Of a DNA stretch of 64,000 nt, positions 1 through 64,000 are shown one piece after another. A program made the position numbers and the translations under genes. Numbering within the stretch: the first letter of the stretch is position 1; the number at the start of each line of letters is the position of its first letter. This DNA is from a virus. Its lineage: Duplodnaviria; Heunggongvirae; Uroviricota; Caudoviricetes. Below the pieces are notes generated by a model that worked only from the letters and a program-made list of their open reading frames with translations, ran no database searches and had not been told where the DNA came from. The stretch lies in the IMG/VR virus record IMGVR_UViG_2875703104_000004; one strand, 5' to 3'.

Positions 1-1119
1 TCAAATAACCAACTTAACCCATTCCTGACCTCGAGTATCGTTATAGCGATCGGTGGTTGCCTGGACTTTATGTCCTAGTAATGTTTTTGTATCGATACCC
101 TGTGCACGGTACAGCCGTTCTGATAGAGAGCGTTGTTCATGAAATGTTGGCGAAGTTTTTCCTGCTGGTGGAATTATCCCAGCCAGATCCCGTGCTTTGG
201 CAAAGTAGTCGCTCAGGTTGTCTTTACTCATCGGCTTCGGTTGTTTCTGGTGCCGACTATGGATTAGATATGGACTTAATATTCTGTCTCGGCACCCATC
301 AATAACTTCTTTTAACGTTATCCCAATGGCATCACAGCGTAGTGTAAGCGGTAACGCCAGACGCATTCCGGTTTTTCCCTGGGTGATATGCAAGTGTTCG
401 TTCCACACATCTGAAAAACGCATGTGGCAAATGTCATCACGGCGCTGACCAGTAACAATCGCAAGAAGCATTGCGTTACGGATAAAGTGTTTTTCAGGCG
501 TTGCATTGTAAATTTTTTGCCAGTCTTCCATGGTGAGCCTGGCTCTGGTTACTTTAGGGATCGGTTTACGGGTAGCCTCCGGAGGATTCCATCCAGGAGG
601 AACTTCCCCTGCATGCTGTGCTTCTTTATAAATATCAACCCATAATCCACGATTTACTCTCGCTGTGCTGACCATGTCTTTATCCAGCCACTCATCCAGT
701 ATTAATGCAAAGTCTCTTACTTCCAGTTCTTTCAATGGGTGGTTTCCCAGACGGGAAACCAGGTATGCAGCCATTCGAGTTTTTTCTTTGTGAGTTGTAG
801 CTGCAATATCTCCATTTTTCAGTCGCGTGTCCTGTATTTTCAGATATCGATCAACCCATGCCTTTAATCTGATACCCCGACGTTTTGTTGCTGACGGACT
901 TTCATCAATTTTGCGCATGAAATATTCAGCTTCTGCTGCAGCTATTCGCTGATTGGCTGTGGAAGCGATTTTTTCTGCCTTACCTTTGTCTGTTCCGAGT
1001 CCGTGAAATTTTCCAGTCACAGGATTTTTATACTGGTAGTAAACTCTGCCAGTTCTGCGATCAAACTTTTCGTAAAGACCGGCTACGTCAGTGCTGTTTT
1101 TTCGTGGCCTCGGTGACAT
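1..1119 (-). CDS. int: Prophage integrase, lambda-Int-like tyrosine recombinase (372 aa); its stop codon is bases 1-3 of the window
   Basis: ORF-track ORF; C-terminal catalytic region with ...HEQRSLSERLY...LLGHK...DRY... resembles lambda Int by recall; followed by overlapping xis-like ORF. Confidence 0.9.
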   Translation of the reverse strand: MSPRPRKNSTDVAGLYEKFDRRTGRVYYQYKNPVTGKFHGLGTDKGKAEKIASTANQRIAAAEAEYFMRKIDESPSATKRRGIRLKAWVDRYLKIQDTRLKNGDIAATTHKEKTRMAAYLVSRLGNHPLKELEVRDFALILDEWLDKDMVSTARVNRGLWVDIYKEAQHAGEVPPGWNPPEATRKPIPKVTRARLTMEDWQKIYNATPEKHFIRNAMLLAIVTGQRRDDICHMRFSDVWNEHLHITQGKTGMRLALPLTLRCDAIGITLKEVIDGCRDRILSPYLIHSRHQKQPKPMSKDNLSDYFAKARDLAGIIPPAGKTSPTFHEQRSLSERLYRAQGIDTKTLLGHKVQATTDRYNDTRGQEWVKLVI

Positions 1120-1366
1120 GAGTTAAAATCTCCTTCAGTGCATCATCATCGCCAGTATGAATTTCCGGCGCAATTCCCGTTTCACCAGGCCCAACAAATA
1201 CTGCTCGGCGATCTATCAGCCAACGCCCACGAATTTTTTGTGGCCTTGGAACGATGTATCCTAGTTTTCCGTATTTCACCAGGGTAGTGTTTGTTATTGG
1301 GAGACTGAACCGTTTTGGTTTCCACTCGTCGAGCGTTATCAGGTACTGTTCGCTCATGGCTATCAC
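1088..1366 (-). CDS. xis: Excisionase-like small protein (Xis position, overlaps int start)
   Basis: 92-aa ORF overlapping the 5' end of int, the typical int-xis arrangement; assignment by position and size only. Confidence 0.55.
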   Translation of the reverse strand: MIAMSEQYLITLDEWKPKRFSLPITNTTLVKYGKLGYIVPRPQKIRGRWLIDRRAVFVGPGETGIAPEIHTGDDDALKEILTHVTEATKKQH

Positions 1367-1409
1367 TCCGGAACGCGCCAGTTGCAGAATATCAACGACA
1401 ACTGGCGAC

Positions 1410-1585
1410 GGTTGAACATTAAAAATCAGCCTGACTCGGGATCAGTTTTTGCCAGATAACTGAAACGTATTTTGCCTGGTAACGGGCGTCATCAAGTGCA
1501 TTATGGCGCTCACCTTCGAATGGAATAGCCGTTCTGGCATCGAAGTCTATGGCTTTCCCCAGCTCAACGATTGTGCGTACATCGC
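1410..1585. repeat. Displaced copy (about 176 bp, 1 mismatch) of the 3' end of the exonuclease gene; second copy at 1783-1958
   Basis: Near-identical direct repeat read in the sequence; the second copy encodes the C-terminus of the 863-aa ORF. Confidence 0.8.
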
Positions 1586-1789
1586 CACTCGCCAGCGTCT
1601 TCCAACTTTTTTGGGGAGAGGAAATATCATTCCGGCTTAGCGTATTTACTTAACGTACTCGGAGTTGGGACCGGTTCACTGAATTCCTCTTTTGCCCACT
1701 CAGTGAGCAGAATAAGTCTTGCCATGAGCGTCGTTCGCTAATCATGGTCGCCGCCACTATAGCTGGTGGGCAACGACCGGGGTTGAACA

Positions 1790-4381
1790 TTAAAAATCAG
1801 CCTGATTCGGGATCAGTTTTTGCCAGATAACTGAAACGTATTTTGCCTGGTAACGGGCGTCATCAAGTGCATTATGGCGCTCACCTTCGAATGGAATAGC
1901 CGTTCTGGCATCGAAGTCTATGGCTTTCCCCAGCTCAACGATTGTGCGTACATCGCGATCGTTGTAGTAACGCCACGGGCAGGGGATCCCCTGCCGTTCG
2001 TATGAACGGCGCAAAATCGTGTTGTCGAAGTTGGCTCCATTTCCCCAGACCTGAACAAAAAATTCACCGGAGTTTTCGTCGATAAATTCCCGCAATTGTA
2101 ACAGTGCATCATCTAACGGGATTTCATCGGTCATAATGGCAGATTGCGCTTCGCGTGATTGCTTAAGCCACCATTTAATGGTGTCCCGATCAATGACNCC
2201 GCCAGCAGTTTCCAGATCGATAGTCTTACTAAATTCCGGTCCCATATCTCCGGTTTGCGGATCGAAAAATATTGCACCTATTGAGATGATCGGGGCATCA
2301 GGATTTTTTCCCATGGTTTCAAGGTCGATCATTAGATGGTCACACGTCCTGCTGGTGGATGTGATTTCTTGATGACCGTTCACCTTAATTGAGTGATCTG
2401 CCGTCTCGCCAGTTTCATTATCGCTATCGTGATGCTGATTGCCGNCAGTGTTCTCCTTGTGTGGATGTTCAGCGCCTTCCATTTCCTCCGGATCATCTTC
2501 CTGAACTTCAACCTGATACTCTTCATCGAATGTTTCCTGGTATGTTGCGTCGCCCATCACCGCGCCACAATCAGGGCAGTTGCCGCCGCCGGTCTGACCG
2601 CAGGCGGTGCAGACTTTTTCCACTTCCTGTTGCGNNNNNNNNNNNNNNNNNNNNNCTTCAACCTGATACTCTTCATCGAATGTTTCCTGGTATGTTGCGT
2701 CGCCCATCACCGCGCCACAATCAGGGCAGTTGCCGCCGCCGGTCTGACCGCAGGCGGTGCAGACTTTTTCCACTTCCTGTTGCGCCACTGGTTCGGATTG
2801 TTTCGTTTCTGGCTCGTTTTGTAACGCATTTGGGCTGTTTTGTTCCGCTTTTTGGTCGTTCCGTTCCGATTCATGCTGGTTCTGGTTCACAGAATCGCGA
2901 GTCTGGATCCCTTTGACCCATTTCGGATCATTAGGGTCGCTAATCCCCTCAACAAATTCACCACGCGATACAGCAAGTAACTTATCGGCGTCAGGCTGGC
3001 TGATATTGGCTGCCTGCATAATTTTGTTTACTTCGTCAGCGGTGACTTTTACTTGGTTAGCGGAACTCACCTGCGACTGAGCATCCAGCGACTGCGCGTT
3101 CTGGCCATGTTCAGTTGTATCCGGTTCCATTGTTTCAGTTGTTGCCTGTTCACCTGCCATTGCGTCAGATGGTTGTGGTTTTTCTTCTTCTGTTTCACGC
3201 TCAGTAACCACCTCGCGGTTAATTTCTTCCAGGATATCTTTTTCCGGCGTATGCCGGGCAGCTGTGAGAGTTTCCTTGCTGGGGTTCTCGTGATCAGTTT
3301 CCGTCAAATAGGCGTTGATATACCCCTGAAGGCGTCCCGGGTAGTGATAAAATTCAGGGTGTGCGCTTCGGATAAGTGCAAAAATAGCGGCGCGGGAATA
3401 GTCCAGAATACCCGGGGTTGCACGAAGTGCTGCGGACCATTCTTTGAACGGACTTTCTTTGTTCAGGACTACTTCTTTTGCGCGACGATAAACGCTGCCC
3501 GGAATTTCATAAATATTAAAATCCATCGGAAGTGTGGCTGCTGCAATCTCCACATCCAGTGTGTCGAGGGTGTGTACTAAATTCGGATTGCGATCGGTTT
3601 TGTTCCCACCGCCAGCATTAGCACCGGAAGCCGTGCGGGTGATGCGTGAAACACGATTTCCTTTCATCCACTCTTTTGTCAGCAAACCCCGATCAGTGTA
3701 GTCAGCGTCTAGGTATGCTTCGAAAAAAGCAGTTATTAGTCCCAGGTCTGAATTACCAGGATTAGGGAAAACTTTGTCAGTGTCACGAACCAGTTTGTGG
3801 AGGTCGCGAATCTCCAGCGAGTCGAGCAGACTGGTTTTATGCGAAATAGCCAGGGCAGTAACAGCCGGTAGTTCTTCAGCCCGTGCAATGTGTAATGCCT
3901 GGAGTTCGTCGCGTGAAACGTGCGTTACTGGTTTTTCGCTGCCGTGTTGAGCAAGCCAACGAATGGGCAGTTCCTGACCGGAGACAGGCAGAAGCATGCT
4001 CTCCTCAATCTCAGTCATGGCTTCGCCGTTGATGTTGGTATTGTCAGTGCTGGCTGGTTTGTCCTGAACAGAGGGGGAAGGGCCGATAAATGTCATTGTG
4101 ATGCCATCTTTCCCGCCTTTTTCATAGCGGTTGCAGAATTCAGTATCAAACACGCCTTCTGGCGGAAGGTCGTCAACAACGGGCAAATTGACGCGGACGG
4201 GTTTTTTAAAGTCGTCTTCATCATAATCGTTGTCATCCATTGCGGTAATGCAGCGGGAGATTGCAACAGATAATTTTTTTGCTGTAGTCCAGTAAAAACC
4301 ACCTTTAATTCCTAGGCGTTTTCTTACTTTGTCATTTTTTGCTTCGCAATATAGTGCAAATTCTTCTTTATCAGTGCTCAT
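1790..4381 (-). CDS. RecE-family exonuclease: N-terminal region RecE-like, C-terminal DEDDh (DnaQ-like) 3'-5' exonuclease domain; interrupted by an N-run and carries single Ns
   Basis: 863-aa ORF; N-terminal stretch ([22 protein letters not shown]...) matches E. coli RecE as I recall it; C-terminus has DLETMG ... HNALDDARY motifs typical of DnaQ-like exonucleases. Confidence 0.8.
2506..2784. other. Assembly gap (21 N at 2635-2655) flanked by identical 129-bp copies (2506-2634 and 2656-2784) inside the exonuclease gene
   Basis: Seen directly; produces a duplicated 42-aa peptide block either side of the X run in the ORF translation. Confidence 0.85.
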
Positions 4382-4474
4382 TATTGGTAAACCTCATCAC
4401 AGATTTAAGGGTGAACAAATCTCTGCCATTGCTGACATATAAGAATGAAACTGGATATTTATTACGGTGCTGTT

Positions 4475-4666
4475 TTAAAATCCTGCCGGGATTTCGTTAT
4501 TATCCTGGTGAATAACTTTATCGACCGGATAACAGTTGCCTGGAATTTTCTGTTCGGTTGCTGCTGCCATACATTCCTGCATTGTTCTGTGAACACTGAC
4601 TGCAATATCAACTGACTCTCCGGAAACAAGAAAAACCGTCAGAATAAGTGCAAATACTGGATTCAT
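4475..4666 (-). CDS. Small hypothetical protein with hydrophobic N-terminus (63 aa)
   Basis: Internal start MNPVFALILTVFLVSG (signal-peptide-like) translationally coupled to the upstream ORF. Confidence 0.4.
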   Translation of the reverse strand: MNPVFALILTVFLVSGESVDIAVSVHRTMQECMAAATEQKIPGNCYPVDKVIHQDNNEIPAGF

Positions 4667-4851
4667 TGTGCACATCCTTTTGGCATCAGACGTAAACGGG
4701 CCAGCATTGAAACAATGCATACTTTATTTAATAACTCCCGTTCGTGTTTTCTTTTGTTAATGGCATCTTCAGTAAATACAGGATTACTGATAGTGACACC
4801 AATTTCAAAACAACCTTCAGACGTATTAACGTTTGGTAATAACGTTTTCAT
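4663..4851 (-). CDS. Small hypothetical prophage protein (62 aa)
   Basis: Internal ATG of ORF 4663-4956 preceded by GAGGG at suitable spacing; ATGA overlap with the next small ORF. Confidence 0.4.
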   Translation of the reverse strand: MKTLLPNVNTSEGCFEIGVTISNPVFTEDAINKRKHERELLNKVCIVSMLARLRLMPKGCAQ

Positions 4852-5120
4852 TATCGCGCCCTCAACAATGAGTTTTGTGATGCGGTGCCTGGTGCCTCCA
4901 GGTGACGTTAACCAGTTAACAATTAACGCCGGATACAGAGAATCCACCCATAACACTGTTTTTGGTTTTAACTGTTCCGCGTGCGCTTAGCCGCATTCAC
5001 CGCATCACAAAATTCACTTTAAAAAGGGCGGCAGAGCAGTCACGGAGTAAAACTGATACCGCCAAACGTCACCAGAAAATTGATAACAGAGGGCGTTGCA
5101 GTGGGGTTGTCACTTAAGCG

Positions 5121-5384
5121 TATGGTCAACCTGACAACCCGGTGTCCTCAACGGGGGAAGGAATAACCCCGCCATACTTACCGCCGCGCCATTTCGCGGA
5201 TTGCCACAACCGGAAGCGCACGGTCGACGAAAATTTAACGACAGGCTATCTATGGTCAACCTGACAACCCGGTGTCCTCAACGGGGGAAGGAATAACCCC
5301 GCCATACTTACCGCCGCGCCATTTCGCGGATTGCCACAACCGGAAGCGCACGGTCGACGAAAATTTAACGACAGGCTATCTATG
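5121..5384. repeat. Perfect tandem duplication of a 132-bp unit (5121-5252, 5253-5384)
   Basis: Seen directly; non-coding context; probably an assembly artefact. Confidence 0.8.
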
Positions 5385-5549
5385 AACCAGCTACCTCGCC
5401 GTGCGCTTTCGCGTTATGGTCTGACTTTTCAGGGAAATATCCTTTCAGTAAACTGTCAGTGCCGGATGCTCACCCGTGTCCGGCGCACGCACTCCACCTC
5501 ACCCGTGGAGAACTCCTTAATTACCAACCTTAGCTTCGTTGGTTATCTA

Positions 5550-5768
5550 TTAACGCGGGTATGTAATCATTCTGGCAATGCTTAATGCCGCTGCTTTTTC
5601 CAGCCTGGTGATATCCTGCTCCAGAGCGGACAGATTTTCAGCCTGCTTAGCTCTGGCTTCATTAGCCCATTTCAGATCCTGCGCTGCATTAATTTTCTGG
5701 CGCATCCACTCATAAAGTTCATCATCGGTATAGTCTGGCGCGATGATGACGGGTTCTCGTTTCTGCAT
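5550..5768 (-). CDS. Hypothetical prophage early-region protein (72 aa)
   Basis: ORF-track ORF in the same orientation as neighbouring early genes; no motif recognised. Confidence 0.4.
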   Translation of the reverse strand: MQKREPVIIAPDYTDDELYEWMRQKINAAQDLKWANEARAKQAENLSALEQDITRLEKAAALSIARMITYPR

Positions 5769-5794
5769 ACTGATTCCTCGCGGTGCTGTTTCGC

Positions 5795-5926
5795 TTATCA
5801 GCCGTTAGATTTTGCCGAACTGGAAAGCGCCTGTTTAAATTCGTTGAAGCTGTGAGCTTCTTCGCCTTCGGCAAGGCCTTCGAAGTATTCTTCGTAAGCC
5901 TTTTCCATGATTGTGTCAAAATCCAT
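5795..5926 (-). CDS. Small acidic hypothetical protein (43 aa; MDFDTIMEKAYEEYFEGLAEGEE...)
   Basis: My own translation; ATG lies 1 nt after the stop of the upstream 78-aa ORF; preferred over the overlapping basic 69-aa GTG-start ORF. Confidence 0.3.
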
Positions 5927-5927
5927 A

Positions 5928-6164
5928 TCACTCACCTGAGTTTCTTTCCAGCCAGCGACGGGCACCATTTTCGGTTTTAAACGTTTTGCTTTTTGTATAC
6001 GTCATTGCGGTGAAGGTGCCGTCCTGGTTTGGAAACACGCCGTACACCAGAGATTCGTTGTTGCCAAGATCGATAGTATCCATGCTGACCTCATTTCCCC
6101 TTAACGCCGGGGTAGCGGAACAAAAACCTGCTGCATAGTTATTAAAGTTGAACCCTGCCGTCAT
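5928..6164 (-). CDS. Hypothetical prophage protein (78 aa)
   Basis: ORF-track ORF; no motif recognised. Confidence 0.45.
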   Translation of the reverse strand: MTAGFNFNNYAAGFCSATPALRGNEVSMDTIDLGNNESLVYGVFPNQDGTFTAMTYTKSKTFKTENGARRWLERNSGE

Positions 6165-6375
6165 GTTCTTACGCCTCGGGCTGGCTACTTAACCCCTGAC
6201 CACTGCCTGGTAACTCGAAGTATTGCCCTGCATTCTGTAGGATGGGGTGAGGGAATGAATGAAGTTTAGAAAAACGAACTTTTCAGGTCAATGTTTTTTT
6301 ATCAAAACATTTTAAGCAGGCAGCTGTTAAGCCATCACCACGATGGCATACAGTTAATCAAATAGATGAGGTTGG

Positions 6376-7014
6376 TTAAATATCTTGTTGAATTTTAAAG
6401 CATACGCCCAATATGCAAGATAGATCATCCAGCATAATTGAAGGGTAGCGAGGATTCGTGGGGACTAAAAGAATATCCGGCCCTTCTATCTCCAGTTTAC
6501 GAATGACAGGTGTTGTGGTCCCTTTGGGTAAGGCAAGGACAATATTTCCTGGTTGTACGGTTCGATCGGGATCAACAAAAACTGTTGAACCATTTGGGAT
6601 GGAAACTCCCCCACCAGATGTTGACATACTGTCACTCTCTAGAACAACTGCAAAGGTATTGACCGGGATTTCTCCGACAAGCTGCACACAAGAGGTTATT
6701 GAGGAATTTTTCATATAATCACTCCAGCTTGCTGCCTGCTGAAGTGATAGTAGCGGAACCGTTTTTATCGGCGGTAAAGATAGATCAAGCGAATCACCTG
6801 TATTTAACTCTCCTCCATTAAGAAGCCAATTTTCGTTTACTTTCAATATTTTTGCCAGTGAACTTATGTAACGCGAGGACGGCGCTCCTCCACCGTTCAT
6901 CCATTGACTTACGGAGCCTTTTGATGCGCCAGTGCCATTGACAAGGTCTTTGCCTTTCAGGTTTAGCGCATGCATACGTTGGGTTATGCGTTCAGATATA
7001 GTTTGCTTGCTCAT
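6376..7014 (-). CDS. cI: CI-like prophage repressor (N-terminal HTH, C-terminal LexA/S24 peptidase-like domain)
   Basis: 212-aa ORF with HTH-like LKGKDLVNGTGASKGSVSQWMNG and a C-terminal Ser/Lys peptidase-like region; divergent from a cro-like gene. Confidence 0.8.
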   Translation of the reverse strand: MSKQTISERITQRMHALNLKGKDLVNGTGASKGSVSQWMNGGGAPSSRYISSLAKILKVNENWLLNGGELNTGDSLDLSLPPIKTVPLLSLQQAASWSDYMKNSSITSCVQLVGEIPVNTFAVVLESDSMSTSGGGVSIPNGSTVFVDPDRTVQPGNIVLALPKGTTTPVIRKLEIEGPDILLVPTNPRYPSIMLDDLSCILGVCFKIQQDI

Positions 7015-7105
7015 GTTTTGATTTTAAAACACAGATGGTTTTGTTTCTTGACTTTCTTTGGTTTTGATTATTAAACTTTTGACGTTCAGTTTTATGGAGC
7101 GACTC
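7015..7105. promoter_or_regulatory. Divergent cI/cro intergenic region with repeated TTTTGA(T/C)-type motifs (candidate operators and promoters)
   Basis: 91-bp AT-rich spacer between divergent repressor genes containing gttttgattt, ggttttgatt and cttttgacg; inferred by analogy to lambdoid OR. Confidence 0.4.
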
Positions 7106-7348
7106 ATGAAAAAATCAGAAGTATTAGGCTATTTTGGCGGAGTTGTTAAAACAGCCGCAGCTCTAGGAACGTCAAAAACCACAGTCAGCATGTGGGGGGA
7201 AGAGGTTCCGTGGAAATGGGCGTTGCTAATTCAGGCAGTCACTGCCGGGGCGCTCAAATATGAGTTACACATACCGACGGTTGTCATTCCCGGTTCTGAT
7301 CATAATCCGCCTTCTAACCAAGGGGGGATTCATGAAAATCAAGCATGA
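7106..7348 (+). CDS. cro: Cro-like HTH regulator (80 aa)
   Basis: GGAG 7 nt upstream of the ATG; HTH-like AALGTSKTTVSMW; divergent from the repressor. Confidence 0.6.
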   Translation: MKKSEVLGYFGGVVKTAAALGTSKTTVSMWGEEVPWKWALLIQAVTAGALKYELHIPTVVIPGSDHNPPSNQGGIHENQA

Positions 7349-7757
7349 ACACATCCGCATGGCGATGAATGCCTGGGCGCATCCGGACGGCGAAAAAGTA
7401 CCGGCTGCGAAAATTACCAAAGCGTATTTCGAGCTGGGAATGACGTTCCCGGAACTGTATGACGACAGCCATCCGGAAGCCCTGGCTCGCAATACCCAGA
7501 AAATTTTCCGCTGGGTAGAGAAAGACACCCCTGATGCAGTTGAAAAAATTCAGGCGTTGTTACCAGCGATCGAAAAGGCAATGCCACCTTTGCTGGTGGC
7601 CAGAATGCGCAGCCACAGTTCAGCTTATTTTCGGGAGCTGGTGGAGACGCGGGAGCGACTGGTGAGAGACGCTGATGATTTTGTCGCAGTGGCAATCGCC
7701 GGTTTCAATCAGATGAACCGTGGTGGCCCGGCAGGAAATGCTGTGGCAGTACATTGA
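7333..7757 (+). CDS. Hypothetical early protein in the cII position (141 aa)
   Basis: Internal ATG at 7333 with AAGGGGGG upstream; begins MKIKHEHIRMAMNAW; position downstream of cro. Confidence 0.5.
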
Positions 7758-7788
7758 CTGACAATAGCCATATCGAATCGCTTCCGGC

Positions 7789-8115
7789 AACTCGTGAGTA
7801 AAAAGATTCGGTATCAGAAGAGGTGAGTATGGCTAACGCCTGGCTCAGATTATGGCATGACATGCCAAATGACCCTAAGTGGCGAACAATTGCCAGGGTG
7901 TCAGGGCAGCCAATTGCAACAGTGATGGCAGTGTATATCCACCTCCTGGTGNAACTCGTGAGTAAAAAGATTCGGTATCAGAAGAGGTGAGTATGGCTAA
8001 CGCCTGGCTCAGATTATGGCATGACATGCCAAATGACCCTAAGTGGCGAACAATTGCCAGGGTGTCAGGGCAGCCAATTGCAACAGTGATGGCAGTGTAT
8101 ATCCACCTCCTGGTG
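7789..8115. repeat. Tandem duplication of about 163 bp (7789-7951 and 7953-8115) joined by an N at 7952
   Basis: Seen directly; duplicates the RBS and first 41 codons of the next gene; likely a contig-join artefact. Confidence 0.8.
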
Positions 8116-9063
8116 AGCGCGTCACGAAATGTCACGCGAGGTCACATTGATGTCACGACAGAAGATTTGGCAAGTGCGCTCGACGTGACAGAAGAGGTAA
8201 TTGATTCAATTTTGCAGACGATGCAGGGGCGGGTACTTGATGGTGATTTAATCACTGGATGGGAAAAACGCCAGGTGCTGAAAGAGGACAACGGCAATAT
8301 TTCGCAAACCGCAAAATCTCCGGCAGAGCGCAAGAGGGCGCAGCGAGAGAGGGAAAGAAAGCGGGAACAAAATGGCGATTGTCACGGCGAGTCACGAAAT
8401 GTCACGCACATGTCACGACGAGTCACGACAGATAAAGATACAGATAAAGATACAGATCAAGAAGATCAAAACACTATGGTCCATGGCGTAAAAAACGCCA
8501 CGAACCAGGCAGGGGATGTTCAGACCGTCACTCCTGGCCAGCCCGCAGGCACGACACCGGAAGCCGATTCAGCGTATGCGCTGAAAGCCGATTCGGGCGC
8601 TGTGCAGCAGGTGATGACCGCAAGGCAGGAGCAATCACACCAACTTCAGCAGCCTGAAGCCGATTCCGCCATTCAGCGGGAAGCCGATCGGGTAGTCCCG
8701 GAAAACACCGGGCAGCCTGTGGGACGAGTGGATTATCCTGATGTGTTCGAACAGGTCTGGCGGGAATACCCGTTGCGTGCCGGGGCAAACCCGAAGAAAT
8801 CCGCTTTCAGTGCCTGGAAAGCCAGATTACGCGAGGGGGTGCCACCAGAGGCCATGCTGGATGGCGTGAGGCGTTACGCAAGATACCTTGCGGCTACCGG
8901 GAAAACGGGAACGGAATTTGTTCAGCGAGCGACGACGTTTTTTGGACCGGACCGGAATTTTGAAAACCCCTGGCTGCTCCCGGTAAGCGGCACGAACAAC
9001 CAGCGTTGTGTGAATCATATTTCTGAACCGGATAACGAAATTCCGCCGGGCTTCAGGGGGTAA
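7993..9063 (+). CDS. Putative prophage replication / replisome-organiser protein (356 aa)
   Basis: ATG at 7993 with GAGGTG upstream; conserved-looking N-terminus MANAWLRLWHDMPNDPKWRTIA (YdaU/DUF1376-like by recall); low-complexity acidic/basic middle. Confidence 0.6.
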   Translation: MANAWLRLWHDMPNDPKWRTIARVSGQPIATVMAVYIHLLVSASRNVTRGHIDVTTEDLASALDVTEEVIDSILQTMQGRVLDGDLITGWEKRQVLKEDNGNISQTAKSPAERKRAQRERERKREQNGDCHGESRNVTHMSRRVTTDKDTDKDTDQEDQNTMVHGVKNATNQAGDVQTVTPGQPAGTTPEADSAYALKADSGAVQQVMTARQEQSHQLQQPEADSAIQREADRVVPENTGQPVGRVDYPDVFEQVWREYPLRAGANPKKSAFSAWKARLREGVPPEAMLDGVRRYARYLAATGKTGTEFVQRATTFFGPDRNFENPWLLPVSGTNNQRCVNHISEPDNEIPPGFRG

Positions 9064-9103
9064 GTGTTAATTTCTGGTCATGAGGTAATTTTCAGGAGGG
9101 CTT

Positions 9104-9526
9104 GTGGCAAAAGTTTTTACACAAGAAGAGCGGGAAAAAATTAAAGGACAGGTTCTTGAACTCGTACGCCAGAGTGGGCGCGAGACGTTACGACAACTGG
9201 AAGCTAAAACTGGGGCAACAAGATATCTGATGAGCGTTCTGGCCAGAGAGCTGGTTGCCAGTGGCGATGTATACAATTCTGGCTACGGGTTATTCCCGTC
9301 TGAACAGGCTCGTAAAGACTGGCAAAATGCCCGCAAAAAATTATCGAGGGCAAAGCTGAAGAAACCGGTTGTGGTTGATCCGGACCTTATCTGGTCGTTA
9401 CCTGACGGAGAAATACGTCGCTACGACAGTCGCCTAAACATAATCTGTCGCGAGTGCCGGAAGAGTGAAGCTATGCAGCGTGTACTGGCTTTCTATCAGG
9501 GTAATTTTCAGGAGGCGGTACTGTGA
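9104..9526 (+). CDS. Hypothetical prophage protein (140 aa)
   Basis: ORF-track ORF; GGAGGG upstream; no motif recognised. Confidence 0.5.
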   Translation: MAKVFTQEEREKIKGQVLELVRQSGRETLRQLEAKTGATRYLMSVLARELVASGDVYNSGYGLFPSEQARKDWQNARKKLSRAKLKKPVVVDPDLIWSLPDGEIRRYDSRLNIICRECRKSEAMQRVLAFYQGNFQEAVL

Positions 9527-9562
9527 GTGAATTTAGCTATCAGGCTTCAATTACCGCTGGCA

Positions 9563-9846
9563 TTCGCATCAAAGGAGAGGAGCATGGAAATAAAACCAGA
9601 GGATGAGTTAAGCAATATCGTTTTATTTCCGGTAAAAGAGGATGACCCTCGTAATCAGGTTAATTTTCTTTATGAGCCATCGGAAAGACCATATTGTCAT
9701 CACGTTCGCATCAAAGGAGAGGAGCATGGAAATAAAACCAGAGGATGAGTTAAGCAATATCGTTTTATTTCCGGTAAAAGAGGATGACCCTCGTAATCAG
9801 GTTAATTTTCTTTATGAGCCATCGGAAAGACCATATTGTCATCACG
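9563..9846. repeat. Tandem duplication of a 142-bp unit (9563-9704, 9705-9846) covering the start of a small gene
   Basis: Seen directly; first copy yields a truncated ORF, second copy the full ORF. Confidence 0.8.
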
Positions 9847-10082
9847 CCTCTGTCCGGGTTGACGAAAAAGAGCGTCAGGTCCGCTGTAAAATCTGCGGTG
9901 CAGTTGTGGAGCCATTTGACTGGATGCTCTCTGTGGCGAAAAGAGAAACCAGACTGGCAGATGATGTAAGGCTCTTGCGTCAGGAGGAGCGGGAAAGGCG
10001 AAAAAATATAGAAAAGCTAATTCAGATTGAGCGTAACGCGAAAGCGCGGATACGCAGGGCGACAAAATCCAGAACTGAATAA
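9726..10082 (+). CDS. Hypothetical protein with Cys/His cluster (CHH...CKICG; zinc-ribbon-like), 118 aa
   Basis: ORF starting MEIKPEDEL in the second repeat copy; basic C-terminus. Confidence 0.5.
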   Translation: MEIKPEDELSNIVLFPVKEDDPRNQVNFLYEPSERPYCHHASVRVDEKERQVRCKICGAVVEPFDWMLSVAKRETRLADDVRLLRQEERERRKNIEKLIQIERNAKARIRRATKSRTE

Positions 10083-10175
10083 TTAAATTTAGCTCTGTTA
10101 AAAATTTAATCCTTAACCGGAGGGATTTCTGCACCCTCAGAACATCAGGAGGCCGCCCGAAAGGGCGGTAGTTAA

Positions 10176-10358
10176 ATGCGAAAGTTTAAAATAATTATTG
10201 AAACGGGAATAGCCGGTGGAGATTTCGAGGATGAATTCGAAGTGGATGATGATGCGACGCCTGATGAAATACATGACGAAGCAAAAGATATTTTCTTTAA
10301 CTACTGCAATTACTCATATCACGAAATAAAAGACAAAGAGGAAGAACAAAATGGCTGA
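10176..10358 (+). CDS. Small acidic hypothetical protein (60 aa)
   Basis: ORF-track ORF; overlaps the start of the next small ORF. Confidence 0.4.
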   Translation: MRKFKIIIETGIAGGDFEDEFEVDDDATPDEIHDEAKDIFFNYCNYSYHEIKDKEEEQNG

Positions 10359-10527
10359 TTTTGGTTCAACTAAATACAACGTCAGTTTTGAAGAATGGCA
10401 TGAACTGTTAATGGACTATGCAGAGTTACGTGGTGGCAGTGCTGCTGATGCTGAAGCATGGCGTGATGATTATGAAGCAGGAAAAACTCCGGTCGAAGCA
10501 TATTGTGATGAGTGGGGCGATGAATGA
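10351..10527 (+). CDS. Small acidic hypothetical protein (58 aa; MADFGSTKYNVSFEEWHELLMDYAEL...)
   Basis: My own translation; stop overlaps the next ATG. Confidence 0.4.
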   Translation: MADFGSTKYNVSFEEWHELLMDYAELRGGSAADAEAWRDDYEAGKTPVEAYCDEWGDE

Positions 10528-10781
10528 GCGAGGTTAATTATCAGGAAGGGCATGAAACGGCGGGGCAAGCAAAAACAGTGGCATGGCGATATCGCTACGT
10601 GAAAAAAAAGGCGTTACGGACTTTCAGGGGAAGTAGTGGTCTGGTGACTGGAAATATGTACCGAAAAAAGAGGATTGTAACGACAGGCCGAACTATGAAA
10701 TTCAGGCCTTATTCACTGCCCCGCCAGTCCCGGTTACATCAGAAGAACTGGTTAAAGCTGTGCACTTTTATGAACAACTAA
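10524..10781 (+). CDS. Hypothetical basic protein (85 aa)
   Basis: ORF-track ORF, translationally coupled to the previous one; composition unusual. Confidence 0.3.
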   Translation: MSEVNYQEGHETAGQAKTVAWRYRYVKKKALRTFRGSSGLVTGNMYRKKRIVTTGRTMKFRPYSLPRQSRLHQKNWLKLCTFMNN

Positions 10782-11010
10782 AACGCGAAAATCCACCAGC
10801 ATCCGGAAACCTGATTACAGATTCCCAGATAAGGCAATGAGCTACCTGGCGCAGAACGGGCTGATAAGTATGGGGAATGTTTTACGATGAATATTTAGAC
10901 TAAAGAGTTTGTAACGCTATGTAAGTGATTTTTTCTGGTTTAGATATTTATATGTCCGGCCAAACTGAGGTGTGTTTAAATGTAATTGCACATTGATTGT
11001 AGGAGGAATA

Positions 11011-11190
11011 ATGAAAAACGCATTGCAGTTTTTGTTTGTTGCGTTCTGGTTGTTCGTATCATGTATGCCCATCATCTTCACAGCAAGGTATATGGAAAAA
11101 GTTGATGTTTTGATATTAATATTTGGATATATAAATGCCCTTTTTTTAGGGGTGTTCATGGCGGTCATGTGCATTGAATACTGGCGGTAA
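11011..11190 (+). CDS. Small two-helix membrane protein (59 aa; MKNALQFLFVAFWLFVSCMPIIF...)
   Basis: Strong AGGAGG RBS 5 nt upstream; two hydrophobic segments; AT-rich. Confidence 0.55.
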   Translation: MKNALQFLFVAFWLFVSCMPIIFTARYMEKVDVLILIFGYINALFLGVFMAVMCIEYWR

Positions 11191-11339
11191 ATACAGCGAA
11201 CGCCATTGGTTTAGTTGGATATTTACTGTGCCGGACAAAAACGGTTTGCGGGGAAATCTTAGTTAAGTAGAATGACTGCGGGTGCTTGAGGCTATCTGTC
11301 TCAGGCATGAACACCAAAAGGCAGATAGAGAAAAGCCCC

Positions 11340-11450
11340 AGTTAACATTACGCGTCCTGCAAGACGCTTAACATTAATCTGAGGCCATATCTATGCGACA
11401 CATAGAGATTAGCCTCTTACGGACCGAAAGGTCAAGGAGAAGCAGGCTAT
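11340..11450 (-). ncRNA. sok: Expected position of Sok-like antisense RNA / mok leader for the hok locus
   Basis: Inferred from the known organisation of hok/sok loci; boundaries not determined from sequence. Confidence 0.25.
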
Positions 11451-11604
11451 GAAGCAGCAAAAGGCGATGTTAATCGCCCTGATCGTCATCTGTTTAACCG
11501 TCATAGTGACGGCACTGGTAACGAGGAAAGACCTCTGCGAGGTACGAATCCGAACCGGCCAGACGGAGGTCGCTGTCTTCACAGCTTACGAACCTGAGGA
11601 GTAA
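11449..11604 (+). CDS. hok: Hok/Gef-family type I toxin (51 aa; MKQQKAMLIALIVICLTVIVTALVTRKDLCEVRIRTGQTEVAVFTAYEPEE)
   Basis: My own translation (below ORF-track size cut-off); matches the Hok family pattern and, by recall, HokD/RelF. Confidence 0.8.
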   Translation: MKQQKAMLIALIVICLTVIVTALVTRKDLCEVRIRTGQTEVAVFTAYEPEE

Positions 11605-11771
11605 GAGACCTGGCGGGGGAGAAATCCCTCGCCACCTCTGATGTGTCAGGCATCCTCAACGCACCCGCACTTAACCCGCTTCGGCGGGTTTTGTTTTTTC
11701 CTGGCATTCTGGTTTACAATTCGCACGTCAGCCTGAACACCTGACACCTGCTGCGCCAGCAGAGAAAACAG

Positions 11772-12044
11772 ATGGCGCACAAAACCAAATTTCACAATTC
11801 TGATACCGACCTTGCCATCCGGCATGAGCGGCGTTCACACGCATTTAAAACCGACTGGTACCAACACCCACCATGTACTGAAGAACAGGCCGAATGGCTG
11901 ATTCATTCTTACCGCAGGCGCGGGTTCGAGGTTAAGAAAGCTCTCAGTCTCGACTATCGGCACTGGATAATCTCTGTCAGGCTGCCTTATTCCGAACGCC
12001 CACCACGTCCGTCCCGCACTTTCCAGCAACGGATCTGGAGGTAA
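11772..12044 (+). CDS. Hypothetical prophage protein (90 aa)
   Basis: ORF-track ORF directly upstream of the DUF968-like gene. Confidence 0.45.
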   Translation: MAHKTKFHNSDTDLAIRHERRSHAFKTDWYQHPPCTEEQAEWLIHSYRRRGFEVKKALSLDYRHWIISVRLPYSERPPRPSRTFQQRIWR

Positions 12045-12045
12045 C

Positions 12046-13104
12046 GTGCGGGTATTACTTAGACCTGTTCTGGTGCCTGAGCTTGGGCTGGTGGTCCTTA
12101 AGCCGGGCCGTGAATCCATACAGATATTTCATAATCCTCGAGTGCTGGTGGAGCCGGAACCGAAAAGCATGTGCGGCCTGCCATCCGGAGTCGTCCCTGC
12201 CGTTCGCCAGCCGCTGGCGGAGGATAAATCATTACTGCCATTTTTCAGCAATGAGCGTGTGATTCGTGCTGCTGGCGGCGCTGGTGCACTGTCTGACTGG
12301 CTGTTGCGCCATATTAAATCCTGCCAGTGGCCACACGGTGATTATCACCACAGTGAAACCGTCATTCACCGTTATGGTACCGGCGCAATGGTGTTGTGCT
12401 GGCACTGCGACAACCAGTTGTGTGACCAGACCTCAGAATCACTTGAGCAACTTGCTCACCAAAACTTGTCAGCATGGATGATTGACGTCATCCGTCACGC
12501 AATCAGCGGTACGCAGGAGAGGGAGTTATCGCTGGCCGAATTATCCTGGTGGGCGGTCTGCAATCAGGTGGCTGATGCGCTTCCGGAGTCTGTATTGTGT
12601 CGTTCACTGGGATTACCGGTGGAAAAAATCCGCTCCGTATACCGTGAGAGTGACATCGTACCGGGAGAACAGACTGCCACCAGCATACTGAAGCAGCGCA
12701 CAAAAAATATTGCGCTGCCACTTCACGTCCACCAGCAACAGCCCCCACTCCAGGAAAAGACGTTAGTAAGCATCGCCGTTGATCCGGAGTCTCCGGCTCA
12801 GTATCTCCAGCGCCAGAAACCACAACGGGAAGAGATGCCTGTATACACGCGCTGGGTAAAAACGCAGAAATGCATGACGTGCGGTAATCAGGCAGATGAT
12901 CCGCATCACATCATTGATCATGGCCTGGGAGGTATGGGAACAAAGGCTGATGATTTGTTTGTTATTCCGCTGTGCCGTAAATGTCATAACGAACTGCACG
13001 CCGGGGTAAAAGATTTTGAAGAAAAACACGGCAGCCAGCTGTTGTTGCTGATTCGTTTTTTAATGCACGCGAGAAATTCGGGTGTCCTGAAGTGGAAAGC
13101 ATGA
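12046..13104 (+). CDS. YdfU/DUF968-like prophage protein with C-terminal HNH-type Cys/His motif
   Basis: 352-aa ORF; C-terminus CMTCGN...DPHHIIDHG...CRKCHNELH; placed before rusA as in Qin-type prophages (recall). Confidence 0.6.
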   Translation: MRVLLRPVLVPELGLVVLKPGRESIQIFHNPRVLVEPEPKSMCGLPSGVVPAVRQPLAEDKSLLPFFSNERVIRAAGGAGALSDWLLRHIKSCQWPHGDYHHSETVIHRYGTGAMVLCWHCDNQLCDQTSESLEQLAHQNLSAWMIDVIRHAISGTQERELSLAELSWWAVCNQVADALPESVLCRSLGLPVEKIRSVYRESDIVPGEQTATSILKQRTKNIALPLHVHQQQPPLQEKTLVSIAVDPESPAQYLQRQKPQREEMPVYTRWVKTQKCMTCGNQADDPHHIIDHGLGGMGTKADDLFVIPLCRKCHNELHAGVKDFEEKHGSQLLLLIRFLMHARNSGVLKWKA

Positions 13105-13485
13105 ATGACTGAACGCATAGAATTTGTTTTGCCTTACCCGCCGACGGTGAATACCTACTGGCGACGTCATGGCAATACGTATTTCATCTCGGAGGCCGGA
13201 AAGCGTTATCGCCGTGATGTGGCGCTAATTGTTCGCCAGCAGCGGCTGAAATTAAACCTGTCCGGAAGGCTGGCGATAAAGGTGATTGCAGAGCCACCGG
13301 ATAAGCGTCGTCGCGACCTGGACAATATCCTGAAAGCACCGCTGGATGCGCTGACGCATGCGGGAGTGTTAATGGACGATGAGCAGTTTGATGAAATCAA
13401 TATCGTTCGTGGTCAGCCAGTATCTGGTGGACGTATGGGGGTGAAGATTTACCCCATAATGCATGAAGAGCAGGTCAAAAAATGA
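13105..13485 (+). CDS. rusA: RusA-family Holliday junction resolvase (126 aa)
   Basis: LPYPPTVNTYWRRHGNTYFISEAGKRYRRDV...RRRDLDNILKAPLDALTHAGVLMDDEQ parallels E. coli RusA, which also occurs at 33441-33803 in this window. Confidence 0.85.
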   Translation: MTERIEFVLPYPPTVNTYWRRHGNTYFISEAGKRYRRDVALIVRQQRLKLNLSGRLAIKVIAEPPDKRRRDLDNILKAPLDALTHAGVLMDDEQFDEINIVRGQPVSGGRMGVKIYPIMHEEQVKK

Positions 13486-14037
13486 AACTGGAAGATTTAC
13501 CGAAATACTACTCCCCAAAATCCCCTGGCCTGACCGATGCATCGGCCTCAACGTCAAAAGATGCGCTGAGTATCACTGATGTGATGGCCGCGCAGGGCAT
13601 GACACAGAATCGGGCTGNGAAAGCGTTATCGCCGTGATGTGGCGCTTATTGTTCGCCAGCAGCGGCTGAAATTAAGCCTGTCCGGAAGGCTGGCGATAAA
13701 GGTGATTGCAGAGCCACCGGATAAGCGTCGTCGCGACCTGGACAATATCCTGAAAGCACCGCTGGATGCGCTGACGCATGCGGGAGTGTTAATGGACGAT
13801 GAGCAGTTTGATGAAATCAATATCGTTCGTGGTCAGCCAGTATCTGGTGGACGTNTGGGGGTGAAGATTTACCCCATAATGCATNAAGAGCAGGTCAAAA
13901 AATGAAACTGGAAGATTTACCGAAATACTACTCCCCAAAATCCCCTGGCCTGACCGATGCATCGGCCTCAACGTCAAAAGATGCGCTGAGTATCACTGAT
14001 GTGATGGCCGCGCAGGGCATGACACAGAATCGGGCTG
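13199..14037. repeat. Tandem duplication of about 419 bp (13199-13617, 13619-14037) joined by an N at 13618
   Basis: Seen directly; second copy carries extra Ns; duplicates the rusA 3' end and Q 5' end; likely a join artefact. Confidence 0.85.
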
Positions 14038-14365
14038 AGATGGGNTTTTCTGCGTTCCTGGGGAAAATGGGCATCAGTATGAATGACAGGGCGCGGGCAA
14101 CAGAATTACTGGCAGATTATGCACTCAGTCGGTGCGATCGTGTGGCGGCGTTGAGAAAACTTCCGGCAGAAATAAAACCGGTAGTGATGCGCATTATGGC
14201 TTCGTACGCTTTTGAGGATTATGCCCGCAGCGCAGCGAGTAAAAAGCAGTGCCCTTGTTGCTATGGGGAAAAATTTATTGAAAGCGTAGTTTTTACAAAC
14301 AAGGTCCAGTATCCGGATGGTAAGCCGCCGGTATGGGCAAAGTGTACGAAAGGTGTGTATTCGTC
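13903..14365 (+). CDS. Q: Lambda-Q-like late antiterminator, 3' end cut off at the N at 14366 (an N-terminal copy also at 13483-13617)
   Basis: KYYSPKSPGLTD...LSITDVMAAQGMTQNRA...CPCCYG resembles lambda Q (FHSPKSP...DVMAAMGM...) by recall. Confidence 0.6.
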
Positions 14366-14366
14366 N
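14366..14366. other. Probable contig junction (single N) between the phage Q gene and a truncated chromosomal/island gene
   Basis: Coding frame of Q and of the opposing SitA-like gene both terminate at this N. Confidence 0.7.
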
Positions 14367-14917
14367 AGTTCCGTAATCTGCTTACGCAGGGGGGCAAGGG
14401 TTTGGGTAATCTTGGCTTTATAAGTATCGGCATTGCGTTGGTAGGTTTGTGCATTTGCCGGATCGTATTTTATCAACGCATCACGAATATTATCGACGTA
14501 AATCAGAGCATTATCTGGCGACATCCATGCATGGGGGTTAGGTTTGCCCTCATAGGGTCCTTCGGTGATCCCTACAGGCGTCACACCCGAAGAGACAATT
14601 ACTTCTGGAACCCCATTGAGATGCTGGTAAAAGCGTTGGAACCACAATTCCAGATTCATACCATTGGCGAGAATCAGTTGTGCCCCCTGCGCACGTTTAA
14701 TATCGCCAGGGGTAGGCTGATACTCATGAATTTCTGCACCAGGCTTGGTTATGGATGAGACTTCTGCAGCATCTCCCGCCACGTTTTTGGCCATATCCGC
14801 GATGATGGTAAATGTTGTAATGACCTTGAATTTTTCAGTTGCACTTGCCTGAAATGCGATCGAGCAGGTGAGTGCGAGGCCCCCCAAGAGCATGGTTACT
14901 TTTTTTATCGAGTGCAT
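14367..14917 (-). CDS. N-terminal 183 aa of a SitA/YfeA/MntC-family Mn/Fe ABC-transporter periplasmic binding protein (truncated at the junction)
   Basis: Signal peptide MHSIKKVTMLLGGLALTCSIAFQASA then TroA-like region EKFKVITTFTIIADMAK...EIHEYQPTPGDIKRA...NPHAWMSP. Confidence 0.7.
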
Positions 14918-15603
14918 AATTTAGTACCTATAGTGAGCAAAATTAGAACAAACATAGCAACGGCTATGTTTTATAGCACAACCTATACAAAATGAAAATG
15001 ATTATCATTAGCGGTTTTGAGGCCCAAAACAGGGATTAGGTTGTTTCCGGCTGGCGACGCGTTATTGAGGAAAAAAGTAAGGCAGCTAGTAGGCTTTGAA
15101 ATAACGTTTTGCGGTTGGCTGATGCAATTTCGAGAGTGCATGTATTGAATGATTTCTAGCCGTTACTGATTTTCGTATTTTTTGTATGGGAGGATTTGCA
15201 CCTCTCCCCACCGAGCCTCCATGACTTTACTCCACTGTCTCTAGGGCTGCTGTGTGCCAGGAGCGGAAGCAGGGGGGCCAGAGACTCCTTAAAAGTTGAT
15301 AGCTCGTTTTGCAGGGAGACTTACACGGTAAGCGTTATTCCGAAGAGCTTAAAATTGAAGCAGTCAAACGGGTTGTTGAGCGTGTTTATGCGCTGCCATC
15401 TGATTAATCGACGGAAGCAGTTCCGTTTGGTCTATGATGCAGTTGTCCGGCAGGCGCTCTGTGACGCAAAAGAACGATAGGAGTAGCATTGAAGTGAACG
15501 AGGTTATGCTTGTCTTATATTATCCTCTATTTTAAAAACATCAGCTGGTTGTGTAAGAGTTTTTATTGTTTTATCTTGTTGACTTTGCTTTTATGAAAAC
15601 AGA

Positions 15604-16374
15604 GTGATTGATACAATGAAAACCTTAAGTGGGAAAGAGTTTAGGAAATTATTTAATCGTTATGAGACAGGATTCTATCTAAGTGAGTTTGAATACTTAA
15701 AGGACTTTGATCCTTTGTTTCCTGAATGCGTAGGGAAAGAATTAAAGTTGGGTTATAAACGAAAAGTTGATGTATGGTGCGAAGAGGATGCTGCGCTATA
15801 TGCAGAATTTATAGCTACAAAAGAAAGGCTGAAAAGAGGCCGGTTAATCCTAAAAATAAACCAAGTGTGGTCGCGTGTATATCCTGCTTATATTTATGCA
15901 ATTGAAGAAAGAATAAATGTCAGGGCAAAGGGGAGAGAGTCATTTAAGTATGAAACTGTGCAAGAAAAACAATGTAAACTTTCCATAATGTTAGATGGTC
16001 TGAAAGACCTTGAATGTGAAATAGCTATGATTTCAAGTGAGTTTGAAATTGAAAAACACTCTATGCACTATTTTTATATGATTTTTGATATTGAACGCTA
16101 TATAAATGACTGCAGTTACTTTGTTTTTTCTGCTGCTAAAGTTGTTAAAGGCGTGATTCAATGCATTGGTTACATTGACAAAAATAACAAAGCAAGTTGC
16201 GATGAATTTTATTCAGGCAGCTATGAATGCTTGGATGATGATCAGGAAACACTGAACTATTTAAATGAATCATGCGCAGAGGGTATAGACGCTGATAAAG
16301 ATCTCATCAGGAAGAATGAGTTATTAGCCTTATCCCTGAAGGAATTGTATCAACTTCTCGTTTCAAAAAAATAA
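15604..16374 (+). CDS. Hypothetical protein (256 aa), AT-rich, function unknown
   Basis: ORF-track ORF, low GC relative to prophage DNA; no motif recognised. Confidence 0.5.
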   Translation: MIDTMKTLSGKEFRKLFNRYETGFYLSEFEYLKDFDPLFPECVGKELKLGYKRKVDVWCEEDAALYAEFIATKERLKRGRLILKINQVWSRVYPAYIYAIEERINVRAKGRESFKYETVQEKQCKLSIMLDGLKDLECEIAMISSEFEIEKHSMHYFYMIFDIERYINDCSYFVFSAAKVVKGVIQCIGYIDKNNKASCDEFYSGSYECLDDDQETLNYLNESCAEGIDADKDLIRKNELLALSLKELYQLLVSKK

Positions 16375-16832
16375 CAAGTAATACGGCGAGCGATATGACG
16401 TGCCATGGGATATCCGCACCCAGCAGCATGTTGTCTCCACGATGTCCGCAGTTCGCTCATAATAGACATTCACTACAGTTATAGTAGAAGGTATGCATGC
16501 TGCTGAGTGGGGAAAGTGTGAAAGAAAAGAAGACAGCTGCTTTGTTTGTCGTCACGTTTATCTTCATTGGCTATGCAAGTCGTAATACAAGGCGGGACAA
16601 AACTGAGACACATAAGGCCTCGCAATGGCTTGCAAGGCCACACATGTATTGAGATGTTAATAAAATGTAGACTTGTAATTTTGATATAAATGGTAGAGAA
16701 AATCTTTCCCCAAAATAAAAACGAACGTCAATGAAATCAAACGGTTGAATAAAGTTGATTTTGGCTAATACAAAGACAAGAAAATAATATTTATGATTAA
16801 ATATCAGCGAGTTGAATACATAATTTTTATAT

Positions 16833-16998
16833 ACTGCTGCGCCACATGGGTTGGACCGAAGCGGCTGATTTAATTGTTAAAGGTATGGAAGGCGCAATCA
16901 ATGCGAAGACCGTAACCTATGACTTCGAACGTCTGATGGAAGGCGCTAAACTGTTGAAATGTTCAGAGTTTGGTGACGCGATCATCAAGAATATGTAA
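16833..16998 (+). pseudogene. icd: Displaced 3' fragment of icd (isocitrate dehydrogenase), last about 54 codons
   Basis: Translation [55 protein letters not shown] matches the Icd C-terminus by recall; no icd sequence upstream of 16833. Confidence 0.85.
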
Positions 16999-17021
16999 TC
17001 ACTACATGTGTTAAATATTAT

Positions 17022-17052
17022 AACGGGCGTATAACACGCCCGTTGTTTTTTG
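17022..17052 (+). terminator. Rho-independent terminator (icd terminator)
   Basis: Hairpin acgggcgt-ataa-cacgcccgt followed by TTTTTTGTT immediately after the icd stop. Confidence 0.7.
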
Positions 17053-17434
17053 TTAGCCTGCTAACGGTTATCAAAATTTTATCAAAATAAGTTATCAAAA
17101 CCCCTTGGTTGTTGGGGGGCTGCCAGATGGCAGTTCTCCTGCTAGGTTCCCTCGGGGCATTCCTCAGCTTTTTATTATTGCTGGTGGATGGCCGTTAATA
17201 TTTAAGATCTGTTATGCGCCAGACGCTGTGCTTACTAGAATATTGTTGTGTCAAATGGTTTGGTATACTCTGATTGTGGCTAATATGTAAATCATTTTAA
17301 CTAATAATTAAAATTTCTGAGGGTACTCGAGTTTTCTTATATATTTAACTTTCTCGCAATATACATTTACGTTTCTGTTGTTGTTTTTGATATAATTCAA
17401 TGAGTCTCAACAAAACAAGATTTTCGGAAATTAT

Positions 17435-18952
17435 ATGGATATCATTATTGTACCCCGAGACCAACGTATTCCTGCCTCAGGCATTAGTACGGCTTACTTG
17501 CATGTGGATCATTGGAATGACTTTTCATTCATTACAATGTTTTACATGTATCTGTTTGATCAGAAAGGTGAACGCCATGAAATTGGGAATGTCAAGATTG
17601 GTTTTCAAGGACAAACAACTCAACAATCAACTTACTCCACATTAGGGGACAGGTTTAAAATTCTCCCAGAAGGATATTTTTCCGTTGGTCAGGATGTCGA
17701 CTATTATCAGAGGATTTCAAATTTACCAGAATCCGTCAAAGTTTCGTTACTTGAGGCGCTCAAAGATATTGCTTATACGCCAGAACTTATAGATTTCGTT
17801 AAGAATGAAGCGGTCTTTAAAACGTCTTTGCTTCGGTATGTTAGCCTGTCTGTTATTAAAGGACAGTTTGCGCGAGTGCTTGAGGGAAAGGGTCCACTGA
17901 CTAATTTTGAGTTTAAGTTCATTCGCCCTGCACAAGACAAAATTTCCGATATTGAATTATCATTTAAGGTAAAAGTAGGAGAAAAACCAAGTACCAATAT
18001 TCATGCGATCATAGGTCGTAATGGTGTGGGGAAAACGACGATTCTAAATGGAATGATTGAAGCTGTTACCAGTAAAGGTACGTCGAACGCAAAATTTTAT
18101 GATCTGGAGGGGTGGAGAGAAGACCCGATTGATAATGATTACTTTAGTAGTTTAGTCTCTGTGTCATTTAGCGCATTCGATCCATTCGAGCCACCAAGTG
18201 AACAACCTGATCCATCAAAGGGAACTTGCTACTTCTATATAGGTTTGAAAAAAAAAGGAGAGTCGCTGAAAGGGCTAAATGATATTCATGAAGACTTTCT
18301 AGAAGCTTTGACGCTATGCTTTAGCCAGCATCCTAAGCGTGAAAGATGGCTGAAGGCCATTGATACTTTGGAGTCTGATGAAAATTTTGCAAGCATGGAG
18401 CTGAAAAATCTAGCGGAATACAATGATGAGATGCTCGTTAGTAATGCACGGAAATGTATAAAAAGGATGAGTTCCGGTCATGCGGTTGTGTTATTAACAC
18501 TCACACGTTTAGTCGCAACGGTAGAAGAAAAAACGTTAGTGCTAATTGATGAACCAGAGAGCCATCTTCATCCTCCGTTGCTGTCTGCTTTTATTCGTGC
18601 GCTGTCTGATTTGCTACTTGACAGAAATGGTCTTTCTATTATTGCTACTCACTCACCTGTGGTACTTCAAGAGGTCCCTAAACGATGTGTTTGGAAAATT
18701 AATCGTTCTAGATTATCTACCGAATCTCGCAGGCCAGACATTGAAACATTTGGTGAGAATGTAGGAATCTTAACAAGAGAGGTGTTTGGTCTTGAAGTTG
18801 TCAAATCTGGTTTTCACGATTTATTAGTCCAATCAGTTAAGTCAGGTGGAACATATGAGGAGATAGTTGATGAGTATCGTAACCAGCTTGGTGTTGAAGC
18901 TCGAGCTCTATTAAAAGCGCTTGTCACACACAGAGATCGGAGTGTTAAGTAA
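17435..18952 (+). CDS. ABC-type (AAA_15/AAA_21-like) ATPase with a 190-aa N-terminal domain of unknown function; first gene of a candidate defence pair
   Basis: 505-aa ORF; Walker A IIGRNGVGKTT, Walker B/D-loop LVLIDEPESHLHPPL, H-loop ATHSP; stop overlaps the start of the next gene (TAATG). Confidence 0.8.
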   Translation: MDIIIVPRDQRIPASGISTAYLHVDHWNDFSFITMFYMYLFDQKGERHEIGNVKIGFQGQTTQQSTYSTLGDRFKILPEGYFSVGQDVDYYQRISNLPESVKVSLLEALKDIAYTPELIDFVKNEAVFKTSLLRYVSLSVIKGQFARVLEGKGPLTNFEFKFIRPAQDKISDIELSFKVKVGEKPSTNIHAIIGRNGVGKTTILNGMIEAVTSKGTSNAKFYDLEGWREDPIDNDYFSSLVSVSFSAFDPFEPPSEQPDPSKGTCYFYIGLKKKGESLKGLNDIHEDFLEALTLCFSQHPKRERWLKAIDTLESDENFASMELKNLAEYNDEMLVSNARKCIKRMSSGHAVVLLTLTRLVATVEEKTLVLIDEPESHLHPPLLSAFIRALSDLLLDRNGLSIIATHSPVVLQEVPKRCVWKINRSRLSTESRRPDIETFGENVGILTREVFGLEVVKSGFHDLLVQSVKSGGTYEEIVDEYRNQLGVEARALLKALVTHRDRSVK

Positions 18953-19809
18953 TGTTGAAACTTAAACAACCTGCTTACACATATGCCGATATGCTGACTA
19001 GTTGCCGCGAAGGCATAACCGGTAATCCGGGCTTGTTGCTGAAAGTAAATGAAGCAATAACTGATTTGCAAACACTGGCAGCTTCATATAGCGCATCGGC
19101 ATCAACTGGTGAGCTTTATACAATACAACCATTGAAAAACAAAGATAAGGAAGACCCTATTGTTGTCGGTCGGTTAAAGAAATCTGACTTTGTTAAGCTT
19201 TATGGCAATTATGTTGTTGGGAAGAAAAAGCCTGCTCGAGCTATTTATGATTCCCTGATTACTGCTGCTAATGAAAAATGTCCATATTGTGGTGGAATTG
19301 GGCGCCCTCGAAATTTAGATCATTATTTGCCTAAAGCTTACTATCCTCAGTTTTCTATATTGCCAGTTAATCTGGTGCCTGCTTGTCGAGACTGTAATAT
19401 GGATGGCAAAGGGGAAGTTTTTGCAAGAAATGAAGCAGAACAGATCATACATCCCTATTTAGACGATAGCCGTTATTATGATGAACAGTGGATATCGGCT
19501 AGATACTTGGCTGGCAAAAATGATGAGCCAGGAGTTATTGAGTATTTTGTTTCTCCACCGGCTGATTGGGATGAAGCACACAAACAAAGAGTGGAAAAAC
19601 ATTTTAACGATTTTGATTTGTCTTTAAGATATTCGAAAGAGGCTAGTGCGAGATTAGTTGTACTTTTAGCTCTATATAACTCAGTGCTACCACTCTCCAG
19701 AGATAAAAATGCTGCTAAACACCTTATATTTCAAACAATAATTAATAAATCGCCTTTTGTGAATCATTGGGAACGGGTTATGTGTTTGGCTCTTATGTCA
19801 GACTTGTAG
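18952..19809 (+). CDS. HNH endonuclease-motif protein (285 aa); second gene of the candidate defence pair
   Basis: CPYCGG...LDHYLPKAYYP...N...PACRDCN, a zinc-finger HNH signature; translationally coupled to the ATPase gene. Confidence 0.8.
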   Translation: MLKLKQPAYTYADMLTSCREGITGNPGLLLKVNEAITDLQTLAASYSASASTGELYTIQPLKNKDKEDPIVVGRLKKSDFVKLYGNYVVGKKKPARAIYDSLITAANEKCPYCGGIGRPRNLDHYLPKAYYPQFSILPVNLVPACRDCNMDGKGEVFARNEAEQIIHPYLDDSRYYDEQWISARYLAGKNDEPGVIEYFVSPPADWDEAHKQRVEKHFNDFDLSLRYSKEASARLVVLLALYNSVLPLSRDKNAAKHLIFQTIINKSPFVNHWERVMCLALMSDL

Positions 19810-19864
19810 TAATGCTTGAAGTTTTTATTTCTGTTCTAATTTCGTAGTTCCATTTTATTAAATA

Positions 19865-19897
19865 GATACCAAGCTCTATGCATAAGAGCTTGGTATC
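19865..19897. terminator. Perfect 13-bp-stem hairpin (gataccaagctct / agagcttggtatc), candidate bidirectional terminator after the HNH gene
   Basis: Seen directly; flanking sequence only moderately T-rich. Confidence 0.4.
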
Positions 19898-20077
19898 TAT
19901 TGAAATTAAGCTCAATAACTGATCTGCTCTCCATTGATTAACACGTCACAATATTAGTAATGTAACTATTAGGTTTCGAGATTAACTGCGAACTTCTGCT
20001 TTTTGCTCAAAGTGGACTGTTTGGTTCTTTTTCAAGTGTAGTTCGAAATTCAAGGTGGCGTTAAGGCACTTAATGCT

Positions 20078-21204
20078 TTACAACGCTACTTTACTCCATC
20101 CTTTACCTCGATCATCATGATAACGATCGGTTTGCTGTTGCGTTTTATGACCAAGTAGTTTTTGTGTATTTAAACCCTGTTCTTTATACAAACGTTCTGA
20201 TAAAGACCTTTGTTCATGAAATGTTGCGGGAGAACCTTCACCCCAGTTAATTCCTGCTAAATCCCTCGCTTTACTGAAATTCATCGTCAATGTATTGGCT
20301 TTAACCTGCGCGCCGCGTTCAGCCTGTGAGGTAGTACGAAAAAAATGTACAAGGTATGGGCTGACAGCATAGTCACGGCAGCGGGCTACTACATCGCGCA
20401 AACTCCATTTAATCGCATTGAGACGCAGGGAAAGCGGGATGGCGATTTTGCTCCCGGTTTTTTCCTGGATGACATGGAGATGATCATCCCAAATATCGCT
20501 AAATTTCATACGCGAGATATCACCTAACCTCTGGCCGGTAACCAGTGCTAACAGCATGGCATTCCCCATATAACGATGACTGGCATCAGCGATATCAAAG
20601 ATTTTTTGCCACTCTTCAAGACTTAACCGTTGTCGGGTAATTTTTCTTCTGGGCTGTTTGGTGGCTAATGCCGGGTTATAGCCAGGGGGACTTCTCCGTA
20701 GTGTTGCGCCTCTTTGAAAACATCAATCAGTACGGAACGAACTACTTGCGCCATTCTCGGCTGTCCGGCGGCGATATACTCGTCAAGCAACTGGGCTATA
20801 TCCCTGACATCAACGGCTGAAATTAACTTCAGTCCTGCTCGTTCCCTGAGCAAGGATACTGGTTTGGCTTTCTGTTTATAGGTGTTGAGCTTTATATCGC
20901 CACTTTTCAGTCTGTCTTCCTGGATTGCTTGATAGCGATCTAACCAGGTTGACGTTGTGATTGCTTTTCCTTTGCTGGTTGCGATCCTGTCACTGATAGC
21001 TAGAATCTGCCGGGTTCTTTGCTCAGCTAGGCGTGTATTGGCCTCAGTGGCAATAGCAATGGCTTCAGCTTCGTTTGTGCCCAAAGAATGAAACTTCCCG
21101 GTCACTGGATGCTTATATCGCCAATAAACTTTATTTACTTTTCTGCTATAGAGCGGATACAAGTTCGGGACTGAAACATTATTCTTACGTGGTCTGGCTG
21201 CCAT
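20078..21204 (-). pseudogene. int: Lambda-Int-like integrase split by a -1 frameshift in a C5 homopolymer (G run on the + strand at 20685-20689)
   Basis: N-terminal ORF 20665-21204 and C-terminal ORF 20078-20569 are co-linear with the integrase at 1-1119; adding one C restores ...GEVPPGYNPALATKQPRRKITRQRL... Confidence 0.8.
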
Positions 21205-21317
21205 TACTTAAAATCCTTTGTAGAATAATAGAATCACTTTTCTTAATGACAGGAGTAACTAATTCTCCAACTAACTCTGCGTCCTCACGTACTCGCCATA
21301 GTCGACCTTGTTTCATT
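21185..21317 (-). CDS. Small ORF in the xis position (43 aa), just left of the IS911 end
   Basis: ATG at 21317, overlaps the int start; assignment by position only. Confidence 0.3.
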
Positions 21318-21396
21318 GCCGGTGTGTAGTGGCACACTGAATTTGGCCACCTGAACAGAGGTGATATGCTCACCTCAGAACAACACAGGTGCTCCA

Positions 21397-21657
21397 ATGA
21401 AAAAAAGAAATTTCAGCGCAGAGTTTAAACGCGAATCCGCTCAACTGGTTGTTGACCAGAACTACACGGTGGCAGATGCCGCCAAAGCTATGGATATCGG
21501 CCTTTCCACAATGACAAGATGGGTCAAACAACTGCGTGATGAGCGTCAGGGCAAAACACCAAAAGCCTCTCCGATAACACCAGAACAAATCGAAATACGT
21601 GAGCTGAGGAAAAAGCTACAACGCATTGAAATGGAGAATGAAATATTAAAAAANGCN
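21397..21657 (+). pseudogene. IS911 orfA, 5' part, interrupted by the IS30 left end
   Basis: Reading frame ends at the junction with TGTAGATTCAATTGG; Ns at 21654 and 21657. Confidence 0.7.
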
Positions 21658-21723
21658 ACTGTAGATTCAATTGGTCAACGCAACAGTTATGTGAAAACAT
21701 GGGGTTGCGGAGGTTTTTTGAAT

Positions 21724-23332
21724 GAGACGAACATTTACAGCAGAGGAAAAAGCCTCTGTTTTTGAACTATGGAAGAACGGAACAGGCTTCAGTGAAATAG
21801 CGAATATCCTGGGTTCAAAACCCGGAACGATCTTCACTATGTTAAGGGATACTGGCGGCATAAAACCCCATGAGCGTAAGCGGGCTGTAGCTCACCTGAC
21901 ACTGTCTGAGCGCGAGGAGATACGAGCTGGTTTGTCAGCCAAAATGAGCATTCGTGCGATAGCTACTGCGCTGAATCGCAGTCCTTCGACGATCTCACGT
22001 GAAGTTCAGCGTAATCGGGGCAGACGCTATTACAAAGCTGTTGATGCTAATAACCGAGCCAACAGAATGGCGAAAAGGCCAAAACCGTGCTTACTGGATC
22101 AAAATTTACCATTGCGAAAGCTTGTTCTGGAAAAGCTGGAGATGAAATGGTCTCCAGAGCAAATATCAGGATGGTTAAGGCGAACAAAACCACGTCAAAA
22201 AACGCTGCGAATATCACCTGAGACAATTTATAAAACGCTGTACTTTCGTAGCCGTGAAGCGCTACACCACCTGAATATACAGCATCTGCGACGGTCGCAT
22301 AGCCTTCGCCATGGCAGGCGTCATACCCGCAAAGGCGAAAGAGGTATGAACCGCCCCGGGAATCCTGGAGACTAAACTTCCTGAGAAAGAGGTAAACAGG
22401 ATGACTAAAAATACTCGTTTTTCCCCCGAAGTCCGTCAACGGGCAGTCCGTATGGTTCTGGAAAGTCAGAGCGAATATGACTCACAATGGGCGACAATTT
22501 GTTCCATTGCTCCAAAGATTGGCTGTACGCCGGAGACTCTGCGTGTCTGGGTTCGCCAGCATGAGCGGGATACCGGGGGCGGTGATGGAGGGCTCACCAC
22601 CGCTGAACGTCAGCGTCTGAAAGAGCTGGAACGTGAAAATCGTGAACTGCGCCGCAGTAACGATATCCTTCGCCAGGCTTCCGCTTATTTTGCGAAGGCG
22701 GAGTTCGACCGCCTCTGGAAAAAATNCGAATATCACCTGAGACAATTTATAAAACGCTGTACTTTCGTAGCCGTGAAGCGCTACACCACCTGAATATACA
22801 GCATCTGCGACGGTCGCATAGCCTTCGCCATGGCAGGCGTCATACCCGCAAAGGCGAAAGAGGTACGATTAACATAGTGAACGGAACACCAATTCACGAA
22901 CGTTCCCGAAATATCGATAACAGACGCTCTCTGGGACATTGGGAGGGCGATTTAGTCTCAGGTACAAAAAACTCTCATATAGCCACACTTGTAGACCGAA
23001 AATCACGTTATACGATCATCCTTAGACTCAGGGGCAAAGATTCTGTCTCAGTAAATCAGGCTCTTACCGACAAATTCCTGAGTTTACCGTCAGAACTCAG
23101 AAAATCACTGACATGGGACAGAGGAATGGAACTGGCCAGACATCTAGAATTTACTGTCAGCACCGGCGTTAAAGTTTACTTCTGCGATCCTCAGAGTCCT
23201 TGGCAGCGGGGAACAAATGAGAACACAAATGGGCTAATTCGGCAGTACTTTCCTAAAAAGACATGTCTTGCCCAATATACTCAACATGAACTAGATCTGG
23301 TTGCTGCTCAGCTAAACAACAGAACCGCGCTC
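21724..23332 (+). pseudogene. IS30 transposase gene, split by the IS629-like insertion/duplication and missing its last about 25 codons
   Basis: N-part 21724-22370 and C-part 22862-23332 (HWEGDL...GTNENTNGLIRQYFPK); the ORF ends in IS911-derived sequence. Confidence 0.7.
22376..22725 (+). mobile_element. IS629/IS1203-like (IS3 family) left end with orfA, cut off at an N join
   Basis: Terminal TGAACCGCCCCGGG and Orf[42 protein letters not shown]... (recall); sequence returns to IS30 after the N at 22726. Confidence 0.65.
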
Positions 23333-25600
<2,268 letters not shown>

Positions 25601-25636
25601 CCACTACAAAACACTGCTGAGATATTCAATTTTCCA

Positions 25637-26509
25637 GTGCCGGATGTGGCACAAAAGGAGCGGCGCGTGGCAGATCTCGACGATGGTTATACGCGCATTG
25701 CAAATGAGTTGCTGGAAGCTGTGATGCTGGCCGGATTAACACAGCACCAGTTTCTGGTCTTCCTGGCTGTCATGCGCAAAACATATGGCTTTAATAAAAG
25801 ACTGGATTGGGTGAGCAACGAGCAACTTTCCGAATTGACCGGGATATTGCCGCACAAGTGTTCTGCTGCAAAAAGCGTTCTGGTAAAGCGTGGGATTTTT
25901 ATTCAGAGCGGGCGGAATATCGGCATTAATAATGTGGTCAGTGAATGGTCAACATTACCCGAATCAGGTAAGAAAAATAAAGTTTACCTGAAAGAGGTAA
26001 ATTTACCTGAATCAGGTAAGAAAAGTTTACCCAAATCAGGTAAACACAAAAGACAAACTAACAAAAGACAATATAAAACCTTTTTCGTCCGAGAATTCTG
26101 ACGAATCCTCTGACCAGCCAGAAAACGATCTTCCTGTGGTGAAACCGGATGCTGCAATTCAGAGCGGCAGCAAGTGGGGGACAGCAGAAGACCTGATCGC
26201 CGCAGAGTGGATGTTTGACATGGTGAAGACCATCGCGCCATCAGCCAGAAAACCGAATTTGCAGGGTGGGCTAACGATATCCGCCTGATGCGTGAACGTG
26301 ACGGACGTAACCACCGCGACATGTGTGTACTGTTCCGCTGGGCATGCCAGGACAACTTTTGGTCTGGTAACGTGCTGAGCCCGGCCAAACTTCGCGACAA
26401 GTGGACCCAACTCGAAATCAACCGTAACAAACAACAGGCTGGCGTGACAGCCGGAAAACCAAAACTCGACCTGACAAACACTGACTGGATTTACGGGGTG
26501 GATTTATGA
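25637..26509 (+). pseudogene. O: Lambda O-like replication initiator, 5'-truncated by the IS nest and broken by two frameshifts at homopolymer runs (near 26060-26100 and near 26270)
   Basis: VADLDDGYTRIANELLEA...QFLVFLAVMRKTYGFNK and C-terminal ...LSPAKLRDKWTQLEINRNKQ...TDWIYGVDL resemble lambda O by recall; three frames needed to read through. Confidence 0.7.
25955..26043 (+). repeat. Four iteron-like repeats (TTTACCYGAATCAGGTAA-type) followed by an A-rich stretch: candidate ori-lambda-type origin inside O
   Basis: Seen directly; iterons embedded in the O gene are an established lambda feature. Confidence 0.6.
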
Positions 26510-27207
26510 AAAACATCGCCGCACAGATGGTTAACTTTGACCGTGAGCAGATGCGTCGGATCGCCAACAATATGCCGGAACAGTACGACGAAAAGCCGCA
26601 GGTACAACAGGTAGCGCAGATCATCAATGGTGTGTTCAGCCAGTTACTGGCAACTTTCCCGGCGAGCCTGGCTAACCGGGACCAGAACGAACTGAACGAA
26701 ATTCGCCGCCAGTGGGTGCTGGCTTTCCGGGAAAACGGGATCACCACAATGGAACAGGTTAACGCAGGAATGCGCGTAGCCCGTCGGCAGAATCGACCAT
26801 TCCTGCCATCACCCGGGCAGTTTGTTGCATGGTGCCGTGAAGAAGCATCCGTTATTGCCGGACTGCCAAACGCCAGCGAGCTGGTTGATATGGTTTACGA
26901 GTATTGCCGGAAGCGTGGCCTGTATCCGGATGCAGAGTCTTATCCGTGGAAATCAAACGCGCACTACTGGCTGGTTACTAGCCTGTACCAGAATATGCGG
27001 GCCAATGCGCTTACTGATACGGAATTACGGCGCAAGGCTGCCGATGAACTGACTTGTATGACCGCGCGAATTAACCGTGGTGAGGCGATACCTGAACCAG
27101 TAAAACAACTTCCTGTCATGGGCGGTAGACCTCTAAATCGTGTTCAGGCGCTGGCGAAGATCGCAGAAATCAAAGCTAAGTTCGGGCTGAAAGGAGTGAT
27201 GAAATAG
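26506..27207 (+). CDS. P: Lambda P replication protein (DnaB helicase loader), 233 aa
   Basis: MKNIAAQMVNFDREQMRRIANNMPEQYDEKPQVQQVAQIINGVF... near-identical to lambda P by recall. Confidence 0.9.
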   Translation: MKNIAAQMVNFDREQMRRIANNMPEQYDEKPQVQQVAQIINGVFSQLLATFPASLANRDQNELNEIRRQWVLAFRENGITTMEQVNAGMRVARRQNRPFLPSPGQFVAWCREEASVIAGLPNASELVDMVYEYCRKRGLYPDAESYPWKSNAHYWLVTSLYQNMRANALTDTELRRKAADELTCMTARINRGEAIPEPVKQLPVMGGRPLNRVQALAKIAEIKAKFGLKGVMK

Positions 27208-27456
27208 AGCTAAAGTATTAGCTTAAAAATAAAGTATACCTAGCGAATATAATCTAGGACTAGTTGTTATGCCCGAAATGATTGATTGCGTGAGTAACAA
27301 AGTGTCTCTTCCATTGTTGTGAAATCATTTAGCCATAAAGTTTATGCAGAGATTTTATTTTATTTTTGAGTTGATTTTTTTGTAACGATCTGTATATTTC
27401 GCGCCTCTTGTCATACCAGTTATTTTTTTCATTATATTCATAACGTTGATTGAACT

Positions 27457-30400
27457 ATGACCACTGTGAATAAAAAGTTAAAAAAAACTGCATCTGGCGC
27501 GATTACATGGTCGGTAATTGTTACCCAGATATTATCTCCAGTTTCTCTTTCTTTGATCCCAGCAAACAGTTTTGCATCATCTGGTAATAAAGATGTTACG
27601 CAAACTTATGCCAGCGATGAGCATGCAAATAAAGTGGCCTCATTTGCAGCAAGTGCAGGTCAGAGCCTGGCGAATAATAATGCAAGTAGTTTTGCTGTAA
27701 ATACTTTATCAACTCAGGCGACAAAAGAGGTCGTCGACTGGTTGCAACAATATGGCAATGCGCGCATCAAGCTTAATGTCGATGATTCTTTTTCCTTGAA
27801 GGATTCATCATTCGACTTTTTATATCCATGGCTGGATACTCAGGATTATGTGTTATTCAGTCAGACATCACTACATCGTACTGATGACCGAAATCAGACC
27901 AATATTGGTTTGGGGATTCGTCATTTCACTCCTGATAACGCAATGTTGGGTGCGAATGTTTTTTATGATTACGATTTAAGTCGCAGTCACTCTCGTGCAG
28001 GTTTTGGGGTTGAGTACTGGAGGGATTATTTCAGGCTTGGTGTAAATACCTATTTTGGTCTATCTGACTGGAAGAACAGTCGGGATATTGATGATTATCT
28101 GGAAAGACCTGCAAATGGCTGGGATTTTTCTGCTGAAGGATGGCTACCTGCTTATCCGCAATTAGGGGCATCTATTCAGTTTGAAAAATATTATGGTAAA
28201 AATGTCGGGTTATTTGGAAGCGATAACCTTCAGGAAAACCCTTACGCAGTTACTGGGGGAATTTCTTATACACCAGTTCCTCTGATTAAGTTTTCTGCAC
28301 AGCATAAGCAAGGACAGAGCAACGTTCACGATACAACCTTCGGTGTTGAGTTTAATTATCGCCCGGGCGTTTCCCTGGCTGAACAGCTTAGCAGCGATAA
28401 TGTTGCAGTTATGCGAGAAGTCCAGAATCGGCGTTATGATTTTGTTGAACGAAATAACAACATTGTTCTGGAGTACAAGAAGAAGCATGCACTGAAAATC
28501 AGTTTGCCAGAGTCTGTTCAGGGGGAGGGGGAATCAATCATCCCTGTAACACTGACAATCAACAATGCTAGTGGTGGTATCAAGTCTGTACAGTGGAATG
28601 ATAGTGCATTCACTGCGGCTGGCGGCAAGATCAGTGGAAATGGCACATCATGGCAGATCACTTTACCGGCTTATAAAAGCGAAGGTGTAAATTCGTGGAA
28701 TGTTGGAGCCACAGTCCAGGATAACAGAGGCAATGTTTCCAACTATGCCGTTATGAATATCAGCGTTAATAATAGTGGTGTCTCGACAGCGGATTCATCT
28801 TTTACGCTGGATGGGGATTCGTCTCCGACGATCTCTGCTGATGGTCAATCCACTTATCCAATAGTATTAAGCCTGAAAGACAGTAACGGTAAGGCATTAA
28901 CCGGACTGGCTGATGACATTGAAATGTCTGTGGAATTTACTGCGGATAGCAATAGTGCTCGACAGCGTGAAACGGTAACTGCTCCGTCATTAGGCGCGGT
29001 AGAGGAAATCTCTGCTGGTGTATATCGCTCTGTTCTGGCTGCTGGTTCGCAGGCTGGGACGGTACGTGTAACTGCAAAAGTTCAGGGAAAAACATTTACT
29101 CTCAGTATTAAGCAAACAGCAGCAACAGAACCTGATTCTGAGGTCAGTGCTGTTTTAACCGCTGCACCAGCAGAACAGGTAGTTGGTTACAATATCAATC
29201 TACAACTGGCAGTGAAGGATTCACAAGGAAATGCAATCACTGGTGATAACACTCTGAGCTTTTATGCTCTTAACCAGGCAGAAGGAGTCGAGTTTGGGAC
29301 TGTAACGGAAAAAGACGGTGTCTATAGCGCGACAGTAACTTCAAAACGAGCTGGTAAGATTACTATCGGTGTTAAATCTGATAGTCATGATTTCTCAGGT
29401 GTTAAGAAAGAAATCACCTTTATTGAGGACCGGCAGCAGGTTACATTCTCTCAGTTTGAAGCCAGCCAAAATAATGCATTGGCTGATGGAAAACAGAGAA
29501 ATATGGTAACTGTAAGCCTTGCGGACCGTTTCGGCAATGTTGTTCCTGGTTATGCTGTCACATTGTCTTTACCAGCAGGGATAACTCAAGTTGGTGGTGA
29601 ACATGCTGTTTCAACTGACGAAAATGGTAATGCTATTTTTGCGTTAATAAGCTCCACTCCGGGGTCTTACGTGATTACAGCTCATGCTGGTTCTCAGATG
29701 TCTACTGAGTTAACAGTGACCTTTGCATCAAATATGACCGGAGCTTCACTGTCACTGACGCCTGAAAGCAGTAGTTTAATTTCCAATATTCCTGCTAATG
29801 GTAAGGATGCAGCGGTATTAGATGTGCAGCTGACAAATACGAATGCGTCGGTCAATGGGCAAAAGATTCAGCTCATCACCTCATCTGAAGGATTATCTGT
29901 ACCAACAAATATCGTGACTGATTCAACAGGGCATGTTTCTGTTCCGCTTACAACGGTGAAAGCTGGTGAGTACACGGTGACTGCACGGGTGACTGACGGT
30001 TCCCATAGCGTGGAATCTGGCAGCGTTAAGTTAACTTTTGTGCCCGATGTTGCTTCTGCAGAACTTACTATGAGTGTATCAAAACAGGAGATTGTGGCCG
30101 ATGGCAGTGAAAACGCAACAGTAAACATTCAGTTGGTTGATGCGAATAACAATGCGTTTACAGGTGAGGTGGATTTAACGATTACACCATCGACGGGAGC
30201 ATCATTGACCAGTAGTAATCTGCAACTGGATGCTCATGGACAGGCAACAACGCAGTTCACTGCATCGAAATCAGGCCAGTACACAATTCAGGCCGAGTAT
30301 GTTCTGGATGGGAAACGCATAACCGCAAGCCAGAATATTGATGCCGTGACGGATGTGAAGGGGGCTGTGTTGGAGATCACATCATCTGCATCTTCGGCTG

Positions 30401-31008
30401 TAGTGAGCGATACCAACAATCTGGTATTTACGTTACTGTTGAAAAGTAAGTCAGGCGAAGCATTAAGTGGTCGAGCATTGAATGTTAAGACATCTGGGCC
30501 GTCTAAATATGGTGCGTTGGTGGTTGATAAAACCACAGTAACGACTGATGAGAACGGTCAGGCTACGGTAAGCGTACATGGTCGAACGGTTGGTTCGTAT
30601 AAATTAACGGCGACCTTAAACGAACTTGGCAGTGATGTTAGCGCGGTGAAATCATTCTCCCTGTACGCTGATGACGCAAATGGAGTATTGACTCTAACAA
30701 AAGATCCTGGTTATGAGACAAACGATGGCTCTCCAGTAGGTATTTATGCTCGATTTGTCGATCATTTTGGAAACCCATTATCTGGTACGGTTGAGTTTTC
30801 TGCTGGTAGTGAAGATAGTCCAGACTCTCAACGGGTCAAAATGGAGCCTGCTACAGTAACGTTACACTGGACAGGTAATGCAGCTTCGGAATTCAGCACC
30901 TATGAAAGTGGTTATCACTGGATTAAGGCCAAAATAACGAATAGCAAAAATACATATGAGAAAACAATAAGGACTTATGTTGTAAAACTACCTGAAAAGG
31001 ATAGTTAA
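27457..31008 (+). CDS. Inverse autotransporter (intimin/invasin-family) outer-membrane adhesin with repeated Ig-like (Big) domains, 1183 aa
   Basis: Signal peptide, N-terminal beta-barrel-like region (YPWLDTQDYVLFSQTSLHRTDDRNQTNIGLGIRHF...) then repeated about 100-aa segments; AT-rich gene. Confidence 0.75.
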   Translation: MTTVNKKLKKTASGAITWSVIVTQILSPVSLSLIPANSFASSGNKDVTQTYASDEHANKVASFAASAGQSLANNNASSFAVNTLSTQATKEVVDWLQQYGNARIKLNVDDSFSLKDSSFDFLYPWLDTQDYVLFSQTSLHRTDDRNQTNIGLGIRHFTPDNAMLGANVFYDYDLSRSHSRAGFGVEYWRDYFRLGVNTYFGLSDWKNSRDIDDYLERPANGWDFSAEGWLPAYPQLGASIQFEKYYGKNVGLFGSDNLQENPYAVTGGISYTPVPLIKFSAQHKQGQSNVHDTTFGVEFNYRPGVSLAEQLSSDNVAVMREVQNRRYDFVERNNNIVLEYKKKHALKISLPESVQGEGESIIPVTLTINNASGGIKSVQWNDSAFTAAGGKISGNGTSWQITLPAYKSEGVNSWNVGATVQDNRGNVSNYAVMNISVNNSGVSTADSSFTLDGDSSPTISADGQSTYPIVLSLKDSNGKALTGLADDIEMSVEFTADSNSARQRETVTAPSLGAVEEISAGVYRSVLAAGSQAGTVRVTAKVQGKTFTLSIKQTAATEPDSEVSAVLTAAPAEQVVGYNINLQLAVKDSQGNAITGDNTLSFYALNQAEGVEFGTVTEKDGVYSATVTSKRAGKITIGVKSDSHDFSGVKKEITFIEDRQQVTFSQFEASQNNALADGKQRNMVTVSLADRFGNVVPGYAVTLSLPAGITQVGGEHAVSTDENGNAIFALISSTPGSYVITAHAGSQMSTELTVTFASNMTGASLSLTPESSSLISNIPANGKDAAVLDVQLTNTNASVNGQKIQLITSSEGLSVPTNIVTDSTGHVSVPLTTVKAGEYTVTARVTDGSHSVESGSVKLTFVPDVASAELTMSVSKQEIVADGSENATVNIQLVDANNNAFTGEVDLTITPSTGASLTSSNLQLDAHGQATTQFTASKSGQYTIQAEYVLDGKRITASQNIDAVTDVKGAVLEITSSASSAVVSDTNNLVFTLLLKSKSGEALSGRALNVKTSGPSKYGALVVDKTTVTTDENGQATVSVHGRTVGSYKLTATLNELGSDVSAVKSFSLYADDANGVLTLTKDPGYETNDGSPVGIYARFVDHFGNPLSGTVEFSAGSEDSPDSQRVKMEPATVTLHWTGNAASEFSTYESGYHWIKAKITNSKNTYEKTIRTYVVKLPEKDS

Positions 31009-31018
31009 CAAAATTGAA

Positions 31019-31047
31019 TGGGGAGGGCTTAGCCCTCCCTCTTTTTA
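31019..31047. terminator. Bidirectional rho-independent terminator between the convergent adhesin and esterase genes
   Basis: GGGGAGGGC-TTA-GCCCTCCC hairpin with a T-run on the + strand and an A-run (T-run on the - strand) upstream. Confidence 0.6.
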
Positions 31048-32088
31048 CAGGTTAGCGTTTGGGTTTTGTTGTTGGGGAGCTGTTTTTATAGGCGCTCCCA
31101 GGTTTTTAGTAAACCACTCAACGACTCTGTTTATAATAATTGGCTGATACCATGTCTTATCGCCATGCTCGGCCCCTTCTACCAGCACGTACTCAGCGTT
31201 ATCGCCGTTCTTCTTCAACATCCTGAATAGTTTGGCGCTTTGCTCAGGTGAAACCAGAGTGTCTTTGCTACCATGCATAATAAGAAATGGGGGTTTTACT
31301 CCTTTCATATGTCCGATTGGACTGGCGTTTAGCGCTTTTTCTTTTGACGCTGTGATGGGGGCTCCCGCAAAATTTCTGAATGCAGGGCCATTGATCATTA
31401 AGGCTTCGGTTACGGCAGGAGAGCGATGAACCTCCTGCACTGATTCAGGGAACCCCTCGCCAATATTCAACAAGTCAGAAATCCCATAAAGTGTGGCAAC
31501 TGCCTGAACATCTGAGGATTGCTGAAGAAAGTCACCTTTATCAAAGGTTTTGTCACCATTTGTAGTTCCCATCATCTGAGCAAGCCATCCACCGGCAGAG
31601 TCACCCAGAACTCCGATTCTTTGAGGATCAATCCCATAATTGCTGGCATGCTCTCTCAGGTAACGTATTGCAGCTTTTCCATCCTCAACTGGTGCTGGAA
31701 ATGTATCAGGAATTGTTCTGTATTCTACAGCGGCCACAACAAAACCAGCTTCTGCCAGAGCCATTCTCATTTCAATAAATTTGTCATGTTCAGAAGACAT
31801 GAATCCGCCGCCGGGATAATAAATAATGGCTGGTTTTAAATCATTTGTTCGCGGGACAAGAACTGACATGTGAAGCTGTCTGACAGAACGAGTTCCTTTT
31901 ATCTGGGAATAAACAACATCACCAATGAGATCGACTTGGTTTCTGGTCGGTGAAACACTAATGATATCTGCACCCGGGGTGTAACCAGGAAGATTAGTCT
32001 GGACAGGTGTTGCACAACTCCCGACCGACATGGCCATTGACATACCATACAATAGTGTTGCAGATGATAATATCTTGTTAATTTTCAT
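31045..32088 (-). CDS. Secreted/lipoprotein alpha/beta-hydrolase (esterase/lipase), 347 aa
   Basis: Signal peptide with possible lipobox (MSVGSC); oxyanion-hole YPGGGF and nucleophile-elbow GDSAGG motifs. Confidence 0.75.
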   Translation of the reverse strand: MKINKILSSATLLYGMSMAMSVGSCATPVQTNLPGYTPGADIISVSPTRNQVDLIGDVVYSQIKGTRSVRQLHMSVLVPRTNDLKPAIIYYPGGGFMSSEHDKFIEMRMALAEAGFVVAAVEYRTIPDTFPAPVEDGKAAIRYLREHASNYGIDPQRIGVLGDSAGGWLAQMMGTTNGDKTFDKGDFLQQSSDVQAVATLYGISDLLNIGEGFPESVQEVHRSPAVTEALMINGPAFRNFAGAPITASKEKALNASPIGHMKGVKPPFLIMHGSKDTLVSPEQSAKLFRMLKKNGDNAEYVLVEGAEHGDKTWYQPIIINRVVEWFTKNLGAPIKTAPQQQNPNANL

Positions 32089-32535
32089 GTTTTACATGCC
32101 TTGACTTATCGGATGAAATTCTCTTACTGAATTTAACGGCAGTTTAATAGCCGTACAACTCGTGGTAGCCAGGGAAATATCCCAGTCGTGGTTAAGGTTG
32201 TACTTGACGGCTATTATTTCAACAATGCTTAAAGTGAGAGCTTAAGGTTATGCGTATGTTTTACAGTCCGAGTAGATTCTGACCAATAGCTTCTTTGTAT
32301 AATTCTGTCAGAAATAAATCTTGGCTTGCATGAAGTTTGAGACCTTATCTTGTTTGATTATGAATAATCAATTCGCCATAATTGTATCACCGGAGCCTGA
32401 ACAACTCCGGTGACTTCTGCGCTAAACGGGGACGTTTATGCGCACACACAATCCAAACTCTCTTCTCCCTTCACAGATGCAGAAATGCACCTGCGTTTTT
32501 TTGCATCCAGCGTCTGACCTCTGTGGAGGTGAAGC

Positions 32536-32991
32536 GTGAACCTACCACAAGATGGCATCAAACTGCATCGCGGTAACTTCATCGCTATCGGCCAGCAGAT
32601 CCAGCCTTATCTGGAGGACGGAAAATGCTTTCGCATGGTGCTTAAACCGTGGCGTGAGAAACGCAGTCTTTCCCAGAATGCACTCAGCCATATGTGGTAC
32701 AGCGAAATCAGTGAATACCTCATCAGCAGGGGGAAATCGTTCGCTACCGCAGCATGGGTAAAAGATGCTCTCAAACACACATACCTCGGTTATGAAACCA
32801 AGGACCTGGTTGATGTCGTAACCGGCGAAATCACTACTATCCAGTCGTTACGCCATACCTCCGATCTTGATACCGGAGAGATGTATGTCTTCCTGTGTAA
32901 GGTTGAAGCCTGGGCGATGAATATTGGCTGCCACCTGACTATTCCGCAGAGCTGCGAGTTCCAGCTGCTGCGCGACAAGCAGGAGGCGTAA
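32536..32991 (+). CDS. ybcN: YbcN-like nin-region protein (151 aa), GTG start
   Basis: [15 protein letters not shown]... matches DLP12 YbcN by recall. Confidence 0.7.
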
Positions 32992-33161
32992 TGGCTACAC
33001 CGCTTATTCGTGTCATGAACGGACACATCTACAAAGTACCAAATCGTCGTAAGTGTAAACCTGAGCTGAAGCCATCCGAAATACCAACACTGCTCGGGTA
33101 TACCGCCAGCCTGGTTGATAAAAAATGGTTGCGACTGGCAGCAAGGAGGAATCATGGCTGA
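32991..33161 (+). CDS. ninE: NinE-like protein (56 aa)
   Basis: My own translation [56 protein letters not shown]; TAATG coupling to ybcN. Confidence 0.7.
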   Translation: MATPLIRVMNGHIYKVPNRRKCKPELKPSEIPTLLGYTASLVDKKWLRLAARRNHG

Positions 33162-33444
33162 TTTAAGAAAAGCAGCGCGTGGTCGGGAATGCCAGGTAAG
33201 AATCCCTGGCGTATGTAATGGCAATCCTGAAACGTCAGTACTGGCACATATCCGGCTGGCTGGATTGTGCGGTACCGGTATCAAACCGCCAGACCTGATT
33301 GCCACCATTGCATGTTCTGCCTGCCACGACGAAATCGACCGTCGCACGCATTTTGTTGACGCTGGATATGCAAAAGAATGCGCGCTGGAAGGTATGGCGA
33401 GAACACAGGTTATCTGGTTGAAAGAGGGGGTTATTGAGGCGTGA
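33154..33444 (+). CDS. ybcO: YbcO-like nin-region protein with Cys-rich motif (96 aa)
   Basis: [26 protein letters not shown]...; RBS AGGAGG upstream. Confidence 0.7.
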
Positions 33445-33803
33445 ATACCTACAGCATCACATTACCCTGGCCTCCGAGCAATAATCGCTATTACCGCCAT
33501 AATCGTGGGCGCACGCACGTCAGCGCAGAGGGGCAGGCATACTGCGATAACGTCGCCCGAATCATTAAAAACGCAATGCTGGATATCGGCTTGGCTATGC
33601 CAGTGAAAATCAGCATTGAGTGCCACATGCCGGATCGCCGTCGCCGTGACCTTGATAATCTGCAAAAGGCCGCTTTTGACGCACTCACCAAAGCAGGTTT
33701 CTGGCTGGATGATGCTCAGGTCGTTGATTACCGCGTTGTGAAGATGCCCGTTACCAAAGGTGGGAAGCTGGAGCTGACTATCACTGAACTGGGAGATGAA
33801 TGA
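33441..33803 (+). CDS. rusA: RusA Holliday junction resolvase (120 aa)
   Basis: [34 protein letters not shown]...[34 protein letters not shown]... matches E. coli RusA by recall. Confidence 0.9.
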
Positions 33804-33940
33804 TGTTTGAGTCTTATATGGCAGAGCGTCTTCGCCGCCGCTGGGTGCGCCTGCGCTTATATCGTTTTCCTGGTTCTGTTTTGACCGATTACCGAATACT
33901 GAAGAATTACGCCAAAACCCTGACAGGAGCAGGAGTATGA
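33803..33940 (+). CDS. ylcG: YlcG-like small protein (45 aa)
   Basis: My own translation [45 protein letters not shown]. Confidence 0.55.
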   Translation: MFESYMAERLRRRWVRLRLYRFPGSVLTDYRILKNYAKTLTGAGV

Positions 33941-34025
33941 AGTCAGAGATAACAATCAACTAATACTGTTTTGTTGATTTTTGCTTGTAATTGGCGTTCT
34001 GGTCTGATTTTTGTGGAGTAAGTTG

Positions 34026-34268
34026 ATGCGTGATATTCAGATGGTTCTTGAGCGTTGGGGAGCGTGGGCGGCTAATAATCATGAAGATGTGACCTGGTCG
34101 TCCGTTGCCGCCGGTTTTAAGGGATTAATTCCTTCAAAAGTAAAATCTCGCCCGCAATGTTGTGACGATGACGCGATGATCATTTGCGGGTGCATGGCCC
34201 GTCTGAAAAAGAACAACAGCGATTTACACGATTTATTAGTAGATTATTATGTAAGTGCTTGGCATTAA
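34026..34268 (+). pseudogene. quuD: DLP12-type Q antiterminator (quuD-like), 3'-truncated at a deletion junction near 34255
   Basis: [26 protein letters not shown]...[26 protein letters not shown] then out-of-family residues and stop. Confidence 0.7.
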
Positions 34269-34386
34269 CTTTCCCGTATAGATCCAGCTTGTTACTGTCT
34301 TTATTATAAATTTCAGCTGCCTGAGCAGACATCGCCATCAGTACTGATGCAGCTACAGCAGAAATTGCCACTGTTAATTTTTTCAT
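34255..34386 (-). pseudogene. nmpC: 5' remnant of an NmpC/OmpC-type porin gene (signal peptide plus about 20 mature residues)
   Basis: [44 protein letters not shown] then divergence at the same junction that truncates quuD. Confidence 0.6.
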
Positions 34387-34813
34387 TGTACGCCCTTTTT
34401 TTGAACTTTTATTAAAAAATGATGTCACTGCACTACAAATATTCATCTAATCAATGAGATTATTTCAAGATGTAAGTTTTAGTTTCTCATTTAATTTGTG
34501 AAGTAGATCTCTATTTTTATCTGAACCTTTTCTATCTAATCCTATTCATGGCTCTTGTCTGAACAAAAATAAATCTATTAGCTAATTTATATTAATGGCA
34601 CTTATTTATAAGTGCTCTATAATTCTTTAGCTTAATTTAAACAAACTAAAAATAACATCGGAAATTATTAACTGGTTATTTGTTGAAGTTTTCTTATGCA
34701 TTTGTGGTGGTGTTTTGAACACTCGGTGGCATTCTCACAAATATCATTTAGTAGTTTACGTACGTAAAAAATTGGTTATGCTGTTAAGAGTGGTTACTTC
34801 GTCACACAGCTTA

Positions 34814-34845
34814 AACCCGCCGTCGAGCGGGTTTTTCCATTTTTT
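34814..34845 (+). terminator. Rho-independent terminator upstream of the lysis genes (tR'-like)
   Basis: aaacccgc-cgtcga-gcgggttt hairpin plus T-run; position between Q and the holin, analogous to lambda tR'. Confidence 0.55.
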
Positions 34846-34974
34846 GAGTCTCGATATTAGCTGATAACCCAATACCTGAGTTATTCACTGACTCCGAATC
34901 TGTTACGTTTCTGCCTTTATTGCGATACGTAGTATCCCCTTAATTTACACCCGCTTTGTCTGCGAGGTGGGGTT

Positions 34975-35190
34975 ATGAAATCCATGGATAAGTTAACAAC
35001 GGGTGTCGCCTATGGTACCTCAGCAGGTAGTGCCGGGTACTGGTTTTTACAGTTGCTCGATAAAGTCACGCCCTCACAGTGGGCGGCAATAGGTGTGCTG
35101 GGTAGCCTGGTATTTGGCCTGCTGACGTACCTGACAAACCTTTATTTCAAGATTAAAGAAGATAAGCGCAAGGCTGCGAGAGGTGAATAA
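34975..35190 (+). CDS. essD: Holin (71 aa)
   Basis: [53 protein letters not shown]...; first gene of the lysis cassette. Confidence 0.85.
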
Positions 35191-35687
35191 TGCCTCCATC
35201 ATTACGAAAAGCCGTTGCTGCTGCTATTGGTGGCGGAGCAATTGCTATAGCATCAGTGTTAATCACTGGCCCAAGTGGTAACGATGGTCTGGAAGGTGTC
35301 AGCTACATACCATACAAAGATATTGTTGGTGTATGGACTGTATGTCACGGGCATACAGGAAAAGACATCATGCTCGGTAAAACGTATACCAAAGCAGAAT
35401 GCAAAGCCCTCCTGAATAAAGACCTTGCCACGGTCGCCAGACAAATTAACCCGTACATCAAAGTCGATATACCGGAAACAATGCGCGGCGCTCTTTACTC
35501 ATTCGTTTACAACGTGGGTGCTGGCAATTTCAGAACATCGACGCTTCTTCGCAAAATAAACCAGGGCGATATCAAAGGCGCATGTGATCAGCTACGTCGC
35601 TGGACATATGCTGGCGGTAAGCAATGGAAAGGTCTCATGACTCGTCGTGAGATTGAGCGTGAAATCTGTTTGTGGGGTCAGCAATGA
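35190..35687 (+). CDS. rrrD: Phage lysozyme (endolysin), 165 aa
   Basis: T4-lysozyme-like; position between holin and Rz; matches DLP12 RrrD by recall. Confidence 0.9.
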
Positions 35688-36145
35688 ACAGAGTAACCGC
35701 GATTATCTCCGCTCTGGTTATCTGCATCATCGTCTGCCTGTCATGGGCTGTTAATCATTACCGTGATAACGCCATTACCTACAAAGCCCAGCGCGACAAA
35801 AATGCCAGAGAACTGACGCTGGCGAACGCGGCAATTACTGACATACAGATGCGTCAGCGTGATGTTGCTGCGCTCGATGCAAAATACACGAAGGAGTTAG
35901 CTGATGCGAAAGCTGAAAATGATGCTCTGCGTGATGATGTTGCCGCTGGTCGTCGTCGGTTGCACATCAAAGCAGTCTGTCAGTCAGTGCGTGAAGCCAC
36001 CACCGCCTCCGGCGTGGATAATGCAGCCTCCCCCCGACTGGCAGACACCGCTGAACGGGATTATTTCACCCTCAGAGAGAGGCTGATCACTATGCAAAAA
36101 CAACTGGAAGGAACCCAGAAGTATATTAATGAGCAGTGCAGATAG
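35684..36145 (+). CDS. rzpD: Rz-like i-spanin
   Basis: N-terminal TM helix then coiled-coil region; overlaps the lysozyme stop. Confidence 0.8.
35904..36086 (+). CDS. rzoD: Rz1-like o-spanin lipoprotein embedded in the +1 frame of Rz (60 aa)
   Basis: Lipobox LPLVVVGC and proline-rich [19 protein letters not shown]; ORF entirely inside Rz. Confidence 0.75.
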
Positions 36146-36176
36146 AGCTGCCCATATCGATGGGCAACTCATGCAA

Positions 36177-36470
36177 TTATTGTGAGCAATACACACGCGC
36201 TTCCAGCGGAGTATAAATGCCTAAAGTAATAAAACCGAGCAATCCATTTACGAATGTTTGCTGGGTTTCTGTTTTAACAACATTTTCTGCACCACCACAA
36301 ATTTTTGCTGCATCGACAGTTTTCTTCTGCCCAATTCCCGAAACGAAGAAATGATGGGTGATGGTTTCCTTTGGTGTTACTGCTGTAGGTTTGTTTCCAA
36401 CAGTAAACGTCTGTTGAGCACATCCTGTAATAAGCATTGCCAGAGCGGCAGAAAACAACATTTTTTTCAT
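36177..36470 (-). CDS. borD: Bor lipoprotein (97 aa)
   Basis: MKKMLFSAALAMLITGCAQQTFTV...ETITHHFFVSGIGQKKTVDAAKICGGAENVVKTETQQTFVNGLLGFITLGIYTPLEARVYCSQ, near-identical to lambda Bor by recall. Confidence 0.85.
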   Translation of the reverse strand: MKKMLFSAALAMLITGCAQQTFTVGNKPTAVTPKETITHHFFVSGIGQKKTVDAAKICGGAENVVKTETQQTFVNGLLGFITLGIYTPLEARVYCSQ

Positions 36471-36730
36471 CTTATTATCCTGCATTGTTAAAAACGGCAG
36501 AATCCTATGTGACAACAATTAAACGATAGTTAAATGGATTGATGAAAATTAAAACTACACAGGTGGGCTCAGACTATTGGAGGAAGTTGGGGACACTCAG
36601 AATCCTGTGGAATGAAATAAACCGGTCTATCCGTCCATTACCCTTTTAGCTGCGCTGTATCGTCGCCGTATTCCCGCATTAACCATGACCGTAGCCCGAC
36701 GGGGAATTCCTTCTGCGTGAGTGTGCGGGA

Positions 36731-37360
36731 ATAATTAAAAACGATGCACACCGGGTTTTTACCGCGTTAATGATTCGCGGGTTTATCCCGGTGCGATGGT
36801 GGAAGAAACAGGAAGCTGTATTACAGAAAGTGCTACTACTGTATCCCGATGCGATGTATGTAATGTGAGTCAGATAATGGCACAGGATGTGGTGATGTGG
36901 CAGTCTGGAACACAGGATATATTGTCAGAATAAGACCCGTAGGAATAAAAATGAAAAGACGCCTTTTACTACTTTTTCTGTTATCTGTCCTGGCAGTGGG
37001 ATGCTCGCAGCAAAAAGCTGATGAGCCCCGGCAATTAGTGACGGTGTATCCACGATATCCGGAATATGCTGCAGCAAATTATATCAAGGGGCTGGTTGAG
37101 GTTAAGTTCGATATTGGTGCTGATGGGACTGTGACACGGATCGTTTTTCTCCGCTCAGAGCCTCATAATTTGTTTCGTGATGAAGTGGTGAAGGCCATGG
37201 CGAAATGGCGATTTGAAAAGAATCGCCCCTGTCAGGGAGTGAAGAGACAATTTATCTTTACGCCGTCACGTCCTTGATGCTTCCAGGTAGAGAGGGGCTG
37301 GAAGCAGGAGAAAAATGAAAGAGCCAGCGGTTATATTTTTGTCATGGCTGACGAGGAATG
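36731..37360. repeat. 630-bp segment repeated at 57433-58062 (carries the 3' end of the truncated tail-fibre ORF and a lipoprotein gene); followed by an N at 37361
   Basis: Seen directly; copies near-identical. Confidence 0.85.
36951..37277 (+). CDS. Lipoprotein with TonB-C-terminal-like domain (108 aa); copy 1
   Basis: MKRRLLLLFLLSVLAVGCSQ lipobox; ...YPRYPEYAAANYIKGLVEVKFDIGADGTVTRIVFLRSEPHNLFRDEVVKAMAKWRFE resembles the TonB C-terminal fold motif. Confidence 0.6.
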   Translation: MKRRLLLLFLLSVLAVGCSQQKADEPRQLVTVYPRYPEYAAANYIKGLVEVKFDIGADGTVTRIVFLRSEPHNLFRDEVVKAMAKWRFEKNRPCQGVKRQFIFTPSRP

Positions 37361-37483
37361 NGGTAAACGACGCACTTGTGCCGGCACATAATAGCAAGCA
37401 CCATAATAGATCAGATTCGATTCTTGCTGTAAGTGATAATTATTCTCGTTTTCGGGTCCTTTCCGTCGATCCAACAGGTTACG

Positions 37484-37495
37484 GGGCGGCGACCT
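37484..37495 (+). promoter_or_regulatory. cos: cosN (12-nt cohesive-end sequence GGGCGGCGACCT) with cosB-like sequence downstream; cos site 1
   Basis: Exact match to the lambda cohesive end by recall, followed by CGCGG(T)TTTTC(A/G)CTATTTATGAAAATTTT, about 188 bp upstream of the Nu1-like gene. Confidence 0.75.
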
Positions 37496-37671
37496 CGCGG
37501 TTTTTCACTATTTATGAAAATTTTTCAGGGAAAATCGTGTCGGTACTTCTCGAATATAACTTTTTGTTTTTTTTAATATTGCATCCGTAAAGGTCCGACA
37601 TGAAAGTGTCCGAAAATGCCTTTTTCTGGCGTTTTCATGTCGGGCCTTGTATTTGATAATGGGTTGTTTTC

Positions 37672-38220
37672 ATGAAGGTTAATAAAAAGAGGCTTGCCGA
37701 AATTTTCAACGTGGACCCGCGGACGATTGAACGCTGGCAGTCTCAGGGACTCCCTTGCGCCTCCAAAGGTAGTAAGGGCATTGAATCTGTATTTGATACT
37801 GCCATGGCAATTCAGTGGTATGCGCAGAGGGAAACTGATATCGAAAACGAAAAGCTCCGCAAAGAACTGGACGATTTGCGTGCGGCAGCGGAGTCAGATT
37901 TACAACCCGGCACCATTGACTATGAACGCTACCGGCTCACAAAAGCGCAGGCAGATGCGCAGGAACTGAAAAATGCCCGTGAAGACGGAGTAGTGCTGGA
38001 AACTGAACTGTTTACCTTCATTCTGCAACGTGTGGCACAGGAGATTTCGGGGATACTTGTGCGTGTGCCGTTGACATTACAGCGTAAATATCCGGACATT
38101 TCACCATCACACCTTGATGTGGTGAAAACTGAAATCGCGAAAGCCTCCAATGTTGCAGCTAAGGCCGGTGAAAACGTGGGCGGGTGGATCGATGATTTCA
38201 GACGCGCAGAAGGCAGCTAA
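37672..38220 (+). CDS. nu1: Terminase small subunit (Nu1-like), 182 aa
   Basis: Winged-HTH N-terminus ...[12 protein letters not shown]...; conserved ...[18 protein letters not shown]...[27 protein letters not shown]... as in lambda Nu1 (recall). Confidence 0.85.
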
Positions 38221-40120
38221 TGCAGCCGGTGCGATAGCTACAGGGCTTTTATCTCTCATTATTCCTGTTCCACTGACGACAGTTCAGTGGGCCAATAAAC
38301 ATTATTACCTTCCTAAAGAGTCGTCTTATACCCCGGGGCGATGGGAAACACTGCCGTTTCAGGTTGGCATCATGAACTGTATGGGCAACGATCTGATTCG
38401 CACGGTTAACCTGATTAAATCTGCCCGTGTTGGTTATACAAAGATGTTGCTGGGAGTGGAGGCTTATTTTATTGAGCATAAATCACGCAACAGCCTTCTT
38501 TTTCAGCCCACGGACTCAGCTGCTGAAGATTTTATGAAATCTCATGTTGAGCCAACGATAAGGGATGTTCCTGCATTGCTGGAGCTGGCTCCATGGTTCG
38601 GAAGAAAACACCGCGATAATACGCTCACCCTGAAGCGTTTTTCCTCCGGTGTGGGGTTCTGGTGTCTGGGTGGTGCGGCAGCAAAAAACTACCGTGAAAA
38701 ATCCGTGGATGTGGTCTGTTATGACGAGCTTTCCTCGTTCGAACCGGATGTTGAAAAAGAGGGTTCGCCAACCCTGCTGGGGGATAAACGTATTGAGGGC
38801 TCTGTATGGCCAAAATCCATTCGCGGCTCGACGCCTAAAATCAAAGGCTCCTGCCAGATCGAAAAAGCCGCTAACGAGTCGGCACACTTCATGCGTTTTT
38901 ATGTGCCCTGTCCGCACTGTGGGGAGGAGCAGTATCTGAAATTTGGCGATGATGCCTCGCCTTTCGGTCTTAAGTGGGAGAAGAATAAGCCAGAAAGTGT
39001 TTTCTACCTTTGTGAGCATCATGGCTGTGTGATCCATCAGTCTGAGCTTGACCAGAGTAACGGGCGGTGGATCTGTGAAAACACGGGCATGTGGACCCGT
39101 GACGGCCTGATGTTTTTCAGCGCCCGGGGTGATGAAATTCCGCCGCCGCGCTCCATCACTTTCCATATCTGGACGGCGTACAGTCCGTTCACCACCTGGG
39201 TACAGATTGTCTATGACTGGCTGGATGCACTGAAAGATCCCAACGGCCTGAAAACCTTTGTGAACACCACGCTGGGCGAGACCTGGGAAGAGGCTGTGGG
39301 CGAAAAACTCGATCACCAGGTGCTGATGGATAAGGTTGTGCGTTACACGGCGGCGGTGCCTGCCCGGGTGGTTTATCTGACGGCGGGCATTGACTCGCAG
39401 CGAAACCGTTTTGAGATGTATGTCTGGGGATGGGCTCCGGGAGAGGAAGCCTTTCTGGTGGATAAAATCATCATTATGGGGCGTCCCGATGAGGAAGAGA
39501 CGCTGTTACGTGTGGATGCGGCGATCAACAAAAAATACCGCCATGCAGACGGAACCGAAATGACCATTTCCCGTGTCTGCTGGGACATCGGGGGGATCGA
39601 TGGCGAAATCGTTTATCAGAGGTCAAAAAAACACGGTGTTTTCCGGGTGCTGCCGGTAAAAGGCGCGTCTGTCTATGGCAAGCCGGTGATCACCATGCCG
39701 AAAACCCGCAATCAGCGGGGCGTTTATCTGTGTGAAGTGGGGACGGACACCGCAAAAGAAATTCTCTATGCCCGTATGAAAGCCGAGCCCACGCCTGCGG
39801 ATGAAGCCACGTCGTATGCCATCCGTTTTCCTGATGATCCGGAGATTTTTTCGCAGACAGAGGCGCAGCAACTGGTCGCGGAAGAGCTTGTGGAGAAGTG
39901 GGAAAAAGGAAAGATGCGTCTGCTGTGGGATAACAAAAAGCGGCGTAACGAAGCGCTGGACTGCCTGGTGTATGCCTACGCGGCATTACGTGTGTCCGTG
40001 CAACGCTGGCAGCTTGATCTGGCTGTACTGGCAAAATCCCGGGAAGAAGAGACGACCCGGCCAACCCTTAAAGAACTGGCAGCGAAGCTGTCCGGAGGAG
40101 TGAATGGTTACAGTCGCTGA
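38192..40120 (+). CDS. A: Terminase large subunit (gpA-like)
   Basis: Co-linear with lambda gpA (…RWETLPFQ…[13 protein letters not shown]…[21 protein letters not shown]…) by recall; ATG 38192 overlaps the Nu1 end. Confidence 0.9.
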
Positions 40121-40310
40121 ACTGCAGGCGCTGCGTCAGGCGCGCCTTGATTTATTAACCGGTAAACGGGTGGTGTCTGTCCAGAAAGATGGTCGCAGAA
40201 TTGAATATACGGCGGCTTCTCTGGATGAGCTTAACCGGGCGATCAATGATGCGGAGTCGGTACTGGGGACAACCCGGTGTCGCCGTCGTCCGCTGGGAGT
40301 GAGGTTATGA
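40104..40310 (+). CDS. W: Head-tail joining protein W (68 aa)
   Basis: ...LMTGKRVATVQKDGRR.EFTA-type sequence as in lambda W (recall). Confidence 0.8.
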   Translation: MVTVAELQALRQARLDLLTGKRVVSVQKDGRRIEYTAASLDELNRAINDAESVLGTTRCRRRPLGVRL

Positions 40311-42015
40311 AACGAACGCCTGTCCTGATTGATGTGAACGGCGTTCCGCTTCGTGAGAGTCTCAGCTACAACGGGGGCGGTGCAGGATTTGGCGGGCAAA
40401 TGGCTGAGTGGTTGCCACCGGCGCAGAGTGCCGATGCGGCCCTGCTGCCCGCGTTGCGTCTGGGGAATGCCCGGGCAGATGATCTGGTGCGCAATAACGG
40501 AATAGCGGCTAATGCGGTGGCTCTGCATAAGGATCACATTGTCGGGCATATGTTTCTGATCAGCTACCGTCCGAACTGGCGCTGGCTGGGGATGCGGGAG
40601 ACCGCAGCAAAAAGCTTTGTCGATGAGGTGGAGGCGGCCTGGTCGGAATACGCCGAAGGGATGTTTGGCGAGATCGACGTGGAAGGAAAACGCACGTTCA
40701 CGGAATTTATCCGTGAAGGTGTGGGCGTTCATGCGTTTAACGGCGAAATCTTTGTGCAGCCGGTCTGGGATACGGAAACCACGCAGTTATTCCGTACGCG
40801 TTTTAAAGCCGTGAGTCCGAAACGGGTGGACACGCCTGGACACGGTATGGGGAACCGTTTTCTGCGGGCCGGTGTGGAGGTCGATCGATATGGCCGTGCC
40901 GTCGCGTACCATATCTGTGAGGATGATTTTCCGTTCTCTGGTAGTGGACGATGGGAACGGATCCCGCGTGAACTTCCCACCGGGCGTCCGGCCATGCTGC
41001 ATATTTTCGAGCCGGTGGAGGACGGGCAGACCCGTGGGGCTAATCAGTTTTACAGCGTCATGGAACGGCTGAAGATGCTCGATTCCCTGCAGGCAACACA
41101 GCTTCAGTCGGCCATAGTGAAGGCGATGTATGCAGCGACGATTGAAAGTGAACTTGATACCGAAAAGGCCTTTGAATATATCGCCGGCGCGCCACAGGAG
41201 CAGAAGGATAATCCGCTTATTAATATTCTGGAGAAGTTCTCCAGCTGGTATGACACGAATAACGTGACACTGGGCGGTGTCAAAATTCCGCACCTTTTCC
41301 CTGGTGATGATCTGAAACTACAGACTGCGCAGGATTCAGACAATGGATTTTCTGCGCTTGAACAGGCGCTGCTGCGGTATATCGCCGCCGGTCTTGGCGT
41401 TTCCTACGAACAGTTGTCCCGTGATTACTCGAAGGTCAGTTACTCAAGTGCCCGCGCCTCCGCCAATGAGTCGTGGAACAGGCGCTGCTGCGGTATATCG
41501 CCGCCGGTCTTGGCGTTTCCTACGAACAGTTGTCCCGTGATTACTCGAAGGTCAGTTACTCAAGTGCCCGCGCCTCCGCCAATGAGTCGTGGCGCTATTT
41601 TATGGGGCGGCGAAAATTTATTGCGGCCCGGCTGGCCACGCAGATGTTTTCCTGCTGGCTGGAAGAGGCACTTCTTCGGGGGATTATTCGTCCGCCACGG
41701 GCACGTTTTGATTTTTATCAGGCGCGATCAGCCTGGTCACGGGCAGAGTGGATTGGTGCCGGAAGAATGGCCATTGACGGGCTCAAGGAAGTCCAGGAAT
41801 CAGTGATGCGCATTGAGGCCGGACTGAGCACGTATGAGAAAGAGCTGGCGCTGATGGGCGAGGATTATCAGGACATTTTCCGCCAGCAGGTCAGGGAATC
41901 TGCTGAGCGGCAAAAAGCCGGACTCTCACGTCCGGTGTGGATAGAGCAGGCGTATCAGCAGCAGATAGCGGAGAGTCGTAGGCCGGAAGAGGAGACAACA
42001 CCACGTGAGACGTAA
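40307..42015 (+). CDS. B: Portal protein (gpB-like), disrupted in this assembly by a 116-bp tandem duplication (41361-41476, 41477-41592)
   Basis: N-part ORF 40277-41806 and C-part ORF 41473-42015 are co-linear with lambda B; removing one duplicate unit restores the frame. Confidence 0.8.
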
Positions 42016-43510
42016 TCTTTCACACATTATTGCCGCAGCATTCAATGAACCGCTGCTTCTGGAGCCCGCCTATGCGCGGGTTTTCTTTTGCGCGCTCGGG
42101 CGCGAGATGGGGGCAGCAAGTCTTTCGGTACCACAACAGCAGGTACAGTTTGATGCTCCCGGAATGCTGGCTGAAACGGACGAGTACATGGCCGGAGGTA
42201 AACGACCGGCCCGTGTTTACCGGGTGGTGAACGGTATTGCTGTACTGCCGGTGACCGGCACGCTGGTGCACCGGCTGGGTGGTATGCGGCCATTTTCCGG
42301 AATGACAGGCTATGACGGCATTGTCGCCTGTCTTCAGCAGGCAATGGCGGATAGCCAGGTGCGGGGCGTACTGCTGGACATTGACAGTCCGGGCGGGCAG
42401 GCCGCCGGCGCGTTTGACTGCGCTGACATGATTTACCGCCTCCGTCAGCAGAAGCCGGTCTGGGCACTGTGCAATGACACGGCCTGTTCTGCAGCCATGC
42501 TGCTGGCGTCGGCCTGCTCCCGACGGCTGGTTACCCAGACATCCCGTATCGGCTCCATTGGCGTGATGATGAGCCATGTCAGCTATGCCGGTCATCTGGC
42601 GCAGGCCGGTGTGGATATCACGCTGATTTACTCAGGGGCGCACAAGGTGGATGGCAATCAGTTTGAAGCGTTGCCGGCAGAGGTTCGCCAGGACATGCAG
42701 CAGCGGATTGATGCGGCGCGCCGGATGTTTGCCGAAAAAGTGGCGATGTATACCGGTCTGTCTGTTGATGCCGTCACGGGAACAGAGGCTGCCGTTTTTG
42801 AAGGTCAGTCCGGCATTGAGGCCGGGCTGGCGGATGAATTAATCAATGCGTCGGATGCCATCAGTGTGATGGCCACGGCGCTGAACAGTAATGTCAGAGG
42901 AGGCACTATGCCGCAATTAACTGCAACGGAAGCCGCCGCGCAGGAGAACCAGCGAGTGATGGGGATCCTGACATGCCAGGAAGCGAAAGGACGTGAACAG
43001 CTTGCCACGATGCTGGCAGGACAACAGGGCATGAGCGTTGAACAGGCCCGGGCGATTCTGGCCGCGGCGGCACCGCAGCAGCCGGTGGCATCCACGCAGA
43101 GTGAAGCCGATCGCATTATGGCGTGTGAAGAAGCGAACGGTCGTGAACAACTGGCGGCAACGCTGGCGGCGATGCCGGAGATGACGGTGGAAAAAGCCCG
43201 CCCGATCCTGGCTGCTTCACCGCAGGCGGATGCCGGACCATCACTCCGTGATCAGATCATGGCACTGGATGAGGCAAAAGGGGCTGAGGCGCAGGCTGAA
43301 CAGCTGGCTGCCTGCCCGGGAATGACAGTGGAGAGCGCCCGGGCTGTGCTGGCTGCGGGATCAGGTAAGGCAGAACCGGTCTCTGCATCCACAACCGCCA
43401 TGTTTGAACATTTCATGGCGAACCATTCACCGGCAGCGGTACAGGGTGGCGTGGCACAGACGTCAGCAGACGGTGATGCGGACGTGAAAATGCTCATGGC
43501 CATGCCATGA
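42005..43510 (+). CDS. C: Capsid maturation protease / scaffold (gpC with nested Nu3-like region), GTG start
   Basis: ...IAAAFNEPLLLEPAYARVFFCAL...SGMTGYDGIVACLQQA...DSPGG...LCNDTACSAA... parallels lambda C (S49 peptidase family) by recall. Confidence 0.85.
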   Translation: MRRNLSHIIAAAFNEPLLLEPAYARVFFCALGREMGAASLSVPQQQVQFDAPGMLAETDEYMAGGKRPARVYRVVNGIAVLPVTGTLVHRLGGMRPFSGMTGYDGIVACLQQAMADSQVRGVLLDIDSPGGQAAGAFDCADMIYRLRQQKPVWALCNDTACSAAMLLASACSRRLVTQTSRIGSIGVMMSHVSYAGHLAQAGVDITLIYSGAHKVDGNQFEALPAEVRQDMQQRIDAARRMFAEKVAMYTGLSVDAVTGTEAAVFEGQSGIEAGLADELINASDAISVMATALNSNVRGGTMPQLTATEAAAQENQRVMGILTCQEAKGREQLATMLAGQQGMSVEQARAILAAAAPQQPVASTQSEADRIMACEEANGREQLAATLAAMPEMTVEKARPILAASPQADAGPSLRDQIMALDEAKGAEAQAEQLAACPGMTVESARAVLAAGSGKAEPVSASTTAMFEHFMANHSPAAVQGGVAQTSADGDADVKMLMAMP

Positions 43511-43546
43511 AGTCAGTGCTGACCATCAATAGGAGGTTTTTACAAT

Positions 43547-43894
43547 ATGGTGACGAAAACCATCACTGAACAGCGTGCGGAAGTACGTATTTTTGCCGGT
43601 AATGATCCGGCTCATACCGCCACAGGCAGCAGCGGGATTTCCTCGCCAACACCGGCACTGACGCCCCTGATGCTGGATGAAGCCACCGGGAAACTGGTGG
43701 TCTGGGACGGACAGAAAGCCGGTAGTGCGGTTGGCATACTGGTACTGCCGCTTGAAGGCACAGAGACGGCGCTGACGTATTACAAGTCGGGAACCTTTGC
43801 GACGGAGGCAATCCACTGGCCTGAAAGTGTGGATGAACACAAAAAGGCCAACGCCTTTGCTGGCAGTGCCCTGAGTCACGCGGCGCTGCCGTAA
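43547..43894 (+). CDS. D: Head decoration protein D (115 aa)
   Basis: ...DPAHTATGSSG...TPLMLD...KLVVWDG...LTYYKSGTF... as lambda gpD (recall). Confidence 0.85.
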   Translation: MVTKTITEQRAEVRIFAGNDPAHTATGSSGISSPTPALTPLMLDEATGKLVVWDGQKAGSAVGILVLPLEGTETALTYYKSGTFATEAIHWPESVDEHKKANAFAGSALSHAALP

Positions 43895-43951
43895 CACGTT
43901 ATCAGGCCACCGCGGTGGCCTGACTGATTTCTGAATGAAAGGAACTGATTT

Positions 43952-44980
43952 ATGGGATTGTTTACGACCCGCCAGTTACTCGGTTATACCGAACAAAAAG
44001 TTAAATTTCGTGCGCTGTTTCTGGAGCTGTTTTTCCGCCGTACGGTGAATTTCCATACCGAAGAGGTGATGCTGGACAAAATTACCGGAAAAACGCCGGT
44101 GGCGGCCTATGTCTCCCCGGTTGTTGAAGGAAAAGTGCTGCGTCATCGTGGTGGTGAAACCCGCGTGTTGCGTCCGGGCTACGTCAAGCCGAAACACGAA
44201 TTTAATTACCAGCAGGCGGTTGAGCGCCTTCCTGGTGAAGATCCATCTCAACTGAATGATCCGGCTTACCGCCGTCTGCGTATCATTACCGATAACCTCA
44301 AACAGGAAGAGCACGCGATTGTCCAGGTGGAAGAAATGCAGGCGGTAAATGCTGTGTTGTATGGCAAATACACCATGGAAGGAGACCAGTTCGAGAAAAT
44401 TGAGGTCGATTTTGGCAGGTCGACGAAGAATAACATCACTCAGGGTAGTGGTAAGGAGTGGTCAAAACAGGATCGTGACACGTTCGATCCTACACATGAT
44501 ATTGACCTCTACTGCGACCTGGCCAGCGGTCTTGTGAATATTGCCATTATGGACGGTACCGTCTGGCGTCTTCTGAATGGTTTTAAGCTGTTCCGCGAAA
44601 AACTGGATACCCGTCGCGGTTCAAATTCTCAACTCGAAACGGCAGTGAAAGATCTGGGCGCAGTGGTGTCCTTCAAGGGGTATTACGGCGATCTGGCCAT
44701 TGTGGTGGCGAAAACGTCTTATATAGCAGAAGACGGTATCGAAAAACGTTATCTTCCAGATGGCATGCTGGTTCTGGGGAATACTGCTGCAGATGGGATC
44801 CGTTGTTACGGTGCCATTCAGGATGCTCAGGCGTTGTCCGAAGGTGTGGTGGCCTCTTCCCGTTATCCGAAACACTGGCTGACGGTAGGGGATCCCGCCC
44901 GTGAATTTACCATGACGCAGTCCGCGCCGCTGATGGTGTTGCCGGACCCGGATGAGTTTGTGGTGGTACAGGTGAAATAA
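43952..44980 (+). CDS. E: Major capsid protein E (342 aa)
   Basis: Co-linear with lambda gpE (…PGYVKPKHE…DPAYRRLRII…ETAVKDLG…ARYPKHWLTVGDPAREFTM…) by recall. Confidence 0.9.
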   Translation: MGLFTTRQLLGYTEQKVKFRALFLELFFRRTVNFHTEEVMLDKITGKTPVAAYVSPVVEGKVLRHRGGETRVLRPGYVKPKHEFNYQQAVERLPGEDPSQLNDPAYRRLRIITDNLKQEEHAIVQVEEMQAVNAVLYGKYTMEGDQFEKIEVDFGRSTKNNITQGSGKEWSKQDRDTFDPTHDIDLYCDLASGLVNIAIMDGTVWRLLNGFKLFREKLDTRRGSNSQLETAVKDLGAVVSFKGYYGDLAIVVAKTSYIAEDGIEKRYLPDGMLVLGNTAADGIRCYGAIQDAQALSEGVVASSRYPKHWLTVGDPAREFTMTQSAPLMVLPDPDEFVVVQVK

Positions 44981-45031
44981 TCCGTGAGCGGGGGCGAAAT
45001 GCCCCCGTGTCTTTTTTCACAGGGGGCTGAT

Positions 45032-45406
45032 ATGGCAACGAAAGAGCAAAATCTGAAACGGCTTGATGAACTGGCCCTGATTCTGGGGCGTGAGCCGGAT
45101 ATATCCGGGAGTGCCGCAGAGATAGCGCAGCGGGTGGCAGAATGGGAAGAGGAAATGCAGTCATCCGGCGATGATGTACAGGTTATGAATATGGATATCC
45201 GGGAGCGGGAAACCGCGGCTCATGATGTTCGTGAGGAAACATCCGGCGCGTTAACGCGCATCAGAGTTCTGACCTGCCTCCATCTCTGTGGCGTTGATGG
45301 TGAAACGGGGGAATCCGTTGAGCTTGCGGATGTTGGTCGGGTGATTCTGATTATGTCCTCAGATGCAAAAACACACGTTGATGGTGGAATGGCTGTTTAT
45401 GCGTGA
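45032..45406 (+). CDS. FI: FI-like DNA packaging protein
   Basis: Position after E; RBS AGGGGG; internal start of ORF 44984-45406. Confidence 0.6.
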   Translation: MATKEQNLKRLDELALILGREPDISGSAAEIAQRVAEWEEEMQSSGDDVQVMNMDIRERETAAHDVREETSGALTRIRVLTCLHLCGVDGETGESVELADVGRVILIMSSDAKTHVDGGMAVYA

Positions 45407-45752
45407 TTTTCAGAATGCCTTTGATGCCGCCCTTGCCGGGGTGGACAGTACGATTGTTGAAGTGATGGGCATCAGTGCGCAGTTCACCTCCGGTGCACAG
45501 CGTGGCGGCGAGGTTCATGGCGTTTTTGACGATCCGGAGTCGCTGGGTTTTGCCAGTAGTGGGATCCGTATTGAAGGAAGTAACCCGTCATTATTTGTGC
45601 TTACGGATACGGTTTGTGCTGTACGGCGTGGTGACACGCTGACCATTAACGGCGAGATGTTCTGGGTGGACCGTGTTTCTCCGGATGACGGAGGGAGTTG
45701 TTATCTCTGGCTCAACCGGGGGCAACCACCTGCCGCCAGCCGTCGCCGCTGA
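45399..45752 (+). CDS. FII: FII-like head-tail connector protein
   Basis: ...FDAALAGVDSTIVEVMG...GVFDDPE...EGSNPSLFV...RRGDTLTI...FWVDRVSPDDGGSCYLWL... parallels lambda FII (recall). Confidence 0.7.
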   Translation: MRDFQNAFDAALAGVDSTIVEVMGISAQFTSGAQRGGEVHGVFDDPESLGFASSGIRIEGSNPSLFVLTDTVCAVRRGDTLTINGEMFWVDRVSPDDGGSCYLWLNRGQPPAASRRR

Positions 45753-45763
45753 AAGGGGGATGT

Positions 45764-46342
45764 ATGGCCATAAAAGGTCTTGAGCAGGCCGTTGAAAACC
45801 TCAGCCGTATCAGCAAAACGGCAGTGCCTGGTGCCGCCGCAATGGCCATTAACCGCGTTGCTTCATCCGCGATATCGCAGTCGGCGTCACTGGTTGCCCG
45901 TGAGACAAAGGTACGCCGGAAACTGGTAAAGGAAAGGGCCAGGCTGAAAAGGGCCACGGTCAAAAATCCGCAGGCCAGAATCAAAGTTAACCGGGGGGAT
46001 TTGCCCGTAATCAGGCTGGGTAATGCGCGGGTTGTCCTTTCGCGCCGCAGGCGTCGTAAAAAGGGGCAGCGTTCATCCCTGAAAGGTGGCGGCAGCGTGC
46101 TTGTGGTGGGTAACCGTCGTATTCCCGGCGCGTTTATTCAGCAACTGAAAAATGGCCGCTGGCATGTCATGCAGCGTGTGGCCGGGAAAAACCGTTACCC
46201 CATTGATGTGGTGAAAATTCCGATGGCGGTGCCGCTGACCACGGCGTTTAAACAGAATATTGAGCGGATACGGCGTGAGCGTCTTCCGAAAGAGCTGGGC
46301 TATGCGCTGCAGCATCAACTGAGGATGGTAATAAAGCGATGA
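45764..46342 (+). CDS. Z: Tail completion protein Z
   Basis: MAIKGLEQAVENLSRISKTAVPGAAAMAINRVASSA... near-identical to lambda Z by recall. Confidence 0.8.
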   Translation: MAIKGLEQAVENLSRISKTAVPGAAAMAINRVASSAISQSASLVARETKVRRKLVKERARLKRATVKNPQARIKVNRGDLPVIRLGNARVVLSRRRRRKKGQRSSLKGGGSVLVVGNRRIPGAFIQQLKNGRWHVMQRVAGKNRYPIDVVKIPMAVPLTTAFKQNIERIRRERLPKELGYALQHQLRMVIKR

Positions 46343-46734
46343 AACATACTGAATTCCGTGCAGCCGTACTGGATGCACTGGAAAAACATGACACCGGGGC
46401 GACGCTTTTTGATGGTCGCCCCGCTGTTTTTGATGAGGCGGATTTTCCGGCAATTGCCGTTTATCTCACCGGCGCTGAATACACGGGCGAAGAGCTGGAC
46501 AGCGATACCTGGCAGGCGGAGCTGCATATTGAAGTTTTCCTGCCTGCTCAGGTGCCGGATTCAGAGCTGGATTCGTGGATGGAAAGCCGGATTTATCCGG
46601 CGATGAGCGATATCCCGGCACTGTCAGATTTGATCACCAGTATGGTGGCCAGTGGCTATGACTACCGGCGCGACGATGATGCGGGCCTGTGGAGTTCAGC
46701 CGATCTGACTTATGTCATTACCTATGAAATGTGA
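46339..46734 (+). CDS. U: Tail terminator protein U (131 aa)
   Basis: Position and size as lambda U; overlapping stop/start with Z. Confidence 0.8.
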
Positions 46735-46741
46735 GGACGAT

Positions 46742-47482
46742 ATGCCAACACCAAATCCTCTGGCACCGGTGAAAGGGGCCGGAACCACACTGTGGGTTTA
46801 TAACGGGAGCGGCGACCCTTATGCAAACCCGCTTTCAGACAATGACTGGTCGCGTCTGGCAAAAATTAAAGACCTGACGCCCGGCGAACTGACCGCTGAG
46901 TCCTATGACGACAGTTATCTCGATGATGAAGATGCGGACTGGACCGCGACCGGGCAGGGGCAGAAATCCGCCGGAGATACCAGCTTCACGCTGGCGTGGA
47001 TGCCCGGAGAGCAGGGGCAGCAGGCGCTGCTGGCGTGGTTTAATGAAGGTGATACCCGTGCCTATAAAATCCGCTTCCCGAACGGCACGGTCGATGTGTT
47101 CCGTGGCTGGGTCAGCAGTATCGGTAAGGCGGTGACGGCGAAGGAAGTGATCACCCGTACGGTGAAGGTCACCAATGTGGGCCGTCCGTCAATGGCAGAA
47201 GATCGCAGTACGGTGACGGCGGCAACCGGTATGACCGTGACGCCTGCCAGCTCCTCGGTGGTGAAAGGGCAGAGCACCACGCTGACCGTGGCCTTCCAGC
47301 CGGAGGGCGCAACTGACAAGAGCTTCCGTGCGGTGTCAGCGGATAAAACAAAAGCCACCGTGTCGGTCAGTGGTATGACCATCACCGTGAACGGCGTTGC
47401 TGCAGGCAAGGTCAACATTCCGGTTGTATCCGGTAATGGTGAACTTGCTGCGGTTGCAGAAATCACTGTCACCGACAGTTAA
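46742..47482 (+). CDS. V: Major tail protein V
   Basis: ...[68 protein letters not shown]... near-identical to lambda V by recall. Confidence 0.9.
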
Positions 47483-47497
47483 TCCGGAGAGTCAGCG

Positions 47498-47920
47498 ATG
47501 TTCCTGAAAACCGAATCATTTGAACATAACGGCGTGACCGTCACGCTTTCTGAACTGTCAGCCCTGCAGCGTATTGAGCATCTCGCCCTGATGAAACAGC
47601 AGGCAGAACAGGCGGAGTCAGACAGCAACCGGCAGGTTACTGTGGAAGACGCCATCAGAACCGGTGCTTTTGTGGTGGCGATGTCCCTGTGGCATAACCA
47701 TCCGCAGAAGACAAAGCAGCCTTCCATGAATGAAGCCGTTAAACAGATTGAGCAGGAAGTGCTTACCACCTGGCCCGCGGAGGCAATTTCTCATGCTGAA
47801 AACGTGGTGTACCGGCTGTCCGGTATGTATGGGTTTGTGGTGAATGATGCCCCTGACCAGGCAGAGGACTCCGGGCCTGCAGAGCCTGTTTCTGCGGGAA
47901 AGTGTTCGACGGTGAGCTGA
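47498..47920 (+). CDS. G: Tail assembly chaperone G
   Basis: Position between V and H; contains the slippery site near its 3' end. Confidence 0.8.
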   Translation: MFLKTESFEHNGVTVTLSELSALQRIEHLALMKQQAEQAESDSNRQVTVEDAIRTGAFVVAMSLWHNHPQKTKQPSMNEAVKQIEQEVLTTWPAEAISHAENVVYRLSGMYGFVVNDAPDQAEDSGPAEPVSAGKCSTVS

Positions 47921-48336
47921 GTTTTGCCCTGAAACTGGCGCGAGAGATGGGGCGACCTGACTGGCGCGCCATGCTTGCCGGGATGTCATCCACGGAGTAT
48001 GCCGACTGGCACCGCTTTTACAGTACCCATTATTTTCATGATGTTCTGCTGGATATGCACTTTTCCGGGCTGACGTACACTGTGCTCAGCCTGTTTTTCA
48101 GCGATCCGGATATGCATCCGCTGGATTTCAGTTTGCTGAACCGGCGTGAGGATGACGAAGAGCCTGAAGATGATGTGCTGATGCAGAAAGCGGCAGGGCT
48201 TACCGGAGGCGTCCGCTTTGACCCGGACGGAAATGAAGTTATCCCCGCTTCCCCGGATATGGCGGGCATGACGGAGGATGACGTAATGCTGATGACAGTA
48301 TCAGAAGGGATCGCAGGAGGAGTCCGGTATGGCTGA
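47498..48336 (+). CDS. GT: G-T tail assembly chaperone fusion (via -1 frameshift at 47896-47902)
   Basis: ORF 47902-48336 in the -1 frame with no independent RBS; co-linear with lambda T. Confidence 0.7.
47896..47902 (+). promoter_or_regulatory. G GGA AAG slippery heptamer for the programmed -1 frameshift giving the G-T fusion
   Basis: Heptamer read directly; T frame open from here to 48336; established lambda G/T mechanism. Confidence 0.7.
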
Positions 48337-50825
48337 ACCGGTAGGCGATCTGGTCGTTGATTTAAGTCTGGATGCGGCCAGATTTGACGAGCAGATGGCC
48401 AGAGTCAGGCGTCATTTTTCCGGTACGGAAAGTGATGCGAAAAAAACAGCGGCAGTCGTTGAACAGTCGCTGAGCCGACAGGCGCTGGCTGCACAGAAAG
48501 CGGGGATTTCCGTCGGGCAGTATAAAGCCGCCATGCGTATGCTGCCTGCACAGTTCACCGACGTGGCCACGCAGCTTGCAGGCGGGCAAAGCCCGTGGCT
48601 GATCCTGCTGCAACAGGGTGGTCAGGTTAAGGACTCCTTCGGCGGGATGATCCCCATGTTCCGGGGGCTTGCCGGTGCGATCACCCTGCCGATGGTCGGG
48701 GCCACCTCGCTGGCGGTGGCGACCGGTGCGCTGGCGTATGCCTGGTATCAGGGTAACTCAACCCTGTCCGATTTCAACAAAACGCTGGTCCTTTCCGGCA
48801 ATCAGTCGGGTCTGACGGCAGATCGTATGCTGGTCCTGTCCAGAGCCGGGCAGGCGGCAGGGCTGACGTTTAACCAGACCAGCGAGTCACTCAGCGCACT
48901 GGTTAAGGCGGGAGTAAGCGGTGAGGCTCAGATTGCATCCATCAGCCAGAGTGTGGCGCGTTTCTCCTCTGCATCCGGCGTGGAGGTGGACAAGGTCGCT
49001 GAAGCCTTCGGGAAGCTGACCACTGACCCGACGTCGGGGCTGACGGCGATGGCGCGCCAGTTCCATAACGTAACGGCGGAGCAGATTGCGTATGTTGCTC
49101 AGTTGCAGCGTTCCGGCGATGAATCCGGGGCATTGCAGGCGGCGAACGAGGCCGCAACGAAAGGGTTTGATGACCAGACCCGACGCCTGAAAGAGAACAT
49201 GGGCACGCTGGAAACCTGGGCAGACAGGACAGCACGGGCATTCAAATCCATGTGGGATGCGGTGCTGGATATTGGTCGTCCTGATACCGCTCAGGAGATG
49301 CTGATTAAGGCAGAGGCTGCGTTTAAGAAAGCGGACGACATCTGGAATCTGCGCAAGGATGATTATTTTGTTAACGATGAAGCGCGGGCGCGTTACTGGG
49401 ATGATCGTGAAAAGGCCCGTCTTGCGCTTGAAGCCGCCCGAAAGAAGGCTGAACAGCAGAGTCAACAGGACAAAAATGCGCAGCAGCAGAGCGATACCGA
49501 AGCATCACGGCTGAAATATACCGAAGAGGCGCAGAAGGCTTACGAACGGCTGCAGACACCGCTGGAGAAATATACCGCCCGTCAGGAAGAACTGAACAAG
49601 GCACTGAAAGACGGGAAAATCCTGCAGGCAGATTACAACACGCTGATGGCGGCGGCGAAAAAGGATTATGAAGCGACGCTGAAAAAGCCGAAACAGTCCG
49701 GCGTGAAGGTGTCTGCGGGCGATCGTCAGGAAGACAGTGCTCATGCTGCCCTGCTGACGCTTCAGGCTGAACTCCGGACGCTGGAGAAGCATGCCGGAGC
49801 AAATGAGAAAATCAGCCAGCAGCGCCGGGATTTGTGGAAAATCCCTGCTGGCGCATAAAGATGAGACGCTGGAGTACAAACGCCAGCTGGCTGCACTTGG
49901 CGACAAGGTTACGTATCAGGAGCGCCTGAACGCGCTGGCGCAGCAGGCGGATAAATTCGCACAGCAGCAACGGGCAAAACGGGCCGCTATTGATGCGAAA
50001 AGCCGGGGGCTGACTGACCGGCAGGCAGAACGGGAAGCCACGGAACAGCGCCTGAAGGAACAGTATGGCGATAATCCTCTGGCGCTGAATAACGTCATGT
50101 CAGAGCAGAAAAAGACCTGGGCGGCTGAAGACCTGCTTCGCGGGAACTGGATGGCAGGCCTGAAGTCCGGCTGGAGTGAGTGGGAAGAGAGTGCCACGGA
50201 CAGTATGTCGCAGGTTAAAAGTGCTGCCACGCAGACCTTTGATGGTATTGCGCAGAATATGGCGGCGATGCTGACCGGCAGTGAACAGAACTGGCGCAGC
50301 TTCACCCGTTCCGTGCTGTCCATGATGACAGAAATTCTGCTTAAGCAGGCAATGGTGGGGATTGTCGGGAGTATCGGCAGCGCTATTGGCGGGGCTGTTG
50401 GTGGCGGCGCATCCGCGTCAGGCGGTACAGCCATTCAGGCCGCTGCGGCGAAACTCCATTTTGCAACCGGAGGATTTACGGGAACCGGCGGCAAATATGA
50501 GCCAGCGGGGATTGTTCACCGTGGTGAATTTGTCTTCACGAAGGAGGCAACCAGCCGGATTGGCGTGGGAAATCTCTACCGGCTGATGCGCGGCTATGCC
50601 ACCGGCGGTTATGTCGGTGGCACCGGAAGTCCGGCGCAAATGCGGCGTTCAGAGGGTATCAGGTTTGAGCAGAACAACAACGTGGTGATTCAGAACGACG
50701 GTACGAATGGTCTGCCAGGTCCACAGATGATGAAGGCGGTGTATGACATGGCCCGCAAGGGTGCCCGTGATGAAATCCAGGCACAGATGCGCGATGGTGG
50801 TCTGTTCTCCGGAGGTGGACGATGA
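48329..50825 (+). pseudogene. H: Tape measure protein H, broken by a frame-shifting deletion near 49840
   Basis: ORFs 48329-49858 and 49791-50825 are both co-linear with lambda H; about 21 codons present in lambda (recall) are absent at the junction ...DLWK | KSLLAHKDETLEYKR. Confidence 0.8.
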
Positions 50826-51151
50826 AAACCTTCCGCTGGAAAGTGAAACCCGGGATGGATGTGACATCGGCTCCTTCCGTCAGGGAGGTGCGCTTTGGTG
50901 ATGGCTATTCCCAGCGTGCGCCTGCCGGGCTGAACGCTGACCTGAAAACGTACAGCGTGACGCTGTCTGTCTCCCGTGAGGAGGCCACGGCGCTGGAGTC
51001 GTTTCTGGCTGAGCACGGGGGCTGGAAGGCCTTTCTGTGGACGCCGCCTTATGGTTACAGGCAGATAAAGGTGACCTGCGCAAAATGGTCGTCGCGGGTC
51101 AGTATGCTGCGTGTTGAGTTCAGCGCAGAGTTTGAACAGGTGGTGAACTGA
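50822..51151 (+). CDS. M: Minor tail protein M (109 aa)
   Basis: Size and position as lambda M; overlapping start/stop. Confidence 0.85.
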   Translation: MKTFRWKVKPGMDVTSAPSVREVRFGDGYSQRAPAGLNADLKTYSVTLSVSREEATALESFLAEHGGWKAFLWTPPYGYRQIKVTCAKWSSRVSMLRVEFSAEFEQVVN

Positions 51152-51849
51152 TGCAGGATATCCGGCAGGAAACATTGAATGAATGCACCCGTGCGGAGCA
51201 GTCGGCCAGCGTGGTGCTCTGGGAAATCGATCTGACAGAGGTCGGTGGAGAACGTTATTTTTTCTGTAATGAGCAGAACGAAAAAGGTGAGCCGGTCACC
51301 TGGCAGGGGCGACAGTATCAGCCGTATCCCATTCAGGGGAGTAGTTTTGAACTGAATGGCAAAGGCACCAGTACGCGCCCCACGCTGACGGTTTCTAACC
51401 TGTACGGTATGGTCACCGGGATGGTGGAAGATCTGCAGAGTCTGGTCGGCGGAACGGTGGTCAGGCGTAAGGTTTACGCCCGTTTTCTGGATGCGGTGAA
51501 CTTCGTCAACGGAAACAGCGACGCCGATCCGGAGCAGGAGGTGATCAGCCGCTGGCGCATCGAGCAGTGCAGCGAACTGAGTGCGGTCAGTGCCTCCTTT
51601 GTACTGTCCACACCGACGGAAACGGATGGTGCCGTTTTTCCGGGGCGCATCATGCTGGCTAATACCTGCACCTGGACCTATCGCGGTGATGAGTGCGGTT
51701 ATCACGGTCCGGCGGTCGCGGATGAATATGATCAGCCGACTTCCGATATCACGAAGGATAAATGCAGCAAATGCCTGAGCGGCTGTAAGTTTCGCAATAA
51801 CGTCGGCAACTTTGGCGGCTTCCTTTCCATTAACAAACTTTCGCAGTAA
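51151..51849 (+). CDS. L: Minor tail protein L (232 aa)
   Basis: Size and position as lambda L; C-terminal Cys cluster. Confidence 0.85.
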   Translation: MQDIRQETLNECTRAEQSASVVLWEIDLTEVGGERYFFCNEQNEKGEPVTWQGRQYQPYPIQGSSFELNGKGTSTRPTLTVSNLYGMVTGMVEDLQSLVGGTVVRRKVYARFLDAVNFVNGNSDADPEQEVISRWRIEQCSELSAVSASFVLSTPTETDGAVFPGRIMLANTCTWTYRGDECGYHGPAVADEYDQPTSDITKDKCSKCLSGCKFRNNVGNFGGFLSINKLSQ

Positions 51850-51854
51850 ATCCC

Positions 51855-52598
51855 ATGACAGAGACAGAATCAGCGATTCTGGCGCATGCCCGGCGATGTG
51901 CGCCAGCGGAGTCGTGCGGCTTCGTGGTGAGAGCGCCGGAGGGGGAAAGATATTTTCCCTGCGTGAATATCTCCGGTGAGCCGGAGGCGTATTTCCGGAT
52001 GGCTCCGGAGGACTGGCTGCAGGCAGAGATGCAGGGTGAGATTGTGGCGCTGGTCCACAGTCATCCCGGTGGTCTGCCCTGGCTGAGTGAGGCCGACCGG
52101 CGGCTGCAGGTGCAGAGTGATTTGCCGTGGTGGCTGGTCTGCCGGGGGGCGATTCATAAGTTCCGCTGTGTGCCGCATCTCACCGGGCGGCGCTTTGAGC
52201 ACGGGGTGACGGACTGTTACACGCTGTTCCGGGACGCTTACCATCTGGCGGGGATTGAGATGCCGGACTTTCATCGTGAGGATGACTGGTGGCGTAACGG
52301 CCAGAATCTCTATCTTGATAATCTGGAGGCCACAGGGCTGTATCAGGTGCCGTTGTCAGCGGCGCAGCCGGGCGATGTGCTGCTGTGCTGCTTTGGTTCA
52401 TCGGTGCCGAATCATGCCGCTATTTACTGTGGTGACGGCGAGCTGCTGCACCATATTCCTGAACAACTGAGTAAACGAGAGAGGTATACCGACAAATGGC
52501 AGCGACGCACACACTCCCTCTGGCGTCACCGGGCATGGCGCGCATCTGCCTTTACGGGGATTTACAACGATTTGGCCGCCGCATCGACCTTCGTGTGA
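51855..52598 (+). CDS. K: Tail assembly protein K (JAB/MPN and NlpC/P60-like), ORF as assembled
   Basis: ...VALVHSHPGG... (JAB/MPN-like) and ...CYTLF... motifs; 3' end overlaps I more than expected, so the stop position is uncertain. Confidence 0.75.
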   Translation: MTETESAILAHARRCAPAESCGFVVRAPEGERYFPCVNISGEPEAYFRMAPEDWLQAEMQGEIVALVHSHPGGLPWLSEADRRLQVQSDLPWWLVCRGAIHKFRCVPHLTGRRFEHGVTDCYTLFRDAYHLAGIEMPDFHREDDWWRNGQNLYLDNLEATGLYQVPLSAAQPGDVLLCCFGSSVPNHAAIYCGDGELLHHIPEQLSKRERYTDKWQRRTHSLWRHRAWRASAFTGIYNDLAAASTFV

Positions 52599-53167
52599 AA
52601 ACGGGGGCTGAAGCCATCCGCGCACTGGCCACACAGCTCCCGGTGTTTCGTCAGAAACTGAGCGACGGCTGGTATCAGGTACGGATTGCCGGGCGGGACG
52701 TCAGCACGTCCGGGTTAACGGCGCAGTTACATGAGACTCTGCCTGATGGCGCTGTGATTCATATTGTTCCCAGAGTCGCCGGGGCCAAGTCAGGTGGCGT
52801 ATTCCAGATTGTCCTGGGGGCTGCCGCCATTGCCGGATCATTCTTTACCGCCGGAGCCACCCTTGCAGCATGGGGGGCAGCCATTGGGGCCGGTGGTATG
52901 ACCGGCATCCTGTTTTCTCTCGGTGCCAGTATGGTGCTCGGTGGTGTGGCGCAGATGCTGGCACCGAAAGCCAGAACTCCCCGTACACAGACAACGGATA
53001 ACGGCAAACAGAACACCTATTTCTCCTCACTGGATAACATGGTTGCCCAGGGCAATGTTCTGCCGGTTCTGTACGGTGAAATGCGCGTGGGGTCACGCGT
53101 GGTTTCTCAGGAGATCAGCACGGCAGACGAAGGGGATGGTGGTCAGGTTGTGGTGATTGGTCGCTGA
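52496..53167 (+). CDS. I: Tail assembly protein I (223 aa)
   Basis: MAATHTLPLASPGMARICLYGDLQRFGRRIDLRVKTGAEAIRALATQLP... near-identical to lambda I by recall. Confidence 0.85.
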   Translation: MAATHTLPLASPGMARICLYGDLQRFGRRIDLRVKTGAEAIRALATQLPVFRQKLSDGWYQVRIAGRDVSTSGLTAQLHETLPDGAVIHIVPRVAGAKSGGVFQIVLGAAAIAGSFFTAGATLAAWGAAIGAGGMTGILFSLGASMVLGGVAQMLAPKARTPRTQTTDNGKQNTYFSSLDNMVAQGNVLPVLYGEMRVGSRVVSQEISTADEGDGGQVVVIGR

Positions 53168-53227
53168 TGCAAAATGTTTTATGTGAAACCGCCTCCGGGC
53201 GGTTTTATCGTTTATGGAGCATGAGGA

Positions 53228-56200
53228 ATGGGTAAAGGCAGCAGTAAGGGGCATACCCCGCGCGAAGCGAAGGACAACCTGAAATCATCCCAGATGCTGA
53301 GCGTGATAGACGCCATCAGCGAAGGGCCGGTTGAAGGTCCGGTGGATGGATTAAAAAGCGTGCTGCTGAACAGTACGCCGGTGCTGGACAGTGAGGGGAA
53401 TACCAATATATTCGGCGTCACGGTGGTGTTCCGGGCCGGTGAGCAGGAGCAGACACCGCCGGAGGGATTTGAATCCTCCGGCTCCGAGACGGTGCTCGGT
53501 ACAGAAGTGAAATATGACACGCCGATCACCCGGACCATCACGTCGGCAAACATTGACCGTCTGCGTTTTACTTTCGGCGTGCAGGCACTGGTGGAAACCA
53601 CCTCAAAGGGGGACAGGAATCCATCGGAAGTCCGCCTGCTGGTTCAGATTCAACGTAACGGTGGCTGGGTGACGGAAAAAGACATCACCATTAAGGGCAA
53701 AACCACGTCGCAGTATCTGGCCTCGGTGGTGGTGGATAACCTGCCGCCGCGCCCGTTTAATATCCGGATGCGCAGGATGACGCCGGACAGCACCACAGAC
53801 CAGTTGCAGAACAAAACGCTCTGGTCGTCATACACCGAAATCATCGATGTGAAACAGTGCTACCCGAACACGGCACTGGTCGGCGTACAGGTGGACTCGG
53901 AGCAGTTCGGCAGCCAGCAGGTGAGCCGTAATTATCATCTTCGCGGGCGCATTCTGCAGGTGCCGTCGAACTATAACCCGCAGACGCGGCAATACAGCGG
54001 TATCTGGGACGGAACGTTTAAGCCAGCATACAGCAACAACATGGCCTGGTGTCTGTGGGATATGCTGACCCATCCGCGCTACGGCATGGGGAAACGTCTT
54101 GGTGCGGCAGATGTGGATAAATGGGCGCTGTATGTCATCGGCCAGAATTGCGACCAGTCAGTGCCGGACGGCTTTGGCGGCACGGAGCCGCGCATCACCT
54201 GTAATGCGTACCTGACCACACAGCGCAAGGCGTGGGATGTGCTCAGTGATTTTTGCTCGGCGATGCGCTGTATGCCGGTATGGAACGGGCAGACGCTGAC
54301 ATTCGTGCAGGACCGACCGTCGGATAAGGTGTGGACCTATAACCGCAGTAATGTGGTGATGCCGGATGATGGCGCGCCGTTCCGCTACAGCTTCAGCGCC
54401 CTGAAAGACCGCCATAATGCCGTTGAGGTGAACTGGATTGACCCGGATAACGGCTGGGAGACGGCGACAGAGCTTGTGGAGGACACGCAGGCCATTGCCC
54501 GTTACGGTCGTAACGTCACGAAGATGGATGCCTTTGGCTGTACCAGCCGGGGGCAGGCACACCGCGCCGGGCTGTGGCTGATTAAAACGGAGCTGCTGGA
54601 AACGCAGACCGTGGACTTCAGCGTGGGTGCAGAAGGGCTTCGCCATGTACCGGGCGATGTCATTGAAATCTGTGATGATGACTATGCGGGGATCAGCATC
54701 GGCGGGCGCGTGCTGGCGGTGAACAACCAGACGCGGACACTGACGCTCGACCGTGAAATCACGCTGCCATCCTCCGGCACCACGCTGATAAGCCTGGCTG
54801 ACGGACAGGGGAATCCGGTCAGCGTGGAGGTCCAGTCCGTCACCGACGGCGTGAAGGTAAAAGTGAGCCGTGTTCCTGACGGCGTTGCAGAATACAGCGT
54901 GTGGGGGCTGAAGTTGCCAACGTTGCGCCAGCGCCTGTTCCGCTGTGTGAGTATCCGTGAGAACGATGACGGCACGTATGCCATCACTGCCGTGCAGCAT
55001 GTACCGGAAAAAGAGGCCATCGTGGATAACGGGGCGCACTTTGACGGCGACCAGAGCGGCACGGTGAATGGTGTCACGCCGCCAGCGGTGCAGCACCAGC
55101 GGGGAATATCAGGTGCTGGCGCGCTGGGACACGCCGAAGGTGGTGAAGGGGGTGAGCTTTATGCTTCGCCTGACCGTGGCAGCGGATGACGGCAGTGAGC
55201 GGCTGGTCAGCACGGCCCGGACGACGGAAACCACATACCGCTTCAGGCAACTGGCGCTGGGGAACTACAGGCTGACAGTCCGGGCGGTAAATGCGTGGGG
55301 GCAGCAGGGCGATCCGGCATCGGTATCGTTCCGGATTGCCGCACCGGCAGCGCCGTCGCAGATTGAGCTGACACCGGGGTATTTTCAGATAACCGCCACG
55401 CCGCATCTTGCGGTTTATGATCCGACGGTACAGTTTGAGTTCTGGTTCTCGGAAAAGCGGATTGCGGATATCAGGCAGGTTGAAACCACAGCACGCTATC
55501 TTGGCACGGCGCTGTACTGGATAGCCGCCAGTATCAATATCAAACCGGGCCATGATTATTATTTTTACATCCGCAGTGTGAACACCGTTGGCAAATCGGC
55601 ATTTGTGGAGGCTGTTGGCCAGCCGAGTGATGATGCATCCGGCTATCTGAATTTTTTCAAAGGAGAGATAGGGAAAACCCATCTGGCTCAGGAGTTGTGG
55701 ACGCAGATTGATAACGGTCAGCTTGCGCCTGACCTGGCTGAAATCAGGACGTCCATTACGGGTGTCAGCAATGAAATCACGCAGACCGTCAATAAGAAAC
55801 TGGAAGACCAGAGTGCAGCGATCCAGCAGATACAGAAGGTTCAGGTTGATACAAATAATAACCTGAACAGCATGTGGGCTGTGAAGCTGCAGCAGATGCA
55901 GGACGGACGCCTTTATATCGCGGGTATTGGTGCCGGTGTTGAGAATACTCCTGACGGTATGCAGAGTCAGGTGCTGCTGGCGGCGGACAGGATTGCGATG
56001 ATTAATCCTGCGAATGGCAACACAAAGCCGATGTTTGTTGGGCAGGGCGATCAGATATTCATGAACGAAGTGTTCCTGAAATATCTGACGGCTCCCACCA
56101 TTACCAGCGGTGGCAATCCCCCAACGTTTTCACTGACACCTGATGGTCGACTTTCTGCGAAAAATGCGGATATCAGCGGTAACGTGAACGCGAACTCCGG

Positions 56201-56687
56201 GACGCTCAACAACGTCACGATTAATCAGAACTGTCGGATTCTGGGAAAACTGTCAGCTAACCAGATTGAAGGTGATATTGTCAAAACGGTGGGAAAAGCC
56301 TTTCCGAGAAATGGCAGTTATGCCAGCGGTACAATAACGGTCACTGTGTACGATGACCAGGCTTTTGACCGTCAGATAGTAGTCCCCCCCGTTCTGTTTC
56401 GTGGGGGTAAGCATGAAAACTTCAACAGCAACAACCAACAGTCATACTGGTATTCAACCTGTAAGCTGCAGGTACTGAAGAACGGACAGGAAATCTTTCA
56501 GCAACCCGCGACGGATGTCAGCAGGGTATTTTCATCAGTCATTGATATGCCTGCCGGACACGGCCATGTCACCCTGACTTTCAATGTTTCTTCATATGGT
56601 GCTAATAACTGGACGCCAACGACCAGTATCAGCGACCTTCTTGTTGTTGTGATGAAGAAATCTACAGCCGGTATCAGTATCAGTTGA
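53228..56687 (+). pseudogene. J: Tail tip / host specificity protein J, broken by a roughly 23-bp frame-shifting deletion near 55096
   Basis: ORFs 53228-55189 and 55068-56687 are co-linear with lambda J; junction ...PPAVQH | (missing LTAEVTADS) | [17 protein letters not shown] by recall. Confidence 0.8.
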
Positions 56688-56739
56688 ATTTTATAACCCA
56701 GATACGGGCGCCAGAAATGGCGCCTTTTTTATTTGTGGA

Positions 56740-57570
56740 GTGAATATGGCAGTACAGATTTCAGGCGTGCTGAAAGACGGTGCAGGAAAACCGATACAGA
56801 ACTGCACCATTCAGCTCAAAGCAAAACGTAACAGCACCACGGTTGTGGTGAACACGGTGGCCTCAGAAAATCCGGATGAAGCCGGACGTTACAGCATGGA
56901 TGTCGAGTATGGCCAGTACAGCGTTATCCTGCTGGTTGAAGGTTTTCCGCCTTCACATGCCGGGGCCATCACCGTGTATGAGGATTCTAAGCCGGGGACA
57001 TTGAATGATTTTCTGGGCGCTGCAACAGAAGATGATGTTCGTCCGGAGGCACTGTATCGTTTTGAAAAGATGGTGGAAGAGGTGGCACGCAACGCTGAAG
57101 CCGCCTCTCAGAGCGCAGCGGCAGCAAAGAAATCAGAAACAGCAGCGGCATCGTCCAGGAATGCGGCGAAAACATCAGAGACGAATGCAGGTAACAGCGC
57201 GAAAGCGGCAGCTTCTTCAAAAACAGCCGCACAAAACGCAGCAACAGCGGCAGAACGTTCAGAGACAAATGCCCGTGCGTCAGAAGAAGCCTCCGCAGAC
57301 AGTGAAGAGGCTTCCCGCCGTAATGCAGAGTCAGCCGCTGAAAATGCCGGAGTCGCCACCACAAAAGCGCGGGAGGCCGCAGCAGACGCAACAAAGGCCG
57401 GGCAGAAAAAGGATGAGGCTCTGTCGGCAGCGATAATTAAAAACGATGCACACCGGGTTTTTACCGCGTTAATGATTCGCGGGTTTATCCCGGTGCGATG
57501 GTGGAAGAAACAGGAAGCTGTATTACAGAAAGTGCTACTACTGTATCCCGATGCGATGTATGTAATGTGA
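56740..57570 (+). CDS. stf: Side tail fibre protein Stf, N-terminal about 230 aa only, fused to an unrelated 3' tail
   Basis: MAVQISGVLKDGAGKPIQNCTIQLKAKRNSTTVVVNTVASENPDEAGRYSMDVEYGQYSVILLVEGFPPSHAG... matches the lambda Stf N-terminus by recall; C-terminal part not Stf-like. Confidence 0.7.
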   Translation: MNMAVQISGVLKDGAGKPIQNCTIQLKAKRNSTTVVVNTVASENPDEAGRYSMDVEYGQYSVILLVEGFPPSHAGAITVYEDSKPGTLNDFLGAATEDDVRPEALYRFEKMVEEVARNAEAASQSAAAAKKSETAAASSRNAAKTSETNAGNSAKAAASSKTAAQNAATAAERSETNARASEEASADSEEASRRNAESAAENAGVATTKAREAAADATKAGQKKDEALSAAIIKNDAHRVFTALMIRGFIPVRWWKKQEAVLQKVLLLYPDAMYVM

Positions 57571-58062
57571 GTCAGATAATGGCACAGGATGTGGTGATGT
57601 GGCAGTCTGGAACACAGGATATATTGTCAGAATAAGACCCGTAGGAATAAAAATGAAAAGACGCCTTTTACTACTTTTTCTGTTATCTGTCCTGGCAGTG
57701 GGATGCTCGCAGCAAAAAGCTGATGAGCCCCGGCAATTAGTGACGGTGTATCCACGATATCCGGAATATGCTGCAGCAAATTATATCAAGGGGCTGGTTG
57801 AGGTTAAGTTCGATATTGGTGCTGATGGGACTGTGACACGGATCGTTTTTCTCCGCTCAGAGCCTCATAATTTGTTTCGTGATGAAGTGGTGAAGGCCAT
57901 GGCGAAATGGCGATTTGAAAAGAATCGCCCCTGTCAGGGAGTGAAGAGACAATTTATCTTTACGCCGTCACGTCCTTGATGCTTCCAGGTAGAGAGGGGC
58001 TGGANGCAGGAGAAAAATGAAAGAGCCAGCGGTTATATTTTTGTCATGGCTGACGAGGAATG
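57433..58062. repeat. Second copy of the 630-bp segment also present at 36731-37360
   Basis: Seen directly; contains an N at 58005. Confidence 0.85.
57653..57979 (+). CDS. Lipoprotein with TonB-C-terminal-like domain; copy 2
   Basis: Identical protein to 36951-37277. Confidence 0.6.
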   Translation: MKRRLLLLFLLSVLAVGCSQQKADEPRQLVTVYPRYPEYAAANYIKGLVEVKFDIGADGTVTRIVFLRSEPHNLFRDEVVKAMAKWRFEKNRPCQGVKRQFIFTPSRP

Positions 58063-58342
58063 ATGGAAGAAGGCGTTGTATGCCACACAACGCCTCACTG
58101 TTCATTTCTTCTTTTTCTCTGGTGGAACCCGATGAATAAGAGTTGCACTGGTTTCCGATGAGATGGCGATATACTCGGGCAAAGTATGCTGGCAGTTTTC
58201 CAACTGGTCAAAAATACCTGCTCTCGTCTGTTGCAATGCCTGCAGCATGCGGCGGCAATGCGCCTTGCTTTTACTAACCATCTTTCCTTCCTCTATCAGT
58301 CGCTGCGTGAACTCATCATGNAATACCAGGTAAATGCGGATG

Positions 58343-58594
58343 TTATCGGTTTTGGCTACGCAGCATAGTACAAAACGGACAGGTGCATCCCGGGACGGGG
58401 GAGGCGTCACATGTCCCTGTGATGGTTGTTCCGGGTAATGNACTGTGTGGGGCATAAAAATGTCCGATAATTTTACTTTCTACCGCAGTTAGTTGATTCG
58501 TTGGTCCTGGTAGCACATTGGGCGAGGATTTAAATGCCAGGCAACTGAAGGATGATGTNGCAAGGGAGATAGCGAGAATATTTCTGATTTTCAT
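58343..58594 (-). CDS. Possible small secreted protein (MKIRNILAISL.TSSFSCLAF...), low-quality region with several Ns
   Basis: Internal start of ORF 58343-58663; signal-peptide-like N-terminus; sequence carries Ns. Confidence 0.25.
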   Translation of the reverse strand: MKIRNILAISLXTSSFSCLAFKSSPNVLPGPTNQLTAVESKIIGHFYAPHSXLPGTTITGTCDASPVPGCTCPFCTMLRSQNR

Positions 58595-58608
58595 TTGATG
58601 ATGCCTCT

Positions 58609-58908
58609 GTGTGAAATGACGGTAAACGACGCACTTGTGCCGGCACATAATAGCAAGCACCATAATAGATCAGATTCGATTCTTGCTGTAAGTGATAATT
58701 ATTCTCGTTTTCGGGTCCTTTCCGTCGATCCAACAGGTTACGGGGCGGCGACCTCGCGGTGTGAAATGACGGTAAACGACGCACTTGTGCCGGCACATAA
58801 TAGCAAGCACCATAATAGATCAGATTCGATTCTTGCTGTAAGTGATAATTATTCTCGTTTTCGGGTCCTTTCCGTCGATCCAACAGGTTACGGGGCGGCG
58901 ACCTCGCG
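58609..58908. repeat. Two tandem copies of a 150-bp cos-proximal unit (58609-58758, 58759-58908); one further copy at about 37362-37500
   Basis: Seen directly; each unit ends in the cosN sequence. Confidence 0.8.
58893..58904 (+). promoter_or_regulatory. cos: cosN (GGGCGGCGACCT) followed by cosB-like CGCGGGTTTTCGCTATTTATGAAAATTTT; cos site 2
   Basis: Exact match to the lambda left-end sequence by recall; 181 bp upstream of the second Nu1-like gene. Confidence 0.75.
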
Positions 58909-59073
58909 GGTTTTCGCTATTTATGAAAATTTTTAGGGAAAAATCAGATCCGTTTTTCTTCTTTTTAACTGATTGATTATCAATAGAATTTTAAAAATAT
59001 AAAAGGATCTAACAAAGGCTGTTTTTGTTAGAAAACGCCATTTTCAGATCCTTTCTGGTTCCCGGGGGAGTGT

Positions 59074-59622
59074 ATGAACGTCAATAAGAAAAAACTGGCC
59101 GATATTTTTGGCGTTGATGTCAGGACCATCACCGCCTGGCAGAGTCAGGGGTTACCACTAGTTTCTGGTGGAGGGAAAGGGACTGAATCAGTTTTTGATA
59201 CAACTGCTGCCATTCAGTGGTATGCGCAGAGGGAAGCTGATATTAAAAACGAAAAACTCCGTAAAGAGATCGAGGATTTGAGGGCTGCCAGCGAATCAGA
59301 CCTTCAGCCCGGCACCATTGATTACGAACGTTACCGACTGACGAAGGCACAGGCCGATGCACAGGAGCTGAAAAATGCTCGTGAGGAAGGCCTTGTCCTC
59401 GAGACGGAGTTATTTACCTACATCTTTCAGCGAGTGGCACAGAATATATCAGGGATCCTTGTCCGTGTCCCTCAGACACTGCAGCGTAAATACCCTGATA
59501 TATCACCCGTACATCTTGATGCTGTGAAAACTGAAATCGCGAAAGCATCCGATGTGGCTTCTGAAGCCGGTGAGAATGTGCGCAGGTGGATTGATGATTT
59601 CAGACGAACTGAGGGCGGCTAA
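59074..59622 (+). CDS. nu1: Terminase small subunit (Nu1-like), second divergent copy (182 aa)
   Basis: Same length as 37672-38220 with many substitutions ([36 protein letters not shown]...). Confidence 0.85.
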
Positions 59623-61522
59623 TTCTGCAGGAGCGATAGCAACCGGCCTCCTTGCGCTAAAAATTCCTGTCCCTCTGACGACAGTTCAGTGGGCAGATCG
59701 ACATTATTACCTTCCGAAAGAGTCATCTTACACCCCGGGGCGGTGGGAAACACTGCCGTTTCAGGTTGCCATCATGAACAGCATGGGGAATGACCGGATC
59801 CGCACTGTTAATCTGATTAAATCTGCCCGTGTTGGTTATACAAAGATGTTGCTGGGAGTGGAGGCTTATTTTATTGAGCATAAATCACGCAACAGCCTTC
59901 TTTTCCAGCCCACGGATTCTGCTGCTGAAGATTTTATGAAATCTCATGTGGAACCCACGATCAGGGATGTGCCGGTTTTACTCGATCTTGCACCGTGGTT
60001 TGGGCGTAAACATCGTGATAATACCCTCACGCTGAAACGTTTTTCATCGGGCGTGGGCTTCTGGTGCCTGGGCGGGGCTGCCGCTAAAAACTACCGTGAA
60101 AAATCCGTGGACGTGGTCTGCTATGACGAACTTTCCTCGTTCGAACCGGATGTCGAAAAAGAGGGTTCGCCAACCCTGCTTGGGGATAAACGTATTGAGG
60201 GCTCGGTATGGCCAAAATCCATTCGCGGCTCGACGCCTAAAATAAAAGGCTCCTGCCAGATCGAAAAAGCGGCCAACGAGTCGGCGCATTTCATGCGTTT
60301 TTATGTGCCCTGCCCACACTGTGGGGAGGAGCAGTATCTGAAATTTGGCGATGAATCCACGCCTTTTGGCCTTAAATGGGAGAAAGACAGCCCCGAAAGC
60401 GTTTTCTACCTCTGTGAACATCATGGCTGCGTGATCCATCAGTCTGAGCTTGACCAGAGCAACGGGCGGTGGATCTGTGAAAACACGGGGATGTGGACCC
60501 GTGACGGTCTGACGTTTTTCAGCGCCGCGGATAATGAAATTCCGCCGCCGCGCTCCATCACGTTCCATATCTGGACGGCGTACAGTCCGTTCACCACCTG
60601 GGTACAGATAGTCTATGACTGGCTGGATGCACTGAAAGATCCCAACGGCCTGAAAACCTTTGTGAACACCACGCTGGGCGAGACCTGGGAAGAGGCCGTG
60701 GGCGAAAAACTCGATCACCAGGTACTGATGGATAAGGTCGTGCATTACACGGCGGCGGTGCCAGCCCGGGTGGTTTATCTGACGGCGGGCATTGACTCGC
60801 AGCGAAACCGTTTTGAGATGTATGTCTGGGGATGGGCACCGGGAGAGGAAGCTTTTCTGGTGGATAAAATCATCATTATGGGCCGTCCCGATGAGGAAGA
60901 GACGCTGTTACGTGTGGATGCGGCGATCAACAAAAAATACTGCCATGCAGACGGAACCGAAATGACCATTTCCCGTGTCTGCTGGGACACCGGGGGGATC
61001 GATGGTGAAATTGTCTATCAGAGGTCAAAAAAACACGGTGTTTTCCGGGTGCTGCCGGTAAAAGGTGCATCTGTTTATGGCAAGCCGGTGATCACCATGC
61101 CAAAAACCCGCAATCAGCGGGGCGTGTATCTGTGCGAAGTGGGGACGGACACCGCAAAAGAAATTCTCTATGCCCGTATGAAAGCCGATCCCACGCCTGC
61201 GGATGAAGCCACGTCGTATGCCATCCGTTTTCCTGATGATCCGGAGATTTTTTCGCAGACAGAGGCGCAGCAACTGGTGGCGGAAGAGCTTGTGGAGAAG
61301 TGGGAAAAAGGAAAGATGCGTCTGCTGTGGGATAACAAAAAGCGGCGTAACGAAGCGCTGGACTGCCTGGTGTATGCCTATGCGGCATTACGTGTGTCCG
61401 TGCAACGCTGGCAGCTTGATCTGGCTGTACTGGCAAAATCCCGGGAAGAAGAGACGACCCGGCCAACCCTTAAAGAACTGGCAGCGAAGCTGTCCGGAGG
61501 AGTGAATGGTTACAGTCGCTGA
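59594..61522 (+). CDS. A: Terminase large subunit (gpA-like), second copy
   Basis: Near-identical to 38192-40120 with scattered substitutions. Confidence 0.9.
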
Positions 61523-61712
61523 ACTACAGGCGCTGCGTCAGGCGCGCCTTGATTTATTAACCGGTAAACGGGTGGTGTCTGTCCAGAAAGATGGTCGCAG
61601 AATTGAATATACGGCGGCCTCTCTGGATGAGCTTAACCGTGCGATCAATGATGCTGAGTTGGTACTGGGGACAACCCGCCGTCGCCGTCGTCCGCTGGGA
61701 GTGAGGTTATGA
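61506..61712 (+). CDS. W: Head-tail joining protein W, second copy
   Basis: Near-identical to 40104-40310. Confidence 0.8.
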   Translation: MVTVAELQALRQARLDLLTGKRVVSVQKDGRRIEYTAASLDELNRAINDAELVLGTTRRRRRPLGVRL

Positions 61713-63417
61713 AACGAACGCCTGTCCTGATTGATGTGAACGGCGTTCCGCTTCGGGAGAGCCTCAGCTACAACGGGGGCGGCGCAGGATTTGGCGGGCA
61801 AATGGCGGAGTGGTTGCCACCGGCGCAGAGTGCCGATGCGGCCCTGCTGCCCGCGTTGCGTCTGGGGAATGCCCGGGCAGATGATCTGGTGCGCAATAAC
61901 GGGATAGCGGCCAATGCGGTGGCCCTGCATAAGGATCACATTGTCGGGCATATGTTTCTTATCAGCTACCGCCCGAACTGGCGCTGGCTGGGGATGCGGG
62001 AGACCGCGACAAAAAGTTTTGTCGATGAGGTGGAGGCGGCCTGGTCAGAATACGCAGAAGGGATGTTTGGTGAGATCGACGTGGAAGGGAAACGCACGTT
62101 TACGGAATTTATCCGTGAAGGTGTGGGCGTTCATGCGTTTAACGGCGAAATCTTTGTGCAGCCGGTCTGGGATACGGAGAGCACGCAACTGTTTCGTACG
62201 CGTTTTAAAGCCGTGAGTCCGAAACGGGTGGACACGCCAGGACACGGTATCGGGAACCGTTTTCTGCGGGCCGGTGTGGAGGTTGATCGATATGGCCGTG
62301 CCGTTGCGTACCATATCTGTGAGGATGATTTTCCTCGCTCCGGGAGTGGACGATGGGAACGGATCCCGCGTGAACTTCCCACCGGGCGTCCGGCCATGCT
62401 GCATATTTTCGAGCCGGTGGAGGACGGGCAGACCCGTGGGGCCAACCAGTTTTACAGCGTCATGGAACGGCTGAAGATGCTCGATTCCCTGCAGGCAACA
62501 CAGCTTCAGTCGGCCATTGTCAAGGCGATGTATGCAGCGACAATTGAAAGTGAACTGGATACCGAAAAGGCCTTTGAATATATCGCCGGTGCGCCGCAGG
62601 GGCAGAAGGATAATCCGCTTATTAATATTCTGGAGAAGTTCTCCAGCTGGTATGACACGAATAACGTGACGCTGGGCGGTGTCAAAATTCCGCACCTTTT
62701 CCCTGGTGATGATCTGAAACTACAGACAGCGCAGGATTCAGACAATGGATTTTCTGCGCTTGAACAGGCGCTGCTGCGGTATATCGCCGCCGGTCTTGGC
62801 GTTTCCTACGAACAGTTGTCCCGTGATTACTCGAAGGTCAGTTACTCAAGTGCCCGCGCCTCCGCCAATGAGTCGTGGAACAGGCGCTGCTGCGGTATAT
62901 CGCCGCCGGTCTTGGCGTTTCCTACGAACAGTTGTCCCGTGATTACTCGAAGGTCAGTTACTCAAGTGCCCGCGCCTCCGCCAATGAGTCGTGGCGCTAT
63001 TTTATGGGGCGGCGAAAATTTATTGCGTCCCGGCTGGCCACGCAGATGTTTTCCTGCTGGCTGGAAGAGGCACTTCTGCGGGGGATTATCCGTCCGCCAC
63101 GGGCACGTTTTGATTTTTATCAGGCGCGTTCAGCCTGGTCACGGGCTGAGTGGATTGGTGCCGGAAGAATGGCCATTGACGGGCTCAAGGAGGTTCAGGA
63201 ATCGGTGATGCGTATTGATTCCGGACTGAGCACGTATGAGAAAGAGCTGGCGCTGATGGGCGAGGATTATCAGGACATTTTCCGCCAGCAGGTCAGGGAA
63301 TCTGCAGAGCGGGAAAAAGCCGGACTCTCACGTCCGGTGTGGATAGCGCAGGCGTATCAGCAGCAGATAGCGGAGAGTCGCAGGCCGGAAGAGGAGACAA
63401 CACCACGTGAGACGTAA
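61709..63417 (+). CDS. B: Portal protein (gpB-like), second copy, with the same 116-bp tandem duplication (62763-62878, 62879-62994)
   Basis: ORFs 61709-63208 and 62875-63417 are co-linear with lambda B once one duplicate unit is removed. Confidence 0.8.
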
Positions 63418-64000
63418 TCTTTCACACATTATTGCAGCAGCATTCAATGAACCGCTGCTTCTGGAGCCCGCCTATGCGCGGGTTTTCTTTTGCGCGCTCG
63501 GGCGCGAGATGGGGGCAGCAAGTCTTTCGGTACCGCAACAGCAGGTACAGCTTGATGCTCCCGGGATGCTGGCTGAAACGGACGAGTACATGGCCGGAGG
63601 TAAACGACCGGCCCGTGTTTACCGGGTGGTGAACGGTATTGCGGTACTGCCGGTGACCGGCACGCTGGTGCACCGGCTGGGGGGGATGCGGCCATTTTCC
63701 GGAATGACTGGCTATGACGGCATTGTCGCCTGTCTTCAGCAGGCAATGGCAGATAGCCAGGTGCGGGGCATACTGCTGGACATTGACAGTCCGGGCGGGC
63801 AGGCCGCCGGCGCGTTTGACTGCGTTGACATGATTTACCGCCTCCGGCAGCAGAAGCCGGTCTGGGCACTGTGCAATGACACGGCCTGTTCTGCAGCCAT
63901 GCTGCTGGCGTCGGCCTGCTCCCGACGGCTGGTTACCCAGACATCCCGTATCGGCTCCATTGGCGTGATGATGAGCCATGTCAGCTATGCCGGTCATCTG
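63407..64000 (+). CDS. C: Capsid protease/scaffold gpC, second copy, 5' part only (runs off the window end)
   Basis: GTG start as in copy 1; translation parallels 42005-43510; no stop before the window end. Confidence 0.8.
   Translation, partial: MRRNLSHIIAAAFNEPLLLEPAYARVFFCALGREMGAASLSVPQQQVQLDAPGMLAETDEYMAGGKRPARVYRVVNGIAVLPVTGTLVHRLGGMRPFSGMTGYDGIVACLQQAMADSQVRGILLDIDSPGGQAAGAFDCVDMIYRLRQQKPVWALCNDTACSAAMLLASACSRRLVTQTSRIGSIGVMMSHVSYAGHL

What the first reader, a model, noticed from the sequence alone, without database searches (positions are those of the whole stretch)
17435..19809. Overlapping ABC-ATPase + HNH-nuclease gene pair in the att-to-int cargo slot: candidate anti-phage defence module, Septu-like but atypical
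Two genes are translationally coupled (TAATG at 18950-18954). The first (505 aa) has Walker A IIGRNGVGKTT, Walker B/D-loop LVLIDEPESHLHPPL and H-loop ATHSP, but these start only at about residue 190; the N-terminal 190 aa carry no motif I recognise. The second (285 aa) has a zinc-finger HNH signature (CPYCGG...DHYLP...N...CRDCN). ATPase+HNH is the Septu (PtuA/PtuB) architecture, but canonical PtuA begins with the ATPase head, so this may be a distinct variant. The pair is AT-rich compared with the flanking prophage DNA and sits between the icd attachment-site fragment and the integrase, the position where prophage e14 carries lit.
Basis: partly seen in the sequence, partly recalled or inferred. 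Interest (0 to 1): 0.85.

Follow-up and report, generated by a model that had tools for sequence, protein, structure and literature searches.

The report
Lambda Ea59/Ea31-type ATPase–HNH defence candidate
This overlapping ATPase–nuclease gene pair in a decayed E. coli prophage is a relative of phage lambda's long-unexplained ea59/ea31 genes and of the Septu anti-phage system; it is a catalogued but untested defence candidate, not a new kind of system.

Summary
Two intact ORFs (17435-18952, 505 aa; 18952-19809, 285 aa) overlap at TAATG, are AT-rich (39.5% vs 49.6% GC), and lie between an icd 3' fragment and a frameshifted intE. That is the slot where K-12 e14 carries lit.

The "Septu-like but atypical" reading is supported, but the family is already catalogued. 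Both proteins match PADLOC candidate PDC-M01 full length (A 3e-217, B 1e-114). The ATPase also matches one PADLOC PtuA model (4e-239). The pair is homologous end to end to lambda Ea59 (53%) and Ea31 (39%).

In 79 of 80 diverse genomes the pair is conserved without a third gene. It carries its own conserved promoter, is under purifying selection (dN/dS ~0.15), and moves between prophages, an ICE and type I R-M operons.

I found no experimental test. The PDC systems are described as untested. The most likely function is a PtuAB-like, ATP-gated HNH nuclease complex for anti-phage defence.

The parts
17204..17434 (+). Conserved upstream region that travels with the gene pair. It holds an extended -10 promoter element TGATATAAT at 17388-17396 (TATAAT at 17391-17396) and a GGA Shine-Dalgarno at 17426-17428.
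   Evidence: Conserved in four unrelated contexts: the e14-like prophage, an E. coli ICE, Pseudescherichia and Tatumella (alignment A4). The boundary comes from blastn. The consensus scanner found no -35/-10 pair here. The extended -10 is my own reading of the invariant block, so the promoter is inferred, not shown.
17435..18952 (+). Ea59-like / PtuA-like ABC ATPase gene (505 aa).
17435..17899 (+). Family-specific N-terminal domain (residues 1 to ~155; a five-stranded sheet plus a helical bundle). I propose it is a sensor or regulatory domain.
18950..18954 (+). TAATG stop/start overlap (translational coupling).
   Evidence: The ICE allele has the equivalent TGATG junction. Lambda ea59 and ea31 overlap by 4 nt.
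18952..19809 (+). Ea31-like / PtuB-like HNH nuclease gene (285 aa) with a CCCC zinc finger and an H-N-N catalytic motif.
19861..19901 (+). Perfect 17-bp hairpin downstream of the pair. It may act as a terminator or RNA-stabilising element. It lies inside a 78-bp insertion (19842-19919) that other copies of the module lack.
   Evidence: Fold has centroid energy -25.9 kcal/mol and z=-4.5. No T-run follows, so the terminator scan did not call it. The insertion is shown by blastn against L084 and L053.
16846..16998 (+). icd 3' fragment (attachment-site duplicate) marking the left end of the e14-like element. An intrinsic terminator follows at 17020-17046.
   Evidence: Translation matches the icd C-terminus. 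100% identity from 16835 onward to icd-pair-intE loci. Terminator.
20078..21204 (-). intE integrase pseudogene, split into ORFs at 20078-20569 and 20665-21204. It converges on the pair.
   Evidence: Annotated 'frameshifted' in the identical locus of MCJCHV-1. About 90% identical to K-12 intE.

Best explanation
This is a self-contained, horizontally mobile two-gene module of the lambda Ea59/Ea31 family (PADLOC candidate PDC-M01), a distant branch of the Septu PtuA/PtuB ATPase-nuclease systems. It is carried as a 'moron' in the cargo slot of a decayed e14-like prophage.

Shown here:
- An intact ABC ATPase gene is translationally coupled to an intact zinc-finger HNH nuclease gene.
- The two are strictly co-inherited across phyla.
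- They have their own conserved upstream region.
- They are under purifying selection.
- They are found on mobile elements and in defence contexts.

Inferred mechanism, by analogy with solved PtuAB complexes: the ATPase oligomerises through its ABC heads and holds the HNH partner on its C-terminal region in an ATP-bound, inactive state. An infection cue is read through the family-specific N-terminal domain. That cue releases or activates the nuclease, which then cuts nucleic acid and stops phage replication, probably at a cost to the infected cell.

My estimates: anti-phage or anti-MGE defence about 0.7; a PtuAB-like ATPase-nuclease complex about 0.6. For the substrate, DNA is more likely (about 0.55) than tRNA (about 0.3). 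The cue is unknown. Single-stranded DNA is my leading guess, because lambda is reported to encode an ssDNA-dependent endonuclease. Mapping that enzyme to ea31/ea59 rests only on my memory.
For: Family identity:
- PADLOC full-length hits: PtuA model PDLC00282 (4e-239), PDC-M01A (3e-217) and PDC-M01B (1e-114).
- Lambda's own Ea59/Ea31 score the same way and are 53% and 39% identical over the full length.
- PHROGs places both proteins full length in phage families.

Structure:
- The Foldseek top ~26 hits are all PtuA.
- Profile searches of the PDB also rank retron PtuA and PtuB first.

Catalytic residues are invariant in both proteins.

Obligate pairing: the HNH gene lies directly downstream on the same strand in 79 of 80 loci, from Proteobacteria, Bacteroidota, Cyanobacteria, Desulfobacterota and Saccharibacteria. 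The one exception is a truncated contig. No third gene is conserved.

Defence and mobile-element context:
- HsdR ends 2-15 nt upstream in most of the 7 loci where it neighbours the pair. HsdS, HsdM, integrases and an OLD-family ATPase are also nearby.
- The E. coli 94% allele is on an ICE beside a DUF4297 gene pair and HigA.
- The icd-to-intE slot holds Lit in K-12, a DUF262/NsnA-like gene in strain A17 and an AriA-like ATPase pair in STEC17-183.

Other support:
- Patchy distribution: 90 of 5426 E. coli genomes.
- Purifying selection: dN/dS 0.15 and 0.16.
- A conserved promoter region travels with the pair.

Mechanistic precedent from the literature:
- EcSeptu forms a 6:2 PtuA:PtuB complex whose nuclease ATP inhibits. 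The substrate differs between homologues: plasmid nicking, ssDNA or tRNA-Tyr (PMC12640716; PMC13096335).
- Ec78 PtuA uses an N-terminal extension to contact its sensor (PMC12819146).
- Lambda encodes an ssDNA-dependent endonuclease (PMC5241400, citing Benchimol 1982).
Against: - I found no experimental test of this family. The PDC systems are explicitly '145 untested phage defence candidates' (bioRxiv 10.1101/2024.01.29.577857), and another study excluded them as unvalidated.
- Sequence similarity to validated PtuA/PtuB is weak. NCBIfam PtuA scores 56.5 bits against a cutoff of 500. TIGR02646 (PtuB) scores 15.3 against 52.15. Identity in the structural alignments is 12-21%.
- In lambda the homologues are delayed-early lytic genes and are non-essential (the transcription pattern is from established lambda knowledge). 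They are not obviously expressed from the prophage, so the ancestral role could serve the phage rather than the host.
- The promoter is inferred only. The consensus scanner found none.
- Complex formation, ATP gating, trigger and substrate are all analogy.
Confidence: 0.7

Rival explanations
1. It is simply canonical Septu (type I PtuA/PtuB). [quoted passage not shown] The N-terminal domain would be a minor decoration.
For: A PADLOC HMM labelled PtuA matches full length (4e-239). The best structural matches are PtuA and PtuB. The gene order and overlap are the same as in Septu.
Against: - PADLOC's 25 best models for the nuclease are all PDC-M01B. No PtuB model appears among them.
- The NCBIfam PtuA and PtuB (TIGR02646) models fall far below their cutoffs.
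- No Pfam HNH family hits the nuclease.
- Walker A is at K200 rather than ~K43, and the catalytic His is at H124 rather than H75.
- The ~155-aa N-domain is conserved in 1576 clusters and always N-terminal among the hits listed, so it is a defining feature and not a decoration.
- The signature motif ends in an invariant His (MSSGH). Ec78 has Gln and EcSeptu has Leu at that position.
Confidence: 0.2
2. It is a weapon that serves the phage rather than the host. As in lambda, the pair would be expressed during lytic growth or induction, to attack competing phages, satellites, plasmids or host DNA, or to process DNA for the phage's own benefit.
For: The founding members, lambda ea59/ea31, lie in the b region downstream of int and attP in the leftward early transcription unit (plus established lambda knowledge) and are non-essential. 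A lambda-encoded ssDNA-dependent endonuclease is on record.
Against: - In this window the pair is transcribed towards int, not with it.
- It carries its own upstream region, conserved across non-phage contexts.
- It stays 100% conserved in 60 or more genomes, although the prophage is dead (frameshifted int, IS insertions).
- Most family members lie in chromosomal islands, R-M operons or ICEs. Only lambda-like phages among 50,697 phage records carry it.
Confidence: 0.12
3. It is a selfish addiction (toxin-antitoxin-like) module. The HNH nuclease would be the toxin and the ATPase its restraint, and the pair would persist because losing it kills the cell, not because it defends.
For: Retron-free PtuAB is toxic when expressed (PMC12640716). 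The pair is always inherited together, sits on mobile elements, and lies next to a HigA antitoxin gene in the ICE copy.
Against: - Embedding inside type I R-M operons and defence hotspots fits defence better than plasmid-style addiction.
- Strong conservation of every ATPase catalytic motif suggests regulated enzymology rather than simple sequestration.
- Addiction and abortive-infection defence are not mutually exclusive.
Confidence: 0.1
4. It is a housekeeping DNA-repair or recombination pair: a RecF/Rad50-like ATPase with an accessory nuclease.
Against: - It is present in only 1.7% of E. coli genomes.
- It is AT-rich relative to the host and always lies on mobile DNA.
- It has no conserved chromosomal neighbourhood.
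- No repair-family profile hit passes its cutoff.
Confidence: 0.02

Closest known systems
Phage lambda Ea59 / Ea31 (b-region genes lambdap82 / lambdap81)
   Same: Full-length homologues (53% and 39% identity). The gene order is the same, ATPase then HNH, with overlapping stop and start. They have the same N-terminal domain and the same PADLOC profile assignments. Both sit next to the integration module of a lambdoid phage.
   Different: In lambda the pair lies across attP from int and is co-oriented with it in the early leftward unit. Here it lies on the int side of the attachment site, converges on int and has its own upstream region. Lambda also has ea47 downstream, which is not conserved with the pair.
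PADLOC phage-defence candidate PDC-M01 (Payne et al. 2024 preprint, 'guilt-by-embedding')
   Same: Both proteins match A and B models end to end (3e-217 and 1e-114). They are adjacent on the same strand. Some family members are embedded next to type I R-M genes, the criterion by which PDCs were found.
   Different: Nothing structural; this locus is a member. The family is a prediction only and is described as untested.
Septu type I (PtuA/PtuB; E. coli structures 8EE4, 8EE7, 8EEA)
   Different: Only 12-16% identity in the structural alignments. An extra ~155-aa N-terminal domain moves Walker A from ~K43 to K200. The nuclease is longer (285 aa against ~215-235) and its catalytic His is at 124 rather than 75. 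The NCBIfam and Pfam PtuB/HNH profiles do not reach threshold.
Type I-A retron effectors (Retron-Eco7/Ec78 and Eco4/Ec83 PtuAB; Septu type II)
   Different: No reverse transcriptase ORF and no retron ncRNA lie upstream here. The N-terminal domain is larger and unrelated in sequence.
Other ABC-ATPase defence pairs (PARIS AriA/AriB, Gabija GajA, OLD, AbiL)
   Different: Their effector is a Toprim/DUF4435 nuclease, not a zinc-finger HNH. Profile scores are 200 or more orders of magnitude weaker than for PDC-M01.
Lit peptidase of prophage e14
   Same: It occupies the same cargo slot, in the same orientation, immediately before intE in the K-12 e14 element. It is a proven abortive-infection gene (established knowledge).
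   Different: It is an unrelated protein with an unrelated mechanism (a protease acting on EF-Tu). Only the genomic niche is shared.

Membership tests
PDC-M01 (PADLOC candidate system) | Protein A matches a PDC-M01A profile over its full length | tested here: met
   PDLC04235, E=3.3e-217, residues 1-502 against profile positions 1-507 of 510.
PDC-M01 (PADLOC candidate system) | Protein B matches a PDC-M01B profile over its full length and is adjacent on the same strand | tested here: met
   PDLC04256, E=1.1e-114, residues 1-284 against positions 1-277 of 285. The genes overlap by 1 nt.
PDC-M01 (PADLOC candidate system) | Some family members are embedded in or abutting type I R-M, BREX or DISARM operons (the basis of the prediction) | tested here: met
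   An HsdR gene lies upstream in 7 of 79 loci, ending 2-15 nt upstream in most. HsdS (6 loci) and HsdM (5 loci) are nearby.
PDC-M01 (PADLOC candidate system) | Confers phage resistance | not testable with these tools
   The source describes the PDC systems as untested, and another study excluded them as unvalidated.
Lambda Ea59/Ea31 family | Full-length homology of both proteins to lambda Ea59 and Ea31 | tested here: met
   530 bits at 53% identity over 519 columns; 214 bits at 39% identity over 306 columns.
Lambda Ea59/Ea31 family | ATPase gene first, nuclease gene second, with overlapping stop and start | tested here: met
   Lambda ea59 occupies 3921-5498 and ea31 occupies 5495-6385 in L002. 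The window has TAATG.
Lambda Ea59/Ea31 family | ssDNA- and ATP-dependent endonuclease activity (the lambda 'ben' enzyme; its assignment to these genes is from memory only) | not testable with these tools
   I found only a secondary citation that lambda encodes an ssDNA-dependent endonuclease. The mapping to ea31/ea59 could not be verified.
Septu type I (PtuA/PtuB) | Two-gene operon: ABC-type ATPase followed by an HNH nuclease | tested here: met
Septu type I (PtuA/PtuB) | The ATPase matches a PtuA profile | tested here: inconclusive
   Met for PADLOC PDLC00282 (4e-239, full length). Other PADLOC PtuA models hit only the C-terminal ~90 residues (1e-14 to 4e-27). NCBIfam PtuA NF041760 scores 56.5 bits against a cutoff of 500.
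Septu type I (PtuA/PtuB) | The nuclease matches PtuB or HNH sequence profiles | tested here: not met
   TIGR02646 scores 15.3 bits against a cutoff of 52.15. No Pfam family hits at E<=0.1. The 25 best PADLOC models are all PDC-M01B, and any PtuB model must score worse than 3e-14; the display cap hid the rest.
Septu type I (PtuA/PtuB) | PtuA-like and PtuB-like folds | tested here: met
Septu type I (PtuA/PtuB) | ATPase head at the N-terminus (Walker A Lys ~K43) with no large N-terminal domain | tested here: not met
   Walker A Lys is K200. Residues 1 to ~155 form a separate domain. The canonical positions come from PMC13096335.
Septu type I (PtuA/PtuB) | 6:2 PtuA:PtuB assembly with an ATP-inhibited nuclease | not testable with these tools
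   Literature description only. No complex prediction was available.
Type I-A retron (Septu type II) | A reverse transcriptase gene and an msr/msd ncRNA upstream of ptuA | tested here: not met
   No RT-sized ORF lies between the icd fragment and the ATPase gene. Rfam finds no retron RNA in 16400-20200. No third gene is conserved in 79 loci.
PARIS / Gabija / OLD-type ATPase-Toprim systems | A Toprim/DUF4435 nuclease domain fused to or partnered with the ABC ATPase | tested here: not met
   The partner is a CCCC zinc-finger HNH. AriA and GajA-type hits are limited to the shared ATPase core.

The most novel reading that the evidence does not exclude
The Ea59/Ea31 family is a defence system in its own right rather than a Septu subtype. 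Its conserved ~155-aa N-terminal domain would be a new kind of sensor, for example for single-stranded DNA or replication or recombination intermediates. That sensor would switch on the HNH nuclease in an ATP-dependent way, the opposite polarity to the ATP-inhibited EcSeptu. Phage lambda would then have carried an immune-type module in its b region all along, used for inter-phage or anti-satellite warfare. This would finally assign a function to ea59/ea31 and to the old lambda 'ssDNA-dependent endonuclease'.
Probability: 0.3. Interest if true: 0.65.

Novelty: new member of a known kind. Interest (0 to 1): 0.4.

Why it matters
The family is very widespread. The ATPase search returned more than 7,700 clusters at 90% identity, at least 561 species-level genomes encode a relative, and the N-domain alone defines 1,576 clusters at 50% identity. 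Yet I could find no experimental test of it.

It links three things that the literature available to me treats separately:
- the orphan ea59/ea31 genes of the best-studied temperate phage;
- a PADLOC 'guilt-by-embedding' candidate;
- the structurally characterised Septu and retron PtuAB effectors.

If the module defends, lambda itself encodes a Septu-like immune module. The conserved N-terminal domain would then be a tractable example of how ABC-ATPase–nuclease effectors gain new sensors, parallel to the N-terminal extension that couples Ec78 PtuA to its retron.

The icd-to-intE slot of e14-like prophages also emerges as a defence hotspot, with several cargo genes that no current defence library recognises.

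For this particular locus the practical value is modest. It is an ordinary, intact copy of a catalogued candidate, and it comes with a ready-to-clone native promoter.

Tried and rejected
- **Pfam on the nuclease.** No hit even at E<=0.1. The HNH assignment therefore rests on motifs, PADLOC, PHROGs and the fold.
- **A conserved third gene such as lambda ea47.** None was found. The apparent top neighbour cluster was the HNH gene itself in loci where tblastn coverage was partial. Ea47 has no PADLOC hit.
- **The plasmid hit.** The only full-length match in the plasmid collection is a 237-kb linear 'plasmid' that carries icd, phoPQ and purB, so it is a chromosomal fragment. (One search also reports two plasmid-record places in the E. 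coli collection; I did not inspect them separately.)
- **Seeing PtuB models in PADLOC output.** The 25-row display cap is filled by PDC-M01B models, both for the single protein and for the 32-member alignment. This is unresolved.
- **Literature.** No held paper links ea59/ea31 to an ATPase, to defence or to Septu. The ben = ea31/ea59 mapping could not be verified. The Septu structure paper and the lambda review were not held. The E. coli nuclease-system screen tested canonical Septu (PtuB H75), not this family.
- **Promoter scanner.** It found no -35/-10 pair upstream. I rely instead on the invariant extended -10.
- **Rfam.** No retron RNA. The only hit is a sub-threshold STnc150-like match on the minus strand.
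Full report
**1.

The window contains two intact same-strand ORFs, at 17435-18952 (505 aa) and 18952-19809 (285 aa). They are joined by a TAATG stop/start overlap at 18950-18954.

- ATPase: Walker A (residues 192-202, K200), Walker B (D372/E373), H-loop (H406) and a signature-like MSSGH (residues 345-349).
- Nuclease: C110/C113, D123-H124, N140 and C145/C148-N149.

The pair is 39.5% GC against 49.6% for the window. It lies between an icd 3' fragment (16846-16998) and an integrase on the opposite strand (20078-21204). In K-12 e14, lit occupies the same place and orientation, immediately before intE.

Two corrections apply. In the AF2 model (pLDDT 85.4, pTM 0.84), residues ~158-195 are the ordinary beta-strands that precede Walker A in ABC heads, so the truly extra domain is about 150-155 aa. 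Also, the integrase is split into two ORFs and is annotated as frameshifted in an identical locus, with IS30, IS3 and ISEc21 elements beyond it. The pair therefore sits in a dead prophage remnant.

**2. What the proteins are**

Pfam sees only AAA_21/AAA_15/ABC_tran on the C-terminal two-thirds of the ATPase, and nothing on the nuclease.

PADLOC-DB is decisive. The ATPase matches PDLC00282, a model labelled PtuA, end to end (E=4e-239). It also matches PDC-M01A end to end (3e-217). The nuclease matches PDC-M01B end to end (1e-114). NCBIfam's curated PtuA and PtuB (TIGR02646) models are hit only weakly, far below their cutoffs (56.5 against 500 bits; 15.3 against 52 bits).

A distant DNA search of phage genomes found about 69% identity to phage lambda's ea59 and ea31. 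At protein level the matches are full length: 53% identity to Ea59 and 39% to Ea31. Lambda's own pair scores as PDC-M01A/B plus PDLC00282. PHROGs places both proteins full length in phage families, phrog_8066 (unknown function) and phrog_10378 (HNH endonuclease).

**3. Structure**

None of these alignments covers residues 1 to ~155. That domain (a five-stranded sheet plus a helical bundle) has no Pfam or PDB sequence match. An exhaustive phmmer search of 1.84 billion representatives found it in 1,576 clusters. Among the 150 best hits listed it is always N-terminal. The full-length hits are ~490-560 aa, and the shorter ones look like fragments.

**4. Distribution, linkage and context**

The ATPase search returned more than 7,700 clusters at 90% identity, and at least 561 species-level genomes encode a relative.

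I fetched 80 diverse loci, from Gamma-, Alpha- and Betaproteobacteria, Bacteroidota, Cyanobacteria, Desulfobacterota and Saccharibacteria. In 79 of them the HNH gene lies directly downstream on the same strand. The one exception is a contig that ends 257 nt after the ATPase gene. No third gene is conserved.

Recurrent neighbours, confirmed by Pfam, include:
- type I R-M HsdR, which ends 2-15 nt upstream in most of the 7 loci where it occurs, together with HsdS and HsdM;
- tyrosine integrases;
- an OLD-family ATPase-Toprim protein;
- a UvrD-like helicase.

In E. coli, 90 of 5,426 complete genomes carry the pair. Most have the icd-pair-intE arrangement at 99% identity or more. A 94% allele lies on an integrative conjugative element at tRNA-Thr, next to a DUF4297 gene pair and HigA. 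The 'plasmid' hit is a chromosomal fragment. Among 50,697 phage records, only lambda and its close relatives, plus one faecal phage, carry the family.

**5. The module is a unit under selection**

About 230 nt upstream of the start codon are conserved in four different genomic contexts. They include an invariant TTTTTGATATAAT block (extended -10, window 17388-17396) and the ribosome-binding region. Similarity to the other contexts runs from 17204 or 17329 through 19841 and resumes at 19920-20017. The segment in between is a 78-bp insertion that holds a perfect 17-bp hairpin.

Comparing the window with the ICE allele gives dN/dS of 0.15 for the ATPase and 0.16 for the nuclease. The N-terminal domain (0.28) evolves about three times faster than the rest of the ATPase (0.09). 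That is what one expects of a specificity or sensor domain, although the counts are small (17 and 12 non-synonymous changes).

**6. The slot is a defence hotspot**

In other e14-like prophages the icd-to-intE interval holds different cargo:
- K-12: ymfD, ymfE and lit (PADLOC Lit, 8.5e-124).
- Strain A17: a DUF262 NsnA/PD-T4-2-like gene.
- STEC17-183: an AriA/PD-T4-4-like ABC ATPase with a 188-aa partner.
- KE58 and TUM1880: genes that no PADLOC model recognises.

**7. What is known, and how it probably works**

The PDC systems were predicted by 'guilt-by-embedding' in BREX, DISARM and type I R-M loci. Their source describes them as 145 untested candidates (bioRxiv 10.1101/2024.01.29.577857), and a later study excluded them as unvalidated. 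Only two genome-survey papers mention PDC-M01. Papers that mention ea59/ea31 treat them as dispensable b-region genes. None of the held papers links them to an ATPase, to defence or to Septu.

For Septu proper the literature reports the following:
- E. coli PtuAB forms a 6:2 complex whose nuclease ATP inhibits.
- Different homologues nick plasmid DNA, cleave ssDNA or cleave tRNA-Tyr (PMC12640716; PMC13096335).
- Walker and HNH mutants lose defence.
- Retron Ec78 PtuA acquired an N-terminal extension that contacts its sensor (PMC12819146).

By analogy, I propose that the Ea59-like ATPase oligomerises and holds the Ea31-like nuclease inactive. The N-terminal domain reads an infection cue, and the released nuclease cuts DNA (less likely tRNA) and so stops phage replication.

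Lambda is on record as encoding an ssDNA-dependent endonuclease (Benchimol et al. 1982, cited in PMC5241400). My recollection that this 'ben' activity maps to ea31/ea59 could not be verified. It is offered only as a lead for the trigger.

**8. Classification and novelty**

The locus passes every testable criterion for PDC-M01 and for the lambda Ea59/Ea31 family.

For Septu it meets the architectural and fold criteria and matches one PADLOC PtuA profile. It fails the PtuB and HNH sequence-profile criteria and the criterion that the ATPase head sits at the N-terminus. It is not a retron system, because there is no RT and no ncRNA. It is not a Toprim-type system such as PARIS, Gabija or OLD.

I therefore describe it as working like Septu but belonging to a distinct, already catalogued sister family.

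Its residual interest lies in three things: the unverified defence function, the uncharacterised N-terminal domain and the connection to lambda's orphan genes.

Noticed in passing
window 15604-16374 (+): An AT-rich (~34% GC) 256-aa ORF with no Pfam, NCBIfam or meaningful PADLOC hit. It matches phrog_20520 (unknown function) full length. It sits at the right end of a sitABCD-carrying, icd-integrated prophage, just before the icd' fragment. The same arrangement occurs in ~739 E. coli genomes, including Nissle 1917 and ATCC 25922. It could be another moron or defence gene.
   Followed up: partly
window 1-21300: Two icd-integrating elements appear to lie in tandem. A sit-carrying prophage ends at the icd' fragment (16846-16998) and a bidirectional terminator (17020-17046). 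The e14-like remnant begins immediately after. In strains such as MCJCHV-1 the full icd gene directly precedes the pair instead.
   Followed up: partly
window 19842-19919: A 78-bp insertion, relative to the ICE and Tatumella copies of the module, holds a perfect 17-bp inverted repeat (19861-19901; z=-4.5). It could be a small mobile or terminator-like element.
   Followed up: partly
window ~17329 (alignment A4 columns 291-326): The window and the identical E. coli icd copies lack a ~36-bp segment (TTCCTTTAATTAGTAGCGTAACCGCAAAAA...) that is present in the conserved upstream region of the ICE, Pseudescherichia and Tatumella copies. This might alter regulation.
   Followed up: no
window 17012-17258 (-): A sub-threshold but full-model-length Rfam match to the Hfq-binding sRNA STnc150 (34.9 bits against a gathering score of 60; E=6.6e-5). 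It lies on the minus strand between the icd fragment and the module's promoter region. K-12 annotates a different sRNA (C0293) in the equivalent position after icd.
   Followed up: no
L088:3854-5940; L089:1879-5898; L090:2058-5746; L087:4174-5885: The icd-to-intE slot of other e14-like prophages carries other cargo: an AriA/PD-T4-4-like ATPase with an overlapping 188-aa partner (STEC17-183); a 1040-aa plus a 156-aa protein (KE58); three proteins of 301, 375 and 314 aa (TUM1880); and a DUF262 NsnA-like protein plus a 216-aa partner (A17). Most have no PADLOC hit, so they are candidate unrecognised defence genes.
   Followed up: partly
L084:10677-13414: In the ICE-borne 94% allele, the pair is followed on the opposite strand by a DUF4297-domain protein and a 550-aa protein (possibly Lamassu-like) and preceded by a HigA antitoxin gene. 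Together they form a small defence island at tRNA-Thr beside proA.
   Followed up: no
window 20078-24000: intE is split into two ORFs (frameshifted). It is followed by fragments of IS3-family, IS30 and IS110/ISEc21 elements. Even so, the ATPase-HNH module is 100% identical in dozens of genomes that share this decayed arrangement, many of them human clinical isolates.
   Followed up: partly
window, scattered (for example ~14.0-14.4 kb and ~21.65 kb): The window contains 37 N bases, which appear as X in several translations. None falls inside the two genes of the finding.
   Followed up: no

Follow-up and report, generated by a model that had tools for sequence, protein, structure and literature searches.

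Genes for a predicted inverse autotransporter and a predicted lipoprotein esterase form two separable modules in a defective lambda-like prophage of Escherichia coli

Introduction

Among inverse autotransporters (IATs; type Ve), invasin (InvA) of Yersinia pseudotuberculosis and intimin (Eae) of EPEC/EHEC are the described proteins whose barrels come closest to the one studied here. Invasin is encoded in the core chromosome, lacks LysM and exposes five passenger domains of the Big_1/Invasin_D3 kind, the C-type-lectin-like tip forming an integrin-binding unit with D4. Intimin, in contrast, has LysM, a lectin D3 domain, the partner Tir and a LEE context, and its subtypes combine a conserved anchor with variable distal parts. 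The E. coli proteins FdeC (EaeH), YeeJ, IatA (YchO), IatB (SinH), IatC and IatD belong to the same family (PF11924 barrel plus Ig-like passenger) and sit at fixed chromosomal sites. The translocators of IatB and IatC are conserved and their passengers variable; IatB, IatC and IatD confer surface display or biofilm phenotypes, the basis of the analogy drawn below (Goh et al. 2019, PMC6714894).

Lambdoid phages accommodate accessory genes (morons) between P and ybcN/ninB, a slot filled by ren in lambda and by ren-emrE-ybcK-ybcL-ybcM in DLP12-like phages. Here we describe an occupant of this slot that differs from DLP12-type cargo in the proteins encoded, and we consider it probable that it represents two separate morons of the lysogenic-conversion type, one for an adhesin-like IAT and one for a lipoprotein esterase.

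Results

Two modules occupy the P-to-nin slot

The window, i.e. the whole 64,000-nt stretch of viral DNA analysed (IMGVR_UViG_2875703104_000004), contains a defective lambda-like prophage of E. coli in which int and O are frameshifted, IS elements replace the immunity region and the Q gene is truncated; its cargo is grounded here. A Septu-type PtuAB pair lies at the attL edge of the prophage. An OmpC-like porin and bor/iss occur in related prophages.

An earlier note had placed cargo between P (RefSeq 'replication protein P') and nin-type genes, at the position of ren, and this is what the comparison shows: ren-emrE-ybcK stands in phage 4A7 and in ST131 isolate 86 where the window has the IAT gene, so AT-rich DNA replaces ren. 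Similarity to ren-carrying phages stops at ~27196 (blastn break against 4A7). On the right, esterase-less lambdoid prophages match from 32353 onward only, and the segment 32353-32535 recurs at ~88-93% identity across thousands of E. coli prophages, K-12 DLP12 among them (92.9% in phage 82 record X92588). The 5.3-kb insert described earlier is thus AT-rich as stated, but ends at 32352 rather than 32535, leaving 5.1 kb of foreign DNA. Its GC content is 0.43 (0.30 in the P-IAT spacer) as compared to 0.53 in P and 0.51 in ybcN-rusA, and its GC3 is 0.36-0.39 against 0.58-0.61, a composition foreign to the adjoining phage genes. The two convergent ORFs are present as the earlier note described them and lie 36 bp apart (Table 1).

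Table 1 Features of the cargo locus (window coordinates)
Feature	Position	Strand	Basis or remark
Replication gene P	26506..27207	+	Left anchor of slot; PHROG 109, P-like helicase loader, E 1e-97
IAT module	~27197-31040	+	Conserved promoter region and terminator hairpin of its own
IAT upstream region	27208..27456	+	AT-rich, GC 0.30; two sigma-70-like elements
Inverse autotransporter (type Ve) surface protein, predicted, 1183 aa	27457..31008	+	Pfam IAT_beta, Big_1, Invasin_D3; PDB sequence matches; AF2; Foldseek
Predicted Sec signal peptide, aa 1-40	27457..27576	+	Read by eye: K-rich n-region, hydrophobic core, SFA|SS cleavage site
Predicted beta-barrel translocator, aa 57-341	27625..28479	+	Pfam aa 57-334; PDB 4e1t; AF2 strands
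First passenger domain, aa 342-441, intimin D00-like	28480..28779	+	PDB 6tqd (intimin), E 9e-10; all-beta in AF2
One copy of 357-bp unit (119 aa, single Ig-like domain)	28766..29114	+	blastn register, approximate
Five Big_1/Invasin_D3 Ig-like domains, aa 558-1075	29128..30681	+	Per-domain Pfam scan; AF2
Lineage-specific C-terminal tip domain, aa 1076-1183	30682..31005	+	All-beta divergent Ig-like fold (AF2)
Predicted intrinsic terminator of IAT module (GC-rich hairpin, T run)	31020..31046	.	T run overlaps esterase stop codon
Esterase module	31041-32352	-	Break with esterase-only phages at 31041
Lipobox-bearing alpha/beta-hydrolase, BD-FAE family (carbohydrate acetyl/feruloyl-esterase type), 347 aa	31045..32088	-	Pfam PF20434, PDB 6nkf, PHROG 3341
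Esterase upstream (putative promoter) region, right end of foreign DNA	32089..32352	-	GC 0.38
Common lambdoid DNA (orf33/ylcH region) running into ybcN, outside cargo	32353..32535	+	33-aa hypothetical protein and ybcN annotated

The foreign DNA comprises two independently assorting morons and not, as first supposed, a single insert. Homology with esterase-carrying phages spans 31041-34266 and breaks exactly at 31041. The esterase occurs without the IAT in eight free lambda-like phage records, corresponding to seven distinct phages (4A7, 4C10, D2, 1W, 3W, Perceval and PhiR47_2), and in ST131 isolate 86. Conversely, L015, L016, L030, L031 and L039 carry the IAT without the esterase, with ybcN ~300 bp further on, and in the likewise esterase-less L029 ~1.8 kb separates the IAT from a partial ybcN. 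Presence or absence between otherwise colinear phages, deviant composition, a terminator and a putative promoter of its own are features the cargo shares with lambdoid morons.

The order P-IAT-esterase-ybcN recurs in ST1193 chromosomes (100% identity), in ST131 SaT040, in IMG/VR contigs and, at icd in FDAARGOS_1264, in a ~46-kb prophage that looks complete and extends from int, by way of cI, O, P, Q, the lysis genes and the head and tail genes as far as J, to sitABCD. It is therefore most improbable that a chromosomal adhesin locus was mis-joined to phage DNA during assembly. The window does invite the suspicion: beyond ~16835-34266 it is colinear with none of 5426 complete genomes, and it has eight short duplications, exact or near-exact and tandem or near-tandem, of a type common in assembly-graph errors. 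However, MCJCHV-1, a finished ST1193 chromosome, is colinear with 23323-34266 at 99.95%, >20 finished genomes share the 7-kb P-to-rusA block at 100% identity, independent assemblies share the order, and none of the duplications falls inside 27208-32535. The locus is prophage cargo, as originally proposed.

The 1183-aa protein resembles invasin and intimin

Pfam searches with the longer ORF product returned IAT_beta at aa 57-334 (E 4e-101) as well as five Big_1 and six Invasin_D3 stretches. Its sequence matched the solved barrels of invasin (4e1t, E 9e-74; residues 2-245 of 245 aligned to aa 97-341) and intimin (4e1s, E 7e-63). A full-length AF2 model (mean pLDDT 83.7) placed 12 predicted strands at aa 118-299, with pLDDT mostly >90 over ~aa 120-340, and a helix at aa 10-32 within the signal peptide; Foldseek superposed the modelled barrel on both structures with a TM score of 0.89 (48% identity to invasin, the top structural and sequence match, and 45% to intimin). 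The protein is thus a genuine intimin/invasin-family IAT whose barrel is predicted to fold as the earlier note had anticipated.

Eight Ig-like domains are predicted after the barrel; LysM and a lectin cap are both absent. The five central domains (Big_1 E 9e-8, 1e-20, 1e-12, 3e-13 and 3e-8) are modelled as beta-sandwiches with pLDDT ~80-94, and the invasin structure 1cwv matches aa 672-919. The tip was modelled with eight strands and no helix (pLDDT ~85). It shows a weak Big_1-like alignment, with no above-threshold Pfam match (Big_1 E 0.056), no PDB sequence match at E<=10 and, in these searches, no recognisable receptor-binding fold; of the 150 nearest representatives of 50% clusters, none apart from its own cluster matched well, two others being borderline (E ~2-3e-4). 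In AF2 the domain has a divergent all-beta Ig-like fold and is not a C-type lectin.

Compared to invasin, the protein has the same lack of LysM and the same passenger domain types, yet eight domains instead of five, an all-beta tip with no detectable homologue in place of the lectin-like unit, and a prophage instead of a core-chromosomal location. With intimin it shares the barrel fold, the D00-like first domain and variable distal alleles on a conserved anchor, unlike intimin lacking LysM, lectin D3, a Tir partner and the LEE context.

The IAT fell below the cut-off of every named NCBIfam IAT equivalog that it matched ('Inv', 287 vs 710 bits; intimin, 349 vs 1400; IatC N-terminal, 406 vs 2400; SinH, 319 vs 999; YchO, 272 vs 508). 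On these scores it is none of the IATs with an NCBIfam model among the matches, four E. coli IATs included. The comparison with chromosomal IATs that had been suggested covered SinH, IatC and YchO and set the protein apart from each of these. Identity to cluster representatives other than its own was at most 46%. As related IATs in this set of representatives are 604 to 6890 aa long, calling the protein 'giant' was an overstatement. It is already contained in PHROGs 7803 and 16344, labelled 'unknown function', and is missing from the table of E. coli IATs in the 2019 census, even though SaT040, one of the 126 census genomes, carries a 1302-aa form (PMC6714894). Our literature search found no report of expression, localisation or binding for the phage IAT.

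The 40-aa Sec signal peptide would direct the protein to the periplasm, the 12-stranded invasin/intimin-type barrel would enter the outer membrane, and the C-terminal passenger would be threaded out as a rod of one D00-like domain, one 119-aa repeat copy, five Big_1 domains and the lineage-specific Ig-like tip. Once displayed, its distal domains would most likely mediate adhesion or biofilm formation, to judge by analogy with invasin, intimin, FdeC, YeeJ and IatB/C/D.

The IAT gene is widespread, variable and constrained

IAT barrel DNA was detected in 560 of the 5426 complete E. coli genomes (~10%), ST1193 and ST131 included, and 37 IMG/VR loci carry the gene; none of 50,697 phage records encodes an IAT barrel in any slot. 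Thus, while the kinds of protein are themselves known, about a tenth of complete E. coli genomes encode this uncharacterised invasin/intimin-type, presumably surface-exposed protein. The gene starts ~250 bp after P in all 29 IMG/VR loci with the barrel end except L036, whose upstream DNA is too short to show P. A non-phage homologue is found on the chromosome of E. albertii.

Alleles encode 1183, 1302, 1421 or 1540 aa, the 119-aa (357-bp) domain being present in one to four copies, with all changes in frame; Tandem Repeats Finder reported three copies in L003 (period 357, 3.0 copies, 98% match) and no such repeat within the window, where the copy is single. As in IatB and IatC, the translocator is the conserved part, with 3.5% variable columns in the barrel and 12-21% in the distal domains from Ig3 to the tip. 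Between allele classes dN/dS was 0.15-0.20 at a dS of ~0.19, which shows long-term purifying selection. L017 combines a near-identical barrel (dS 0.005) with a passenger dS of 0.27-0.42, pointing to intragenic recombination. The passenger alleles are thus mosaics on which purifying selection acts. At least ten closely related genomes, ST1193 among them, have the gene cut by an IS3-family element or ISEc23, which makes it dispensable at least in the several ST1193 genomes affected.

Two sigma-70-like elements precede the gene, at 27371-27398 (TTGATT-16-TATATT) and 27408-27435 (TTGTCA-16-CATTAT). In a promoter scan of the spacer, promoter-like matches were no commoner than in shuffles, and we therefore base the putative promoter on conservation: the three phage allele classes all retain the P-IAT spacer in full, and the E. 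albertii homologue retains its last ~70 bp, within which both elements lie. No obvious Shine-Dalgarno sequence precedes the ATG. Downstream, a hairpin at 31020-31040, GGGAGGGC-TTA-GCCCTCCC, is followed by a T run (dG -21 kcal/mol, z -3.5). The bidirectional terminator inferred previously is thus present as a hairpin, but it is not shared: esterase-less loci keep it immediately behind the IAT stop, and in phage 4A7 the esterase abuts a different hairpin at the same place. It therefore belongs to the IAT module, which the esterase merely abuts. With an AT-rich promoter region and an intrinsic terminator of its own, the IAT may be expressible while its prophage is repressed or even, as in this window, defective; in the lytic cycle, N-antiterminated transcription from pR would read through it.

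Both genes could instead be silent or decaying baggage, i.e. horizontal-transfer fossils kept unexpressed (e.g., by H-NS silencing of the AT-rich DNA) and playing no part in this strain. The defective prophage, the IS interruptions, the upstream GC of 0.30 with no clear ribosome-binding site, and the precedent of IatB, a protein that could not be detected in the native strain in the laboratory (PMC6714894), all fit this explanation. We nevertheless consider it unlikely, given that the IAT ORF is intact here, that full-length sequences recur on many contigs (some on hundreds), that dN/dS is low, that every repeat-number change is in frame and that promoter-proximal DNA is conserved with E. albertii; moreover, laboratory silencing would not equal absence of function. 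Lysogenic conversion by the IAT cargo is a reasonable inference.

The convergent gene encodes a BD-FAE-type esterase

The earlier description of the second protein as a lipoprotein alpha/beta-hydrolase agrees with a Pfam match to BD-FAE (E 6e-45; 153.9 bits vs a cut-off of 26.8), GDSAGG from aa 162, PGGGF at aa 92, a lipobox (SVGSC, Cys25) and an intact catalytic triad (Ser164/Asp276/His308). It matched the PHROG 'esterase' family at E 2e-129 and passed no NCBIfam equivalog cut-off. The protein aligned end to end with the metagenomic esterase 6nkf (E 2e-37), including the GDSxGG, HG..D and GA.H motifs, and with the Bacteroides carbohydrate esterases 6mly, 6xyc and 6tkx, with conserved catalytic motifs; the type member of BD-FAE is a feruloyl/acetyl-xylan esterase (PMC8165983).

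Envelope-directed products might alternatively benefit the phage, the IAT rod and/or the esterase shielding the lysogen from superinfection by masking outer-membrane receptors or de-acetylating an O-antigen or capsule receptor, or clumping aiding phage spread. Superinfection block by prophage-encoded glycan-modifying enzymes is established (e.g., Oac of Sf6), and PtuAB, the porin and bor/iss are phage-versus-phage functions in the slot or its neighbourhood. However, no PADLOC defence model matched either protein, the IAT homologue on the E. albertii chromosome fits a host-type function, and the independent assortment of the two genes argues against one system, so that we regard this as quite improbable.

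As a second lysogenic-conversion-type moron, transcribed opposite to the IAT, the gene would supply a lipoprotein serine esterase, for which sorting to the outer membrane is predicted from the Ala at +2, next to the lipid-modified Cys. Our guess is that it would most likely strip acetyl-type esters from a glycan, the candidates being envelope polysaccharide and imported host or dietary sugars. The NanS-p sialate O-acetylesterases of Stx prophages are a functional analogue, likewise exported esterases carried as prophage cargo; these are SGNH-type hydrolases with an unlike fold. Its lipoprotein signal also sets the phage enzyme apart from the PUL-encoded Bacteroides enzymes.

Two separately assorting genes in the P–nin interval

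Between the stop codon of P (27207) and the start of ybcN (32536), the prophage carries two convergent open reading frames, 36 bp apart, encoding an inverse autotransporter (IAT) and an esterase. The insert has a GC content of 0.43 and the spacer between P and the IAT gene one of 0.30, compared with 0.53 for P and 0.51 for ybcN–rusA, and third-position GC is 0.36-0.39 in the insert genes versus 0.58-0.61 in the adjoining phage genes, i.e. the compositional difference by which morons are recognized. The earlier note had described an AT-rich insert spanning 27208-32535; its composition and its reading frames stand, but its right border does not, as foreign DNA ends at 32352, and from 32353 on the window continues with common lambdoid sequence (orf33/ylcH) shared with K-12 DLP12, with phage 82 and with thousands of prophages.

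Coordinates of the features at and around the IAT–esterase locus (nucleotide positions in the window; aa, residues of the IAT protein)
Feature	Position	Strand	Length	Basis or remark
IAT gene	27457-31008	+	1183 aa	
Predicted IAT Sec signal peptide	aa 1-40			SFA↓SS site at aa 38-41
IAT passenger, D00-like domain	aa 342-441			PDB 6tqd match, AF2
IAT passenger, 119-aa unit	aa ~442-557			AF2
IAT passenger, five Big_1 domains	aa 558-1075			per-domain Pfam scan, AF2
IAT C-terminal tip	aa 1076-1183			all-beta in AF2
Sigma-70-like elements	27371-27398, 27408-27435			
IAT terminator hairpin	31020-31040			followed by a T run; dG -21 kcal/mol
Esterase gene	31045-32088	-	347 aa	
quuD (Q, antiterminator)	34026-34270			truncated
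Septu-type gene pair	17435-19809			
Short duplications	1410-1956, 2506-2784, 5121-5384, 7789-8115			
Short duplications	9563-9846, 13199-14040, 22208-22865, 58609-58909			

The 7-kb P-to-rusA block recurs at 100% identity in >20 finished chromosomes, which rules out a mis-join within the IAT region and bears out its reading as prophage cargo, not misplaced chromosomal DNA. Among these chromosomes are MCJCHV-1, 09-02E, AVS0096 and MS8320, documented as ST1193 (PMC11488385); in MCJCHV-1, the block belongs to a degraded icd prophage with sitABCD at its end. In FDAARGOS_1264, the slot is part of an apparently complete ~46-kb lambda-like prophage at icd, with int, xis, exo/bet/gam, cI, cro, O, P, Q, lysis genes, iss, terminase, head and tail genes, J and sitABCD, and holds a 1421-aa version of the IAT together with the esterase. 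With the esterase, iss (bor-like) and sitABCD (beyond the tail-fibre genes) as cargo besides the IAT, this prophage is unusually cargo-rich for a lambda-like one. In the ST131 strain SaT040, a 1302-aa version occupies this slot. The IAT is present in 37 viral-contig loci of IMG/VR, and in all 29 that include the barrel end the gene starts ~250 bp after P, except for one (L036) with too little upstream DNA to show P.

The two genes occur apart from each other. Eight free lambda-like phage records (seven distinct phages: 4A7, 4C10, D2, 1W, 3W, Perceval and PhiR47_2) and the ST131 isolate 86 carry the esterase after ren-emrE-ybcK, without the IAT, their esterases showing 97.5-99.1% nucleotide identity (E. 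coli) and 98.3% amino acid identity (phages). Five IMG/VR loci (L015, L016, L030, L031 and L039) carry the IAT without the esterase, with ybcN following ~300 bp on, and a sixth (L029) also lacks the esterase and has ~1.8 kb between the IAT and a partial ybcN. Thus, all four states of the P–ybcN interval were found (both genes, IAT only, esterase only after ren-emrE-ybcK, and neither), each extra gene being present or absent between conserved neighbours. Homology to the esterase-only phages breaks exactly at 31041, between the hairpin (GGGAGGGC-TTA-GCCCTCCC) and its T run.

The earlier note had proposed one insert whose genes share a bidirectional terminator. Neither part survives this comparison: the genes assort independently, and the hairpin stays with the IAT in esterase-less loci, as expected of a moron with its own terminator, while the hairpin found there in phage 4A7 is another one. 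One 5.3-kb insert built around a designed bidirectional terminator is thereby ruled out. The IAT and esterase genes are separate modules, i.e. two independent morons, and since the hairpin is kept without the esterase and replaced in 4A7, it is the IAT's own terminator, which the esterase gene simply abuts.

A predicted inverse autotransporter outside the known E. coli groups

The IAT matched the Pfam barrel family PF11924 (IAT_beta) at aa 57-334, covering profile positions 3-279 of 279 with 338.6 bits (cut-off 22.3; E 4e-101), and the barrel precedes the passenger in the type Ve arrangement. Sequence comparison with the PDB returned the invasin barrel 4e1t (E 9e-74, all 245 residues of the construct) and the intimin barrel 4e1s (E 7e-63), as well as intimin D00 (6tqd) and the invasin ectodomain 1cwv. 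A full-length AlphaFold (AF2) model, built on an alignment of 60 sequences that are 50%-cluster representatives of distant relatives, had a mean pLDDT of 83.7, with the barrel mostly >90, and Foldseek superposed the barrel on 4e1t and 4e1s with a TM score of 0.89 at 45-48% identity. By inspection, the N-terminus has a lysine-rich n-region and a hydrophobic core of 20 residues, with the SFA↓SS cut placed after residue 40; it is kept in the E. albertii homologue described below. By sequence and model, the gene product is therefore a genuine inverse autotransporter: the intimin/invasin family membership claimed in the earlier note is upheld, the barrel on which that claim hinged does fold in the model, and both the barrel and Big_1 domains turned up in Pfam.

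C-terminal to the barrel, AF2 placed eight all-beta (beta-sandwich) domains, and Pfam, complemented by a per-domain scan, assigned five Big_1 and six Invasin_D3 stretches to the passenger. BLASTP and TRF detected no internal repeats in the 1183-aa form. Beyond the barrel, whole-model Foldseek matches were generic Ig chains, e.g. of nuclear pore and alpha-2-macroglobulin. The tip had no Pfam match and no PDB sequence match at E<=10, and its own cluster gave the one good match among the 150 nearest cluster representatives, next to two borderline cases; modelled without an alignment, the last 214 aa reached a pLDDT of 36.5. Because the tip aligns weakly with the internal Big_1 domains and is all-beta in the AF2 model, it is taken to be a divergent Ig-like domain.

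Two features set this protein apart from better-known relatives. Unlike intimin, YeeJ, IatC and IatD, it shows no Pfam match to LysM, and the Pfam barrel start lies only ~16 residues after the signal-peptide cleavage site (the barrel proper ~55). Unlike the lectin-capped intimin/invasin subgroup, it lacks a C-type-lectin-like cap: Pfam gave no lectin match, and the modelled tip is all-beta and helix-free. Scores against all matched NCBIfam equivalogs were far below the cut-offs (bits/cut-off: IatC 406/2400, intimin 349/1400, SinH (IatB) 319/999, YchO (IatA) 272/508, Ilp 310/1125, YrIlm 305/750, Inv 287/710), which rules out its being any of these proteins. Among 1.84 billion representatives of clusters formed at 50% identity, no cluster but its own exceeded 46% identity; the relatives span 604-6890 aa, so that the protein is mid-sized rather than the 'giant' of the earlier note.

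Intimin, invasin, FdeC and SinH are IATs known as colonisation factors and vaccine candidates. A census of E. coli IATs distinguished seven groups (intimin, FdeC, YeeJ and IatA-D) at fixed chromosomal or LEE sites, with conserved positions for the six studied (PMC6714894). The present protein does not feature in that census, although SaT040 was among its genomes (PMC6714894). PHROGs places it in two families of 'unknown function', and none of 50,697 phage records contained the IAT barrel. Literature searches with its RefSeq protein accessions found nothing, and those on prophage-borne IATs and ST1193/ST131 invasins returned only SinH, FdeC and other IAT work. PADLOC gave no defence-system match for the IAT or the esterase. 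On sequence grounds, we regard the protein as an eighth, unnamed, uncharacterised lineage of a known adhesin family, borne in a phage slot.

A possible chromosomal origin

When one genome per species was scanned, just two matches lay outside E. coli, one a relative in E. albertii and the other a 357-bp contaminant contig. In E. albertii NBRC 107761 (NZ_BBMY01000075.1, 8001-8711), a homologue with 80% amino acid identity over residues 1-237, the part available before the contig ends, follows immediately after the core genes ydcSTUV-patD, and the 8 kb upstream contain no phage genes; at the nucleotide level, homology to the window starts 66 bp upstream of the ATG. Because this homologue adjoins core genes and is free of upstream phage genes, it suggests that a lambdoid phage captured a chromosomal Escherichia IAT gene; we infer the direction of transfer from this setting, and the E. 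albertii locus may possibly represent the source of the moron. The contaminant (CAXORL010000232.1, from an assembly labelled 'Moraxella osloensis') shares 90% identity with IAT residues 432-543 and is exactly one repeat unit long; the likeliest explanation is contaminating E. coli DNA with the repeat collapsed into one contig.

Distribution and allelic variation

Of 5426 complete E. coli genomes, 560 contained the IAT barrel DNA and 681 the esterase. The IAT protein occurs in lengths of 1183, 1302, 1421 and 1540 aa, corresponding to one to four tandem copies of a 357-bp unit, each of which encodes exactly one Ig-like domain (119 aa). Alleles fall into three classes, with a nearly invariant anchor (3.5% variable columns) and with 83-94% identity between alleles (12-21% variable columns) in the five distal Ig domains and the tip. 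Since dN/dS between classes was 0.15-0.20 (0.10-0.23 in passenger and tip), the gene appears to be under purifying selection rather than decaying. One locus (L017) shares the same barrel (dS 0.005), but has a passenger dS of 0.27-0.42, and this combination of an identical barrel with a divergent passenger points to recombination inside the gene.

In E. coli 09-02E (ST1193; comparison locus L004, 1558-6422), the IAT gene is interrupted ~117 codons from its end by an IS3-family element, and the same split was seen in at least eight further closely related genomes; in EC67, an ISEc23 element interrupts the IAT region. With at least ten closely related genomes carrying one or the other disruption, the IAT is being lost in some ST1193 sub-lineages.

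A predicted outer-membrane lipoprotein esterase

The esterase matched the Pfam family BD-FAE (PF20434; 153.9 bits, cut-off 26.8) and PHROG 3341 ('esterase'), aligned end to end with 6nkf (E 2e-37), and also aligned with Bacteroides carbohydrate esterases and acetyl-xylan esterases. Alignment to 6nkf placed the catalytic triad at Ser164 (in a GDSAGG elbow), Asp276 and His308, and the oxyanion motif PGGGF is present. Its N-terminus (MKINK...MSVGS-C25) contains the lipobox SVGS-C25 with Ala at position +2 and, compared by hand, fits the PROSITE lipoprotein pattern PS51257. Under the +2 rule, Ala at this position is no signal for inner-membrane retention, and the protein is thus predicted to be an outer-membrane lipoprotein. 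These features agree with the convergent lipoprotein alpha/beta-hydrolase that had been read from the sequence. The protein passed no NCBIfam equivalog cut-off; the type enzyme of the BD-FAE family is a feruloyl/acetyl-xylan esterase (PMC8165983).

Expression signals

Across all allele classes, conservation extends over the 249-bp spacer that precedes the IAT gene. Two sigma-70-like elements lie within its last ~70 bp, a stretch that is also conserved with the chromosomal E. albertii homologue, the protein of which is only 80% identical. A promoter scan of the upstream region returned two promoter-like elements, a count not above that in shuffled sequences, and the best available argument for a putative autonomous IAT promoter is the conservation of the spacer. 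The gene is oriented like pR transcription, which places the hairpin at the position of lambda tR2; in lambda, N-modified polymerase would read through such a hairpin. No Rfam family was found in 25000-35000, and no tRNA in the 64-kb window.

Potential roles of the two morons

The interpretation in the earlier note is essentially right, and the locus probably comprises two morons of the lysogenic-conversion type. The IAT would be exported by Sec, its barrel inserting in the outer membrane and its passenger being passed outward to form a rod of eight domains, the variable distal part of which may bind a ligand. Overexpression of IatB, IatC and IatD results in adhesion or biofilm formation (PMC6714894), by analogy with which such a phenotype would be the likeliest here. 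The esterase would act as a serine hydrolase anchored in the outer membrane, most likely de-esterifying (deacetylating) a glycan, and is already present in viable lambda-like phages.

A more far-reaching reading, which we put forward only tentatively and consider rather unlikely in full, is that this is the first recognised IAT borne by a temperate phage: a lambdoid moron derived from an Escherichia chromosome that converts the adhesion, biofilm formation or colonisation of its lysogen and contributes to the success of ST131 and ST1193. Its reach and antigenicity would be tuned by swapping of passenger modules and by one to four copies of the 119-aa stalk domain, and the type of its source locus would still be seen beside ydcSTUV-patD in E. 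albertii.

The IAT occurs in roughly one-tenth of finished E. coli genomes, ST131 and ST1193 isolates included; it is common in pandemic ExPEC lineages and easy to test. A phage cargo slot offers a plausible route for the horizontal spread of type Ve adhesins and explains the patchy carriage of the IAT. If surface-exposed and expressed in vivo, the IAT would become a candidate antigen and a candidate factor in lysogenic conversion, typing and vaccine design would be affected by its allele classes and variants in stalk length, and the esterase, linked but independent, would offer a further conversion gene for testing. Should neither gene be expressed, the locus would simply stand as a well-documented case of moron turnover in the P–nin slot.

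State of the prophage and assembly of its surroundings

The window prophage is defective, as int and O are frameshifted, and IS elements replace its immunity region, as in MCJCHV-1. quuD is truncated after ~76 of 127 codons, the adjacent OmpC/NmpC-like porin gene is absent, and ~1.28 kb of MCJCHV-1 and 4A7 are missing at this point, with a 13-bp overlap at the junction; the truncation is either a further sign of a defective prophage or another assembly gap.

Outside ~16835-34266, the window is colinear with no finished genome. Eight short duplications within it (129-422 bp; exact or near-exact, in tandem or nearly so) look like assembly-graph artefacts, and the span matching 1-14365 (14.4 kb) in finished genomes measures 12,988 bp. 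These features point to probable assembly problems elsewhere in the window, none of which touches the IAT region. Positions 1-14365 represent the early region of a different prophage, which lies ~55 kb from the IAT locus in finished ST1193-type genomes such as EcPF40. Across the 14365/16835 junction, which may reflect a genuine rearrangement or a mis-join, the window was colinear with no complete genome. The post-lysis region with nohD, terminase and portal genes (36731-42598) recurs at 57433-64000, right after the tail-fibre genes, with 99.8% identity over 630 bp and then 93.6% over 4.8 kb; this copy is due either to a mis-join or to a second lambdoid prophage in tandem. A Septu-type anti-phage pair of PtuA (505 aa; PADLOC PDLC00282, 792.7 bits) and an HNH partner (285 aa; PDC-M01B, 380.9 bits) occupies the attL edge of the IAT prophage, with icd on one side and the frameshifted integrase gene on the other.

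Follow-up and report, generated by a model that had tools for sequence, protein, structure and literature searches.

The stretch of DNA analysed here (the window; 64,000 nucleotides of the IMG/VR record IMGVR_UViG_2875703104_000004, a virus of the Caudoviricetes) contains the 5' part of quuD, a putative late antiterminator gene, joined directly to the 5' part of a convergent nmpC/ompC-like porin gene, and the two fragments are followed by a terminator-like site and a lysis cassette (Table 1). A first-pass annotation had recognized both genes and their convergent orientation, had placed the end of both at about 34255 and had read the arrangement as a biological deletion. The identities and the orientation are borne out by the open reading frames, by Pfam and by an alignment with the DLP12 prophage of Escherichia coli K-12, and the exact breakpoint lies at 34253|34254, where the sequence displays neither an N nor a duplication.

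The quuD reading frame starts at an ATG at position 34026 of the + strand and retains codons 1-76 of 127 up to 34253, after which four foreign codons (SAWH) precede a TAA stop at 34266-34268. The loss of the C-terminal part, described earlier as one third of the protein, is real at the level of the reading frame but larger than estimated, since 51 of the 127 residues, about 40% of the length, are missing. The truncated product matches the Pfam profile PF06530 over positions 1-77 of 118 only (E=1.6e-37), whereas the intact QuuD homolog of FDAARGOS_144 covers this profile from end to end (1-118). PF06530 is assigned to the Q21/Q933W family, and the mechanism of Q21 has been described (bioRxiv 10.1101/651190). 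The intact homolog is also similar to the Q21 chains of PDB entries 6P18 and 6JNX (E=3.2e-8, residues 8-88 against 20-101), and the 76 residues retained in the window span most of this Q21-similar stretch. Judged from these similarities, QuuD is a lambdoid late antiterminator of the Q21/Q933W family. On the opposite strand, the porin frame begins at an ATG at 34386 and comprises 44 codons plus one nucleotide, which encode a signal peptide of 23 aa and 21 residues of the mature protein, in agreement with the signal peptide plus about 20 residues reported previously; beyond the break this frame reads into antisense quuD. The resulting 68-aa ORF has no Pfam match, and hence none to the Porin_1 beta-barrel domain (PF00267), to which the full porin homolog matches at 1.8e-151.

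The first-pass annotation also listed an intact set of lysis genes and a downstream terminator at 34814-34845. Both statements hold, as essD, rrrD and rzpD/rzoD are of full length with Pfam matches and a terminator-like hairpin followed by a T-run was located at 34813-34844. This hairpin may be tR', at which Q antitermination would act; one such site was found where 0.6 were expected. A sigma-70 promoter-like site lies upstream of it, and we regard it as a candidate late promoter PR' by its position and its consensus match only, the count of such sites in the region not being above the shuffled expectation. The promoter-like site and the hairpin ahead of essD (34595-34844) show a geometry like that of lambda PR'-6S-tR'. 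The consensus match suggests that the late promoter may be located between nmpC and essD, rather than beside quuD; quuD itself is positioned upstream of the terminator-like site and of the essD-rrrD-rzpD cassette.

Table 1. Features of the quuD-nmpC region and abutting duplications in the window.
Feature	Position	Strand	Basis and remarks
Abutting direct duplications	1410-1956, 2506-2784, 5121-5384, 7789-8115, 9563-9846, 13199-14040, 22208-22865, 41360-41592, 58609-58909, 62762-62994		Self-comparison
quuD fragment, Q21-family antiterminator	34026-34268	+	ORF list; Pfam PF06530; identity to EcPF40
Final 149 bp left of the junction, without differences between the two prophage types; left margin of the shared block	34105-34253		Last type-distinguishing site at 34104
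Initial 141 bp right of the junction, without differences between the two prophage types; right margin of the shared block	34254-34394		First type-distinguishing site at 34395
nmpC/ompC-like porin fragment	34254-34386	-	100% identity to the 5' end of clone D i14 'porin OmpC'
Sigma-70 promoter-like site, ATGGCA-17-TATAAT	34595-34623	+	Consensus scan; about 190 nt upstream of the terminator
Candidate tR' (intrinsic-terminator-like hairpin and T-run)	34813-34844	+	130 nt upstream of essD
essD, P21-type holin, 71 aa, intact	34975-35190	+	PF04971, E=2e-35; 100% to clone D i14
rrrD, lysozyme, 165 aa, intact	35190-35687	+	PF00959, E=1.3e-45
rzpD (Rz-like spanin) with embedded rzoD (35904-36086), intact	35684-36145	+	PF03245, E=7.6e-54; ORFs; K-12 annotation
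bor/iss lipoprotein gene, full length	36177-36470	-	PF06291, E=1.1e-30; annotated iss in clone D i14

The alignment with a DLP12 quuD-nmpC reference, which had been proposed as a check, was run and proved collinear on both sides of the junction. Positions 32353-34253 align without gaps to ybcN-ninE-ybcO-rusA-ylcG-quuD of K-12 (95.5%), and positions 34254-36524 to the 5' end of nmpC followed by essD, rrrD, rzpD/rzoD and borD (93.8%). These alignments are unambiguous and cannot be due to chance. The order rusA-ylcG-quuD-(nmpC)-essD-rrrD-rzpD/rzoD-bor is therefore that of K-12 apart from one gap, which corresponds to K-12 bases 574184-576692 (positions 6185-8693 of L001) and includes IS5. Compared with the intact loci of E. 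coli EcPF40 and clone D i14, the gap measures exactly 1,294 bp and takes in the 3' 40% of quuD, a 188-bp intergenic spacer and the porin gene from codon 45 to its end; in EcPF40 (NZ_CP054214.1) this interval corresponds to 1954511-1955804. Related complete genomes carry at this place a quuD gene of 384 bp, the 188-bp spacer, a convergent porin gene of 1,083 bp annotated ompC, a spacer of about 590 bp with the terminator, and essD. In all close relatives with either flank the 1,294-bp module is intact, and it is conserved at 100% across hundreds of genomes. In strict register the microhomology at the break is 0 bp, and with an insertion of one base permitted it amounts to 3 bp (GTA); a 13-bp overlap indicated by BLAST at 34254-34266 was rejected as microhomology, being on inspection a gapped chance extension.

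The two sides of the junction do not belong to the same type of prophage. The left side, including quuD up to 34253, agrees at 100% with the prophage remnant linked to icd in E. coli EcPF40 and FDAARGOS_536, and over 23328-34253 no mismatch to EcPF40 occurs in 10,926 bp. The right side is that of clone D i14, with 0 mismatches in 3,107 bp over 34254-37360 and 3 further mismatches over 37362-57433. Each side is only 96-97% identical to the other prophage type. Both flanks of a genuine deletion would be expected to derive from one parental locus; here the left flank is EcPF40-type at 100% and the right flank clone D-type at 100%. The two types occupy the same chromosomal site, from icd to sit, each in its own genome. 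They are near-identical, with 3 differences (at 29078, 29151 and 29546), over a block of 1,586 bp (L006, 28362-29948) and more divergent on both sides of it, and all 1,294 missing bases fall within this block. Between the replication gene P and ybcN, the left part of the icd prophage bears a cargo (27457-32088) consisting of an inverse-autotransporter (intimin/invasin-like) gene encoding 1,183 aa and a convergent alpha/beta-hydrolase gene encoding 347 aa, annotated alike in EcPF40, FDAARGOS_536 and FDAARGOS_144.

The junction was also sought elsewhere. None of 5,426 complete E. coli genomes spans it, and the hybrid arrangement of an EcPF40-type left flank with a clone D-type right flank is likewise found in none of them. 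An exact search with a 30-mer across the junction gave no hit in genome, viral and metagenome contig collections, and no record was returned by exact-protein look-ups for the QuuD truncation products (80 and 85 aa), the 68-aa porin stub and a tape-measure fragment with a frameshift. A search of the literature for quuD-nmpC deletions yielded nothing relevant.

The structure of the window as a whole bears on how this junction is to be read. Self-comparison revealed ten abutting direct duplications of 117-422 bp, eight of them at 100% and two at 98.8-99.4% identity, and in several a single N or a run of 21 Ns is placed exactly between the two copies. When the window is mapped on the near-identical EcPF40 sequence, a backward step of 116-421 bp is observed at each duplication. 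The duplications are unmerged overlaps of contig ends and shift the reading frames of genes, among them the two portal genes, which are affected at the same position. Two foreign fragments are found between duplicated ends, a 380-bp piece of an IS3-family orfA (HTH_Tnp_1) at 22347-22726, enclosed by IS30 ends, and a 195-bp xis-exo spacer variant from another prophage type at 1586-1780 in the potC prophage; each resembles a small repeat or bubble contig that was inserted between its neighbours. The order of the segments matches no complete genome, with sitA-hyp followed by the icd 3' end and the late region of the potB prophage following the tail-fibre gene of the icd prophage. Furthermore, at a single locus, none of the complete E. 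coli genomes (n=5,426) matches over more than 59-75% of a large piece of the window. A second truncated antiterminator, clearly an artefact, is seen at 13621-14366. Here the antitermination gene of the prophage at potC, which measures 822 bp in EcPF40, breaks off at 14365, and an N at 14366 connects it to sitA.

Other sites display omitted or collapsed sequence. A single N at 37361 stands where 558 bp of clone D i14 (L007, 23332-23889) are missing. The repeat that matches this gap appears once, at 57434-58759. It differs from either reference at four positions only, all of them Ns, and presumably two copies of the repeat differ at these sites. The gap at 37361 thus looks like another case of an omitted or collapsed repeat, comparable to that at quuD-nmpC. 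Isolated Ns in otherwise perfect matches (2198, 2445, 13855, 13885, 14045, 21654, 21657, 58005, 58321, 58441 and 58559) probably mark, in the same manner, differing sites of collapsed repeat copies. At 16834|16835 the window switches seamlessly from clone D-type sitA-hyp to EcPF40-type sequence, which comprises the 3' end of icd and then ATPase-HNH-intE; the stretch shared at the switch measures only 16 bp, and the adjacency occurs in no complete genome. Tandem icd-targeting elements, joined at an att core, or a contig-merging artefact could account for it. Two losses relative to clone D i14, of about 60-64 bp in the tape-measure gene (49836-49839) and of 23 bp in gene J (55096), each cause a frameshift and each lie at a short direct repeat, while the comparison with clone D i14 otherwise gives 0 mismatches over 7.6 kb; they may be real slippage deletions or assembly errors.

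The demonstrable joins of the window provide internal controls for the distance that a contig runs into a repeat. For the join in the portal gene (41476), the window contains both prophage copies; here the contig on the upstream side extends exactly 150 bp past the last site at which the copies differ, and the one on the downstream side begins exactly 150 bp ahead of the following such site. In two further contigs, the first difference lies 139 and 151 bp after the start. The two sides of the quuD-nmpC breakpoint reach 149 and 141 bp into the shared block, compared with 139-151 bp at the demonstrable joins. Because this reach matches the internal controls, the quuD and nmpC ends behave, as far as the sequence tells, as ordinary contig ends that extend about one read length into an unresolved repeat. 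The distance of 150 bp is not universal, as the contig at 34254-37360 crosses an exact repeat of about 570 bp. Likewise, the end at 57433 does not follow the rule of about 150 bp for EcPF40 and clone D, as it lies 55 bp after the nearest difference. A mixture of two strains was tested on the potC prophage (1-14365), in which the joins do not coincide with blocks of identity between EcPF40-type and clone D-type sequence; a mixture is consequently neither shown nor needed, and the breaks in this prophage could be caused by other prophage copies in one genome.

Considering these results together, we hold it to be very probable that the junction at 34253|34254 is an assembly artefact, in which a collapsed repeat contig was omitted and the flanks of two prophage copies were abutted. 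The earlier reading as a biological deletion is not supported, because the window is a chain of contigs, its flanks here are of two prophage types, both breakpoints fall inside the block that these types share, and the junction is present in no other genome or collection searched. Independent contig-join artefacts occur in the surrounding record, and the junction is missing from the independent assemblies searched. In fact, the quuD-nmpC deletion most probably exists in no real genome. The circumstance that the first-pass annotation had itself named as speaking against its claim, a problem in the assembly, is likely to be the truth, and the compromised Q-dependent late transcription that it had predicted is also left without support, since the deletion from which it was deduced is probably an artefact. 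Some observations weigh on the other side. Besides the two exceptions to the reach of about 150 bp, the join has neither an N nor a duplicated overlap, unlike most other joins in the window, and neither the predicted repeat contig nor the reciprocal flanks, clone D-type on the left and EcPF40-type on the right, are present in the window.

A sequence that reads straight through the junction in this manner would also be produced by a genuine deletion of 1,294 bp private to one strain, generated by illegitimate end-joining or slippage with 0-3 bp of microhomology in a hybrid or tandem icd-site prophage, and the possible GTA at the break would suit such an event. The frameshifting losses in the tape-measure gene (64 bp) and in gene J (23 bp) of the same prophage can be read as signs of prophage decay, and cryptic lambdoid prophages often lose this region, the nmpC gene of K-12 being disrupted by IS5. 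Nevertheless, we consider this origin improbable. Both breakpoints would have to fall by chance less than 150 bp inside the two edges of the block common to the two types, in flanks from two lineages that are never joined in the 5,426 genomes, within a window that contains at least ten proven assembly joins. Moreover, almost no SNPs but several structural lesions relative to clone D i14 are the signature of assembly error and not of decay, and the absence of the junction from all collections searched argues in the same direction. Least probable of all, and hardly to be expected, is an artefact of another origin, a chimeric join formed inside a contig by the assembler or a merging tool through a false overlap or a chimeric read. 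The absence of a separating N, compared with the Ns at several other non-overlapping joins (14366, 37361), would fit such an event, and the seamless switch at 16834|16835 indicates that the pipeline is capable of clean switches. However, the two ends overlap by only 0-3 bp, and their reach into the repeat fits ordinary contig termination.

Based on the omission of a collapsed repeat contig as the preferred explanation, we hypothesize the following course. The source record would be a pseudo-molecule strung from short contigs. The sequenced sample would have contained two lambdoid prophages related to each other, which either shared one genome, where they may have lain in tandem at icd, or came from two strains. 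The first would be the EcPF40-type remnant with the inverse-autotransporter gene, and the second a clone D i14-type prophage with a complete late region. The near-identical module of 1.6 kb that comprises the quuD 3' part and nmpC would be present on both copies and could not be resolved by the assembler, so that each unique contig would have entered the module by roughly a read length (no more than about 150 bp) before ending. The collapsed repeat contig would then have been left out, as we infer, and the EcPF40-type left flank abutted to the clone D-type right flank. From the distances of the breakpoints, the other copy of the block in the sample is expected to be flanked by clone D-type sequence on the left and by EcPF40-type sequence on the right. 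Such a pattern of flanks would arise if both natural configurations, which are known from complete genomes, were present and the pseudo-molecule crossed between them. In the real DNA, quuD and nmpC are expected to be of full length in each copy, and the intact locus would be an ordinary late region of the DLP12/phage-21 type. QuuD would load on RNA polymerase at the putative late promoter, and the polymerase carrying it would read through the candidate terminator at 34813-34844 into essD-rrrD-rzpD/rzoD, with the porin gene as a convergently transcribed moron.

If the deletion were real, QuuD would consist of 76 plus 4 residues and lack the C-terminal 40% of its family domain, and the porin moron would be nearly gone. 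By analogy with Q21 (bioRxiv 10.1101/651190), loading of QuuD at the late promoter would be predicted to fail. Transcripts from PR' would end at the candidate terminator unless a compatible Q were supplied in trans from another or a sister prophage, which would leave the lysis and morphogenesis genes behind an unrelieved terminator, a case of ordinary prophage decay. Biologically the junction carries little weight, as the intact module is common and prophage decay by deletion is routine. Its significance concerns the record, which is to be regarded as concatenated unresolved contigs from at least two similar prophages, and whose truncations, fusions and frameshifts should not be trusted without the reads. 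Genes that are possibly artefactual in the window include both portal genes, the tape-measure gene, J, the P1 antiterminator gene and quuD/nmpC.

Several known systems resemble the region. Intact QuuD is like the Q21/Q933W family (PF06530; PDB 6P18, 6JNX) in its profile, in its similarity to the Q21 structures and in its place just upstream of the late terminator and the lysis genes, whereas the copy in the window retains only the first part of the profile. The DLP12 prophage of K-12 (quuD, nmpC::IS5, essD-rrrD-rzpD/rzoD, borD) has the same set of genes and is collinear at 94-95.5% on both sides of the junction; nevertheless, its quuD is of full length and its nmpC is cut by IS5 near the 3' end and not to 44 codons. 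DLP12 is moreover located at argU, in contrast to the icd site here, and the surrounding prophage also differs. A close likeness is found in the icd-site lambdoid prophages of E. coli B2 (EcPF40, FDAARGOS_536/144 and clone D i14), in which the gene order, the terminator and the lysis cassette are as in the window, but all of these loci hold the 1,294 bp and none combines both types of flank. As an assembly product, the window shares with the misassemblies of concatenated drafts, caused by collapsed repeats and unmerged overlaps, its abutting duplicated ends, N separators, omitted repeats and non-collinear order, as well as ambiguous bases at sites that vary between repeat copies. The quuD-nmpC join differs from these in having neither an N nor an overlap, and it is recognised only by comparison with related genomes.

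Follow-up and report, generated by a model that had tools for sequence, protein, structure and literature searches.

Why should a phage carry, between the genes that lyse its host and the site at which its DNA is packaged, a small lipoprotein that looks like the end of TonB? The question is raised by a gene that occurs twice in the window, by which we mean the whole stretch of 64,000 nucleotides analysed here, from a virus of the Caudoviricetes (IMG/VR record IMGVR_UViG_2875703104_000004). The gene was known already, as an annotated gene of the lambdoid phage 21 and its relatives whose function is unstudied: the product of its first copy is identical to CPT_21_73 of phage 21 (UMO75484.1), and this copy is matched at 100% in phage 21, Perceval, ev017 and PhiR57_1. 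In the literature that we searched there is no functional study of this protein, be it on its binding, its localization or its phenotype. The features on which the argument is built are collected in Table 1.

Table 1. Position of the TonB-like gene, of its parts and of its neighbours in the window
Feature	Position	Strand	Remark and basis
Rz (i-spanin)	35672-36145	+	ORFs; phage 21 annotation of identical region
Rz1 (o-spanin), embedded in Rz	35904-36086		ORFs; phage 21 annotation
bor/iss lipoprotein gene, upstream neighbour	36177-36470	-	ORF; phage 21 and CEA601S annotation
630-bp module, copy 1	36731-37360	+	Base-by-base extension, repeat family D2; ends at gap
Ribosome-binding site AGGA	36941-36944	+	6 nt 5' of ATG; phage 21 RBS annotated at the same place
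TonB-like gene, copy 1	36951-37277	+	108-aa lipoprotein precursor; ORF list and Pfam/NCBIfam
Signal peptide and lipobox	36951-37004	+	MKRR, hydrophobic core, L-A-V-G-C18; sequence
Flexible tether, residues 19-27 (SQQKADEPR)	37005-37031	+	AlphaFold model
TonB C-terminal domain, residues 24-103	37020-37259	+	Corresponds to E. coli TonB 151-230; phmmer, model, Foldseek
cosN of copy 1, GGGCGGCGACCT	37484-37495	+	Matches phage 21 cos records X02501, M81255
Nu1 after copy 1 cosN	37672-38220
630-bp module, copy 2	57433-58062	+	Left end joined to truncated stf
TonB-like gene, copy 2	57653-57979	+	Protein identical to copy 1
Duplicated cosN near copy 2	58743-58754 and 58893-58904

The protein itself gives the first part of the answer. 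A sequence-only reading of the same DNA had described a lipoprotein of 108 residues with a lipobox, and at the level of sequence this description stands: the open reading frame is present, it is preceded by a ribosome-binding site, and the lipobox cysteine is retained by most relatives, down to about 35% identity. The product begins with MKRRLLLLFLLSVLAVGC, followed by SQQ, the codon of Cys18 lying at 37002-37004, and its signal is laid out as MKRR, LLLLFLLSVL, AVG, C18 and SQ, which is the pattern used here to recognize outer-membrane lipoproteins from their sequence (a lipobox [LVI][ASTVI][GAS]C and no Asp at +2). It is established that Asp acts as a Lol-avoidance signal in the sorting of lipoproteins; as Ser is found at +2 and Gln at +3, this signal is lacking and sorting to the outer membrane is predicted. 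The cysteine is nearly invariant among close relatives (alignment A1), and not so in the wider alignments A2 and A4, while the lipoprotein architecture is maintained in relatives that are 35-47% identical. In the AlphaFold model, pLDDT falls below 50 at residues 17-21, the first strand comprises residues 28-30 and the protein ends, in a proline-rich tail, five residues past beta3. No sigma-70 consensus promoter was found 5' of the gene on the plus strand.

The likeness of the mature part to the C-terminal domain (CTD) of TonB, which the same reading had also put forward, is backed by matches far above chance: the Pfam profile PF03544 (TonB_C; 49.2 bits where the gathering score is 24.6, E=7e-13), TIGR01352 (47.4 bits against a cut-off of 27.1) and phmmer against the TonB CTD chains of the PDB (1u07, 2gsk_B and 2grx_C; E=1.4e-14 over residues 24-103, with no gaps). 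Over these 80 ungapped residues the window protein and E. coli TonB are 38-40% identical. The mature part as a whole amounts to one complete domain of this kind. Structure prediction, suggested at the time as a check, points the same way. An AlphaFold2 model built on an alignment of 35 sequences reached a pLDDT of 86 overall and above 95 across most of the domain (a single-sequence model, with a pLDDT of only 51, was set aside), and its eleven best Foldseek matches in the PDB are all CTDs of TonB or FusB, with a probability of 1.00 and, in ten of them, an rmsd of 0.9-1.6 A. The model overlays receptor-bound TonB at 0.9-1.2 A (rmsd 1.1 A and TM 0.94 for 2gsk_B, TonB with BtuB; rmsd 0.9 A for 2grx_C, TonB with FhuA). 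The window protein is thus predicted, with the confidence of this model, to fold like the monomeric TonB CTD, as an alpha/beta structure with a three-stranded sheet and two helices. Its Y36 and P37 correspond to the YP motif of TonB (Y163 and P164), its aromatic core F53, F75, W86, F88 and F103 to F180, F202, W213, Y215 and F230, and beta3, modelled at residues 94-103, to the strand that in TonB pairs with the TonB box. In alignment A2, of which E. coli TonB 151-239 is one row, all the invariant or nearly invariant columns carry the TonB residue (P26, P34, Y36, P37, A40, G47, V49, D54, G59, P71, F75, W86, P93 and F103), so that the surface typical of TonB, including the YP motif and beta3, appears to be retained. 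In the phmmer alignment, Tyr33 and Tyr39 replace Q160 and R166 of TonB, two residues that contact the transporters.

It had further been argued that the gene is conserved next to cos in both of its modules. As evidence this argument is void. Counted from the ATG, the DNA of the two modules is identical between -220 and +409, save for an N at 58005 in copy 2; they are one and the same module present twice, and cannot count as independent witnesses. The placement of both copies between bor or stf and cos is nevertheless borne out by their coordinates, copy 1 lying between bor, on the minus strand, and cosN, and copy 2 between a truncated stf (56740-57570) and the duplicated cosN, with Nu1 at 59074. 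Copy 1 looks nearer to cos than it truly is, because the 'n' at 37361 stands for a gap where some 557 bp of the phage 21 and PhiR57_1 sequence are absent. As for the junction of stf with the module in copy 2, the order seen in the window is shown in none of 5426 complete E. coli genomes; six records cover 89% of the query, and in the one that was inspected (H54) the pieces are ordered differently. The window is a draft sequence containing 37 N, and the junction may thus reflect either a rare rearrangement or a join made in assembly. A search of the region of copy 2 from stf to cos (56700-59200) against Rfam gave no match.

The gene is present in 1225 of the 5426 complete E. coli genomes, 1203 of which carry it at at least 99% identity, and among 50,697 phage records just 15 contained a homologue. 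Lying in the orientation of the late operon, the gene is an insertion in the slot that runs from Rz to cos, between phage modules, and is missing from close relatives: in other lambdoid phages the matches are confined to its flanks. Compared with E. coli variants that are 70% identical, it has a dN/dS of 0.10-0.12 (synonymous changes come close to saturation), which shows strong purifying selection; it is not a fragment, a fact established here. Together with iss and sitABCD it persists in a prophage stripped of all structural genes, and it accompanies morons for iron or manganese and for serum survival in Perceval, in CEA601S and in the window. Expression from a repressed prophage, as expected of a moron, is documented in the literature for one lysogen: the 'TonB fragment' of Perceval, LF82_160, which is the identical gene, was transcribed 8-fold over the prophage background in LB (PMC9928086). 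The receptor-binding domains of J differ among the carriers, those of Perceval and phage 21 being only 45% identical, and the gene is accordingly not linked to one type of receptor.

The gene is also not isolated. We find that its product belongs to a family, not recognized before, of proteins of about 105-130 residues, mostly lipoproteins, with a single TonB_C domain, spread across the Enterobacterales (Klebsiella, Raoultella, Pantoea, Serratia, Rahnella, Erwinia and Salmonella). The window protein can be aligned with them over its full length at 30-49% identity and shares their architecture and a signature, SEPxHLFDxxVxxAxxKWRFE; it is closer to the Klebsiella members (45-49%) than to E. coli TonB. 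For none of them did the literature searched describe a function. An alignment of six sequences sufficed to find related loci. Divergent homologues occupy one and the same slot in five phage lineages, after the holin, endolysin and spanin genes and before terminase: the phage 21 type, the JLK-2012/Stx1a type with HNH-TerS-TerL, a Klebsiella phage, a plasmid-borne prophage of Salmonella and a prophage of Rahnella. This shared slot is the better argument, and may take the place of the one drawn from the two copies. Most members of the family are chromosomal or plasmid-borne, and most relatives outside the phage 21 type have a strong Fur box upstream, matching 14-17 of 19 positions at 15-80 bp (Klebsiella/Raoultella, Serratia, Pantoea, a Klebsiella IncFII plasmid and the Salmonella prophage), a level (at least 14) that just one of 153 control upstream regions attains. 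Many members are therefore probably regulated by iron. The window copy differs in this respect, for the best match 5' of it covers 10-11 of 19 positions only, which is the background level. The chromosomal homologues had no neighbour in common among the loci examined; in one Klebsiella locus a TonB-dependent receptor lies about 4.5 kb from the homologue. A subgroup in Serratia carries a signal peptide of the ordinary kind, and is associated with a colicin-immunity pair. This colicin was considered as TonB-dependent on account of its N-terminal 'DSMTV', and the idea was dropped: the N-terminus matches the region of colicin A that binds TolB and TolA, so that the locus gives no direct support to the capture of a TonB box.

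How, then, might such a protein serve its bearer? The mechanism that we put forward, as a tentative proposal that is quite possible while falling somewhat short of probable, is that it acts as a dominant-negative decoy of TonB, damping the TonB-dependent entry of rival phages and of colicins. Once lipidated at Cys18, the protein would be delivered by the Lol pathway to the inner leaflet of the outer membrane, where a tether of about nine residues would keep its CTD right beneath the outer-membrane barrels. There it would bind the TonB boxes of FhuA, FepA, Cir, BtuB and other transporters, possibly also those of incoming group-B colicins, by adding a beta strand to beta3 in the manner of TonB. 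With no link to ExbBD, this binding would be unproductive. The outcome would be less TonB-dependent irreversible adsorption and entry of T1-like, phi80-like and many FhuA-dependent lambdoid phages, and reduced entry of colicins and microcins, at the cost of part of the uptake of siderophores and vitamin B12. The gene would be a lysogenic-conversion (moron) gene, borrowed from the small secreted TonB_C proteins that form a wider family in the Enterobacterales. The scheme agrees with what is known of TonB, in whose docking the TonB box is joined to beta3 by beta-augmentation (PMC11658791), and an overexpressed periplasmic domain of TonB inhibits TonB-dependent import of iron (Howard et al., 2001, as cited in PMC9841981). 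Expression in a lysogen and the Fur boxes of the relatives lend circumstantial support to a function in interference.

Several observations weigh against the decoy. With tyrosines in place of Q160 and R166, the protein could bind TonB boxes with a different affinity. The cell has more transporters than TonB; a decoy meant to block them must be abundant, and an 8-fold expression in LF82 is modest. Induction through Fur, in the relatives, would have the protein made just when uptake through TonB is most needed, which is awkward for a pure inhibitor. The window copy has no Fur box, and the gene no tie to one receptor type. No defence-system model of PADLOC matches the protein. The proposal may be widened, in a form that we consider doubtful, to the family as a whole: the small TonB_C proteins would be natural decoys, a widespread and often Fur-regulated family for immunity against entry in the Enterobacterales, with broad protection. 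Mostly tethered to the outer membrane, and encoded on chromosomes and conjugative plasmids, in at least five prophage lineages and in a colicin-immunity cassette, they would seize the TonB boxes or related translocation epitopes of phages, colicins and microcins, and protect the cell without touching any single receptor.

The regulation of the relatives suggests another view, rather unlikely in our opinion, in which the protein would be a modulator of the TonB system that benefits the host, an accessory of the Fur regulon for times of iron starvation, the phage merely carrying a fitness gene in the manner of sitABCD and iss. It might park on unliganded transporters, sparing scarce TonB for the loaded ones, or tune or gate uptake in another way. 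Such a role fits the strong Fur boxes that precede relatives on chromosomes and plasmids in five lineages, and the fact that most relatives stand alone on a chromosome or plasmid with no phage context, and the gene travels with iron, manganese and serum-survival morons. Yet no conserved operon partner indicates a particular transporter, the copy of phage 21 type has lost its Fur box, and that the gene keeps to one place in the late operons of five phage lineages speaks for a role relevant to the phage; nor do we know of a case in which a free TonB CTD acts positively, which counts against a modulator. It is improbable, in turn, that the protein tethers the envelope or binds peptidoglycan, stiffening the envelope and conferring resistance to serum or stress alongside Bor/Iss. 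The Fur boxes indicate iron and not the envelope, the conserved residues are those of TonB proper, the YP motif included, and bor, which adjoins the gene in the phage 21 type, does not do so in the JLK-2012, Klebsiella, Salmonella and Rahnella contexts. In favour of this role one may recall that the TonB_C fold is reused outside transport (NCBIfam gave matches to AgmX/PglI and LIC_10042-type domains) and that binding of peptidoglycan by the C-terminus of TonB has been proposed.

Two further explanations follow from the labels under which the gene is filed. It matches phrog_1267, an 'Rz-like spanin' of the category lysis (E=5e-43), comes after Rz/Rz1 and encodes a predicted outer-membrane lipoprotein beside lysis genes, as an o-spanin gene would; an accessory of lysis, or a spanin-like protein, is nonetheless very improbable. 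The lysis cassette already holds a full and genuine pair of spanins, with the true Rz1 embedded in Rz, so that the TonB-like gene is not needed as a spanin; the mature protein is predicted to be a globular TonB CTD of 90 residues rather than a short proline-rich o-spanin, and homologues reside on chromosomes and conjugative plasmids far from lysis genes. Most likely, the PHROG 1267 label has spread from annotation by position. Names such as 'TonB family protein', 'TonB fragment', 'partial tonB-like' and 'truncated TonB-like' evoke a decaying and functionless piece of host tonB picked up by a phage, and indeed only the last third of TonB is covered. To this we give hardly any credence: the selection analysis effectively refutes a fragment or pseudogene, the gene has its own signal peptide, lipobox and ribosome-binding site, its nearness to the small TonB_C family exceeds that to E. 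coli TonB, it is almost unchanged in more than a thousand genomes, and it is transcribed in a lysogen.

Should the decoy prove true, about one in four of the E. coli strains sequenced would blunt the whole TonB-dependent route of entry by means of a prophage gene. This would affect the host ranges of phages used in therapy (T1-like phages and those that depend on FhuA, FepA or BtuB), the warfare of the gut by colicins and microcins, and the uptake of siderophore-antibiotic conjugates, the 'Trojan horses' of the cefiderocol type. A dominant-negative design that laboratories have known since 2001 would thereby gain its first natural counterpart, and superinfection exclusion a form that is independent of the receptor. 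Were it wrong, the Fur-linked family would still be an undescribed accessory component of the iron physiology of enterobacteria.

It remains to set the protein among the systems that it resembles. With the CTD of E. coli TonB (PDB 1U07 and 1XX3; 2GSK with BtuB, 2GRX with FhuA) it shares, in the model, the fold, the YP motif, the aromatic core and beta3. Unlike TonB it has no N-terminal transmembrane anchor, no proline-rich spacer and no link to ExbBD; a lipoprotein signal peptide stands in their place and should put the domain on the outer membrane, the last four residues of TonB are missing, and Q160 and R166 have become tyrosines. A full-length energy transducer (the PRK10819 equivalogs) was considered and rejected: at its N-terminus the protein has a cleavable signal peptide of a lipoprotein where the transducer has an inner-membrane anchor coupling to ExbB/ExbD, just nine residues separate Cys18 from the domain, and the best equivalog scores 69 bits against a cut-off of 315. 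The fragments of Howard, Herrmann, Stratilo and Braun (2001), as PMC9841981 cites them, consist of the periplasmic or C-terminal domain of TonB freed from its anchor, and their dominant-negative action is the very mechanism proposed here; they were engineered in the laboratory and overexpressed, as soluble proteins of the periplasm, whereas the window gene is natural, its product is predicted to be lipid-anchored, it is found on phages, plasmids and chromosomes, and inhibition is, by analogy, what we propose for it. A last comparison leads to the phages themselves. Searches of Pfam, NCBIfam, PHROGs and PADLOC showed no homology of the window protein to Cor or Llp, Pfam giving TonB_C alone and the NCBIfam matches being related to TonB or under the cut-off. 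Cor (phi80, N15, HK022 and T1) and Llp (T5) are small phage lipoproteins of the outer membrane that inactivate FhuA from the periplasmic side and thereby protect the cell or the progeny. By analogy, the proposed function of the window protein would belong to the same logical class, its gene lying between lysis and packaging genes where cor usually sits beside tail genes. Cor and Llp target FhuA only, whereas a decoy made of a TonB CTD would target the TonB box that the transporters share, and would thus have a broad spectrum.

The window gene has a ribosome-binding site, AGGA, 6 nt 5' of its ATG, and the predicted protein opens with MKRRLLLLFLLSVLAVGC followed by SQQ, by sequence a cleavable lipoprotein signal: a positively charged start, then a hydrophobic core, then Cys18 in its lipobox. 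It scores 49.2 bits against Pfam PF03544 (curated threshold 24.6) and 47.4 bits against TIGR01352 (curated threshold 27.1), which confirms the sequence-only reading in its proposal of a TonB-like lipoprotein ORF. Equivalog models of full-length TonB align with the protein only from profile position ~150 on, at 69 bits against a cut-off of 315, and its top matches among solved structures are all TonB C-terminal domains (CTDs), 1u07_A among them (E=1.4e-14). Because residues 24-103 match residues 151-230 of E. coli TonB without gaps, the mature protein (residues 19-108) reads as essentially one entire TonB CTD placed after a tether of about 9 residues; TonB's last four residues are the sole part of the domain that is missing.

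Structure prediction, the check that had been proposed for a TonB-like fold, bore it out. From the single sequence AlphaFold returned an unusable model (pLDDT 51); with a family alignment of 35 sequences, pLDDT rose to 86 overall and above 95 across most of the domain. Foldseek's top matches to this model in the PDB are exclusively TonB and FusB CTDs, including TonB bound to BtuB (2gsk_B, rmsd 1.1 A, TM 0.94 on target) and to FhuA (2grx_C, rmsd 0.9 A), while TolA domain III, a known distant structural cousin of the TonB CTD, comes only far down the list. The modelled protein retains strand beta3 (residues 94-103), after which there is only a short Pro-rich tail.

Coordinates of the features discussed (window positions unless a locus of another genome is named)
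Feature	Position	Strand	Remark
TonB_C lipoprotein gene, copy 1	36951-37277	+	ORF, 108 codons
TonB_C lipoprotein gene, copy 2	57653-57979		
Truncated stf, 276 aa	56740-57570		runs directly into the TonB-gene module, joined at 57433
cosN, copy 1 side	37484-37495		single
Doubled 150-bp segment	58621-58920		cosN at 58743-58754 and 58893-58904
117-aa ORF between TonB-like gene and cos	58102-58455	-	hypothetical in PhiR57_1
Tail-tip J, overlapping ORFs in different frames	53228-55189; 55068-56687		653 aa; 539 aa
ZnuA-family ORF (sitA-like, N-interrupted)	14261-14917	-	Fur box 17/19 at 14994-15012, 77 bp upstream
505-aa ORF, prophage region	17435-18952	+	AAA_21/AAA_15 domains (AbiEii-like, OLD/ABC-type ATPase)
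Serratia colicin cassette	L025:3001-5510; L032:4001-6447		

A variant 67-72% identical to the window gene is found in another type of E. coli prophage, that of the JLK-2012 and Stx1a phages (HNH-TerS-TerL, HK97-like heads). Between the two, dN/dS is 0.10-0.12, with synonymous sites near saturation, and this also applies to the signal peptide alone and to the mature part alone. An exhaustive HMMER search brought out many full-length relatives (~105-130 aa, 30-47% identity, most with a lipobox), and a profile search placed them in Klebsiella, Raoultella, Pantoea, Serratia and Rahnella. When E. coli TonB is aligned with them, every invariant or near-invariant column (P26, P34, Y36, P37, A40, G47, V49, D54, G59, P71, F75, W86, P93, F103) holds TonB's residue, and the window protein is 45-49% identical to the small Klebsiella members versus 38-40% to TonB itself. 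By these comparisons, the ORF is a gene under purifying selection and not a TonB fragment.

The gene had also been described as conserved in both copies within the window. The second copy does exist, but from -220 bp to +409 bp around the ATG it is the same DNA as the first, its one difference being an N at 58005; this is a single 630-bp module occurring twice, and the agreement of the copies therefore carries no information on selection. The window contains two different lambdoid head modules in succession: the order at copy 1 is S-R-Rz/Rz1-bor(-)-gene-cos-Nu1-A, and copy 2 has the truncated stf before it and another Nu1/A pair after it, ~76% identical to the first. An 'n' at 37361 ends copy 1, and since ~557 bp of phage 21 and PhiR57_1, small hypothetical ORFs included, are absent there, the gene seems nearer to cos than it truly is. 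The window is a draft holding 37 N (further single N at 58321, 58441 and 58559; a run of 21 at 2635-2655), and for this reason the stf-module junction may have arisen by a rare rearrangement or been joined in assembly. In the window's order it is shown nowhere among 5426 complete E. coli genomes; the six best E. coli records cover 89% of the junction query, and H54, the one inspected, has the pieces in another order. The segment tandemly doubled 5' of the second Nu1, with cosN GGGCGGCGACCT, may likewise be genuine, a duplicated cos, or an artefact of how phage ends were assembled. Tail-tip J is split by a frameshift or sequencing error; its C-terminal 169 aa match the phage 21 central tail fibre at 100% and lambda J at only 49%.

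What the two copies could not provide comes from other genomes. Five lineages, namely the phage 21 type, the JLK-2012/Stx1a type, Klebsiella phage ST13-OXA48phi12.4, a prophage on Salmonella plasmid pRM11060-2 and a Rahnella prophage with lambda-like Nu1/A, hold the gene in one slot, after holin, endolysin and spanin, before the terminase and in the late-operon direction, an independent conservation of position. The minus-strand 117-aa ORF, which has no Pfam match and in place of which phage 21 has small plus-strand ORFs annotated, may be an additional moron in the same slot; elsewhere in the window, the 505-aa ORF is a possible anti-phage defence gene. Outside phages, relatives are solitary genes at unrelated chromosomal sites, and they also occur on Klebsiella IncFII plasmids. 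In E. coli CEA601S an icd-site prophage without any structural genes still holds the gene together with iss and sitABCD. A Serratia subgroup (~30% identity) has an ordinary type I signal peptide and is not lipoprotein. Its gene forms a three-gene cassette, in a chromosomal and a plasmid-like setting, with a colicin-immunity gene (PF03526) and, on the opposite strand, a pore-forming colicin; other strains lack the cassette at that chromosomal site. This colicin has an Ia/Ib-like pore domain and a colicin A-like, TolB/TolA-binding N-terminus, and the cassette therefore links to imported toxins generally rather than to a TonB box.

Outside the phage 21 type, most homologues (loci L005-L012 and L021-L023) have strong Fur-box matches 15-80 bp 5' of the start codon, agreeing with GATAATGATAATCATTATC at 14-17 of its 19 positions: 17 in Serratia grimesii, 16 in Pantoea, 15-16 in Klebsiella/Raoultella, 15 in a Salmonella prophage and 14 in Raoultella and a Klebsiella plasmid; the E. 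coli Stx-type variant has 13. Among 153 upstream regions taken from these loci as controls, only one attains 14. The family is therefore probably under iron control, as tonB and its transporters are, and this likely regulation connects its function with the TonB system. For the window copy we found neither a sigma-70 consensus promoter upstream nor, in 36851-36950, a Fur box (best match 10/19). In strain LF82 grown in LB, the identical gene of prophage Perceval is transcribed 8-fold over the prophage background, and the study counts it among the morons for that reason (PMC9928086). In the phage 21-type copy, Fur control seems to have given way to prophage and late-operon expression. A sitABCD-type iron/manganese moron lies in the window, as it does in Perceval and the CEA601S prophage, both of which have the TonB-like gene.

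How might such a protein act? Ser at +2 routes lipoproteins to the outer membrane, an established sorting rule by which the window protein would be sent there, its short tether holding the CTD at the periplasmic mouth of the barrels. Unconnected to ExbBD, this domain could bind but would not pull. A natural dominant-negative decoy is our best, if tentative, reading, because beta3 is retained, because TonB docks by having the transporter's TonB box added as a strand onto beta3 (PMC11658791), because the ExbBD link is absent, and because overexpressed periplasmic TonB domain inhibits TonB-dependent import (Howard et al., 2001, as cited in PMC9841981). A decoy would lower the entry of TonB-dependent phages and colicins, at the cost of some siderophore and B12 uptake, and an exclusion function is a plausible prediction. 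The importer SitABCD is TonB-independent and is encoded in several prophages with the window-type gene; that it compensates for the cost of a decoy is speculation. Against the decoy stand the replacement of TonB Q160 and R166 by Tyr, the excess of transporters over TonB, which would call for an abundant decoy, and Fur induction, which would boost an inhibitor just when uptake matters.

The Fur boxes of the relatives and the numerous non-phage homologues speak for a tuner of TonB traffic that benefits the host during iron starvation, a rival that we find unlikely yet worth keeping in mind. An envelope or peptidoglycan-binding lipoprotein partnering Bor/Iss is quite improbable. PHROG phrog_1267 matches the window protein (E=5e-43) under the label 'Rz-like spanin', in the lysis category, and a spanin-like lysis factor would follow from it; with Rz/Rz1 already present and a globular fold, we give this very little credence. 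The label, at odds with a globular TonB CTD, probably stems from positional annotation, and automatic phage annotation will spread the error. A dead TonB fragment, hardly credible, is excluded by the selection analysis.

Neither the gene nor its TonB_C domain is new to the record, both being annotated in phage 21, other phages and E. coli genomes: CPT_21_73 of phage 21 (OL657228, 'TonB C-terminal domain protein') is 100% identical to the window gene, and so are the copies in Perceval ('TonB fragment'), in ev017 ('Partial tonB-like membrane protein encoded within prophage CP-933N') and in three PhiR phages. It is present in 1225 of the 5426 complete E. coli genomes (1203 at 99% identity or more), under the PGAP name 'TonB family protein'. 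None of the annotations seen mentions a lipoprotein, the paper on the phage 21 genome says nothing about it, and a full-text literature search found no functional study of the protein. What is new, compared with these records, is a selected, mostly lipoprotein family consisting of the TonB CTD alone, with a fixed phage slot and a link to Fur.
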